A DNA stretch of 63,524 bases, filler included, from Atractiella rhizophila (Eukaryota): the NCBI GenBank assembly GCA_021432655.1. It is 3 parts of 3 records of this genome, joined end to end, with 100 filler letters (N's around TTAATTAATTAA, not from the genome) between each part and the next. Parts side by side here need not be neighbours in the genome. Positions count along the whole stretch, not along the records: positions 30,521 to 60,876 come from MU271709.1; 2 more parts are not named here. The stretch is one strand, 5' to 3'. This document shows, piece by piece, positions 1 to 63,524 of the stretch; the stretch's first letter is position 1; each line of letters starts with the position of its first letter. The notes under the pieces are model-generated. The model did no database searches. It was not told where the DNA came from and was given only the letters and a program-made list of their open reading frames with translations. The translations under genes were made by a program, and so were the position numbers.

Positions 1-1278
1 AACTCGATACCGAACCAAAAGATGGTCTGCCATTCGGTGAGGATCTGTTTGAACGCCTGTTTGACGGTCGTGTTCGACGTGATCTCTGTCGTTCCGTCCC
101 TCAACAGTCTCGCTTCGCAGATCGCCTTCTCCTCTTCAGACAAGAAGCGGGCGTGCGAGGGCGAGCGGGGGAGGATCAAGGCCATGAGGATGGCAACAAA
201 GATCGTGAATCCGCCTTCCCTGAATACAGGCGTCACGTCAGTGCAAGCTTTGGAATGGGGAGGAAAGGACGTACGTGAGGAAGAGGATCTGCCATCCCTG
301 TAGAGCAGCGTGTTTCGCCTGGAATACTCCGTAGGCAATCAATCCCTGTGCAGCGATTTCAGCTTAGCGTTGGAGGATAAAGAGGAGAAAGCGTACACCG
401 AAGGCTCCAGCGATGGAAGCAGCGGCGTAGAAAATTCCCACCCTCCTGGCGAGTTCAGCTCGGGTCTATTTCATTCAGATTCGACTCAGACTCAAATAGC
501 AACATAAAGGGAGAAGAGAGACATACGTAGAAGGTTGAGAGGTAAAAGATGGTACCGGGCAATACGGCAGCTTCAGCGACAGCAAGTAAGAGACGGATGG
601 TGAGGATGCCTCCAAAGTTCTTGACAGCGGCCGAGCACATCTACACATGATCCATCCATACATTCGCCGTCAATTTCGAGTCCTGGGGATGCAGGTGGGG
701 AAAGAGAAAACATACGGAGAGAGCTCCGAATGAGAGTGCCATGATGGGCAGCACGCGCGCAGCGGTGAACTTCTTGATCAGGATCGTGATTGGGGTTCCC
801 ATAACGCAGAAAGGCGCCTGTACGTCCCCTTCACATCAGTAGATGTTCTTTGGAGGAGATAGAGATGGGAAAGCAAACGTAGAAAGCGGTGATGAGTTGA
901 TAATACTGGTTTCCGACTAATCCAATGGCCTTATCGAATCCGTCCGTTTTAGCATTCCCAAGGTTAGCTGTTGTCCCCCACATCGAGTGAGCGATCCATA
1001 CGAATGAAATTGAATGTAAGAAAGGACTGACTCTTGTCGAGTGCATTGCAGAGGTACATGGTAGCCAAAAGGGCGAGGAGCCAAAGGTCGAACTTGCGCA
1101 GAATCTTGCTCTCGACTTTAGGATCAACGGGAGGGATGTCGTGCATGTCCATAGCCCCTTTGACCTCTGCAGAGACGGGGAGGTCTTCGTACGCCTCCTT
1201 GCGGTCTCCATCGCTGAAACCATCCGAGGAAGGCGACTTGTTGTCCAAGTCTGAAGCTGACGATAACGAACGAGCCAT
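1..1278 (-). CDS. MFS transporter, anion:cation symporter (Dal5/Tna1-like) family; 5' part only, cut by the window start
   Basis: Spliced translation MARSLSS...KILRKFDLWLLALLATMYLCNALDK|TNLGNAKTDG...YYQLITAFY and LLLAVAEAAVLPGTIFYLSTFY carries typical ACS-family motifs. Full copy at 49870-51920. Confidence 0.88.
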
Positions 1279-1724
1279 CCTTGCTTCGAGTTAAGTTGTT
1301 GGCCTTGTTGCTGAGGTCTTCCTGGTGGATATACCCTGAAATATACCTCTCGAACTCGTGACGAATTCTTGACGAATTCTTGACCAGACTTCGACGAAAC
1401 TTGATGCAAGTTCGCTGGGGAAAGTGGCCAGCGCAGGATAAGACTTATAAAGAGGGGAAAAAGGTGGAGGGATGCTCGGACGACTGTGAGGCATGTTATC
1501 ATTCAACTGCGACAATCAACGCGTGGTCGTTTGTGCCCGTGCAGATATACTTCCCGCCTTGTCGGCTATTTTAGTACGTGGGTGTTCACTTGATCACTGC
1601 TCCATTTCTTCATTGCTTTTCATCTTGTACCAATCTATCCACTTAAATATCTATTTCTACCCTGTTCCTGTTCCTGCTGACACAAAGAAGTACCTCACCG
1701 TGACAATCAGAACCAGAAACCAAA
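1279..1724. promoter_or_regulatory. Divergent promoter region shared by the MFS transporter and the D-serine dehydratase-like gene
   Basis: 446 bp between head-to-head ATGs. Contains tandem TGACGAATTCT x2 (about 1359-1384) and GATAAG (about 1438). Nearly identical in the second copy (51921-52367). Confidence 0.55.
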
Positions 1725-3452
1725 ATGGCTTCCCAAACGAGCACCCCCGCTGAACTCCTCCCGCTTCCCACCAAAGATGTACTCCTCCAGGCTTTCAAGT
1801 CCAAGTCGCTCTCCTCGCTTCGGACTCCAGCCATAGTCATAGAACGCAAGCCCTATGCGGATAACTGTCAGGCCATGGCTGAAAGGGTCAAAGCAGTCGG
1901 AGCCAGGTTTCGGTTCGTCTATCTTTCTCCGTCCTTATATAACGGATCCTAAGGATGATGTTATACAGAGCTCACGTGAAGTCGCACAAAGTACTTTTCA
2001 TCGTTTGTCCTCATGGAAAGCAAGAGCTGATGCGAGCGATAGACAGCGGAGGGCACTCTGCTTCAGCTGCAAACCTCTCCTGCATCTCACTCCGTCGTCT
2101 GTTCAACCCTACCTGAAGCTTGGGGATTGGTTCATGCCGGATTGGCGAAATCAGGCGTCGTGCATGATGTACGTGCTCATTTCTCTTTCGAAAAATCCTA
2201 TATTCTGCGACAATCCCTTCTCGTTGGACTATTCTCCCAATTTCACTGGTCCTATACCCAAAACCTGTTTTCAATAAATACACTCCAATGATTGTCTGCG
2301 GAGAAATATCCTCAATAAATCTCCAAGAAAATCAAGCTTACCCTGCGATAGATGCTCTACGGTTTCCCATTGCCGCTCGACAAGATCGCAGACCTCGCTT
2401 CTCTCCAGGAGCATTACAAAGAAGTGCTGGTCATGATCGACGACATTCGCCAAGTCAACGGGTTAGCCGCGTACAATGATCGGGAGGGAAAGAAGGTGGC
2501 TTTCAAGGCGTTTGTCAAAGTGAACCAAGGCAATCTGTGCGTCCCTCCCTTCCCCATCCCCATCATCCGGTTTCATAAAATCGCTGACGAGGAACTCTAA
2601 AAATGAACGATAGACGGGCAGGATTGGAGCTCGACTCGCCCGAACTGGCCGCGCTCATCAAATCCATCATCTCCTCCCCGTACCTGTCCATCTACGGCTT
2701 CTACACGCACTCCGGGGACGCCTACGCCTCTCGAGATCCCCAAAAGGCCCAAGAATTCCTAACGACCGAAATCCGATCCGTCGCCTCCGCCTCCTCCTTC
2801 GCTCGGAAGATCTACAAAGAACAACAAAAGGAAGAGGAGCTTACGAGCTTCGTCCTCTCCGTCGGTTCCACGCCTACAGCTCACGTGTCCTCCTCCCTCT
2901 CGCAGTTCAAGGACCTGCTACACTCGACTGACGAGTTGGAGGTCCATGCGGGCGTGTACCCTCTGTGCGATTTGCAGCAACAGAGTACCTCCCTCGTCCC
3001 TGCTGAGAACCTCGCGATGGGAGTGTTGTCTAGAGTTTGCGCCATTTACGAACATCGGAAGCCTCCGCAGGCTCTGATAGATGCCGGAGCCATCGCTTTC
3101 AGTAAGGATCAAGGACCGACGGGTGACTTTGGGAGGGTGTATTTCTCGAAACAGGGTTTGGAAGGATGGAGGGTGTACAAGACTTCTCAGGTTCGTCGAC
3201 CTTCCCCCTTCATTAGAACCCCACTGAGATTGTGGATGTGATTGGTAGGAACATGGTTTGCTTTCCCCTCCGGAGGGGATGTCGGACGAGGAGGCGAAGG
3301 AGCTGTTGAAGAACGTGAGCTTGGGAGAAATCGTCAAGATTCGCCCACAACATGCTTGCCTCACTTGTGCCGCTCATCATTGGTATTATGTGACGGAGAC
3401 TAAGGAGGAAGAGACGGTGAGCGATGTTTGGGTGCCATGGAAAGCTTGGTAA
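1725..3452 (+). CDS. DSD1: D-serine dehydratase-like fold-type III PLP enzyme (copy 1, complete, multi-exon)
   Basis: Spliced protein has LRTPAIVI, FRAHVKSHKT (PLP lysine), GFYTHSG, LSVGSTPTAH, EVHAGVY, DAGAIAFSKD, SQEHG and RPQHACLT (Zn-binding His/Cys), as in yeast Dsd1. Confidence 0.88.
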
Positions 3453-3682
3453 TACTACTTCTTCCTAAATATCGTCATCACAAGAAAGGAAAGAAAATGT
3501 ACCTCCCAACAATGCTGTTATGAATATGTTGTACAGTGGAATTGCATTACTGAGCTTCAAATGAGCAATCAGAACCTGCCACATAAAAGGATGGATATTT
3601 GATATTTGATTTCAGTTGTTCATTTTGATTATGTTTACATTCCCAGTTACATTGTCACAGCGAACAAGGAGGATGGGAGGAA

Positions 3683-4377
3683 TCACGGCTTGACCATCGC
3701 CACGCCCTCGATCTCGACGAGAACATCAAGGGGAAGTCTCGCGACCTACCCCTCCGATCAGCATTCAACACTGAGCACGTTCAGAGACGTACCTCGACGC
3801 AAGTCCTCGTCGGCTTATAGGGTGCGAAAAACTCGCCGTAGACTTTGTTAATGCGTCCAAAGTCGTTCATGTCCTTCAAGTAGACTGAAAGACCCCCATT
3901 GTCATCAGAATTGAGGTTTTGGGATGGCATGGTAGGAGGAGGGACGCACTGTTGCATTTGATGATGTGGTCCTTATCCGATCCGCTGGCGTTCGCTACCG
4001 CAGACAGGTTCTTGAGCACCTGGAGCTGTATCCGACCAATCCATAGAATGATCAGCAACCTCCAACCAAAACATTGAAGATTGAAAATTGGGAATTGGGA
4101 ATCGAATGCGACGAGGGAGACGAACGCATTGAGCCTCCACACCTCCCTCGACCACCTTTCCCTGCAGATCCACGCCGATGCATCCAGAGATGTACACGAG
4201 CGTCGCGTTCGCGGGCACCTTCAATGCAGACACTGTTCACCGACATCGAGGAATCGATCAGCCATCTTCTTCCAACCTGGGAATATTAATAGGGAGGGAA
4301 CACGAACCGAGAGGGACATTCGGGTTGGAGAACGCCTCGCTGGCGGGCACGGTGACGACTTCGAGAGGTGAAGGCAT
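3683..4377 (-). CDS. RidA/YjgF/UK114 enamine/imine deaminase (copy 1, 5 exons)
   Basis: Spliced MPSPLEVV...LVYISGCIG...GGVEAQC|LQVLKNL...IIKCN|IYLKDMNDFGRINKVYGEFF..KPTRTCVE|VARLPLDVLVEIEGVAMVKP*. Catalytic Arg of the PxR motif is retained. Confidence 0.92.
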
Positions 4378-4618
4378 TTGGCTCTTCTTTTCTTTTCTTT
4401 CGATGCAATGGTATGGTACTGAGACTTGCGGATCGCTGGATCGCTTAAAAAGCCTCGAAAGCGGGTACTGTACGATAGCGTGCGTGGGGATGTCTGTACT
4501 CTGGAATTCCACGGCGCCCAGCTACCTTCCAGAAGGAGAAGCAAAAATTTCAAGCGCGTCTCCAACCAACAACACGTCAACCTCAATAACCATTCCTCAG
4601 CCTTTCTCTTCAGTAGCC

Positions 4619-4919
4619 ATGGTGCGTCCCTTGCTCACTGGCCTCATGCAGCAAAGTAATGCTAACGCTGCGACAGTCGAACCTCACCATCAAGTCCATC
4701 AAGTCCCTCATTCCCCTCATGGACCGAGTGCTCGTCAAGCGCATCGAGCCGCTCTCCGTAAGCCTCTCTCTTCCTCTCCTTCACTCTCTGCACCACACCC
4801 TACTGACTGTCTCGTCTCGTCGTCCGGTCGGGCAGAAAACGGCCTCGGGACTCTTCATCCCCACCTCGTCCACCTCCACCCCTCCCGAAGCTGAGGTCCT
4901 CGCCGTCGGAGAGGGATAC

Positions 4920-4920
<1 letters not shown>
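4619..4920 (+). CDS. HSP10: Hsp10 co-chaperonin, 3'-truncated at the poly-A junction
   Basis: ATG|intron|SNLTIKSIKSLIPLMDRVLVKR..|KTASGLFIP..AEVLAVGEGY, then the A-run. Confidence 0.85.
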
Positions 4921-4946
<26 letters not shown>

Positions 4947-4950
<4 letters not shown>

Positions 4951-6450
4951 CTAAGGATGATGTTATACAGAGCTCACGTGAAGTCGCACAAAGTACTTTT
5001 CATCGTTTGTCCTCATGGAAAGCAAGAGCTGATGCGAGCGATAGACAGCGGAGGGCACTCTGCTTCAGCTGCAAACCTCTCCTGCATCTCACTCCGTCGT
5101 CTGTTCAACCCTACCTGAAGCTTGGGGATTGGTTCATGCCGGATTGGCGAAATCAGGCGTCGTGCATGATGTACGTGCTCATTTCTCTTTCCTCCAACGC
5201 AGAGACTATTCTGCGAAAATCTCTTCTCCCTGGACTATTCTCCTCAATTTCACTAAACCTATACCAGAAACTGTTTCCAAAAAATAAACAATAAACTCCA
5301 ATAATTGTCTTCAGAAATATCCTCAAAGAAATCTAGATCAAGCTGATCCTTTTGATAGATGCTCTACGGTTTCCCGCTACCGCTCGACAAGATCGCAGAC
5401 CTCGCTTCTCTCCAGGAGCATTACAAAGAAGTGCTGGTCATGATCGATGACATCCGCCAAGTCAATGGGTTAGCCGCGTACAATGATCGGGAGGGAAAGA
5501 AGGTGGCTTTCAAGGCGTTTGTCAAAGTGAACCAAGGCAACCTGTGCGCCTCTCCCTTTGATCCAGTTTAATAAATCGCTGACCAAGGAACTGTAAAAAT
5601 GAACGACAGACGAGCAGGATTGGAGCTCGACTCGCCCGAACTGGCCGCGCTCATCAAATCCATCATCTCCTCCCCGTACCTGTCCATCTACGGCTTCTAC
5701 ACCCACTCCGGGGACGCCTACGCCTCTCGAGATCCCCAAAAGGCGCAAGAATTCCTAACGACCGAAATCCGATCCGTCGCCTCCGCCTCCTCCTTCGCTC
5801 GGAAGATCTACAAAGAACAACAAAAGGAGGAGGAGCTTACGAGCTTCGTCCTCTCCGTCGGTTCCACGCCTACTGCTCACGTATCCTCCTCACTCTCGCA
5901 GTTCAAGGACCTCTTACACTCGACTGACGAGTTGGAGGTCCATGCGGGCGTGTACCCGCTGTGCGATTTACAGCAACAGAGCACCTCCCTCGTCCCTGCT
6001 GAGAACCTCGCGATGGGAGTGTTGTCGAGAGTTTGCGCCATTTACGAACATCGGAAGCCTCCGCAGGCTCTGATAGATGCCGGAGCAATCGCTTTCAGTA
6101 AGGATCAGGGACCGACGGGTGACTTTGGGAGGGTGTATTTCTCTAAACAGGGTTTGGAAGGATGGAGGGTGTACAAGACTTCTCAGGTTCGTCGACTCCT
6201 TCCTCCTTCACTGGAACCACACTAAGATTAGTGATATGATTGTTAGGAACATGGTTTGCTTTCCCCTCCGGAGGGGATGTCGGACGACGAGGCGAAGGAG
6301 CTGTTGAAGAACGTGAGCTTGGGAGAAATCGTCAAGATTCGCCCACAACATGCTTGCCTCACTTGTGCCGCTCATCATTGGTATTATGTGACGGAGACTA
6401 AGGAGGAAGAGACGGTGAGCGATGTTTGGGTGCCATGGAAAGCTTGGTAA
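4947..6450 (+). CDS. DSD1: D-serine dehydratase-like, copy 2; lacks exon 1 (starts inside intron 1)
   Basis: Near-identical exons to 1725-3452 from RAHVKSHK onward. Confidence 0.8.
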
Positions 6451-6680
6451 TACTACTTCTTCCTAAATATCGTCATCACAAGAAAGGAAAGAAAATGTAC
6501 CTCCCAACAATGCTGTTATGAATATGTTGTACAGTGGAATTGCATTACTGAGCTTCAAATGAGCAATCAGAACCTGCCACATAAAAGGATGGATATTTGA
6601 TATTTGATTTCAGTTGTTCATTTTGATTATGTTTACATTCCCAGTTACATTGTCACAGCGAACAAGGAGGATGGGAGGAA

Positions 6681-7362
6681 TCACGGCTTGACCATCGCCA
6701 CGCCCTCGATCTCGACGAGAACATCAAGGGGGAGTCTCGCGACCTACACCTCCGATCAACATCCAACACTGAGCACGTTCAGAGACGCACCTCGACACAG
6801 GTCCTCGTCGGCTTATAGGGTGCGAAAAAGTCGCCGTAGACTTTGTTGATGCGTCCAAAGTCATTCATGTCCTTCAAGTAGACTGAAAGACCATCATTAT
6901 CATCAGAATTGAGGTTTTGGGACGGCATGGTGGGAGGAGGGACGCACTGTTGCATTTGATGATGTGGTCCTTATCCGATCCGCTGGCGTTCGCTACCGCA
7001 GACAAGTTCTTGAGCACCTGGAGCTGTCATCCGACCACGCCATAGAATGATCAGCGATCTCCAATCAAAACATTGAAGATTGAAGAGTGAATGCGAAGAG
7101 GGAGACGAACGCATTGAGCCTCCACACCTCCCTCGACCACCTTTCCCTGCAGATCCACGCCGATGCATCCAGAGATGTACACGAGCGTCGCGTTCGCGGG
7201 CACCTTCAATGCAGACACTGTTCACCGACATCGAGGAATCGATCAGCCATCTTCTTCCAACCTGGGAATATTAATAGGGAGGGAACACGAACCGAGAGGG
7301 ACATTCGGGTTGGAGAACGCCTCGCTGGCGGGCACGGTGACGACTTCGAGAGGTGAAGGCAT
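6681..7362 (-). CDS. RidA family deaminase (copy 2)
   Basis: Same exon structure and protein as 3683-4377. Confidence 0.88.
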
Positions 7363-7602
7363 TTGGCTCTTCTTTTCTTTTCTTTCGATGCAAAGGTATG
7401 GTACTGAGAACTGCGGATCGCTGGATCGCTTAAAAAGCCTCGAAAGCGGGTACTGTACGATAGCGTGCGTGGGGATGTCTGTACTTGGAATTCCACGGCG
7501 CCCAGCTACCTTCCAGAAGGAGAAGCAAAAATTTCAAGCGCGTCTCCAACCAACAACACGTCAACCTCAACAACCATTCCTCAGCCTTTCTCTTCAGCAG
7601 CC

Positions 7603-8126
7603 ATGGTGCGTCCCTTGCTCACTGGCCTCATGCAGCAAAGTAATGCTAACGCTGCGACAGTCGAACCTCACCATCAAGTCCATCAAGTCCCTCATTCCCC
7701 TCATGGACCGAGTGCTCGTCAAGCGCATCGAGCCCCTCTCCGTATGCCTCTCCCTTTCTCTCCTCCTTTACTCTTCAGCAACTGACTGTCTCGTCTCGTC
7801 GTCTGGTCGGGCAGAAAACGGCCTCGGGACTCTTCATCCCCACCTCGTCCACCTCCACCCCTCCCGAAGCTGAGGTCCTCGCCGTCGGAGAGGGATACAG
7901 GGACAAAGAGGGAAAGATCACGCCGACGACCGTCAAGGCGGGAGACAAGGTCCTCCTCCCCTCGTTCGGAGGACAGAGCTTCAAGCTCGGAGAGCAGGTC
8001 CGTCTTTCTTCCTTCCTTCACAGGTGATAGGGTGTTCATGGTATTCATGTGCGTTGGGTTGGGTTGGGGTGGCAGGAGTATCAAATCTTCAGAGACTCGG
8101 AAATAATCGCCAAAATCAACGAGTGA
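7603..8126 (+). CDS. HSP10: Hsp10 (chaperonin 10), complete, 4 exons; first coding exon is the ATG alone
   Basis: PLMDRVLVKR, KTASGLFIP, VLAVGEG, VKAGDKVLLPSFGG, EYQIFRDSEIIAKINE*. Confidence 0.95.
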
Positions 8127-8851
8127 TCCATTCACCCAAAACCGTCAGCCTCCTCTCCCTTTTATTGTTGAAGGAAGAGAGAGGAGGAGAAGGAGACCAT
8201 CGCATCCAGTCGTACTTGCATTCACATAACATACCTCGTTCACATACGCCTGTCCTAATACCTATATGCTTATGCTTTTGGGAATCTAAGCTGCATTCTC
8301 CACTCTCATCTTGCTCCTCACTTTAGCGACACGTCAGCCCACCACCTTCGAATTCTATGACTGAGAACTGAGTGGTCGCTTTTGTACTCTTACTCGGCAA
8401 GCTACATTATTTCAGGCTGAAGTCGTCTTTCTTACGTCCGAAAAGACTCACTGGAAGGGACGAAGTGATTTTTAAGCTCCTTCCACGGTATACACCCAAG
8501 GAGCAAACAACGCATGAACCGAGCCACTTCTCGAACGAGAAGCACAAGAGTACTCTCAAGCGATCAACAATCGAAATTGCACTCTCAATCGATCCAAAGC
8601 CAAAACGCGAAAAGGGGTGTGAACGAAGGCTATCCAGGCCGGACGAAAGAAAAGGCAGACAAAGATGGAAAGCGTGCCGACCTGGGCTTGATAGACGTTG
8701 CGGTGAGGGGGGGAGTGGGTATCCTAAGTGCTTCACAAGATCGGGGACGGGTTGGTGGTTGTGTACTGTGAAAGAGACGGAATGAATTTATTGAAACCAG
8801 AATCAACAACGGGAGAGGATTTACAGGATGAAGATTATATTGGGGAGACGT

Positions 8852-10263
8852 TTAGTCTTGCTTCTCGATGACCCACATCTGGGACTCATCAGACTGTTTT
8901 CATCCATTATCGATGAGGACCATTCGCAGAGGAGAAAGGCAAAGACGAACCCTGTCAAAGTCAACCATCTTGACAGCTTGGGCATCAGCAAAAGCGGTGA
9001 TGGCCTCTCCGGCAAGAGCACGGGTGGTCATGTCCCTTCACTCACCGTCAACATCTATCCCTCTCATCGAGAAACAAAGAAAGAGCGTACTCAATGTGGT
9101 CCATGGCAACGAAGTAGAAAACTCCGGAATCAGGGGAGGCCCTCTTCTTCAAAGAGCTGGCGATGGACTTGTGCGACCTCCTCATCATGCCAGCCTTGTT
9201 GAGGACCTTCTTGCACTCTGGGTGGTCCTTCACGTATTCGCTGTGCTGGGCGAGCCAGGTGGCGTCCTTGGTGCAGACGGGGGCGACGGCAAGTCCCTTG
9301 CACTCGGGGTGCTTGACGTACCAGTCGGAATCCGCATCCTTAGCGTTGCGGTAGAGCCAATCTCCAGCCTGTTCCAACCCAACGGGATCAAAACCATGTT
9401 CCAAACGCTGCGGACGACAAAGGCAGAAGGACAAAGAGGACAGACCTTGGTGCAACCAGATCCGTCGGTGCTATCGCTGTCGTCGCTCGAGTCGGTCTTC
9501 TCAGAGTCGTCAGTCTTGACAGCAACCTTAGCGACGGCCTTGGTCTTCTCGGAGGCAGAGGAGGAACCATCATCGAGGTAGGAATCGTCGACGGGGATGG
9601 CGGCCCAGAACTGCTTGTAGGGCTCCAAGCTGTCCGTGTGGCACTCGGGCTCGTCACCGTAAGCGCACTCGTAGGCAACTCCGTATTCGTCACGGCCGAT
9701 ATCCTCCTCCCATTGGGCGGAAATCACCTGTTCGGCGAAAAATAACCCATCAGCATTCCCATTTTCCACATTTCTGAGAGAAAGAACGCAACTCACCTTG
9801 TTGTCGGGGACATACCTGATCCTCGTGGATCCGTCACCCCTGAAGGAGGGCTTGAGCTCGAGGGTGTCGCCGGCTCCAAGTCCGGATCCATCTCCGAGAG
9901 ACTTGAGGATCTCAGCGATGGTATCGAGGCTAGGGAGGAAGTTGGCCTGGTCGTTATGGACGTATGTGATGGTAGCGCCAGTCTTCTTGTTCGTAATCTT
10001 GTAGTTTCCATCAAGGGGAACTGCCTCATCCTACACCCAACAACGCGAAAATCAACAATCCCATTCTCTCGACCGACCAAGTCGATTTCTGTCCATTTTT
10101 TTGCAGAATTTTTGGTAGAATTTTCGATGCAAGGAAGACAGCCCGTAAGAGGGAAAGAAAGACATACAACGAGGCTCTTGGCGACTCTGGCGTTGTCAAC
10201 GACGCCTTGCGCATGGACAGCGACGCCGAGGACGGCGAGGGCAGAGATGATCTTTGCGTGCAT
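8852..10263 (-). CDS. Predicted secreted protein with duplicated HPECK motif and QxW motifs; function unknown
   Basis: Signal-peptide-like start MHAKIISALAVLGVAVHA. Strong codon bias, canonical introns, ends SDESQMWVIEKQD*. Conserved in the second copy. Confidence 0.75.
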
Positions 10264-11881
10264 GTTAGGAGTAACGATTGTTTGTGGTGAAGGAATGTGT
10301 GTGCTCGTAGGCAGTGAGCTGTGTGAAAATGGCCGTTTGGTGGGAAAGTGGTTGGAAAGGGATGTGCTTTTATGGCGACGAAGAAGGTTTCAGACTTAAG
10401 AAGCTTATTTCGTCTTATGCGCACGCTAAAACGCGAAAACGCGCAGAACCTCCCAAACGCCAAGCCACGACTTCGGCTCACTTGTTCCCTTTTCCCTCAA
10501 CTCTTCTTACATTCAGAGATACTTCTCCTCTTGGATTTGTGTTTATGTTTATGCAAGATGCCTCCAGACCTTTGCTCAAGTGTTGTTGAATTTTTGGACA
10601 GCCAGAGAGCCAGAGAACCGATGTTTTGGTCGCGTTTCAGATCAACGAAACGTGGAGATCACCGCTGCTTCCACCTTTCTGGCAGTTCTGGATACAATCT
10701 CCAGGTGCTTCCACCACCCCACAATGCTGCTATCAGCAGAGTGAGCATCAGGCTCAGGAACTGGAGTCCGTGGAATGGATGAGCAAGCAGACCATTCCAC
10801 AAGGTGTGTCGGTTCTCGCTTTTCAGAACGAATGACCTGCAGGTCTCGCAGCGCGGTATGGCAACCAGCTGTTATTGCAGTAATGCGCCGAAATCTGCGC
10901 ACCGTGAACGTTGCATGCATGATTCTCGGAAGCAGCATCAATTGCCAGCGGAGGTGTCGGTGCTTTCAATAAAATCGACACAAAGAACTTCGCTGCTTCA
11001 CGACCAACCTCGTACTTGTTTGTGATAGACCCCTCGTTTCAAGACGGACATGAGTGAAAGCACTCTTGCTTCGGTCGTGATGAAGTGCCGAAACGTCGTT
11101 ACGTGCCGAATTCGTGAAGCAGGATTACATCTACTTGGTAGACGCGAACAATAATAAATAAAGAGGATGATGTCACCTCGCCGTATTGAGAAGTTTGGCG
11201 AAGAATTCATCATGTCTGCCTGGCACCTTGGTTTCATGAGCGAAGAACGAGTGTCTCGCATTTCTTTCCATTCATCGACGGAAAGGACAAAGGCAATGTT
11301 TAAACCGCGATATTGATGAAACTCTGTAGAGAGTGCACTAACCACGGGATGTGTCTCCACTCCCCCTCACGTGACCACAATATCCCTCTTTTTCCTTCAA
11401 AAAGATCCGAGAATTCAAAGTCCACATCCAAATTTTTGGTTCTTGAGGCGAAAGAGGTGCCGTAGGTAGAGGCTGGAGGGAATATATACCTCCTCATCCA
11501 GCAAGGTTCAAGAGAGACCCGAGTTCGCTAACTCCTTGCGCCAATCCAGTTCACTGTGGTGTACCAGAATTTGCACGAGGAAGCACGCTCGGTGCTCTAG
11601 AATTGGACCTTGAAGGGATACTTTCAGGGCGGACGCCTCGGACCTCTATGTCAGGAGCCAAGGTTGCAAGGAGTAACAGACTGGAAATATGTCCTGTTGT
11701 CCACTAAACCACATGCAATTCCATCACAGACCTGGGTATCCCTTACATTTTGAGCACGGATAGCAATCCTCGAGCGATAAAACATTTTGCAAAGAACCAA
11801 AATTCACCCAAAATTCAAAATCACCATATTTACTCACTTTTTGAGCATTTTCGATTTTTTTTTATCCGTTCCATGATTCAG

Positions 11882-14800
11882 TTAGTCTTCGTCCAACGGA
11901 GGAGCAGCGGCAGCGGCAGCCCTCAACCTGTCCTCTCGGTCAAGACGCTTCCACTGGTCCTGACAATATGCGGTCAGATTCGCAAACTTCAGCGAAATAC
12001 ACTTACCTTCGTGGCTTCTTCAATTCGCTTGCAAACCACTTGCCAACCTTTCAAGTAGTCCACTGATATCCAGTTGTCAGAACGAGGGAAGAATGCGGAA
12101 TGGAAAGACGGACGAGGAATATACGTGTCTCTTTTCGGTGCAAAGTACTCCTCCTTGGCATCGTCATATTTATTAAGGTATTCAGCCAAAGTCAGGAAAT
12201 TCCTCTGATTTTTGAGGTATGCCATGACCTTCGTATCTCGGCCAAAGAAGAGCATAGTCCAAACGTGCCTGATCGGCGGATACTTGTCCTTCTCTTCCTG
12301 CGTCGACAGAGAAGCCACAAGTGCCTTCTGCTCGTCGATTGCGCGCGTACAGATTTCTCGGAGGAGACTTGTCGATTGGGTGAAGACGTCTGCGCTCGCC
12401 CATGGGACGGTGACTGCCACGAAGAAGGAGCCATCCAACATCTGGTCGGCAGTCAGTATGCTCACAGCGGAACGATGAAAACCCACATCCCACTCCGCTA
12501 ACACGCATCCTGCAAGCTCCTTGTTTTGTCTCAGAGAGCTCTGACTTTCATCATTGCCGTTAATCAATCGCTGATGTCGGATCTGGAAAACAATTCTGTC
12601 AGCTCTGAAAGGAGCATGATAATATCGAACGACAGACGGGTTTCAGATGAGCTTTCTTTCCTTTCCTTGGAGTGGGCACTTTCCATCGCGTCGCAACAAA
12701 CCTGACAAACATGTGAGCCAAGTTGTAAAGATGACTAAAGGAAGGGATCCCACCGTCGTCGATTCGTCGACTTTTCGACGTCCAACCTGATGTACGGTTC
12801 GATCATCTGCCACCCGTCCTTTGCCATGTTCCCGACCTGCAAATGGCGTGAGACCCCAAATTTAAGAACAATGGCACACTTACCTCTTGGAAAGTGGTGG
12901 CCATAGCCACTCCTGGTTCGAGTATCTCAGGAATGGCTGGTGAACTATGAGCAAGTACCAATTATGGGACGTGGGTGAACAGACCTAATCCAGCAAGAAG
13001 GGTTGTCTTAAACACATCACCACAAAACTCGGCAAGTTGCTCTCTCTCTTCTTCTGGGATATCAGCCGTGCGCATGACAATGAATTCCTGATCGTTCGAA
13101 TCGGCTTCGCATGTCACGTAAATGAATGTGTTCACATGAAAAGGAGACTGCCAAAGCTTACCTCCACGTGAATGACTGAGAATACATGTCTTCCTGCCGC
13201 TCTCAAAAAGCTCCTTACATCTCCACTTCCCAGCTCTCATCCTATTTCCTCCCCCGCCTCCACAGTCTGCACCTCTTTCTCATCAAGAGTTATCCATCGA
13301 GAACAGGAAGATGAAGACGGACCCGAGCACCGCATATACTTCTCAGTGCACCTCAAGCAAACGTACTCAACGTTGAAGACGATTGAGCTCTTCCCATCCT
13401 TTGGTCCCAAAGTGCCAGCACCAACCTCCCTCATGCACACGTCGCCTACGACATCAGATTCTCAGTGAATTTGCCCAGAAATAAGAAGAGGAGAGGACGA
13501 TGTGGTGGCATACATCGAATTTCGCCGTGAAGCTCGCCTTCTCCAGGCTTGTTTCTCTTCCGATACTTTCCTGCTGTGGCCTTATACGCTCTTGTCGGCG
13601 CAAGCGGCACATCGGTCCTCTTGGCCACGATCTGTTCCGGTTGAAGTGGTCTGCCTTCTTTCCAGCTGTCGATATCGATCTCGTCCACATCCACATCATC
13701 CTCCTCTTCCCTCTCATCGAGTACGGAAGGTCTCCCCGCCAAAGTACCACGTCCGCGACAATCGAGACAAGTGAAATGTGCCTCCCAATCCGTCTTCAAC
13801 TCGTCCTCAGTGCCGACGAGGGAGATGCGGACGATGCCCTTCCCGCAGGTCGTGCAGTGGATGACATGGTCCTCAACAACCTTTGGCCCTTTCTTGGGCT
13901 TCTCTGTAGTTGATGTGGCATTCGTCAGAGCCTTCGCAGAAGACGCGATGGCTCGAGAAGAAGCTACCTTTCGCAGCTTGTGGGCCTTAGGGGGAGGCTC
14001 AACTGGCGCTTGAGTCGTGGCCATCGGAAGGTTGACGGTAGTAGGTGGGATGGTTTGAGCGATGGTGGATGGGATTTGGGCATGGGGCTGGTGTTGCAGA
14101 TGCTGCTGCGGGAGAATGTGTCCCATCTGCTGTGACCCATAAGCCGAAGGATCTTCGGACTGCAGCGGGTAAACTGGCTGGGGCTGGCCATAGAGCGTAG
14201 TTCTGAAATGTTCAAGATTCCGCTGTGTGGTGGGACGGTCTTCTCCCGTCTCGTTCGCCGTCGGGGGAGGGATATAGCCTCCAAGACCACCGATGTTCGG
14301 ATAGGACCTTGTGCGATGAAGGGATGGCTGAGAGTACTGGCGGCTCGCTTCCTCAAAGGATGGGGTATGTTCGGGATAGAATGGGCGGGGTTGTGGCTCG
14401 TACGCCTGTTGAAACGGTGCAACCCAGGATTGATACTGCAGCTGGTGTTGTTGCGGCGGAGGGTTGGACGGTGGTGCGTAGGAAATTGGATGGTGAGGAT
14501 GAGATTGGAGAGAGGGATGCTGAGCGTAAGAAGGTTGTGCCTGTTGAGAGTAAGATGCTTGAGATTGAACAGGTTGCGGTTGTGACTGGTGAGGATGGAA
14601 AGGTCGAGAAGTCGAAGGAGGAAACTGCTGATATCCGTGGGCATTGTAACCGCTCTGGGATTGTGAAGGATATGAAGACTGAGCCTGTTGCACGTTCGAC
14701 TTGGACGTGTGTGTCTGTTGTTCCAGCTGGAAGAATTGATTGGAGGGTAAACCAGTTGTCGACATCGGAAGGTACGGATGCTGTTGCTGCGGTGGAAGAG

Positions 14801-15840
14801 GATACTGAACCGTCGATTTTGAGGTGGGCAGTAGGCCCTTTGTCTCGCCGTGGCTTACGAGCTGGGGTTGAGCATGCGCGACCCTAAATTGATTGTACTC
14901 GACGCCGAGAGGCACACCCGTCCTCTGCCCATATCCGCCTACCGCACCTGGCGCCATGGCTCCTCTTGCTTCTACTCTCCCATCAGCGGCCGTGTGCTGC
15001 TGATAACCCTGTAGCGTCTGTTGCTGTTGAGGGAGGTACAGGTTCTCGAAATTCTGGCCGGGGTTGCTCAGCGCATCTTGGCGCAATTGTCCACCCGCTC
15101 CTACTGGCATTCCATGAGCGCCAATGGGAGGGGGTTGAGCAGGCGCCACGTAAGGAGGCGAATAAACGTCCGCTGGAAGTCCGCTCGCGATAGGATGAGA
15201 CATGGAATACTGAAACGGCAAGCCCCTGTGGTCCTGCTCCTGTAGAGCTCGGTGTGCCGTGGTTGGGGACGGAGGCAGAGGCAGATTGACAGGGTGGTAA
15301 GGGTCGAAGGCGTATGCGCCACTACCTCCTCCTCCGTGAGGGTGAGAATGACTGAAGATATCGTTTTCGGGAGAAAGGGAGGTCGCTGCCGAAGTTGAAG
15401 TTTGAGCGGAAGAGGAGGAGTGGCTTCCACTTGTTGGCAAAGTCTGCATCGAAGCCGAGGCCGTCCAACCTGATTCTGGCAGGTACGAGGCAACGGGGGG
15501 CGGATGATAGGACGGTTGGGAGTACGACATGTCCTGGTACCCGATGGCTGGTTGCTGTTCTCCTGTCTTCGTCAGCCAGAGAACCAATTGTAAAAATGGG
15601 TGAACTCGCCGTCTGAAAGTTCTGAACTTCGTGCGAGAGTTGGTATGGGAGGGTAGACTGAGCACTTGGTTGAGGGAGCAGGTGATCGTCCGTATGAATA
15701 TGACGAGAAGGTGAAATATCGTTTGATACCGCCCCTGAAATCAACAATTGCTGGACTGGAGGGGCAGACGAGAATTCATGGATGGAGCTGAACAGATTAT
15801 TGCTCGCCAGCAGTTCCTCAATCTCTCGCTCGGATAACAT
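11882..15840 (-). CDS. Large uncharacterised protein: Q/P-rich low-complexity N-terminus, multi-CxxC cluster and globular C-terminal domain (start uncertain)
   Basis: The 739-aa ORF splices into CDVCMRE..CLRCTEKYMRCS|DCGGGGGNRMRAGKWRCKELFESGRKTCILSHSRG, then further exons to ...APPLDED* at 11882. The 5' exon from ATG 15840 requires a GC-AG intron and is tentative. Confidence 0.7.
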
Positions 15841-16099
15841 CTTGATGCACTCGCCCCTACGCCTTCTCTGGCAGTCGTGGAGAAGTAGCAGCTTCGGGGA
15901 ACAAGGTTATTTTAATTGATCGAGACACAATAGAGGCTGTGTACAATTATCACAATTTTAATAAAGTCCAATACTGAGCATCTAAGCGTGCAGTATCCGT
16001 CTGCAACTCACAACATAGCGTCTGATATGATTGTCAAGATCCTAAGACTAAGGCTAAGGGCGAAGCCAACATGAAGGTCGACGGAGGGAGGGGATGAAA

Positions 16100-17757
16100 T
16101 CAATCCCTTGAACTGTACCTGTCCTCCCTTCCACCATCCCTTTCCCTGTCATCTCGTCCGCCATCCCTATCTCGGCCGAAGTCATCGCGACCTCTGCCAC
16201 CATAGCCCCTATCATCGTCCCTGCCTCCCCTCCTCGGGCTCCTCTCTCTCTCGCGATCCCTTCGGGGAGGAGGCGACCTGGATCTCCCCCTTCCTCCGCC
16301 GTAACCACTATCTCCATTTCCTCCCTACAACGCGTACACTCAGTGTCTATGTTGACACCAAAAGCGCAAGAGGACGAGGGTAACGTACAGATCCTTCGAC
16401 TGGGTACAGCTTCACCCTTGAACCTTTGTAAGTATCGCCATCGAGCTTCCTCATTGCCTCTTCGACATCATACTTGCTCGCATACTCTATGATTCTACAC
16501 CATCAATGAACGTACGTTGTCAATAGAGCATCAGGGAAAGGTGAAATGAAAGGAGACGTACCCTTCGCCAGGCCTGTCACGAACTAAGTCGGCGAAGATA
16601 ACGTTGCCAGCGCCGCGAGCGAAGTCTTTCAAATCCTATCATCGAGAAGGGAGGATGAGCGTCCACCACCAGGTTAAGTGAAGCCAGATTGGATCGTGAT
16701 CCATGGAAGACACCTGCTGAGAATCCAACGGACCAGAAGCCAAAGAGCGAAGACCCAAACGCCTGTTTGTGTACCAATAAGAAGGACCTCCTTTTCTCCA
16801 ATAGATGCGATCCTCTAGTGCTCATCCTTGAACGATCGTGCCGACCGGAGAGCCATCAAACTCAGGTGAAAAGGCTCGGCAATTTGAGGGAAGGCCAATC
16901 CTCGGGTATATAAGCCTTGTAGAATTCGTCTGATCGAATATTAACCACGGAGTTTGACCCTTCAAGTCCATCCATGGAGGATAAGGATCCACGAAGAACA
17001 TGTCATCCCAACGAGAGGAAGCCAATCAAAGGCGCGATCCATACCACGAACGGAAGAGAAGGGCCACAAGCATCCAGGGAAGAAGAAAGACCACAAGATC
17101 CACGTCCATGAAGGAAGCCCGACGAGTACGCCTCATACCGGGACCACGACCAAGCGCCGAAGGGCAGAAGATGAGCGACCCACCTGCCAGCTGACTTCGC
17201 TGCTCAGACCCGAAACTTCGATTCTGAAACCGGACCCAGGTCTAGGTCTATACCAAACGTTTGTAAGTATGACAGGTTCCAAGAGTGAGAGCAGGAGCAG
17301 ATGTGATAACGCACCCTCGTGGCCTGACATCGTCTTCCCTATATCTAGGGCTTTTGGCGAATTCGACAAGGATGCGCTCTCCGAGGAAATTCCTGCCGTT
17401 ATACTCTCGAACGACGTCTTCCGCGTCCTATTCGATCTGTTCAGTAGGCTCCTCTCGGAGGAAGAAGCAGGACACACCCTCACGCTTTCAAACTCGATGA
17501 AAGCGAATCCACTCATTATTCTACCCACGTCCCGCATTACATTTTATACTTAAAAGAGAGAAGAACAAGAAATACCTCGCATCCACAATTTTAGCAAAGC
17601 TCCCAAAGAACTGGTCGATGTCATCCTTTCTGCAGTCATGAGCGAGTCTGCCGACATAGACCCTCTTGTTGGCGGGCGCTGCACGGCGCGGAGGAGGATC
17701 CCTCGAGGAGGAGTAGTCGCGTCCTGAATCGCGGGGAGGGTAGTCTCGGTCGCTCAT
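16100..17757 (-). CDS. SR-family splicing factor (RRM, pseudo-RRM, RS/RD tail), Srp2/SRSF4-5-6-like
   Basis: RVYVGRL (RNP2), GFAFIEF (RNP1), VSWQ|DLKDFAR signature, and tail RGRSRSPPPRRDRERERSPRR. Confidence 0.92.
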
Positions 17758-17975
17758 TCTTGTGCCAAAATGGGGTTCTCGTCGTTTTTTTTGCCACTGC
17801 CAAACAAGGTTGCAGTTGTTTGTGCATTCTCAGAAGGTTTGCTCAAACAGTATCAACACGTGATCTAGGAGCCAGGCGTGACCTTGACGTGCAGACCTTC
17901 AGCGCGATCGTACGGCCAGCTTAGGAGTTCCTGTGGGTGTAGGTTCGGTCTGGAGATCAGTGCAGTGAGTGGTAC

Positions 17976-20010
17976 ATGGAGGTGCTGTCGTTTCTCCTGA
18001 AAATCGAAGGTGCGTACTTCCTCCAAAACCTTCTTCGGCACCTCCTACGTATATATGGTTGACGCTTGGAAGTCAGGTTCTTAGTGCATCTCTTCTCAAA
18101 TAACCGTACACGGACACTCAACATCAGCAGCGACATCAGCTACTACTGCGCCATGGCTCGAGAGAAACGAATTCCAGAGTCGGCTCTGGACGACGTGCAG
18201 AAAATAATCCTCAACCTGCACCTGCGGGAAATGAAGCAGCACTCCCAGACGTTGGGGGAGAGCTGGCTGAAGCTTTCCAAGAATAATGCTTGGATAGCCC
18301 TCGCCAGATATAACTGCCTGCAGGTCGTCGCTTTCGTGAAGATGGTCATATTCACTCCCGCATCCCTGTTCTTCGACCCTCTCTCATTCATTGTGTATCT
18401 GATCATCATCCCCATCGTTTGTCTTGGGCTTTTCCTGTCAGTTATCCTTTTGACTCTCGGTATGTGCCCCATGTTTATATTGCACGCGGTGTTGATATGC
18501 CCAAAGTCGAAGTTTTGCACATCGCCCAACTGTTGAAGTATGTCACGGGGGGCTCCGAAAACGGGCTTTCGATCATTCAATGGGCAGACACCAACATTTT
18601 TGGCGAAGAGAGCGACTTCGTGTTCGAAACTGCTCATCAAGCCCTCACGGATGGTAAGCAAACCGTGCCTTTTAATCAAAGTTAAAGCGAAAGCGGTACA
18701 GGTGTGAAGCTCCTGACACCGCGAAGCGAAGCGGACCAGATCTTTTCTAAGTGCGTTGTCTTCCTTTCCGGTTTACATTCAACATTGAAGGAAATACAGA
18801 CTTAGAATTTTCGATCTGCGTATCGCAGAAGCCCTGCTCCTCGCCTCTGCTCTAGTGTACGAACGGCACACTTCACAGATACAAGAAGCGAGTCGCATTC
18901 TTCGTACAGCCAAGTCTCCGGACGATAACCTCGTGAAACAACATATCCTGGATTCAGAGAAGAAGATTCACGACCAAGCTGCAAAATGGGGATTGAGGTT
19001 CATGGCTATTTGCGAGCTCACTTCGAAAGGCGGACCATTCATTGGAATTTTCTACAATTCCGACTACATAATCGTCAGCGTGAAAGGTAATTGTCCGCCA
19101 TTGGAGAGCAGCAATGGCTGAAAGTTTGGAACAAGGGACCACGCCGTCTGATTTCTCCGAGTTTCTGGTCGATGCCTCGATCGCAAGAGAGGATGCAACT
19201 CAATTTCTAGGCGGCGGAAGCGTGCATCAAGGATTCTACTCTGCACTCTTCTCTGGAAAAGGACACACGGTGGACTGTTACGGTTTGTTGTTCTCTTAAC
19301 AGGGATCACGGGCTAACATGAACTAGGTGACATGATTCGGACGATAAATCTAGTAGCTCAGTCGATGCGCCGCGACAAACCTCTTTCCCTATGGATAACT
19401 GGCCATTCTCTCGGCTCAGCTCTTGCAGCTCTCCTCTTTGCACGTCTCATGCATTCCCCCGCCGATCTCCACGAGAATTGCGTTCTGCGGGACGCCTACG
19501 TGTTCGGCACACCCCGACTGGGTGATGCACAATTTTGTGCAGAATATGAAGCGTCGATGCTTGTTCCCATAGATAAGACTAATGTGCTTTGGCGAGTGGT
19601 GAACAAGCACGACGTCGTCACTATGGTACCTCCTGGACTTGCAGATATCAAAGGAAACCGACCGTATCTTCCAAAGTGGTCGACGGCTAATTATGGACAC
19701 ATCGGAAGTAAGGTCGTCCTAGATGGCAAAGCGAAAGAAGGTTACAGGTTGGAGAAGAAAGGGAGTTGGGGAGAGACGAGCGAGGTTAGAGTCACGAAGG
19801 GGAAGTTACGTGGTGGGGGCGAGTTGATGAGGAGAGAAAAGAGAGGTGTCGAAAAGTGGATTCGATACCTTCCAGGTCCAATACTTAATCATTGTGAGTC
19901 TTCTTACACACTTCATTCTGGATCAATGGCTAATCTGCTCTAAAGTCCCTGGAGAGTACATGAGAAGTATGCGTGGAATAACTACGGACAGTAAATCGTT
20001 TTCTACATGA
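17976..20010 (+). CDS. Lipase class 3 (alpha/beta hydrolase) with N-terminal hydrophobic segments
   Basis: IIVSVKG|TT, VHQGFY, LWITGHSLGSALA, YVFGTPRLGD, RVVNKHDVVTMVP and a C-terminal catalytic His. Confidence 0.9.
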
Positions 20011-20309
20011 GATTCACCACCTCGTGCCTGGGTACTCCGCTTCATCCCTCAGTTTTATCTTTTTCTTTAGAAGTGAACGCCGATTTAGAAACGTCGCAGT
20101 GTTTGTGCATTGTATCTTGTTACATTACTATTTTACTATTCAGTATATCTAAATTATTCCTCTTGGTGGCTCGTCCAACTGTTTGAGATTGAGAGTCAGA
20201 CAAATTAATTCGGAAATCAGAAGGGCAAAGTTTCGGCCATTGAGTAAGAAGGCTGGTGCTGAGAGAAGGAAAGAGGACGACCAGAGCCATATTGCGACTA
20301 TTGGACATC

Positions 20310-22036
20310 ATGAGCACATCAACGCGTCCGAAGAGGCGCAGGTTTGAAAGCAACACCTCGACTAGAGCAGCCTCTGCGGAGGTGGTGGATCCTGCAGAAC
20401 ACGCTCGTTCCAATGTTGGCTTGGGGAAGGGGAAGACTGTCGAAGGGACTGCATTGCCTGGAGTGATCACTGAGAATCCTGTCCGCGATGCAGCAGTTGC
20501 AGAGGATGCGATTATGAAGGAAATCGATGACCATAACAGAATTTGGGAGGGTTTGATGGAGAACCACTCTGACAGTACGTAATCCAATTCTTCCTTCTCA
20601 GCGGAATGGGTTCTTAGGAATGTGGCAGGCATCAACGATCTGCCCCTCGAGGTTAGACGGTGCTTCGTCCTGTTAGCTGACTTGGAGAACAAAAGACACC
20701 GTGCGCCACAACATTTGTCAGAAAGTGCGCTGCCCAGTTGACAAGCGTCCTTAGTGGCTCATGAGACTTTGAAGCACAACCTCCTTCGACTTGCTCAATT
20801 CCTTGAGATTCGGAAAGCGACTGACCCAGCACGCAAGGAACCCTTCAGCTTTGACGAGGTCCTAGATCTCCCTGACCTCAAAGGCATTACTACTGCCATG
20901 AACAACGCTCTCAGCTTGCTTAATACGGCAGCTCAAGGTGGGAACATAACAGTTGGAGGAGTTGCACTTACCAACGTCAATAATTCAGATTCTCCCGCCG
21001 TTTTAATCGATGCTGCTCCATCTGTGCCGCAACTCGACGAAGTTCCACATCGTGCCTCTTCACCTGGAGGCACCAGTCACACTTCTCTGGATTTTGTGCG
21101 GGTTGAGCATCGACCAAATGTGCCTATACAGGGACAACATAAGGGAGATCAAGTCACACAACAGGATTTCCAGGATGGTCGAAGCGAAAACGAAACCTCT
21201 CCACAGCAGGTCTTGCAGCCACCTTTGACGGATCAGCAGGTGACTCAAGAAGATGAGGACCGAGGAGAACCAGCTTCTACGGTACAGGAGAAACTGTCTT
21301 CCCTCTCGCGCGATACGTGTGTCGAAAGCAAGCCGGAAGAAGCTGGACCTTCCCCCACCGTCGGAGCCCCTGCCAGTGACCCTGCTTTGCCCGCCGAGCA
21401 ACCAGTCCAGCCGTCAGACAGCGGTCTCCTCATCCCCTCAGCAAGAGTGCAAGACAAGTCACCCTCACCCGCTTCTGCTACTTACGCCCCCTTCTCGGTC
21501 ATGCCTGTGCCGAACCCCTACGATACCTTTCATCCGCCGTCAGAAGAAACCCTTCGTTCCATCCTTCAGTCCATTGCTCGTTCTTCCCGCGGCTTAGTTC
21601 GATGTACAGAAGAGAAGATAACGATGGAAAAAGGGCTCCGAGAGATTGTCGAACGGTCTCTTCAACGGTTGGGGGACGATATCGAAAGGATGGGTACAGG
21701 CCGCCCTCCTCGTAACTCTGTCACTTCGAGCAGTAGGAAAAAGCAGAAGAAGACGGCAACGACGACGAGCGATGCACATCCAGATGGTGCGGATGACGTG
21801 TTGTACTGCCATTGCCGTAGACCAAGTTTCGGAAACATGGTCGCTTGTGATGGCCAGGATTGCGAGATTGAATGGGTGTGTAGCTTCCCACGCTGTCTCC
21901 CAAACTCATTGGTGTCCAGTACCACCTCTCTTGCGTAAACCTCGACAAAGGCCCTCAAGGACTTTGGTACTGCGATATCTGCTCTGCTAAACAAGAAGGT
22001 GGTCGCACGAGCAAGAAGAGGAGAAAAGGTTCATGA
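20310..22036 (+). CDS. ING-family PHD-finger protein
   Basis: N-terminal [18 protein letters not shown]-terminal [40 protein letters not shown]. Confidence 0.88.
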
Positions 22037-22213
22037 CAGCAATTATGAAGGATCGAGCAAGTTGGCTTTTCCTACATTTCGCCCATGTTCCCGTGCTTCA
22101 ATGTAGACAGTAACTGTCGTCTGTGCTGCTGGGTAATGCTCTCTGGAAGCTTCAATTTAGTGTAACATTGATAACAAACATGCTCTGCAGTTACTTCTTG
22201 AACCAACCCACAT

Positions 22214-24084
22214 CTAAATCTCGTTCCTCCTCGACCAGAAATATCTAATCGTCTCTTCCAACCCACTTTCAACACTCCATTTAGCTTGCCAGTCTAGAAG
22301 TTCTTTAGCGCGGTTAGTGTTCGGTTTTCGTTTAGGTGGGTCGTCTACCGCCTCGTCGACGTGAGTCTTCGTCGCAAGGTTCTTGGGAAAGTTTGGAATA
22401 ACGCGAGCAGCAGCCTCAATGAGCAGATCAGCCCATTCTTCCACTGTCCTCTCTTGTGGGTTTCCAAGATTGACGGGTAGCAAGGCCGCTTCAGGCTGCT
22501 CTACTTTCAGCCTTATTCTAAACATGGAAACAAGTAGGCTCACCTTCTCGCAGTTCATGAGTTCGATAAGGCCATCAACGAGGTCATGAATGTAGCACAA
22601 ACTCCTTGTAAAGGTGCCGTCGCCGTAAATCTCAATAGGTTGAGGTGTTGGCTGAGCAAGTAAACGTTGAATGAAATTGGTGACCATTCGTCCGTCAGAT
22701 TCCGTCATTCGTGGTCCGAAGGTGTTGAAAATTCGAGCAACACGGATGTCGACGCCGTCTTGTCGAGCATATCCATACGCGAGGGTCTCTGCCACCCGCT
22801 TTCCTTCATCGTAACAGGCTAACCCAATAATGAGCCGAGTACAACTGCAATGCAAGGAGTTGCCTACCTCGAGGTCCAATAGGATTGACATTTCCCCAAT
22901 ACGTTTCTAAGAACAATGTCAGCGCGATGCTAGTTTCAAGTAGAAACGTATTTGTACCCTCTTGGGGATGTTGCATTGGACTTCCGTACACTTCAGACGA
23001 TGAAGCGAGCAGGAATCGGGCTTTACAGCGTTTTGCCAATCCCAAAGTGTTTAACGTGCCTGTAAGGTTGCGTAAATTATCATTCCAACAATTAGGGATT
23101 TTACTCACCCATGAAATTTGTTTTCATAGTCTTGATCCCACTGCAATGCCATTAGTCAAGTGGTATGACATGTGAGCTACAAAAGACGCACTTGGCTTGA
23201 TATGCTCGAGGGCTGGCTGGACACGCCAGGTGATAAATCTGATCACATTCGACCATGTACTCATTGACGACATCGTGTCGCCTTGTCGGCAAGTAAGAAC
23301 GCTCTGATGGTACGGACGACGAAAGAGACGGCTAACCGGAGCTCAAAGTTGGGATGCCCGCTGCAACAAGGTGCACAAATCAGCGAGAAACCTAGAAGAA
23401 GCGGAGAGATCGCTCACACCCAATGAGAAACTGCTGACCGTCGTCCTGAGAAGAAATTGTCCACCACTACGACTTCATGTCCGCTCAGCATTAGCTTGCC
23501 TAAAGGAAAGGAACGATAAGTATGAATACCCAGAGGCATTTTGAGGACAACAAGGGGGACAAATGGCTTGTCTTCTGGACAAATCGAGCTTGCTAGATGT
23601 AGCACTTCGCAGTGAAATAGCACTGCTCACTCTCTCTCCCGTGCAATAAAATAATGGTCAAACACTCATCTATCGACTAAGTGGCTTCCCACAAAACCGG
23701 CGCCACCAGTAACCACAATTCTCTTCCTCTCCTTCATCGGCACGAATCTGACAGGCATGTAATTGGTGGTAGTCGGGATATAAGTGAATCCAATCTTCTT
23801 CCTCTCCTCCTTCTCCTCCTGCTCCTCCTCCGTAACCTCGATCGAAGGATTAGGCGAATGCGTTCTAGTTGACGGAGGCTCCGTCCATCTTGGACTTAAA
23901 TATAGTGATTGGAGCGTCTCGAGCGCAACGTAGGAGTTCTTCGACACTGATTCAGGATGGTAGACACCTATCCAAACGTTCAAAAGCTTCATTCAGCTCC
24001 TGCATCCCATTCCTCACTGTGAAGAGTCGTACCGACTGACTTGATCTCGTTTCCCTGCTTGTCTTTTGCTACGAAGCGCTGCAT
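22214..24084 (-). CDS. UXS1: UDP-glucuronate decarboxylase (UDP-xylose synthase)
   Basis: [72 protein letters not shown]. Start codon tentative. Confidence 0.93.
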
Positions 24085-25596
24085 GGTTGCGGTTGGAGTT
24101 GCCTGAGACCTCTGGAGGTTGATTTTATGAGAGAAACAGGCAAATTGCAGGCAAATTACGAAAGCGTTGGTGGAACAACAGGTAACCAGCGGCAACAGCG
24201 TGATGGAATTTGAAGAATGCGGAACTTGCAACTTCAGCAAACGAGAACGTGACTGTGACTGTGAAGATGGTGCACCGTGAGCAGACTTGAGAGGGGCAAA
24301 CAAAAGCATTATTCTGTGAAAGCAGAGTTGAATTTCAACGATACTTGTCCTAAAGAAGTCCATCTATCTTCCATACTCGCTCCCTTGCCCAAATCAACGT
24401 CATTTGACTCTCCAAAGGAGAAACCCTACTAAGAAATCAATATACCGAGAAAAAGGAAGAGGAATAACATGGAAAGCCCCGACTAGGCGCACTGCCCATC
24501 TTTGAGAAGAAAACCATCTTGACAGCTGAGAGCAACGCAGGAACCAGCTTCACATCCTATTCCGCGAGTGTGAGAAGTCGAGAGGGTGCAATCGAAGGCA
24601 GAGCCTCCGGACGATGGATGCAGAGGCGCATCTTTGGGCGAGTCAGCCGTCGAGTATAGTGGAAGTAGAAATGAGGTCTACTTGAGTTTGTTGTGCACGC
24701 TAGGGACTTTGCCGTGTGGACAAGAGCAGGCACCGCTGTTAAGATGTGACACAGATCAGGTTAGATGGGGCTGTGAGGAATCGACAGACTTTTTGACTTT
24801 CAAATCACCTTTACATCATCGACCCGGTAACGAGATGACGGTTGCGGAAGGAACGAAGCTCATCCAAAGACCGCAACCTGTTCCCTCTTGTGCTCAACGG
24901 CTAAAACGGAAGGGAAGGGAAGGCGAATTTGGTTATCTGCGCGAACTGCAAATCCAGTGGTAGGATCAGTCGGAGGTGGACATATGTCCAATTTGTTGCT
25001 CCGTTCGATTTCGGGGTCCGTCTTGCAAGCACATTTGCCATCCTATTACAATACGCGAAGTCTCAATCAGAACCTGAATTGGTCTCAAAGGCAGACGAAT
25101 AAACGCACCTCGAATTGAAAGCGACCTCCTTTTCATTCCGTTCCCGACAAAGCAACGTAATAATCAAACGAATGAGTGGAAGGAAAGGGTAATTCCACGT
25201 GTAAGATGAAGGTTCCAGCGGGAAATCGAGCATCCTTTGGAACAATATTAGCAAATGCAGGTGTTTTGCAGGAAGGAGTACGAACCATTGACAGTCAACC
25301 GTCTCAGTACGGTAGCTCTATTGACGATTCCACAGGACGGGACACGGAGGTGTAAACACTATAAACTTCAGCAAAGCTGTCCAACGTACGGATATTCCCC
25401 TCCCTCCAAAGCTATCGATCTCATCCCTCTGTCGTGAAATGGTCATTGTAGTGGCAATTTTCTTTTCCATCATCACAATCTCTATTTCGGCCCAGAACAG
25501 TCGGGATCGCTCACATTCTGTCGCTTGCAAGATCTGATCTCTCGTTCAGTTAGATCTTGCCTAACAAAATATGGGTTATAGTCTGGTATTGAAGTG

Positions 25597-27348
25597 ATGG
25601 AGCAACAAACATCCCTGATATACCACCAGGAACAAGGCTTCAGCGCACTTGTCAATCTTGTCCCTGCAGACGTCAGCCCTGTGCTCAGCCTCTCTGTTCT
25701 CCCCTCTTTCCTCTCAGTCATACCATCATCAGCGCACACGCTCCGAATCAGTTTTCAGTCGCCCCTTGGACTCGGGAAGAAGCCCCTTCCTGTCCTTACA
25801 TCTTTGAAATTGTCCACTGCCTCAGTCAAATGTCTCGAAAACACAGCCAAATACGACGGTGTGGTGAATCTTTGCGTCAGATTTGATTGGCAAAATGTTA
25901 CGGTAACTTTTGAGGCTGGCGAAGAGTCTGCAACTCTCGATTCGGACTATGGGTCGCCACGGATGAAGCCTTTCATCTTCACATATCCTCTCTCAGGAGA
26001 TAACTCTCAGGCCGTCGCCCTCCCCATAGTTGCGTACATTGGCGACGAAGTCATCTCTCTCAGTGACCCTATCACCTCGTCCCTCCTTCCTATCAGAGGC
26101 ACCGTCATCCAACTTTCAATCTCCACGACTCCAGGGGTTAGTTCATGCTTCATCTCACTGCTTCCTCCCGAGCTCCTCTGCCGCATCTTCGATTATTACT
26201 TGGATGACGACAAGGCAATTTCTAATCTCTCTCAAGTCTGCAAATTGTGGGCGGCCGTCTCGGTTTCTTATCGGAAGGAACCTTGTTCTCTGAAAAAGAA
26301 GCATGCTCTCCTCCAATTGTACCCAGGAGCTGGCCGACTATGGAGGAAAACGTCACTTGAAGAAGATATCAACGCTGAAATGGCGACTAAGGTCATTGCA
26401 GCTTCCCCGAATGTTAGGCAAGTGTATATGGACTCATTTTGGAATAAAGAGGAGGCGAAGATGGTGTTAGGCGCAATTGAAAGATTGGAAGGGGTGGAGG
26501 AAGTAACCTTCGGTGGAAAGGGCTCGAGAAGATGGAGGAAGGAGGAGGTAGAAAACTTTATGCGGAGGACGAAGGGGAAGATCATATTGCTCAGTGTTTA
26601 CGACGCCAAAGGCAGTTCTCCCTCCTCCTCTGCCACAGCAAAACTTCAATTACCTCCTAGCCTCATGACGCTAAGCCTTCAAAAGTACCCGCCCCTCCAA
26701 TCACTCTTCCTCCCCCACAACCTCGTGAACTTGACACTCTCCCAAATGTGTCCCCTCCATCCTTCCATTTTGGGCCAACGACTGCCGCCATTGCTGCAAC
26801 AGCTCTCACTCAGCCTCGCCCCCTTTTCGGACGATGGAACGACCTCCATACTGATTATTCCGCTGGACTTGTCGCACCTAAAACAGCTCTCGTCCCTCTC
26901 GCTCGATGGTCATGAGGAATCTTCAAGCCTTATTTCAAACCAATTCTTCAAAACTCTCATGAACGCAACATCTATAAGGACTGTTGACATCCAGTACTGT
27001 GTGGTGGACTGGGACGATTTCCTACTCTTCATTCCCTGGTTCTTTAATCAACGGGTGAGCGAGGAGAACGGCCAGAGGCTAATGCGATTTCTTGGCGTCG
27101 TTCTATTCTTCGGAGAGTGGCTGGAGGAGGATATCATGGCTGCTAACCAGATGATGACAGACAGCGCGGTGGAGACGATGGAGAAATCTTCGACTGTTTG
27201 GGAGGGAGAGCGTGGTGGGAAGAGCGACTTTGAAAGGCTCCAACGATTGTGGATTGAGGTGTCACGTGATTGGAAGCCTGAGACGTCAGATTCTCATGTC
27301 AACCAGGCCGGATGGGAATTGCCTAGAAACTTGCGAGAAGTGCTATAG
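25597..27348 (+). CDS. Apparently intronless F-box-like/LRR-like protein
   Basis: Uninterrupted ORF of about 583 aa. F-box-like LLPPELLCRIFDYY..LSQVCKLW followed by LxxLxL repeats. Confidence 0.7.
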   Translation: MEQQTSLIYHQEQGFSALVNLVPADVSPVLSLSVLPSFLSVIPSSAHTLRISFQSPLGLGKKPLPVLTSLKLSTASVKCLENTAKYDGVVNLCVRFDWQNVTVTFEAGEESATLDSDYGSPRMKPFIFTYPLSGDNSQAVALPIVAYIGDEVISLSDPITSSLLPIRGTVIQLSISTTPGVSSCFISLLPPELLCRIFDYYLDDDKAISNLSQVCKLWAAVSVSYRKEPCSLKKKHALLQLYPGAGRLWRKTSLEEDINAEMATKVIAASPNVRQVYMDSFWNKEEAKMVLGAIERLEGVEEVTFGGKGSRRWRKEEVENFMRRTKGKIILLSVYDAKGSSPSSSATAKLQLPPSLMTLSLQKYPPLQSLFLPHNLVNLTLSQMCPLHPSILGQRLPPLLQQLSLSLAPFSDDGTTSILIIPLDLSHLKQLSSLSLDGHEESSSLISNQFFKTLMNATSIRTVDIQYCVVDWDDFLLFIPWFFNQRVSEENGQRLMRFLGVVLFFGEWLEEDIMAANQMMTDSAVETMEKSSTVWEGERGGKSDFERLQRLWIEVSRDWKPETSDSHVNQAGWELPRNLREVL

Positions 27349-27957
27349 TTGTGACTGACGTGCTGACGCTGTAGACTTGTGAGTGAGCTCTAGGGAATAC
27401 CCCCTGAGCGAAATTGTTTCACTCGGTTCAATGTAACAACGTACTATCTTTCTTTTAGAAATTGAAAACGGGTTGGATTCATGGAAATGCCTCACGTTTC
27501 AGATGTCTAGCTAACTACTTCGTGTTGTCAACACCATGTGCAAAGTCACGGCCAGTTTTCTGGACAATTACCCTGGGAACAGAAAACGCCCAACTCTGTC
27601 CTGTTTCCCGTTCCACCTAACCGCTCAGACTCCCCTTGACCACGATGTCTTTCGCGAGATTTGTGATATTTGGGAGTTGTGGGTCTGCTGTTTGCTCCCA
27701 TTTGACTGGTCTGGCATGTTGCAGCTCTTCGAACCTGCTGGAACGTGTGGTGGAGTAAACTCGCAACACAGGTAGGAGGGAAACGAGATGGCGAGCGAAA
27801 CATGCGTCTAACATCATGCGTCACGCCACCGAGGCTAAGTAATATGACAAGGATTGTGACGAACTATTTTAGGGGGTCTCCCATGAACCGAATACCATTT
27901 GAGGATCTTTCCATTCACGGATTGTTCGAAAGCCGTCTGGCCTTGCGCATACATCTG

Positions 27958-28200
27958 CTACTGCTGAAATCTCCTCGCCATAACCTCATCTAGAGAAGCA
28001 GCTCCACTCAGTCCCAAAATGACCCTCGCCTCCTCTATCTCATAATTCATGTCACTCCAGTGATCGCAACAATCGCAACGATCGCAAATTCGTACATGCG
28101 AAAAGTCAAGGAGATAAACACTTTCCGATTCGAAGTAAAAGTTTTTGGTTCGAATATTGCCGTGAAGGACGCCGAATAATTTGTGCACGCCACCAGGGCT
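27958..28200 (-). pseudogene. Protein-kinase-like C-terminal fragment, degenerate
   Basis: VHKLFGVLHGNIRTKNF..VYLLDFSH resembles the catalytic loop (HGD to HGN) and a DFG-like motif. No intact upstream N-lobe found. Confidence 0.45.
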
Positions 28201-28717
28201 TTTCGCCTAGAAAGCGAAATAATGCCTGAAATAAATGCTGTGTCCAAGCTCGCAGGCGTCAATCATGGGCGTACTGCTTCACCCAGGTGCAGTTTTCTCA
28301 TCAAAAGTCGCTAATGCACTCTCACTCTTACAACAATCTACCTTAATAGCATCAATAAACTATAGTAAGCCTTGACCACGCATTTCGTTAGAGGGAAATC
28401 GAAATGATATTGAATGAATAACAAAGATAATGTGGATCTCTGTCAAAGGTATCACAGAAATTACCAGGAACATGTCAGTCTAGCTTTATGGTTGAACGAC
28501 GGATTCATCTTTATTCTAAACCAGTAGCATAAATTTGGAAGATACCATTGGCTGAGAATGGGCAATAAGTGATAAGCCTTCATAATAGGCTTTATGGAAT
28601 CATGGAGGCGGGAATTATGCTACGTCATCGTAATTTGAGCTCAAGAGCGGTGATGGTAGCCTGACCAAGCTATAATAGCTAGTGAGTGGAGAACTAGAAT
28701 TCAACACACCGGGGTGA

Positions 28718-29470
28718 TCAACAGTCGAGCTTTACCTCTGTCTCGCCAACTACATCTGTGAGCTCCTTTTCAAGTAAGCCTTTCATCGTCGACTCGTCCC
28801 GCGGATAAAACCACGTCTGCTCCTTCGCGTCATAGGAGTATCGCTTTGGTCCGCTATTGCGCCATACATTTGCTTAGCTGATGTGATACGACTCAAGACA
28901 ATAAGGAGAAAGAAGGGATGGAAGACAAACCTCACAGGACTCGAGAGCCATATCTCTTTGTTTGGAGGCTGTTTGTTAATAACGTATGTACCTTGCGAGC
29001 CCAGCTTTAGCGTCAGGACGCCAGACTGAATCCAAAAGCATAGGATTAGCTCAAGTTCTTCCGAAGGGCTTCCTCCAAGAGGTACAATTTCAAACAAAAA
29101 CAACAGCCCATGTTAAGTGTGAGAAGGAGAGCTTACCGAATACTCCACCTCCCAATCATCTCCTTGCTGCTCTACCAGCTTCTCTAGACTTTCAGTCAAT
29201 GAATCCATTGTACCATCAGAAATGTCATGGTATTCGCGTTCCGAGAGATTTCTGTTCTGCCCATCCCCCAATGCAACCACTAAGCTCACTTTCCTCCACA
29301 TTCTCGAAGACCATGGAGGCGTGGAACACAAACGCTTTCTCGTACCACGCCGCCTGAAAACTCTTAAACGATCTTGACTGAAACTTCGTCCGTGTCATGG
29401 AAAGCAGAGCCGTATTGCGTTGGAAGCCATCATAGCGGAGATGCCTCGCAACTCTTGAAAATGTCAACAT
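28718..29470 (-). CDS. YFH1: Frataxin (mitochondrial iron/Fe-S protein)
   Basis: Arg-rich presequence, then [42 protein letters not shown]. Confidence 0.95.
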
Positions 29471-29707
29471 TGTCGTTTCGTTTTGCTGTTTGGTGGCAGG
29501 CGGCCTATTCGGGCGGACCCGAACCTTGACGCGAACATGGGTGTACAAGGAATGTAGAAGACAGATAATAATACTCCACCAGGAAGTCCGACCAGCGACG
29601 TCGCCTAAATAAAGGAGGAGATGCCTCTCAGAGCAATGTTCTCTCCACGGTCGAATCGACCCTTTAAGAGCTGATCTGGGAGGTGTTTGTGGTGAAAAAC
29701 GAGAGAA

Positions 29708-30420
29708 ATGTCGAGAGATAGGTTGGCTGCGTTTCAGGTTCGTCCCTTCGCCCAACTTATTCTGCAGTAGTTGATGTAAGATGCCTTTTGAAGAATCAGG
29801 TTTCAACTGGAGCGAACCAGAACCCTCCAATGACCAACGGAGCGGATCAACCTCATCGTCTGGAAGCTGGAGAAGGAGAAGGAGGACTGGATTTTAATAA
29901 TGAGGCGAGTTATCCATCCTTTTCAAAGCCAGCAGCTTTGGAAAGGAACAATAGCTTGTGGATGTCTGAATATCTTCTGACTAGATTTAATTTAGTTCTC
30001 TGTCATTCAAGACCAGCTCTCCTCCCTCAGCGGCATGATCCAACAACTGTCCTCGGCGCTGTCTTCTCCCGATCGTGATCCATCCGCCACGAAGAATATT
30101 CAACGGCTTCAAGAGGCATCTTCTCATTCAGTGAGCAATATCAAAAGTCGTCTCACTCTGTTAGAGAGTTCTATTGCACGCCTCCCAGCAGGCGATGACA
30201 AGAAAGTCCGACTTCAGCAAGCGGCAGCCCTTAAGAACAGGTTCAAGGCCGTCATCGAGGAATATCAAAAGGAAGAGAAGAAGAATAGAGATAAGTTGCG
30301 AGAGAGGATGGAGAGACAGTATAGGATTGTGAAACCTGACGCGGTGGGTCTAGAATCCTTTCTCATGAGAGGAAGCTGATGAAGAGCAGACGGACGAGGA
30401 AGTGCGGAGTGCCATCGAGG
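29708..30420 (+). CDS. Plasma-membrane syntaxin (Sso1/Sso2-like), 3'-truncated by the scaffold end
   Basis: MSRDRLAAFQ start. Habc-like helices and ..KLRERMERQYRIVKPDA|TDEEVRSAIE. Confidence 0.85.
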
Positions 30421-30520
30421 NNNNNNNNNNNNNNNNNNNNNNNNNNNNNNNNNNNNNNNNNNNNTTAATTAATTAANNNNNNNNNNNNNNNNNNNNNNNN
30501 NNNNNNNNNNNNNNNNNNNN
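30421..30520. other. Artificial scaffold spacer (44 N, TTAATTAATTAA, 44 N)
   Basis: Six-frame stop linker between N runs. The same spacer occurs at 60877-60976. Confidence 0.97.
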
Positions 30521-31304
30521 CACTCCCGCTGCTCACTGACCTCCCACTCCCGTTCAGCAGCTCTTCGCCTCTTCTCCCGCTAGCCAGCATCCTCTCCATC
30601 CTCTCCATCTCCCTCGTTTGGCTCAACTCTTCCTCCTCCTCCCTCTCTCTCCACATCCTCGCTTCGTCAACAAGGGTAAGGCCTTTGATTCCGCACGTCG
30701 ATGTGCTACTGTAGTCAGGAGTGGAGACGCGCATTCTGTGCACGTCGACAATGTCAGAGATGGAAGGTCTCCCTTTGGAAGATTTGAGGGTGTGAGCGCT
30801 TTCGGATGTTGTGCGCTTTCGAGAAATACTATCTTGTTCGTGTTGCTGGGTGCGAAAGTCTTGAGGATCAGTAAAGACTCTTTGATCTCGACTTTGCGAA
30901 GATCTGAAGTTCTTCTTCGTCACGGTATTGTTTCTGCTCAATCCACCGTTACCAGTATAAGCGTCGTCTTTTTCCTTTCCGGTGAATCGATACTCAGTTG
31001 GAGTCTTGCTATCCCTCTCTCGATTCAGATCGAAAGGACTGCCACTCAAACTCGAGTGGTAACTTCGAACGTCGCCTTCTGGTTCCTCAAGCTCACTGAC
31101 GCTGACGCTGCTTACCGTTCGGCTTTTGAAAGAGCTCTGAGACGTGGTGGAAATGGTAGTCGCTGACTTGTCGGAGACGTACGTCGAAGTGGGAGAGATA
31201 GGACGAGGTATACCGGAACCGGAGATGGAGCGATGAGATTTTGGGCGTGATCGTTTTGAGGTGGTGGAAGAATGTTCAGAAGGTTCGGTGTACTCACTAT
31301 CCAA
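30521..31304 (-). CDS. Ser-rich hypothetical protein exon, cut by the scaffold start; upstream exons unresolved (possibly up to about 32864)
   Basis: Open frame of about 260 codons with low-complexity S/R/E composition, preceded by a branch-point-like GCTGAAC/CTGAT intron end. Confidence 0.5.
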
Positions 31305-32552
31305 AAACGAAGGAGGGAAGGAAAGGGAATCAGTTCAGCGCATTGGGTTGGTTTTAAAGCATGCAGAGACCGAAAGAACAGGTCGCAAAGGCAAGGATGC
31401 CCAAATTGAAAAGCAAGCAGTTGGACAGCATGAAAAGGTATTGGGCTCCCTGGACATGCTGAAACGACTTTCGACGTGCGCGTTCTTTCCCTCACAACTT
31501 GCTTTCGCCCAACCAAACCGGCAGGCTACGAACGTTCTTCCGAACTCAACACATCACCTCGACTCAAGACAGCATCTTCTCCGATCCGACTTCGTTCAGG
31601 TCTGATCTCCTCAATTCTCAGGGTTTGTGGAATAAAGCGCAACCACGTGAATGCGCCCATAAAGATAAGGTTTGGGTACCAGAAACATGTATGATCCCAG
31701 GCTCCTTTGAACAGAAAAGAGGCTTCAAGGGACGCAAACAGGTTTCACTTCAAACAATGGAGAGTCGATCATACAGACTTGGACCTTGGACGTCCATTGA
31801 TTGGAAAATTCATGTGAGCTGTCAACGACCAAACCCCGAGTCAAACAAACACCGAAAACAAATCCTTTAGCCCAAGGCAACCCAAGGGCAAAAGAGGAGC
31901 AGAACCAGATCGGATTCATCGCGGTCAGGTTAGGTCTTCATTGTCTTGAAGAACGTCCATTGTCAGATAGCGCGTCATTCGGCCGAGATAAGATTAGGAG
32001 AAACAGAGTTCATTCATTAAAAAGGTCCGAAAGCTTACATTGAGTTTAGAAATCGTGAATCGATAAAAACTCGAAGGGATTGAGGAAGGATCTGCGACAG
32101 CTCGCATCGCGATTCTGAGGTCAGGAGCACTGAACGCGCTTCTTAGAACTCATAATCCTCCCGAGTTGACAGATGCAGGCACACCGGGAAATGAACACCT
32201 TTGTACACCAGAGCTGACGCGGATGCGTCACTGTAGTGGTTACAATGACAATACAAGGGAGGAGAATGCAAAGGTTTCGTGCCCAAGACAAGTTGAAAAA
32301 CAGAGGCCTCCTTTCGCACAACGAGGTCCGTGCACAGAGAATTCTTGGACTTTACAGGAACGTTAATAACTGCAGAGCTCTTGACCGTTGATGCGGAGCA
32401 AAACAGTGTAAGGGATACAATAAAACCAGCACGAATTAAGCAGAAAGGCAGCGTGATACCTTGATACAACTACAAAACGTGTAAAGAACGGACATAGAGA
32501 TTAAAAACTGGAAATATTTCACGCCACCGCTGCAAGAAACAGTAGGAGACAC

Positions 32553-32864
32553 TCACGTTACGGCAGGACTCAGGAGATGCCTGTCAACCTGAAAGACATT
32601 GCTCCACCTATCCCTGAAGAACACTGGATCCATCCTCCTGCTCTCCGTAATCCAAGGCTTGTCCTCCTCATTGATCTGATCCTGCTTCTTGTGGCTAGGC
32701 CATGGTCTGGTCACTGGTGGAGGCTCTAAGGGTCTACCTGAGCGTGACAAACGGGGTCTTGAGAGTGCAGGAGGGGTGGAGGCTGATCTCAGCGGATATC
32801 CACTGAGGGACGGGGGAGGAGTGAGATCGTCTGGAATCGGAGTCGACGCCCGTCTTTGTTCCAT
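32553..32864 (-). CDS. Possible 5' exon of a hypothetical gene (MEQRRASTPIP...)
   Basis: Pro/Ser-rich open frame ending at a GTGAGT donor near 32555. Downstream exons not resolved. Confidence 0.35.
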   Translation of the reverse strand: MEQRRASTPIPDDLTPPPSLSGYPLRSASTPPALSRPRLSRSGRPLEPPPVTRPWPSHKKQDQINEEDKPWITESRRMDPVFFRDRWSNVFQVDRHLLSPAVT

Positions 32865-33854
32865 TGATGGGATATGTGCGTGGCGGTAGTTGTGTAGAGT
32901 ATCAAAAGAGCTGAATAAAGGACTGATGGTCAGAGTCGAGAGAGGAAGTTGGTCGATGGGCTGGCCCTCAAGAAGAAAGTTTTGGCACAAAAGAGCTCTC
33001 CCGAATTGTGTTCCGAACCTTCTCTTAATGACCTTATCACGACTTCGCCTCAGCGACGTCGAGCAAGACAATCTCACTTGGATCTGGCTAGATGGATGGG
33101 CTAGGAAAAGCTGCAGCAGGGCTAGGCAAGGGCTAGGATTGAAGGGAGATGGTGAGTAGCTCAGCAACGCTGTCCGTTTTAAGACGAATCGTGTCTCCGA
33201 GAGATTATTCTATTCTACCTTGCTTAGGCATGTACTTATTATCGTTCAGTTCATCATAGAGTCACCCAAAGAACTCCAGAGTGTCAGAGACCTCTAGCTT
33301 TCTCTTCAAAGCCGCGCTGTATCGGCTGCAGCTTCATCAGGAACACATAACTTTGAACAACCTTCCCAACTACGTTACGTCTGCTACGGAACGCTTGGGT
33401 GCAGCACCTTCTGATTCTGTATCAGGGCGACCCAGTTCAGACTACTCAGGTTGAGAAAAATATTTGGGGACGACTTCTTGGAGTTTGGCTGAGGTGTAAA
33501 TTAAGACGAGGCACCAAAATGATCCCTTTTTCCACTTTCACCCCATCCTGATAGAACCACTTTTTATCTGGTTGGCTTCACAATCGACATGACAACAATC
33601 AACAATTGAAATCCTCTATCGGTACGGACGTTGGTTCTCCGCAACAGGGTCCAATCCGTCGTTGACCTCATCATTCTCTCTCCGACCCAGTGCTATTTTC
33701 TCTTTCATCTTCATACTTTAATTTTGAACGTGCTGATTCAAGAACATCGAAATGGTTCGGAGAAGGAGGATTCGGATGAAGAGGAGACAACTCCGGCATG
33801 ATTTGATCTGCTCTCTTCTTCTGATCCTATTACATCTGGACATAGTTTAAGATT

Positions 33855-35396
33855 ATGGGACTCGGTAGCACTCATCCATGTTTTCGCGCCAGAGCCATAT
33901 AGTAACAGTCCACCACGGCTCCACCTCTCCATTCTTCCCTCTTTTATATCTCTCCTACCTGAGTCAACTCCCACGATTGAGATCTCTGTCGCTGTAGTCC
34001 CTCTCGATATTCCTGGCCAGCCTTTGTCACGAGTGCTCTCGGAATTATCCAATGCTTCACATGAACGTTTCTTTGCTTCGATGGTGGAAGAGGACAATGT
34101 AGCGAAGCTCTTCTCGTCTGTGAAGAAGGTGTTGAAGTAAGCTTGAGGGGTAGCAATTTCGACCTCGAACCCTTTTATGACCATCCTTATTGGAAGACAT
34201 TCTCTACTTCCCGTCCTTCCAGATAATCGCTCTCAGGCCAAATATGCCCCCGTCCCTATCTATTCGATTGGCGACAGTGAGAGCGATGCAACCATTATCC
34301 AGCTCTCACACCCTCTATGTTCCGCTGTTTGCTTTATGTCACGCCTGCCTCCCGAGAGCCTCTCTCATCTTCGATGTTGTCCAACCTGACCGCTTCATGG
34401 CTTCCACTCTCGTTGACGTCTGCGGGCTCTGGAGGACTGTTTCCGCTGGTTCTCAGGACGTTCTGACTGGGAGACACGCACACTTGAAACGTTATCCTGG
34501 TGCTGGACGTCTGTGGACGCGACTATACTTCTTTGGAGAGGATGAGAGGGACGCGCAGATGGCGAAAGAACTCGTCCTGGCTCACATCTGTGCATCTGCA
34601 TGCATTTTGGAATGAAGAGCAGGCAAAGATGGTGCTGGATGCAATTGCGAGGTTGAAAAGGTGTTTCATTTCTTGATTAGAGGAGGAATCGGCGGAGAAA
34701 TTGGGGGAGAAATTGGAAGAAGGGGGAGGTGGAGACCTTTACGCGGAGGATGGGTGACAGGATCACACAGCTCTCCGCATCAGTGCATGGAAGATTCTTC
34801 TTCCGTCTCCTCTGCTCCGTCACCATCTACCGGCCTTCAATTATCTATTATCTCCTAACCTCTTTCATCGTTCTCTCTCCCGCACCGACTTCGAGGCCTG
34901 AGACTCTCCCGTCTGTGTCCCCTCCCTCCCTCCATATCAAGCTCCCTCTACAACCTCTTCTGAAACATCTGTCGGTCCACCTTGACTCGTACTGGGCCAA
35001 CGGTAATATCTCAATCCTATCCTCTCCGTTGGACCTATCACACCTCTCACAGCTCTCTTTCCTCTCTCTAGATGGTGTTGCGGAAACTTCGAACCTTGTT
35101 CCCTGCAAATTTTTCAGCACTCTCAAAACTGCAACGGCGATAGCCGACATAAGCATTCGGTATTGTGTGGTGGAGTCGTTTCATCTGCTGGTTCTTTGGA
35201 GATCGAGGGTCGAAAACGAAGGATGAATCTGAAAAGGGTAGCTCGAACCGCCATCTAAAAGTTCATCTACTATTTGGAGAATGGCACGAAGAGGAGATCC
35301 GAATTGCAAGAAGAACGATGAGAGGGGGCGGGGCGAATGCAAGGAGAGAAAGCGGCGCGTGGAGTAATGGTTTGGGGATGTGTACGGAGGAGTGAT
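33855..35396 (+). pseudogene. Disrupted paralogue of the F-box-like gene at 25597-27348
   Basis: Shared peptides (LSILPSFIS, LPPE, VCGLW, YPGAGRLW, FWNEEQAKMVL, PLDLSHLSQLS, YCVV, LLFGEW) are spread over several frames, with an in-frame TAA at 34138-34140. Confidence 0.75.
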
Positions 35397-36067
35397 TGGA
35401 ACACTGAGATGTTCATGAGCTACATGCGCGACGAAAGGTCATTGCACGTTTTGTGTCCACAGTCACTGGGAGAGCGCCAGGTCATAGTGTTCTATAGTCC
35501 AAGGCAGAGACTTGGAAGTCTGGGAAGTCTGCGCGTCCGTAAAGAATACTGTTTCGTGTTAGGGTGTTCAAGTGGGTATTATAAATCGATGGTTCATGGT
35601 TCAGGTTCATCATCCTTCTTTCCCTAGAAATTAGCTTAGCTCCTACCAATGCCATTATCGCACTAGTAGTCAAATGGCTCGCTTGCAAAGTAGTTGCAAC
35701 CATGAAGAATCGCAAGAGAAGGAGAGATTTAAGCAGTCCTGTCGCTGCGTTGGTCTCATCGTCCTGCCCTCGCACGGGAATGGGAAGTTCTGGGCGGGAA
35801 CTGGTAGGATCAGTCTTCTCCTCCGCTTTATGCATTTGCTGACTATCACTCATGAACTTCTAGTCGAGAGGCAGAGCTAGCCGCTTACTTTACTTTACGC
35901 CTTTGTTTGCAGCTCCAAAGAGAAGAGGACGTTGCAGTTTATTTACGCTCCTCTGTCCAGTTAAAGTGGCTCAAGGTCGTTCAACCGCATATTTCGAACG
36001 AGTCCGAGTTATACAAATTCAAGACAAAAAGGTATGCATTCCACATCAACATCAACATCATTCGTAC

Positions 36068-37955
36068 CTACAAACCGGCAGGGGGAGGCACTGCGCTGTA
36101 CGCTCCTTTGGCAGGAGTAGGAGGAGGCGGCGGAGCGCCATTGGATGGCGGAGGAGGGGGAGGAGGCTGTTCGGTGCCCGGCTGAGCGGGTTGACCCGCC
36201 GCTCCTGGAGGGGGAGGAGGGGGGTTTCCAGATGCGAACTGTTGTGCGATTTGGACGTAGCTCGTTATGTACTATCATTACATCTTCATTAGCGACTGCT
36301 AGCCAATCACGGAGCAGAGCGAGAGGGGTACGGACCTGTTGAGCCCAGACCATGTATTGAGGATCGTTCAACAATCCAGTCCAGTAGGTCTTCGCATCCC
36401 CCGTATAATTCGGCGGAGGGGGAACAGAAGCGCTCGCCTGTATATACCACTCCTTATACGCATCCTGTTGCGGATCCGTCGCGCCCAACGTCGCACTAGT
36501 CGCATCCGAAGGCGGGGCAGGAGGGACCTCTGAGCCAGGGGGAGGGGGAGGGGGAGCGCTGCCGTCTGGGGGAGGGGGCGGAGGCTGTTGGACGACGATG
36601 GGAGCGCCGTATCCCATGTAGATGGGCGGCGCTTGGGCGGGCTGCATCGGCGTGTTGTAGGTCTCGAGCAGCTGTCGGGCTTTGGACCATTCGTCCGTCA
36701 CGACGGTGAGCAGGTCTTCGGCCCATTCGCGCGCTTTTTCAATCATCGCGTTGTCGGGGCCGCTGTTGCGTCTCTCAGAATGAGGGAGGATAAGTTGAGG
36801 ATGCAAACGTACGTGATGCTGATGTGCATGGGTTCATCGCTCTCTCTCCCTGTATCGGTCTCCAAGAATCCCGATCCTTGGCCTTTGATCTGAACTCTGG
36901 TCTGAGTCTCTCCTTGTATAAACTTGACGAATATTCCCTGCAGCGTTCTCATCAATGAGAGGGATGGCCGAGGAGAGGAGGGGCAAACGTACGCCGGGTC
37001 CAACGACCTTAGCCCTTACGTTAAAATTCCTCAAATTGTCCAACCCCACAGGCATCTTTTCCTCATGCCACTTCCTCTAATAACCACAATCCTCTCTCAG
37101 CATGCGCCGAAAGGGGAGAGGAGATGAGAGAAGACGCACCCTGCCCCTCTCATCCTTCCTCTCCGTCAACGGCCCCATCTCCGTGTTGATCAGCTCCTCC
37201 ACCTTCGCCACTCCCATCTGAAGGACCTCGAGAGTGGACGCGGTGATGTGGAGATACAAAGGAGGGGCGCCTTCGGTCGCTAAGCTCTTGTCTGGGTACC
37301 AATTGCCCTTGGTGGTCACGGTCGCGCCGGTGTCTTTGTGGATCTAGAGTGCAGAGAACAAATGAGAGAGGGTGAGTGGTGGGTGGGATGGGATGTGAGG
37401 AGCTAACCTAGAGAGGGGAGCGGCGTGAGTACATTGAAAAGAAAGAGGTTTGTCATAACGGAAGATTGCCGTGGAGGCAGTTGACACTACTTCTCGATGG
37501 CGTCTGCTCAGCGACAAGCCGTCAGCTCGTCCTCTCACTTGATGACGATACAAATAAGAAAATTCTCATCTACCCTCTCCCTCTTCGTGGTAAAGCAGTG
37601 ACAGCAAAACATACCTGACTCTGCGTCGTTCCCTTGGTCAACATATACCTATTCCGGACATCGTTGATCTCTACATCCTTCACAAACTCAGGATCCCCGG
37701 GCTCTCTCGCATCAGCAATATACTGTCCACCAACGGCGGAGGGTGCCGGTTTCGTAGAGTACTGAGCCGCGATGCGTCTAGCAGCCTCCGCTATCACCAA
37801 CATCGTGTCAGCATCTCATCTCCATCAAACACAAATACGGGAGTGAAATTTGGGAGTGAAAACACACCAGCTGCGTCCAAAGCGTTGGACTCGAGTTTTG
37901 GCTGTTTCGAAGGCGGAGAAGCGCTCGGATCGTCCCATTTCCTTTTGCGGTCTGA
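36068..37955 (-). CDS. KH-domain RNA-binding protein, KHDC4/BLOM7-like (copy A; ATG removed by the duplication junction)
   Basis: SDRKRKWDD, DVEINDVRNRYMLTKG, PLYLHITA, FNVRAKVVGPG|GIFVKFIQGETQTRVQIKGQGSGF..EPMHI, and a Pro-rich tail. Confidence 0.85.
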
Positions 37956-39204
37956 GTGAGCAGGTCTTCGGCCCATTCGCGCGCTTTTTCAATCATCGCG
38001 TTGTCGGGGCCACTGTTGCGTTTCTCAGAATGGAGGAGGGTGAGAAGTTGGGGATGCAAACGTACGTGATGCTGATGTGCATGGGTTCGTCGCTCTCTCT
38101 CCCTGTATCTGTCTCCAAGAATCCCGATCCTTGACCTTTGATCTGGACCCTGGTCTGAGTTTCTCCTTGAATGAATTTGACGAATATTCCCTGCACCGTT
38201 CTCGTCAATAAGAGGGATTGGCTCAAGAGAAGGAGCTGCAGACGTACGCCGGGTCCAACGACCTTAGCCCTGACGTTAAAATTCCTCAAATTGTCCAACC
38301 CCACAGGCATCTTTTCCTCATGCCACTTCCTCTAATATCCACAATCCTCTCTCAGCATGCGCCGAAAGAGAAGAGGAGAGGAGGAGACGCACCCTACCCC
38401 TCTCATCCTTCCTCTCCGTCAACGGTCCCATCTCCGTGTTGATCAGCTCCTCCACCTTCGCCACTCCCATCTGAAGGACCTCGAGGGTGGTCGCGGTGAT
38501 GTGGAGATACAAAGGAGGCGCTCCCTCCGTCGCTAAGCTCTTGTCTGGGTACCAATTGCCCTTGGTGGTCACGGTCGCGCCGGTGTCTTTGTGGATCTAG
38601 AGTGCAGAGAACAAATAAGAGAGGGTGACTGGTGGGTGGGATGTGAGCTAACCTAGAGAAAGAGGGAGCGGCGTGAGTACATTGAAAAGAAAGAGGTTTG
38701 TCATAACGGAAGATTGCCGTGGAGGCAGTTGACACTACTTCTCGATGGCGTCTGCTCAGCGACAAGCCGTCAGCTCGTCCTCTCACTTGATGACGATACA
38801 AATAAGAAAATTCTCCTCTACCCTCTCCCTCCTCGTGGTGAAGTAGTGACAGCAAAACATACCTGACTCTGCGTCGTTCCCTTGGTCAACATGTACCTAT
38901 TCCGAACATCGTTGATCTCCACATCCTTCACAAACTCAGGATCCCCCGGTTCTCTCGCATCAGCAATATACTGTCCACCAACCGCCGACGGCGCAGGTTT
39001 CGTAGAGTACTGAGCCGCGATGCGTCTAGCAGCCTCCGCTATCACCAATTCGCATCAGCATGTCATCTCCATCAAATACAAATACGGGAGGGAAGTTTGG
39101 GAGAGAAACACACCAGCTGCGTCCAAAGCGTTGGACTCGAGTTTTGGCTGCTTCGAAGGCGGAGAAGCGCTCGGATCGTCCCATTTCCTTTTGCGGTCTG
39201 ACAT
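37956..39204 (-). CDS. KHDC4-like copy B (alternative version, 3'-truncated at EDLLT)
   Basis: Matches 36706-37955 with mostly synonymous and intronic differences. ATG at 39204. Confidence 0.8.
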
Positions 39205-39385
39205 TTTCTCTTGCTCCTCTTGCTGTCCTGTCCTACTCCAAGACTCAAATGTACCTTCGCAAGGACGTGGTCGTTGCTGACACTCAGATTAGGGAATGCG
39301 GGTGGCAATTTTCACTCAAACCTCAAAACAGTGGAGAGTGTAAAGATCAAGTATTGGATGATACATAAGAGCGCTACAGAACAAC

Positions 39386-40526
39386 ATGCAGTCCCTCTCC
39401 GAGCGCTCATACCATCTCTCCTCACTCGCCCTCCTTCGCTCTGACGGTCGCACCTCGAACGAGTTCCGCAAGCGCTTCATCTCTGTATGCTCTTTACTTC
39501 ATCATATATTTCTGATCAATGTGGGGTGGATAGCACGACGTATCGCCATTGGCTAATGGAAGCGCGCGCGTCGAGATCGGAGGGACAGTGGTCGTAGCTG
39601 GTGTAAAGGTCGAAATCGAACCAGGATCCACCGCACGGGTAGGAATCGACGTCGAAGTGTGAGGATCATCCATTCCTCCATTCCCAGACTCAAGGCACTG
39701 ATGAAGAGAAGGCGTCTTCGTCAATAACACAGAGCGGCAGCAGCAGCCGTATCCTCCACCCTCTCCGACCCATCATTCGCCGTCCAATCCTTCCTACTCT
39801 CCATCTACACACCCCAATCGCTCAACCTCCCCACTCTCACCCGCACAAGGAGACTCGCGCTCTCTGTCCACGTCATCATCCTCTCCACAGATGGAGGGAG
39901 CGTCCTAGACGCCTGTGCGTTGGCGTGTCGGGAGGCGTTGGGGAAGACGCGCATCCCGAGGTTCAACGTGGGGGTGTACAAAGGACATGACAATCCTTCT
40001 GCTGCCGCTACCGTTGAGACTGGAGATATGGATGGAGGAGGAAGAGGAGGAGGAGGGGAGGACGTGTGGAAGACGGAGGCGGAGGGTGAGATAGAGCTGT
40101 TGTCGCAGTCGGTGGAGGATGGCACCCTGTTATCTCCCGAGCAGTGGCCCTCTGTCGTCACATTGCACCTTGTGCGTCTCTCTCTTATCTCCTTCATGTT
40201 TCGGGCTCACTGATTCTTTCTGTTTCGGCGGGGAAGGCCGGAGAGAATTTATTCGTGGATGCGACAGCAGAAGAAGAGCTGGCCGCGTCCAACCGTCTCT
40301 CCATCGCTATTGCTTCATCCGAAAGCAACGCAAACGGAGACGATGGAGATGGGGAGGAGATATGTGGGTTGCAGTGGGAAGGAGAAGGAGAAGTGGGATT
40401 CGACCGCCTCAAGGAGATCCTCATCGTTCGTCCTCCCCTTTACATACTCTTCGGCGAGTGTTGAATGTGCGTTTGGCGCAGAGCGGTGGAAAGGTGGTGC
40501 GGCAGTTGAGAGGGGGTCATGCTTGA
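39386..40526 (+). CDS. RRP42: Exosome RNase PH-like subunit, Rrp42/EXOSC7-like (copy 1)
   Basis: LRSDGRTSNEFR..|SPLANGSARVEIGGTVVVAGVKVE, ILSTDGGSVLDACALACREALGKTRIP, FVDATAEEE. Confidence 0.8.
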
Positions 40527-40709
40527 GATTTACTCATTCCCTTCTCCTCCTTTGTAGGACTGTGACCTTCTCTGTCTTTGTTCATGATTGTCAATGAATA
40601 CAATGACCCTTTATTGGCCACTCATAAAGGCAGACCTGAGAAACCTATTGTTGACCGATTCGCATTCACCAACTTGGATGAGGATGATCGAAACAACGAG
40701 ACGACCAAG

Positions 40710-41366
40710 ATGACACTCGCCTCACTCCCTCCACACATCCACCACCGGATATTCACCCACCTCCTTTCGCCCTCAGCGGCACCGAAAGCAGAGCACGACC
40801 AAGTACGGGAAAGCGGGTGCACGCTTGGCAGTCTGCTCACGGGGTTCGGGTCGCGGGTGCTGCACGAGAGCGCGCTGGGGTTCGCATATGGCACGCTGAC
40901 TGTGAGGGACTCAGGCGGGGCAGGGGACGAGGACGAGGTGGAGGAGGCGAGCCAGCTGGGCACCGTCCTGCGGTCGTCCACGCATGCCCGGTTCGTCGAG
41001 ACCGTCCTCTTCGTCCAGGGCGACGAGATCGAGCCTGCCCGTCTCGAGGAGATCATCTCGTCCCTGCCATCCCTCAAACACCTCGAATGGCGCTCGCCCT
41101 TCCCGCCCCCGCCGAACCTCTGCGCGTTGCTCACCCACCTCCCGCTGCACACTTTCATCCTCTCACTCCCGTCGTCGGACGAGCGCTGGGACGCAGAGAT
41201 GTTCTCGCTCCTCCCTTCGTCCCTCCGAAGACTGTCTATATCCTCACTCTCCCAAGATGGCTCAAAGTCCTTAGCATCCGCAGGACACATCTCCTTTCCG
41301 TTCCTCGAACATCTCGCGCTCGACAACTCCCTCTTCGTCGACGACGCCCTCCTCTCCTCCGTCGGT
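40710..41366 (+). CDS. F-box/LRR (RNI-like) protein, 5' part; its remainder is written backwards in 41367-44714
   Basis: MTLASLPPHIHHRIF, then LRR-like repeats. Near-identical to 46568-47224. Confidence 0.7.
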
Positions 41367-44300
41367 AACCTCAAGGGGAGCGAAGGCACAGGTTAAAGAA
41401 CGGGGTCCAGCACGGTCCAATCCTATATCGTGGCAGTTTTGATTAAACATGTGGCAGCGGGGATTACACATGCAGAGAGTGAGAACGGAACCTAGGCCTG
41501 ATCCTCTAACTGTTGACTGAAACTAACGCTTACGAGTCTCACCCTCGGACGACAGACCAGTAGAAGAGAGTTAGCAGGCTGTCTAAGGCTCTCGCGAGAT
41601 AGGTAGAGTAGCAAGGAGAGCGAGACTGGGACTAGCCGAAGTAGCAAGAACCCTGCTAGCTGCAACTCCGAGTGTAGTTGCACAGGATGAAACGGACAAA
41701 GGAGGAGACGTACCCTAGGAAGAGAGGGAGACACGAGGAGACGAGAACCCGTCGTTTGTTGTGGGGCCTGGGTTGGTTCTCCCGGCACGAGCAGCGGTAG
41801 TGGCAGCCAAAGCCTTTGCGTCGGCCTAACCAAAGAAGATTGCAGAAGGTTCGGTTTCTGCTTGGCTTTATGTAGGGACGGGAGCAGACAAGTCGACAGA
41901 AACCGCGCCGACGCTAATGCCCTCATCGCGAGAAACCTTCAATATACTCCTAGCTATTAACCGCAGCGCTATCCGTTGTCCCACACTCCAACTGCTCGTT
42001 CCTACAACTGTGACGGTTTAACTTCCTACCGTAGTCTCTAGGGTTGACCTCCAGTCAGAAGAGGCAGAAGAATGAGAGTTCTATTCTCGACTGCACGAAC
42101 ACTACACTATCCACCTACATGATCTAACACCTGAGCCTAAACAATAAACAGAACAGCAACCTCCTACTACTTCCTAAAGCTAACTCCTACCTAACTAGCT
42201 ACGGAAAGAACCAAATGCGAAATGGAACGCGAATGCTAACGTTTTGTAGAACATATTGCTTCGTTTGACGAGTGCGTTCGCAGGGTTGTGGTACCCTTCT
42301 TCACGGGTACTCTCTAAGTTTACCTTCTTCATGTGGGCGGTGTTTTAACCCAAGTGGGAGTTGGTCTGAGCCTGAATCTTGAGCGGTCTTGAGCGCGAAG
42401 TCGGGAACGAAAGGCTTTCGTTAGTTTGCTTAAGCTTTGGCCTACGTAACTTCCTGTGGAGGTGGCTAAGGTCAGCCTCCAAGGAAGCTAGGAAACTGAC
42501 TGGACTGGACAGTTCGGACGACAACTCAGACGACAGCGAGTCGTATGAACGGTCACAACTTCCACCGGCTCGTCACCTCCGGCGTCACGCACCTCCTCTT
42601 CCTCAGGCACGGTACTAGAACCCCAACTTGCAACTTGTTGTAACTTATAGCAATTTTACTCTGACATTAACCCGCGAGACCTTTAGTCTTCTTGTCCACC
42701 CCACAGACGACATGTAAAGGACAACAAACTTGAGCTTGTTGAACTTTCCGTTCTCGTGCCCCTGTCCTTTTTGATCCATCACTTGTGTGGTAGTTCAAGA
42801 AGTTCAAGAAGCTATGGTCGTCAGTGCCACCAATAGGACCACCCGCACGGACATAGTACTACAGTCTCACCAGGACGAATTCCCTGGACACCCGTTACAT
42901 GTTAAAGGACGCAACCGTCGAACCTCTGATGATAATAAAAGGTGATATCTTCATTTACTGATAAGAAACGTAAGAAAACGTGCGTCCCGATAATTTAATG
43001 TAAAAGAGAAGAGAAGAGAGTTGCGCCTGATTCTGTAAGTTGAATGAATGTTAGTATGTACGTTTACGTGTCGTTACGAGCATTTGTAAAAGTAGTTTGC
43101 GTGAAGTCTTGGAAGTAGACAGGGAGGCAGGTCTAAGAGGTGTTCGCACTCACCTGGCAGGGTGTTTGCTTTGCTGTGTTAGCCTTCCCCTCAGAGTTAA
43201 GGAAGGGGAGACGACTGGCTACTGCTCCTGGGAGAGGAAAGGTAAGCGCGACGAGAAGGCAGAGCGTACCGAGGAAGGGCAGAATAGTAGGAAGGTTGAG
43301 GGCAAGGGCAGGTGTAAAGGTAAAGGTAAAGGAGGAGGTTGCTGTAGCTGTAGCTGTAGCTCTCCCCTCTCCCTCTACCCAAGCTGCCACTGCAGGAAGA
43401 GGAGGTCGACGCCGTCCTGCGACTTGAGGAAGAGCCCCGACGACCACGGACGAAGAGGCCTCTATCTGTACCTGTACCACCAGCGCATGCTCGAGTACGA
43501 GTCTGAGGATAAGAAGGAGGTGGGTGAAGGTATGGGTTAGCTTCTTTGGCTGCTGGAGGAGGAGGGCGGGTGTGGACGTGGGTAAGGTTTGGCTCGAGGG
43601 TGAGCATAGGCGGTAGGGGCGCTGTATCTAGCTTGAGCGGAGTGACGGGGAGGCAGCAGGAAGGTAGGAAAGGGAGTGGAGGAGGGAGAGCTCTCCGTGC
43701 TTCCGCTGGAAGTTGTTCGAAGGGAAGCCGCCTACCGAGTCAAGGGTGGAGGGTTGAGGAGGTGCAGGGCAGGTGTGCTAGAGAACGTCGAACCCTCTGA
43801 AAAAGTTGCGAAAGGCCTTTAGAAAGCGAACGCCTTGCCGCCGACACTCGCGCAGCCTCTCCCGCCAACCCGGCCTCCTCCTGCCCCCCTCCTCCCACTC
43901 CTTCCCACACACCGCACCTCCCTACCTCTCTCACTTTGCTGCCTCCACCGCCTCCAACCGCATCCAGCTTCTCCCTTACAAATCGACAAGTAGCAGAGCA
44001 ATTAACGTAGAGAACATAGTGTTTAATATCGTGACAGCTTACTTTCTTCCTTTTTACCTACCTTCTCTGCATGGTGGAAACACTTCCCCCGTAGCTGATT
44101 TTGGGAGTTAGGGAGGTTATTCCATGTAAAGAGGTAATATCGGACATCTTGGAGCTCCCTCTAAAGGGTTTTCAGTTAGAGCTCGCAGAACTCAAAGGGT
44201 GGGACAAGGTTGTTGTTGTCGTGCAGCAGGAACCGGTAGGCAGAGCCGCGTTGGGACAGCAGCGTTCCCTCGTTCCGCACCAACGGCCCGACATCCCTCT

Positions 44301-44714
44301 CGCGTCCTTGAACTGCCCACTACCTATCCACCCTCTCCCACGTCCTCCCCTTCCTCTCATTCCTCTTCTCCCTCCTCTCCACCAGGCAGCAGGTAGAAGC
44401 TGTAGTGTGGTTGCTCTTACTAGAGTGAGGACGAGCTGTTGTTGTTTCTCTCTTCCTCTCTGTATGCTCACAGATACGAGCTGGTGGAGGGGCTTAGGCT
44501 AGGAGTTTGAGCAGTTTCGAGAGCCGGTTAGGCAGTTTGAGCAGGTGTTGGGAGACGAGTCGGAAGGGAGCTAGAATAGGTCGAGGTTGAGAGGGGGTAA
44601 GGGCTTTGAGGTAGGAGGAGGAGGGAGGTTATAGGGAGAGTGGGGAGCCAGCCAGTTGAACCAGGGGGTCCAAGGCTCAGACTGGAAGAAGTCGGACGGC
44701 GGCCTGCAGGTGGC
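41367..44714. repeat. Reversed, non-complemented (mirror) copy of 47225-50631
   Basis: Read right-to-left from 44714 the sequence is cggtggacgtccggcggcaggctgaagaagg..., equal to 47225 onward. It ends ...gcgaggggaactccaa, equal to 50631. Confidence 0.97.
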
Positions 44715-44739
44715 NNNNNNNNNNNNNNNNNNNNNNNNN
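44715..44739. other. 25-N assembly gap
   Basis: N run directly after the mirror block. Confidence 0.97.
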
Positions 44740-45019
44740 TTCACAAACTCAGGATCCCCGGGCTCTCTCGCATCAGCAATATACTGTCCACCAACGGCGG
44801 AGGGTGCCGGTTTCGTAGAGTACTGAGCCGCGATGCGTCTAGCAGCCTCCGCTATCACCAACATCGTGTCAGCATCTCATCTCCATCAAACACAAATACG
44901 GGAGTGAAATTTGGGAGTGAAAACACACCAGCTGCGTCCAAAGCGTTGGACTCGAGTTTTGGCTGTTTCGAAGGCGGAGAAGCGCTCGGATCGTCCCATT
45001 TCCTTTTGCGGTCTGACAT
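44740..45019 (-). CDS. KHDC4-like 5' fragment (copy C, same version as copy A)
   Basis: Appears identical to about 37679-37955 and supplies the missing ATG at 45019. Confidence 0.8.
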
Positions 45020-45220
45020 TTTCTCTTGCTCCTCTTGCTGTCCTGCTGCTTCGCTGTCCTACTCCAAGACTCAAATGTACCTTCGCAAGGACGTGGTCGT
45101 TGCTGACACTCAGGTTAGGGAATGCGGGTGGCAATTTTCACCACCTCACCTCAACCTACAAAACAGTGGAGAGTGTAAAGATCAAGTATTGGATGATACA
45201 TAAGAGCGCTACAAAATAGC

Positions 45221-46393
45221 ATGCAGTCCCTCTCTGAGCGCTCATACCATCTCTCCTCACTCGCCCTTCTTCGCTCTGACGGTCGCACCTCGAACGAGTT
45301 CCGCAAGCGCTTCATCTCCGTATGCTCTTTGCTTCATTAGATAGTTGAGAACGGTTTGATCAATGTGGGATGGATAGCACGACGTATCGCCATTGGCTAA
45401 TGGAAGCGCGCGCGTCGAGATCGGAGGGACAGTGGTCGTAGCTGGTGCGAAGGTCGAAATCGAACCAGGATCGACTGCACGGGTAGGAATCGACGTCGAA
45501 GTGTGAGGACCATCCATCCATCCATTCCCAGACTCAGGACACTGACGAAGAGAAGGCGTCTTCGTCATTAACACAGAGCAGCAGCAGCAGCCGTATCCTC
45601 CACCCTCTCCGACCCATCATTCGCCATCCAGTCCTTCCTACTCTCCATCTACACACCCCAGTCGCTCAGCCTCCCCACTCTCACCCGCACAAGGAGACTC
45701 GCGCTCTCTGTCCACGTCATCATCCTCTCCACAGATGGAGGGAGCGTCCTCGACGCCTGTGCGTTGGCCTGTTGGGAGGCGTTGGGGAAGACGCGGATCC
45801 CTAGATTCAACGTGGGAGTGTACAAGGGACATGACAGTACTTCTGCCGCTGCTACTGTTGAGACTGGAGATATGGAGGGAAGAGGAGGAGGAGGAGGGGA
45901 GGATGTGTGGAAGACGGAGGCGGAGGGTGAGATAGAGCTGTTGTCGCAGTCGGTGGAGGATGGCACCCTGTTATCTCCCGAGCAGTGGCCCACTGTGGTC
46001 ACTTTGCACCTTGTGCGTCTCCCCTTCCTCTCTTATATCCTTCATGTTTCGGGTTCACTGATTCTTTCTGTTTCGGCGGGGAAGGCGGGAAAGAATTTAT
46101 TCGTGGATGCGACAGCAGAAGAAGAGCTGGCCGCGTCCAACCGTCTCTCCATCGCTATCGCTAATCCATCCAAAAGCAACGCAAACGCAGATGATGAAGA
46201 TGGGGATGACGATGATGGGGAGGAGATATGTGGGTTGCAATGGGAAGGAGAAGGAGAAGTGGGATTCGACCGCCTCAAGGAGATCCTCATCGTTCGTCCT
46301 CCTCTTTACATACTCTTGCGGCGAGTGTTGAGTGTGCGTTTGGTGCAGAGCGGTGGAAAGGTCGTGCGGCAGTTGAGAGGGGGTCATGCTTGA
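45221..46393 (+). CDS. RRP42: Rrp42/EXOSC7-like exosome subunit (copy 2)
   Basis: Same exon structure as 39386-40526. Confidence 0.8.
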
Positions 46394-46567
46394 GATTTAC
46401 TCATTCCCTTCTCTTCCTTTGTAGGACTCTGACCTTCTCTGTCTTTGTTCATGAATGTCAATGAATACAATGATCCTTTATTGGCCACTCATAAAGGCAT
46501 GCCTATTGTTGACCGATTCGCATTCGCCAACTTGGATGAGGTTGATCGAAACAACGAGACGACCAAG

Positions 46568-48746
46568 ATGACACTCGCGTCGCTCCCTCCACACATCCAC
46601 CACCGGATATTCACCCACCTCCTTTCGCCCTCAGCGGCACCGAAAGCAGAGCACGACCAAGGACGGGAAAGCGGGTGCACGCTTGGCAGTCTGCTCACGG
46701 GGTTCGGGTCGCGGGTGCTGCACGAGAGCGCGCTGGGGTTCGCATATGGCACGCTGACTGTGAGGGACTCAGGCGGGGCAGGGGACGAGGACGAGGTGGA
46801 GGAGGCGAGCCAGCTGGGCACCGTTCTGCGGTCGTCCACGCATGCCCGGTTCGTCGAGACCGTCCTCTTCGTCCAGGGCGACGAGATCGAGCCTGCCCGT
46901 CTCGAGGAGATCATCTCGTCCCTGCCATCCCTCAAACACCTCGAGTGGCGCTCGCCCTTCCCGCCCCCGCCGAACCTCTGCGCGTTGCTCACCCACCTCC
47001 CGCTGCACACTTTCATCCTCTCACTCCCGTCGTCGGACGAGCGCTGGGACGCAGAGATGTTCTCGCTCCTCCCTTCGTCCCTCCGAAAACTGTCTATATC
47101 CTCACTCTCCCAAGATGGCTCAAAGTCCTTAGCATCCGCAGGACACATCTCCTTTCCGTTCCTCGAACATCTCGCGCTCGACAACTCCCTCTTCGTCGAC
47201 GACGCCCTCCTCTCCTCCGTCGGTCGGTGGACGTCCGGCGGCAGGCTGAAGAAGGTCAGACTCGGAACCTGGGGGACCAAGTTGACCGACCGAGGGGTGA
47301 GAGGGATATTGGAGGGAGGAGGAGGATGGAGTTTCGGGAATGGGGAGAGTTGGAGCTGGATAAGATTGAGGGAAGGCTGAGCAGAGGGTTGTGGACTAGC
47401 TTGACGGATTGGCCGAGAGCTTTGACGAGTTTGAGGATCGGATTCGGGGAGGTCGTCGAACATAGACACTCGTATGTCTCTCCTTCTCTCTTTGTTGTTG
47501 TCGAGCAGAAGTGAGATCATTCTCGTTGGTGCAATGTCGAAGATGGACGACGGACCACCTCTCCTCCCTCTTCTCCTTACTCTCCTTCCCATCTTGCACC
47601 CTCTCCCACCTATCCATCACCCGTCAAGTTCCTCCGCTCTCCCTACAGCCCGGCAACCACGCCTTGCTCCCTTGCGACGACAGGGTTGCGCCGAGACGGA
47701 TGGCCAAGGACGACGTGCTGTTGTTGTTGGAACAGGGTGGGAAACTCAAGACGCTCGAGATTGACTTTTGGGAAATCTCCCTCGAGGTTCTACAGGCTAT
47801 AATGGAGAAATGTACCTTGTTGGAAGGGTTGAGGGTTTTGGTCGACGCCCCCTTCACAAAGGTGGTACGTCTCTTCTATCTATTTTTCCTTCTTTCATTC
47901 GACAGTGCTATAATTTGTGATACAAGAGATGCAATTAACGAGACGATGAACAGCTAAACATTCCCTCTTCGACCTACGCCAACCTCCGCCACCTCCGTCG
48001 TTTCACTCTCTCCATCCCTCCACGCCACACACCCTTCCTCACCCTCCTCCCCGTCCTCCTCCGGCCCAACCGCCCTCTCCGACGCGCTCACAGCCGCCGT
48101 TCCGCAAGCGAAAGATTTCCGGAAAGCGTTGAAAAAGTCTCCCAAGCTGCAAGAGATCGTGTGGACGGGACGTGGAGGAGTTGGGAGGTGGGAACTGAGC
48201 CATCCGCCGAAGGGAAGCTTGTTGAAGGTCGCCTTCGTGCCTCTCGAGAGGGAGGAGGTGAGGGAAAGGATGGAAGGACGACGGAGGGGCAGTGAGGCGA
48301 GTTCGATCTATGTCGCGGGGATGGCGGATACGAGTGGGAGCTCGGTTGGAATGGGTGCAGGTGTGGGCGGGAGGAGGAGGTCGTCGGTTTCTTCGATCGG
48401 GTATGGAAGTGGGTGGAGGAAGAATAGGAGTCTGAGCATGAGCTCGTACGCGACAACCATGTCCATGTCCATCTCCGGAGAAGCAGGCACCAGCAGCCCC
48501 GAGAAGGAGTTCAGCGTCCTGCCGCAGCTGGAGGAGAAGGACGTCACCGTTGAACCCATCTCCCTCTCCCCCTCGATGTCGATGTCGATGTCGATGTCGT
48601 TGGAGGAGGGAAATGGAAACGGAAATGTGGACGGGAATGGGAGTTGGAAGGAGGATAAGACGGGAAGGAGCCATGCGAGACGGAAGAGCAGCGCGAACGG
48701 AAAGGAGAGGGTCCTCGTCATCGGTCAGCAAAGGGGAAGGAATTGA
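46568..48746 (+). CDS. F-box/LRR (RNI-like) protein with Ser-rich tail; apparent 1-nt frameshift near 47342
   Basis: F-box-like start, then LRRs (LEHLALDNSLFVDDALL, LKTLEIDFWEIS, LQEIVWTGRGGVGRW). G4 here versus G5 in the mirror copy. Confidence 0.72.
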
Positions 48747-49869
48747 GACTCCCCTTCCGATTGTGTCGTTTCGTTTGTGGGACGGTCCACTCACGCTTGT
48801 GGAGAATCTGGACGGAGGGACAGATGAAGGTTCTGAAGTGAGTTTGATGAAAATGTTTACGAGCATTGCTGTGCATTTGCATGTATGATTGTAAGTAAGT
48901 TGAATGTCTTAGTCCGCGTTGAGAGAAGAGAAGAGAAAATGTAATTTAATAGCCCTGCGTGCAAAAGAATGCAAAGAATAGTCATTTACTTCTATACTCT
49001 CTCTTGAATCTTGAACCAAGTTCGTTGGAAGATACTAGCTAGTAGCTTTCGAACCGCCAGCGCACATTTCCAACAGGGCTCTCGCTCTCAGGCAAGGCAG
49101 GACCACTCTGACATACAGACACGCCCACCAGGATAACCACCGTGGCTGCTGGTGTTGAAGAACTTGAAGAACTTGAAGGTGTGTTCACTGCCTAGTTTTC
49201 CTTTCAAGCTACCTGTCCTGTCCCCATGCTCTTGCCTTTCAAGTTGTTCGAGTTCAAACTACAGGAAATGTACAGCAGACACCCCACCTGTTCTTCTGAT
49301 TTCCAGAGCGCCCAATTACAGTCTCATTTTAACGATATTCAATGTTGTTCAACGTTCAACCCCAAGATCATCGCACGGACTCCTTCTCCTCCACGCACTG
49401 CGGCCTCCACTGCTCGGCCATCTTCAACACTCGCACAAGCAAGTATGGTCACAGCAACAGCAGACTCAACAGCAGGCTTGACAGGTCAGGTCAGTCAAAG
49501 GATCGAAGGAAGCTCCGACTGGAATCGGTGGAGGTGTCCTTCAATGCAATGCATCAGGTTTCGAATTCGTTTGATTTCTTTCGAAAAGCAAGGGTTCATG
49601 CGCTGATGAGCGAGTTCCGGCGAGTTCTAAGTCCGAGTCTGGTTGTGATGAACCCCAATTTTGTGACGGGTGTACTTCTTCCATTTGAATCTCTCATGGG
49701 CTGGTGTTGGGACGCTCGCGTGAGCAGTTTGGTTCGTTATACAAGATGTTTTGCAATCGTAAGCGCACGGTAAAGCGTAAACCAAGAAAGGCATCGATCA
49801 ATCCATCCTCAATCGAAATCCTTCATCATCCTCCAACGACAAGACAAATAACAAATCCGAGTCCACAAT

Positions 49870-51920
49870 CTAGTACATCCACCTATCACGCCACAGACAC
49901 ATCAGCTGCTATCCTAAGAGTGAGAAGAGGGAGAAGACTGACCTCCAGTTGGGATCTCTGATGCCATCCTTCAACTTGGCAGTGTCAACATCCTTGCTCG
50001 TCAACCTCACACCCTGTTGCCTATCGCGACGCCAATTATCGATCCTCATATAACTTCCAAAGAGCGCTACTCCCGTAATCGCAGCCGCGCCAAAGACAGC
50101 TGAACAGACGAGGGCAGGGATGTATTTCGGTTCGTCTTTGGCTTGGAAGACGTTAGAAGAAACCAACCCGGCTGCGTTTCCGAAACCGACAGTGATGGCG
50201 ACGAGCACGGCCCTCTTGGTTGGGTCCGGGGTGTTGTTTGCTGCCCAAGAGCAGAGGAGCACAGAGGGAGAGAAGGAACCCATGCAGAGGAGGAAACAGG
50301 CAAAGTAGGATACGTTGATGTGAGCCTCGACGTCGATCGTCCCAAGAACGATGAAGCCGATCAGGGTCAGAGCGAGAGGAACGATGAGATGGATAGAGCG
50401 CTCTCGGAATCGGTCGGACGATTGAGAGAAGATAACCAGACAGCAGGCTCCCACTCTGTCCATTCGCAAATCAAAGTCAGGTTGTCAATCTCCTTGTCCG
50501 GATTCCAAGGCAAGAGTGAGAAACATACACGTTAGGAGCGACGGTGTACAAATTAGTTTTGACAGTGCTATATCCTAACCTGGCCACGACCTGGGGCAAG
50601 AAATTGGACACGGAAGCGAGGGGAACTCCAAGACAGAACTCGATACCGAACCAAAAGATGGTCTGCCATTCGGTGAGGATCTGTCTGAACGCCTGTTTGA
50701 CGGTCGTGTTCGACGTGATCTCTGTCGTTCCGTCCCTCAACAGTCTCGCTTCGCAAATCGCTTTCTCCTCCTCAGACAAAAAGCGGGCGTGCGAGGGCGA
50801 GCGGGGGAGGATCAAGGCCATGAGGATGGCGACAAAGATCGTGAATCCGCCTTCCCTGAATACAGACATCACATCAGTGTTCCATTCAAGCTTTGGATTG
50901 GAGAGGAAAGGTCGTACGTAAGGAAGAGGATCTGCCATCCCTGTAGAGCAGCGTGTTTCGCCTGGAATACTCCGTAGGCAATCAATCCCTGTGTAGCGAT
51001 TTCAGTTCAGCGTTAGAAGATAAAAGGGAGAAAACATACACCGAAAGCTCCAGCAATAGAAGCAGCGGCATAGAAGATTCCCACCCTCCTGGCGAGTTCA
51101 GCTCGGGTCTATTCATTCACATCCGCCTCAGAACCAAAAAGTGACATAAAGGGAGAAGGGAGACAAACGTAGAAGGTTGAAAGGTAAAAGATGGTACCGG
51201 GCAATACGGCAGCTTCAGCGACTGCGAGTAAGAGACGGATGGTGAGAATGCCTCCAAAGTTCTTGACAGCGGCCGAGCACATCTACACATGATCCATCCA
51301 TACATCCGCCGTCAATTTCGAGTCCTGGGGATGCAGGTGGGGAAAGAGAAAACATACGGAGAGAGCTCCGAATGAGAGTGCCATGATGGGCAGCACGCGC
51401 GCAGCGGTGAACTTCTTGATCAGGATCGTGATTGGGGTTCCCATCACGCAGAAGGGCGCCTGTCCGTCCCCTTCACGTCAGCAGATGTTCTTTGAAGGAG
51501 ATAGAGATGGGAGAACGAACGTAGAAAGCGGTGATGAGTTGATAATACTGGTTTCCGACTAATCCAATGGCCTTATCGAATCCGTCCGTTTTAGCATTCC
51601 CAAGGTTAGCTGTTGTCCCCCACATCGAGTGAGCGATCTATACGAATGAAATTGAATGTAGGAAAGGACTGACTCTTGTCGAGTGCATTGCAGAGGTACA
51701 TGGTAGCCAAGAGGGCGAGGAGCCAAAGGTCGAACTTGCGCAGGATCTTGCTCTCGACTTTAGGGTCAACGGGAGGGATGTCGTGCATGTCCATAGCCCC
51801 TTTGACCTCTGCAGAGACGGGGAGGTCTTCGTACGCCTCCTTGCGGTCTCCATCGCTGAAACCATCCGAGGAAGGCGACTTGTTGTCCAAGTCTGAAGCT
51901 GACGATAACGAACGAGCCAT
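49870..51920 (-). CDS. MFS transporter, ACS (Dal5/Tna1-like) family, complete multi-exon gene
   Basis: Hydrophobic exons including SNFLPQVVARLGYS..NLYTVAP, SDRFRERS, WAANNT..KRA, GNAAGLVSSNVF..PKY; ends DPNWRWMY*. Confidence 0.92.
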
Positions 51921-52367
51921 CCTTGCTTCGAGTTAAGTTGTTGGCCTTTGTTGCTGAGGTCTTCCTGGTGGATATACCCTGAAATATACCTCTCGAACTC
52001 GTGACGAATTCTTGACGAATTCTTGACCAGACTTCGACGAAACTTGATGCAAGTTCGCTGGGGAAAGTGGCCAGCGCAGGATAAGACTTATAAAGAGGGG
52101 AAAAAGGTGGAGGGATGCTCGGACGACTGTGAGGCATGTTATCATTCAACTGCGACAATCAACGCGTGGTCGTTTGTGCCCGTGCAGATATACTTCCCGC
52201 CTTGTCTGCTATTTTAGTACGTGGGTGTTCACTTGATCACTGCTCCATTTCTTCATTGCTTTTCATCTTGTACCAATCTATCCACTTAAATATCTATTTC
52301 TACCCTGTTCCTGTTCCTGCTGACACAAAGAAGTACCTCACCGTGACAATCAGAACCAGAAACCAAA

Positions 52368-54085
52368 ATGGCTTCCCAAACGAGCACCCCCGCTGAACTC
52401 CTCCCGCTTCCCACCAAAGATGTACTCCTCCAGGCTTTCAAGTCCAAGTCGCTCTCCTCGCTTCGGACTCCAGCCATAGTCATAGAACGCAAGCCCTATG
52501 CGGATAACTGTCAGGCCATGGCTGAAAGGGTCAAAGCAGTCGGAGCCAGGTTTCGGTTCGTCTATCTTTCTCCGTCCTTATATAACGGATCCTAAGGATG
52601 ATGTTATACAGAGCTCACGTGAAGTCGCACAAAGTACTTTTCATCGTTTGTCCTCATGGAAAGCAAGAGCTGATGCGAGCGATAGACAGCGGAGGGCACT
52701 CTGCTTCAGCTGCAAACCTCTCCTGCATCTCACTCCGTCGTCTGTTCGACCCTACCCGAAGCTTGGGGATTGGTTCATGCCGGATTGGCGAAATCAGGCG
52801 TCGTGCATGATGTGCGTGCTCATTTCTCTTTCCGAAAAATCCTATATTCTGCGAAAATCCCTTCTCGTTGGACTATTCTCCCAATTTCACTGATCCTATA
52901 CCCAAAAACTGTTTTCAATAAATACACTCCAATGATTGTCTGCGGAGAAATATCCTCAAATAAATCTCCAAAGAAAATCAAGCTTACCCTGTGATAGATG
53001 CTCTACGGTTTCCCACTGCCGCTCGACAAGATCGCAGACCTCGCTTCTCTCCAGGAGCATTACAAGGAAGTGCTGGTCATGATCGACGACATTCGCCAAG
53101 TCAACGGGTTAGCAGCATACAATGATCGGGAGGGAAAGAAGGTGGCTTTCAAGGCGTTTGTCAAAGTGAACCAAGGCAATCTGTGCGTCCCTCCTTTCCC
53201 CGTTCCCATCATCCACCTCAATAAATCACTGACGAGGAAACGACAGACGGGCAGGATTGGAGCTCGACTCGCCCGAACTGGCCGCGCTCATCAAATCCAT
53301 CATCTCCTCCCCGTACCTGTCCATCTACGGCTTCTACACGCACTCCGGGGACGCCTACGCCTCTCGAGATCCCCAAAAGGCCCAAGAATTCCTAACGACC
53401 GAAATCCGATCCGTCGCCTCCGCCTCCTCCTTCGCTCGGAAGATCTACAAAGAACAACAAAAGGAGGAGGAGCTGACAAGCTTCGTCCTCTCCGTCGGTT
53501 CCACGCCTACAGCGCACGTGTCCTCCTCCCTCTCGCAGTTCAAGGACCTCCTACACTCGACTGACGAGTTGGAGGTCCATGCGGGCGTTTACCCTCTGTG
53601 CGATTTGCAGCAACAGAGTACCTCCCTCGTCCCTGCTGAGAACCTCGCGATGGGAGTGTTGTCGAGAGTTTGCGCCATTTACGAACATCGGAAGCCTCCG
53701 CAGGCTCTGATAGATGCCGGAGCGATCGCTTTCAGTAAGGATCAAGGACCGACGGGTGACTTTGGGAGGGTGTATTTCTCGAAGCAGGGTTTGGAAGGAT
53801 GGAGGGTGCACAAGACTTCTCAGGTTCGTCGACCTTCCCCCTTCATTAGAACCACGCTGAGATTGTGGATGTATTCGTTAGGAACATGGTTTGCTTTCCC
53901 CTCCGGAGGGGATGTCGGACGAGGAGGCGAAGGAGCTGTTGAAGACGGTGAGCTTGGGAGAAATCGTCAAGATCCGCCCGCAACATGCTTGCCTCACTTG
54001 TGCCGCTCATCATTGGTATTATGTGACGGAGACGAAGGAGGAAGAGACGGTGAGCGATGTTTGGGTGCCATGGAAAGCTTGGTAA
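52368..54085 (+). CDS. DSD1: D-serine dehydratase-like (copy 3, complete)
   Basis: Same motifs and exons as 1725-3452. Confidence 0.88.
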
Positions 54086-54307
54086 TAATACTCCTTCCTA
54101 AATATCATCATCACAAGAAATAAAAGAAAATGTACCTCCCAACCATGCTGTTATGAATATGTTGTACAGTGGAATTGCAATATCGAACTTCAAATGAGCA
54201 GTCAGAACGTGCCATGTAAAAGGATGGATATTTGATTTCAGTTGTTCATTTTGATTATCTTTACATTCCCGGTTACATTGTCACAGCGAACAAGGGGATG
54301 GGAGGAA

Positions 54308-55002
54308 TCACGGCTTGACCATCGCCACGCCCTCGATCTCGACGAGAACATCGAGCGGGAGTCTCGCGACCTACACCTCCGATCAGCGACCAACGCTGAG
54401 CACGTTCAGAGACGCACCTCGACGCAAGTCCTCGTCGGCTTGTAGGGTGCGAAAAAGTCGCCGTAGACTTTGTTGATGCGTCCAAAGTCGTTCATGTCCT
54501 TCAAGTAGACTGAAAGACCCCCATTGTCATCAGAATAGAGGATTTGGGACGGCATGGTAGGAGGAGGGACGCACTGTTGCATTTGATGATGTGGTCCTTA
54601 TCCGATCCGCTGGCGTTCGCTACCGCAGACAGGTTCTTGAGCACCTGGAGCTGTATCCGACCAATCCATAGAATGATCAGCAACCTCCAACCAAAACATT
54701 GAAGATTGAAAATTGGGAATTGGGAATCGAATGCGACGAGGGAGACGAACGCATTGAGCCTCCACACCTCCCTCGACCACCTTTCCCTGCAGATCCACGC
54801 CGATGCATCCAGAGATGTACACGAGCGTCGCGTTCGCGGGCACCTTCAATGCAGACACTGTTCACCGACATCGAGGAATCGATCAGCCATCTTCTTCCAA
54901 CCTGGGAATATTAATAGGGAGGGAACACGAACCGAGAGGGACATTCGGGTTGGAGAACGCCTCGCTGGCGGGCACGGTGACGACTTCGAGAGGTGAAGGC
55001 AT
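54308..55002 (-). CDS. RidA family deaminase (copy 3)
   Basis: Same exons as 3683-4377. Confidence 0.9.
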
Positions 55003-55243
55003 TTGGCTCTTCTTTTCTTTTCTTTCGATGCAAAGGTATGGTACTGAGAACTGCGGATCGCTGGATCGCTTAAAAAGCCTCGAAAGCGGGTACTGTACGA
55101 TAGCGTGCGTGGGGATGTCTGTACTCTGGAATTCCACGGCGCCCAGCTACCTTCCAGAAGGAGAAGCAAAAATTTCAAGCGCGTCTCCAACCAACAACAC
55201 GTCAACCTCAACAACCATTCCTCAGCCTTTCTCTTCAGCAGCC

Positions 55244-55772
55244 ATGGTGCGTCCCTTGCTCACTGGCCTCATGCAGCAAAGTAATGCTAACGCTGCGACA
55301 GTCGAACCTCACCATCAAGTCCATCAAGTCCCTCATTCCCCTCATGGACCGAGTGCTCGTCAAGCGCATCGAGCCGCTCTCCGTAAGCCTCTCTCTTCCT
55401 CTCCTTCACTCTCTGCACCACACCCTACTGACTGTCTCGTCTCGTCGTCCGGTCGGGCAGAAAACGGCCTCGGGACTCTTCATCCCCACCTCGTCCACCT
55501 CCACCCCTCCCGAAGCTGAGGTCCTCGCCGTCGGAGAGGGATACAGGGACAAAGAGGGAAAGATCACGCCGACGACCGTCAAGGCGGGAGACAAGGTCCT
55601 CCTCCCCTCGTTCGGAGGACAGAGCTTCAAGCTCGGAGAGCAGGTTCGTCTTTCTTCCTTCCTTCACAGGTGATAGGGTGTTCATGGTATTCATGTGCGT
55701 TGGGTTGGGTTGGGGTGGCAGGAGTATCAAATCTTCAGAGACTCGGAAATAATCGCCAAAATCAACGAGTGA
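55244..55772 (+). CDS. HSP10: Hsp10 (complete)
   Basis: Same as 7603-8126. Confidence 0.95.
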
Positions 55773-56487
55773 TCCATTCACCCAAAACCGTCAGCCTCCT
55801 CTCCCTTTTATTGTTGAAGGACTAGAGAGGAGGAGAAGGAGACCATCGCATCCAGTCGTACTTGCATTCACATAACATACCTCGTTCACATACGCCTGTC
55901 CTAATACCTATATGCTTATGCTTTTGGGAATCTAAGCTGCATTCTCCACTCTCATCCCTGCCCTCACTTTGGCGACACGTCAGTGCACTACCACCCTAAA
56001 TTCTATTACTGAGAACAGGCTGGTCGTTTTTGTACTCTTACTCAACAAGTACATTATTTAACGCTGAAGTCGTCTTTCTTACTTCCGAGAAGACTCACTC
56101 GAAGTGACGAAGGGCAGATGGTATACACCAAGGAGCAAACAACGCATGAACCGAGCCACTTCTCGAACGAGAAGCACAAGAGTACTCTCAAGCGATCAAC
56201 AATCGAAATTGCACTCAGTCGATCCAAATGCCAAAACGCGAAAAGGGGTGTGAACGAAGGCTATCCAGGCCGGACGAAAGAAAAGGCAGACAAAGATGGA
56301 AAGCGTGCCGACCTGGGCTTGATTGATAGACGTTGCGGGGAGAGGGGGGAGTGGGTATCCTAAGTGCTTCACAAGATCGGGGACGGATTGGTGGTTGAAT
56401 ACTGTGAAAGAGATGGAATGAATTTATTGAAACCAGAATCAACAACGGGAGAGGATTTACAGGATGAAGATTATATTGGGGAGACGT

Positions 56488-57898
56488 TTAGTCTTGCTTC
56501 TCGATGACCCACATCTGGGACTCATCAGACTGTTTTCATCCATTATCGATCAGGACCATTCGCAGAAGAGCAAGGCAATAACGAACCCTGTCAAAGTCAA
56601 CCATCTTGACAGCTTGGGCATCAGCAAAAGCGGTGATGGCCTCGCCGGCAAGAGCACGGGTGGTCATGTCCCTTCATTCACCGTCAACATCTATCCCTCT
56701 CATCGAGAAACAAAGAAAGAGCGTACTCAATGTGGTCCATGGCAACGAAGTAGAAAACTCCGGAGTCAGGAGAGGCCCTCTTCTTCAAAGAGCTGGCGAT
56801 GGACTTGTGCGACCTCCTCATCATGCCGGCCTTGTTGAGGACCTTCTTGCACTCTGGGTGGTCCTTCACGTATTCGCTGTGCTGGGCGAGCCAGGTGGCG
56901 TCCTTGGTGCAGACGGGGGCGACGGCGAGTCCCTTGCACTCGGGGTGCTTGACGTACCAGTCGGAATCCGCATCCTTAGCGTTGCGGTAGAGCCAATCTC
57001 CAGCCTGTTCCAACCCAACGGGATCAAAACCATGTTCCAAACGCTGCGGACGACAAAGGCAGAAGGACAAAGAGGGCAGACCTTGGTGCAACCAGATCCG
57101 TCGGTGCTATCGCTGTCGTCGCTTGAGTCGGTCTTCTCAGAGTCGTCAGTCTTGACAGCAACCTTAGCGACGGCCTTGGTCTTCTCGGAGGCGGAGGAGG
57201 AACCATCATCGAGGTAGGAATCGTCGACGGGGATGGCGGCCCAGAACTGCTTGTAGGGCTCCAAGCTGTCCGTGTGGCACTCGGGCTCGTCACCGTATGC
57301 GCACTCGTAGGCAACTCCGTATTCGTCACGGCCGATATCCTCCTCCCATTGGGCGGAAATCACCTGTTCGGCGAAAAGAACGCATCAGCACTCCCATTTT
57401 CCACATTTCTAAGAGAAAGAACGCAGCTCACCTTGTTGTCGGGGACATACCTGATCCTCGTCGATCCGTCACCCCTAAAGGAGGGCTTGAGCTCGAGGGT
57501 GTCGCCGGCTCCAAGTCCGGATCCATCTCCGAGAGACTTGAGGATCTCAGCGATGGTATCGAGGCTAGGGAGGAAGTTGGCCTGGTCGTTATGGACGTAT
57601 GTGATGGTAGCGCCAGTCTTCTTGTTCGTAATCTTGTAGTTTCCATCAAGGGGAACTGCCTCATCCTACACCCAACAACGCGAAAATCAACAATCCCATT
57701 CTCTCGACCGACCAAGTCGATTTCTGTCCATTTTTTTGCAGAATTTTTGGTAGAATTTTCGATGCAAGGAAGACAGCCCGTAAGAGGGAAAGAAAGACAT
57801 ACAACGAGGCTCTTGGCGACTCTGGCGTTGTCAACGACGCCTTGCGCATGGACAGCGACGCCGAGGACGGCGAGGGCAGAGATGATCTTTGCGTGCAT
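56488..57898 (-). CDS. Secreted HPECK-repeat protein (copy 2)
   Basis: Same as 8852-10263. Confidence 0.75.
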
Positions 57899-59520
57899 GT
57901 TAGGAGTAACGATTGTTTGTGGTGAAGGAATGTGTGTGCTCGTAGGCAGTGAGCTGTGTGAAAATGGCCGTTTGGTGGGAAAGTGGTTGGAAAGGGATGT
58001 GCTTTTATGGCGACGAAGAAGGTTTCAGACTTAAGAAGCTTATTTCGTCTTATGCGCACGCTAAAACGCGAAAACGCGCAGAACCTCCCAAACGCCAAGC
58101 CACGACTTCGGCCCCCTTTTCCCTCAACTCTTCTTACAGTCAGAGATACTTCTCTTCTTGGATTTGTGTTTATGTTTATGCAAGATGCCTCCAGACCTTT
58201 GCTCAAGTGTTGTTGAATCTTTGGACAGCCAGAGAGCCAGAGAACCGATGTTTTGGTCGCGTTTCAGATCAACGAAACGTGGAGATCACCGCTGCTTCCA
58301 CCTTTCTGGCCAGTTCTGGATACAATCTCCAGGTGCTTCCACCACCCCACAATGCTGCTATCAGCAGAGTGAGCATCAGGCTCAGGAACTGGAGTCCGTG
58401 GAATGGATGAGCAAGCAGACCATTCCACAAGGTGTGTCGGTTCTCGCTTTTCAGAACGAATGACCTGCAGTCTCGCAGCCGGTATGGCAACCAGCTGTTA
58501 TTGCAGTAATGCGCCGAAATCTGCGCACCGTGAACGTTGCATGCATGATTCTCGGAAGCAGCATCAATTGCCAGCGGAGGTGTCGGTGCTTTCAATAAAA
58601 TCGACACAAAGAACTTCGCTGCTTCACGACCAACCTCTCACTTGTTTGTGATGGACCCCTCGTTTCAAGACGGACATGAGTGAAAGCACTCTTGTTTCGG
58701 TCGTGATGAAGTGCCGAAACGTCGTTACGTGCCGCATTCGCGAAGCAAGATTACATCTACTTGGTAGACGCGAACAATAAATAAGAAAGAAGAGGTTGCA
58801 TTTTCAATGATGTCACCCCACCGTATTATTGAGAAGTTCAGGCGAAGAATTTATCTCAAGTCTGCCTGGCACTTTGTTTCATGAGCGAAGAACGAGTGTC
58901 TCGCATTTCTTTCCATTCATCGACGGAAAGGACAAAGGCAATGTTTAAACCGCGATATTGATGAAACTCGGTAGAGAGTGCACTAACCATGGGGTTGTCG
59001 ACTCCCTTCACGTGACCACAATATCCCTCTTTTCCTTCAAAAAGATCCAAGAATTCAAAGTCCACATCCAAATTTTTCGTTTTGAGGCGAAAGAGGTGCC
59101 GTAGGTAGAGGCTGGAGGGAATATATACCTCCTCATCTAGCAAGGTTCAAGAGAGACCCGAGTTCGCTAACTCCTTGCGCCAATCCAGTTCACTGTGGTG
59201 TAGCAGAATTTGCACGAGGAAGCACGCTCGGTGCTCCAGAATTGGACCTTGAAGGGATACTTTTCAGGGCAGACGCCTCGGACCTCTATGTCAGGAGCCA
59301 AGGTTGCAAGGAGTAACACACTGAAATATGTCCTGTTGTCCACTAAACCACATGCAATTCCATCACAGACCTGGGTATCCCTTACATTTTGAGCACGGAT
59401 AGCAATCCTCAAGCGATAAAACATTTTGCAAAGAACCAAAATTCACCCAAAATTCGAAATCACCACATTTACTCACTTTTTGAGCATTTTCGATTTTTTT
59501 TTATCCGTTCCATGATTCAG

Positions 59521-60876
59521 TTAGTCTTCGTCCAACAGAGGAGCAGCGGCAGCGGCAGCCCTCAACCTGTCCTCTCGGTCAAGACGCTTCCACTCGTCCT
59601 GAAAATACGGTCAATTTCAATCTACTGGCCTCTTCACGAAGTACACTTACCTTCGTGGCTTCTTCAATTCTTTTGCAAACCACTTGCCAACCTTTCAAGT
59701 AGTCCACTGATATCCAGTTGTCAGAACGAGGGAAGCAAGCGGAATGGAAAGACGGACGAGGAATATACGTGTCTCTTTTCGGTGCAAAATACTCCTCCTT
59801 GGCATCGTCATATTTGTTAAGGTATTCAGCCAAAGTAAGGAAATTCCTTTGATTTTTGAGATATGCCATGACCTTCGTATCCCGGCCAAAGAAGAGCATA
59901 GTCCAAACGTGCCTGATCGGCGGATACTTGTCCTTCTCTTCCTGCGTCGACAGAGAAGCCACAAGTGCCTTCTGCTCGTCGATTGCGCGCGTACAGATTT
60001 CTCGGAGGAGGACTTGTCGATTGGGTGAAGACGTCTGCGCTCGCCCATGGGACGGTGACTGCCACGAAGAAGGAGCCATCCAACATCTGGTCGGCAGTCA
60101 GTATGCTCACAGCGGAACGATGAAAACCCACATCCCACTCCGCTAACACGCATCCTGCAAGCTCCTTGTTTTGTCTCAGAGAGCTCTGACTTTCATCATT
60201 GCCGTTAATCAATCGCTGATGTCGGATCTGGAAAACAGTTCTGTCAGCTCTGAAAGGAGCATGATAATATCGAACGACAGACGGGTTTCAGATGAGCTTT
60301 CTTTCCTTTCCTTGGAGTGGGCACTTTCCATCGCGTCGCAACAAACCTGACAAACATGTGAGCCAAGTTGTAAAGATGACTAAAGGAAGGGATCCCACCG
60401 TCGTCGATTCGTCGACTTTTCGACGTCCAACCTGATGTACGGTTCGATCATCTGCCACCCGTCCTTTGCCATGTTCCCGACCTGCAAATGGCGTGAGACC
60501 CCAAATTTAAGAACAATGGCACACTTACCTCTTGGAAAGTGGTGGCCATAGCCACTCCTGGTTCGAGTATCTCAGGAATGGCTGGTGAACTATGAGCAAG
60601 TACCAATTATGGGACGTGGGTGAACAGACCTAATCCAGCAAGAAGGGTTGTCTTAAACACATCACCACAAAACTCGGCAAGTTGCTCTCTCTCTTCTTCT
60701 GGGATATCAGCCGTGCGCATGACAATGAATTCCTGATCGTTCGAATCGGCTTCGCATGTCACGTAAATGAATGTGTTCACATGAAAAGGAGACTGCCAAA
60801 GCTTACCTCCACGTGAATGACTGAGAATACATGTCTTCCTGCCGCTCTCAAAAAGCTCCTTACATCTCCACTTCCC
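59521..60876 (-). CDS. 3' part of the multi-Cys/Q-rich protein gene (copy 2); cut by the scaffold end, with a 1-nt insertion near 60010
   Basis: Matches 11882-13231. ggaggaggacttg here versus ggaggagacttg in copy 1. Confidence 0.65.
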
Positions 60877-60976
60877 NNNNNNNNNNNNNNNNNNNNNNNN
60901 NNNNNNNNNNNNNNNNNNNNTTAATTAATTAANNNNNNNNNNNNNNNNNNNNNNNNNNNNNNNNNNNNNNNNNNNN
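60877..60976. other. Artificial scaffold spacer (44 N, TTAATTAATTAA, 44 N)
   Basis: Same linker as 30421-30520. Confidence 0.97.
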
Positions 60977-62112
60977 TTCAAGCTTCAAGGGGAAGAGGAA
61001 CAAGGTCGCGACTCCTTGTTCAAAGCATCAAGGAACGCGTTCCAGCGCGACCACTGAGCACGTGATGTGTTGTGACTTGCACCACTGCCCTTAATGGAGC
61101 CTGTGATATCCCAGAGTCAGTTTTGAAAGAGTATGTAGTTGAGTGGATCAAATACGTTAGCGTTAGGCCAGTGAGCCTTGGGGAGGAGATGTTCGTATAG
61201 CTCAAACTTTCGCTCCTTTGCTTGACACTGGTCGTTATCACTTTAAAGGTGTGACATGTTTACGTCCTCCTCCTTCCAAGGGAACATATTGAAGGAATTT
61301 CACTCTAAGAGATAAAGCAATAAGGATTGGACTGAACAGAAAGTTCCAAGGAGACAAGGAATCGTGGATTAAGGCAACAAAGAAAGTGGAAGCGAACATG
61401 ACCAAGCAGCAGTGTGTATTGAGTATTCCTCTTTCCTTGTCAAACAAATTTTGAGGTTAAGCACGCACAGAAAGGAAGACGGGAGTAAAGGACTCGATTC
61501 TGTATCAATGGCTGGCACCGTGGCAAACAACAAGAACTAGAGTGAAACCTCCTAAACCAAGGGCTTAGAATCCTTTTCGTCATCATGCTGGTACAACTTA
61601 CTTTCCACAGAGCAAGAAACCACTGTTTTAAACAGGTGCTACGACGTTAAATGGTATTGGACACGCGTGTGGTCTTCCTGCTGGATGCAAGCTAGTAAGG
61701 AATACACACATACGTCCCCATGCTGCTTCCTCTTCGCTATTATGTTTAAACCTCAGAGAAGTCTTTCAGCGACTGTGTACGCTGTGCATAGTGAGCGACC
61801 CCGTTTGTCCGCTCTCATGCTTGCAACATGACGAGCTCAAACTTGTCGCTCGGACTCTCTCCCAGTTCCTACCATCTTTTCAGTTGCTAAGTATCTCCAC
61901 CAAAACTCTCTAATCTTGCTCTAATGAAGTTCCTGTGCCTCCAGCTCTGCAGGTGACAGTGATATGTCCTGTAACAATGTCGCAGTTTGGTAGTCGTGGT
62001 TGTTTCCGTTTGTCGGCCAAACTCGGCTTGCTATTTCCTCAGTTGCTCCCCAAAAAACCACGACCACTTTCAGACTCGCGACTTTTCTTTTTCCTCTCTC
62101 ACACTCAAAAAG

Positions 62113-63523
62113 ATGCTTTCTGTCTCCTCCCGCAGCCTCTCTGCCTTCAGCCGCCGCGCTTTCTCTACGTCCCGCGTCAACCCTTACAAGGTCTGCTGGC
62201 TCTTAATTTTTTTGGTGTATGCTAATGAGATGTCCTCTGGAACAGGTTGCCGTTTTGGGAGCCGCTGGTATGTATTAATCGCTTACATATCTACACGTGG
62301 ATGAGAAAGAGGTTGACTGGTTGCCTGGTTGATGAATGAACAGGTGGAATTGGACAACCTCTTTCTCTCCTCCTGAAACAAAACCCTCTTGTCTCCTCCC
62401 TCGCCCTGTACGATATCCGTGGAGCACCCGGTGTAGCAGCGGACGTGTCGCATGTCAACTCGCCTGCTGTCGTGCGTCTCTTTACTTTCTATCTCGGGTA
62501 AAAAGGTGTTGACGTGGTTTGGTGGTGCTTAGACCAAGGGCTATGCGCCTGACGGAGATGGATTGAAGAGCACTCTTGAGGGAGCAGACATCATTGTCAT
62601 CCCTGCAGGTGTACCTAGGAAGCCCGGAATGACCCGTGACGACTTGTTCAACGTGAGTATTCTTTTTCTTGTTTCCGCGTTCAATCCTTGGGTTTCTGAA
62701 ATGGACGGAATGGAATGACAGACCAACGCTTCTATTGTTCGCGACCTCGCAAAAGCTGCCGCTGAGACAGCACCCAAAGCACACATGCTCATCATCTCCA
62801 ACCCCGTCAACTCCACCGTCCCCATCGTTGCCGAAGTCTACAAGAAGGCCGGCGTGTTTGACCCCAAGAGGTTTCTTTCCTTCTCTCCTTCCCTCCACCT
62901 TTCTGATTGTGCCACCACACAGACTTTTCGGAGTGACCACCCTCGACGTCGTCCGCGCCGCCACCTTTGTTTCCGGTCTCGCATCCTCCGATCCCTCCAA
63001 GACCCGCGTTACCGTCGTTGGAGGCCACAGCGGACCCACCATCGTTCCCCTCCTCTCTCAACTCGCTGAGGGACAGAAGGTCCTTTCTTCCGGTGGATCA
63101 ACATACGCCGACGTCGTGAAGCGCATCCAATACGGTGGTGACGAAGTCGTCAAGGCGAAGGATGGAGCTGGATCCGCTACCCTTTCTATGGCTTACGGTA
63201 CGTTCCTTTTCACCCGTTTCTACAAAGAATTTATTATTAATGTTCATGTTGTCGATGTTACAGCCGGTGCCGTCTTCGCCGATGCCCTCCTCCGCGCTCT
63301 CGACGGCCAAACTGGCATCGTTGAGCCTACCTTCGTCCGCTCCCCTCTATTCGAGAAGGAGGGCATCGAATTCTTCGCGTCCAACGTCGAGCTCGGCAAG
63401 GAAGGAGTGTCCAAGATCCACGAGGTTGGACAGATCACGAAGGAGGAGCAGGAACTCTTGGATGCTTGCTTGCCCGAGTTGAAGAAGAACATCCAGAAGG
63501 GTGTCGAGTTCGCTAATAAGTGA
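62113..63523 (+). CDS. MDH1: Mitochondrial NAD-dependent malate dehydrogenase
   Basis: Presequence [98 protein letters not shown]. Confidence 0.97.
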
Positions 63524-63524
63524 G

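Follow-up and report, generated by a model that had tools for sequence, protein, structure and literature searches.

A block of 3348 nt (41367-44714) in the DNA of Atractiella rhizophila (assembly GCA_021432655.1) is a mirror copy of 47225-50631, written with its characters in reversed order and without complementing. Throughout, the window is the whole stretch of 63,524 nt that we analysed, which consists of joined pieces. The block is almost certainly a sequence-handling artefact, probably a misoriented end-extension or gap/link filling, and the real DNA almost certainly runs in natural order after 41366. As written, 41367-44714 is therefore not a real DNA feature, and its presence is a quality warning for the assembly.

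A single mirrored block in the window

When the plain, uncomplemented reverse of 41367-44714 was aligned to the window with BLASTN, two collinear plus-strand matches were found, both with E = 0. The first, to 47225-48996, covers 1776 columns at 97.86% identity, with 28 mismatches and 6 gap openings; the second, to 49097-50631, covers 1553 columns at 92.79% identity, with 52 mismatches and 18 gap openings. A mirror copy of 47225-50631 had been proposed in a sequence-only reading of this DNA, and the alignment of the plain reverse bears this out. As written, the block matched only itself when both strands of the window were searched by BLASTN, with neither a direct nor a reverse-complement match elsewhere. 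We also compared the entire plain-reversed window with the window (word size 11, E <= 1e-3). This mirror scan returned five rows, four of which are the 41367-44714 / 47225-50631 pair, found reciprocally, while the fifth is a homopolymer A-run at 4920-4945. The pair is thus the only complex mirror match in 63.5 kb, and this, together with E = 0, excludes chance as the origin of the mirror relation.

Global alignment of the reversed block with 47225-50631 gave 89 substitutions (58 transitions and 31 transversions) and 32 indel events, the latter mostly multi-nucleotide and located in the intergenic part. The differences are similar to the divergence of the flanks, in line with the allelic level that the sequence-only reading had assigned to them. 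Because the divergence is allelic in kind and in size (other duplicated stretches of the window are 93.6-96.6% identical), we take the block to be real sequence of the second haplotype rather than a copy of its neighbour. The features discussed below are listed in Table 1.

Table 1. Positions in the window of the mirrored block, the contigs and gaps around it, the linkers, and the frames matching protein P0001.
Feature	Position	Strand	Remarks
Mirrored block	41367..44714	.	3348 nt, characters reversed without complementing; second-haplotype copy of 47225-50631
Natural-order counterpart, contig of the other haplotype	47225..50631	+	Holds gene part, intergenic DNA, MFS-like 3' exon(s)
Natural-order contig, haplotype of the block	37956..41366	+	Last base = 47224; gene cut at 41366/41367
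25-N scaffold gap	44715..44739	.	Adjoins the block end equal to 47225
Contig of the other haplotype	44740..60876	+	From 38927 equivalent to 13231 equivalent; first 277 nt = 37679-37955
Start of first piece	1..4920	+	Position 1 = 50637; mosaic of two haplotypes
100-nt linker N44-TTAATTAATTAA-N44	30421..30520	.	Joins separate pieces
Second 100-nt six-frame-stop linker, N44-TTAATTAATTAA-N44	60877..60976	.	Joins separate pieces
P0001 residues 32-255	Frame 46433-47380	+	Spans junction equivalent
P0001 residues 302-415	Frame 47466-47957		Collinear
P0001 residues 457-488	Frame 47958-48746		Collinear

The block is flipped in place between two contig ends

The two copies agree in all of the 30 nt that lead up to 41366, which is the equivalent of 47224. 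The block that follows is flipped in place, such that 41367 is the equivalent of 50631 and 44714, which adjoins the 25-N gap, is the equivalent of 47225. The sequence-only reading had the match of 41366 to 47224 right, but it let the block begin at 41367 with the equivalent of 47225, whereas the base beside 41366 is the equivalent of 50631. Its statement that the end equivalent to 50631 abuts the 25-N gap has to be reversed for the same block, with the equivalent of 47225 next to the gap. It had also reported 1-nt deletions near the gap. Four of them are indeed present (equivalents of 50468, 50480, 50503 and 50584, all within homopolymers of 2-3 nt), but they lie at the other end, beside 41367. 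All four break the reading frame and fall within the last 170 nt toward the 50631 equivalent, physically at about 41367-41530, next to 41366. They look as they would at a thinly covered consensus tip.

Window position 1 is the equivalent of 50637, and the 5 nt in between (50632-50636) are absent, so that the far end of the block stops 5 nt short of position 1, as had been noticed from the sequence. The interval that the block covers is thus exactly the one from one contig end to the other. Its limits coincide with units of the assembly, namely the end of the contig 37956-41366, the N25 gap and a point 5 nt before piece 1 begins.

Contigs of public runs continue in natural order

Contigs, not raw reads, of the four public runs that contain part of 37956-44714 (X1-X4, where X1 and X2 are one sample) were aligned to that stretch. 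They cover 37956-41366. In three of the four runs (X1, X2 and X4), a single contig in each extends to 41366 and departs from the window sequence there, with a further 230 letters in X1 and X2 and 119 in X4. The opening 30 letters of this continuation, which are those we compared, equal window 47225-47254 and thus the plain reverse of 44714..44685. In the run contigs, then, the DNA past 41366 runs in natural order.

The X4 contig has intron-like joints (CT..AC, GT..AG), and is for that reason probably a transcript of the gene; the intron-like joints in the run contigs measure 53-266 nt. Together with a best homologue from a basidiomycete (see below), such joints point to a fungal-type eukaryote. 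Near the junction, the run contigs carry letters at 41114, 41157 and 41270-41271 that are found in neither haplotype of the window, and the runs may therefore come from other isolates; it may also be that the contigs that cross 41366 represent the other haplotype. They document the natural order for the species, not for the source molecule itself.

Within the block, no contig of X1-X4 matched 41572-44283 at >= 90% likeness, a result to which we gave no weight as evidence. The sole cover inside the block is a CT-rich stretch of 33 nt (44352-44384); the letters to either side of it do not match, and we read it as a chance match of low complexity. Of the words sampled from 37956-44714, the best two runs contain fractions of 0.34 and 0.33, and the ceiling for such a fraction would be about half if the block were absent.

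Restoring the natural order restores a gene

The stretch 47225-50631 contains the C-terminal two thirds of a hypothetical gene on the plus strand and, beyond the intergenic DNA, the end of the MFS-like gene on the minus strand. The hypothetical gene is LRR-like by eye and of basidiomycete type. Its only detected relative is P0001, a hypothetical protein of 716 aa attributed by its source to Schizophyllum fasciatum (a basidiomycete), which alone among 8000 scored candidates reached E <= 0.001. The label F-box/LRR, which the sequence-only reading had given to this gene, is unsupported, because Pfam returned 0 families, neither F-box nor LRR, in the tested frames. The MFS label of the neighbouring gene goes back to one weak Pfam match (E = 8e-4, 18.8 bits against a cut-off of 33.4).

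In the haplotype that is in natural order, the plus-strand frame 46433-47380 crosses the equivalent of the junction, and the frames downstream match P0001 in the same order (Table 1). In the haplotype of the block as written, the tblastn match of P0001 ends at residue 258, near 41459. After un-mirroring of the block, the match becomes collinear over residues 31-495 (E = 2.7e-42), and an open frame of 363 aa runs through the 41366/41367 junction. The real locus is an ordinary allele pair, with one gene for the hypothetical protein and one for an MFS-like transporter. As written, the block has 8 ORFs of >= 105 aa, none of which has a Pfam family at E <= 0.01; this is weak evidence, since the frames of the hypothetical gene in natural order have no Pfam family either.

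These results bear on whether the block could stem from a 3.35-kb inversion, real or intended, from which the complement step was lost. The true sequence would then be the reverse complement, with the block as written an artefact all the same. The order within the block, with the equivalent of 50631 first and that of 47225 last, is that of an inverted segment, and an error that reverses without complementing would be triggered most naturally when a program flips a piece. Against this, contigs of three of the four runs go on in natural order past 41366, and the breakpoints are contig ends of the assembly, which points to software and not to biology. An inversion would also cut both the hypothetical and the MFS-like gene, while the natural order gives the 363-aa frame and collinearity with P0001. 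We consider an inversion very improbable.

Allelic contigs are chained around the block

Several other stretches of the window are present twice. The flank 38927-41366 is 93.75% identical (allelic) to 44740-47224, and 1-4920 is 96.6% identical to 50637-55545. At 40607-41230, the haplotype of the block has private SNPs. Contig 1-4920 is a mosaic, with some 200-nt windows 100% identical to one haplotype and others elsewhere to the other haplotype. The stretches 36706-37955 and 37956-39201 (93.6% identical) abut directly. By comparison, 1941-4920 and 4943-7899 (94.6% identical) form an allelic overlap whose halves are separated by exactly 25 extra A, between 4920 and 4946. The A-run sits where two overlapping allelic contigs meet; in the other scaffold such a place is occupied by N25, and we infer that the A-run is an N25 gap turned into A. 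Conversion of N to A occurs in 2-bit encoders or in Velvet, and a minimum gap of 25 N is a convention of PBJelly.

The 277 nt of 37679-37955 are 100% identical to 44740-45016, and there is therefore a true overlap between the contigs that end at 37955 and start at 44740, respectively. It follows that 37956-44714 stands between them as an insertion from the other haplotype. Allelic contigs were thus chained and not merged, and abut as false tandem duplications in the window. The genome is highly heterozygous, with haplotypes that are about 4-7% divergent.

Two linkers join the pieces 1-30420, 30521-60876 and 60977-63524, and the window is thus not one continuous molecule. According to the part of bioRxiv 10.1101/2023.02.08.527609 that deals with it, the six-frame-stop core of the linkers also occurs in the conventional separator for concatenating contigs into a pseudochromosome. 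One could ask whether the reversal arose after assembly, by manual editing, in a submission script or during TTAATTAATTAA-linker concatenation, and not in an assembler or gap filler. Home-made or lossy processing is suggested by the 100-nt six-frame-stop linkers, and by the 25 A at a place where one would expect N25. The reversed unit, however, is internal, being joined to 41366 without a gap and bounded by N25, and is not a whole linker-bounded piece; its granularity fits contig extension or gap filling and not concatenation. A reversal after assembly is accordingly unlikely.

Comparison with known mirror, inverted and reversed sequences

In their treatment of long natural mirror repeats, McGinty, Lyskova and Mirkin (NAR 2025; PMC12214015) describe these as simple tandem repeats only, and state that mechanisms for mirror symmetry independent of simple tandem repeats 'do not seem to exist'. 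The claim of the sequence-only reading that no known mechanism makes kb-scale mirror copies agrees with this treatment. Natural mirror repeats and H-DNA resemble the block in that, on a single strand, one arm reads forwards as the other does backwards. As described in the same paper (PMC12214015), they are often homopurine-homopyrimidine and are lengthened by repeat expansion, whereas the arms of the block are 3.35 kb of complex genic and intergenic DNA. TRF gave 9 rows, each of <= 26 nt, in the 3348 nt of the block, which has a balanced composition and genic content and is thus no simple tandem repeat. Nor do the arms lie side by side, since 2510 nt (44715-47224), with the N gap and a contig start, separate them.

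Could the mirror copy nevertheless be real DNA, that is, a kilobase-scale mirror duplication of complex genic sequence in one haplotype? The sole support for this is the record itself, in which the allelic-level differences argue against a trivial copy of the neighbouring contig. Reversal of real second-haplotype sequence explains all of these differences equally well. The contigs of three runs exit the window at exactly 41366 into natural-order sequence, and the boundaries of the block are assembly contig ends and a 25-N gap. Furthermore, no templated polymerisation is known in which the strand is read 5'->3' and the copy is written 5'->3' in identical order, and the account of mirror repeats by McGinty et al. 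(2025; PMC12214015) finds no mirror-generating mechanism beyond tandem-repeat expansion. If the block were real it would need an unknown process that copies a strand in reversed order, and we regard this as vanishingly improbable. As for proposals of 3'-to-5' 'inverted' RNA, a search of the literature yielded only what appear to be speculative mitochondrial papers.

Inverted duplications and palindromic rearrangements likewise place a second copy nearby in the 'opposite direction'. They match on the opposite strand, whereas BLASTN of both strands gave only the self-match of the block and hence no reverse-complement match in the window. A likeness is also found among sequences reversed in silico, which are plain string reversals that keep the base composition and carry no biology; for Dfam, reversed, uncomplemented sequences reportedly serve as decoys. 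In the relevant part of their study, Loytynoja and Goldman (2017; PMC5453318) used reverse repeats as a negative control devoid of biology. Such controls are made on purpose as a null, while the block sits in a genome record as sequence.

The setting of the block is also a familiar one. False tandem duplications and chaining of haplotigs occur in assemblies of heterozygous diploid or dikaryotic genomes, and arrangements of this kind are seen three times in the window (1941-4920/4943-7899, 36706-37955/37956-39201 and 38927-41366/44740-47224), with the block lying within one such insertion. Ordinary haplotig artefacts keep normal polarity, however, and the missing complement of the block is an additional string error. 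We found no described precedent of reversed, uncomplemented blocks in assemblies in the literature, where only deliberate controls and unrelated uses turned up; the candidates PMC5938232 and PMC10224158 proved irrelevant.

A probable origin and its consequences

The block almost certainly arose in the handling of sequence. In the real genome, a genuine 3.35-kb piece of the second haplotype continues the contig 37956-41366. In a draft of a heterozygous genome with chained allelic contigs, this piece was joined to 41366 in reversed character order, without complementing; the same product would result if a piece from the opposite strand had been complemented but not reversed. The piece would have been an end-extension or a gap/link-filling sequence, misoriented by an assembly, scaffolding or gap-closing program or script. 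We infer the nature of the piece, and likewise the kind of string error, from its position: an extension or a gap/link fill is the simplest interpretation because the piece lies between two contig ends and adjoins the 25-N gap. Its gapless join to 41366 and the homopolymer deletions at its distal tip fit as well. One feature fits less readily, namely that the piece links 41366 to window position 1, yet N25 and the contig of the other haplotype come next.

The sequence-only reading had likewise suggested an error of gap-filling or orientation software and spurious ORFs, and the natural order in the run contigs, the restored frame and the setting of contig ends and N25 are all in accord with it. 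We also considered an array rotation with one reversal step missing, which would give B + reverse(A). This scheme needs a circular or tandem contig, and it was dropped because nothing shows the contig to be either.

A block of this type has practical consequences. Its ORFs are spurious, a real gene is cut short at 41366, and the 3.35 kb would pass for orphan sequence. Standard aligners miss reversed, uncomplemented blocks because they test only the forward and the reverse-complement strand. If one program was responsible, further blocks of this kind may lie beside 25-N (or 25-A) gaps elsewhere in this assembly, and possibly in others from the same pipeline. Detection is cheap, as it takes only a BLAST of the plain-reversed assembly against itself.

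False duplication and haplotype mixing

The two adjoining stretches 36706-37955 and 37956-39201, which follow one another without a gap, are allelic versions of one 1.25-kb stretch (93.6% identity), and thus constitute a false tandem duplication. Since 37679-37955 is 100% identical to 44740-45016, we conclude that 37956-44714, which includes the reversed block, is an insertion from the other haplotype; the contigs on either side of this insertion truly overlap, by 277 nt.

We also compared 1941-4920, 4946-7899 and 52584-55545 in 200-nt windows. Across these windows, 100% identity of the contig at 1-4920 alternates between the two partners, with only 29 differences private to this contig in the three-way comparison. 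The contig is a haplotype mosaic. Where it meets the overlapping allelic contig (94.6% identity between 1941-4920 and 4943-7899), we observed 26 consecutive A residues at 4920-4945, one natural and exactly 25 extra, forming the only homopolymer of at least 12 nt in the window. This run looks like a 25-N gap that some program turned into A.

The window consists of three concatenated pieces (30420, 30356 and 2548 nt) rather than a single molecule, because it contains two identical linkers, whose core TTAATTAATTAA is a six-frame stop. One piece probably starts exactly at window position 1.

Coordinates of the linkers and of the domain-bearing frame
Feature	Position	Strand	Details
Linker, 100 nt, copy 1	30421-30520		N44-TTAATTAATTAA-N44
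Linker, 100 nt, copy 2, identical to copy 1	60877-60976		N44-TTAATTAATTAA-N44
Frame with Pfam RNase_PH_C	45572-46393	+	E = 1.4e-5, exceeds gathering score

Genes around the block

The frame with the RNase_PH_C match, a predicted exosome-type 3' exoribonuclease-domain gene, lies upstream of the hypothetical gene whose copy on the other haplotype is cut at 41366/41367. In the natural-order contig (44740-60876), the latter changes frame at approximately 47314-47347, the tblastn HSPs 46694-47314 and 47347-47505 being in different frames. After plain reversal, the block maintains a single frame across residues 31-302 of P0001, a homologous 716-aa hypothetical protein attributed by its source to Schizophyllum fasciatum, and its G-run corresponding to 47342 is longer by one G. 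The frame change may be a 1-nt deletion error in the natural-order contig, or a small intron.

Just upstream of the block, contigs from the public runs X4 and X3 omit 53-266 nt at 38011-39114 and 39658-39712, with ends CT..AC or GT..AG. The omitted stretches are probably short introns of the fungal type, in genes that are expressed from both strands.
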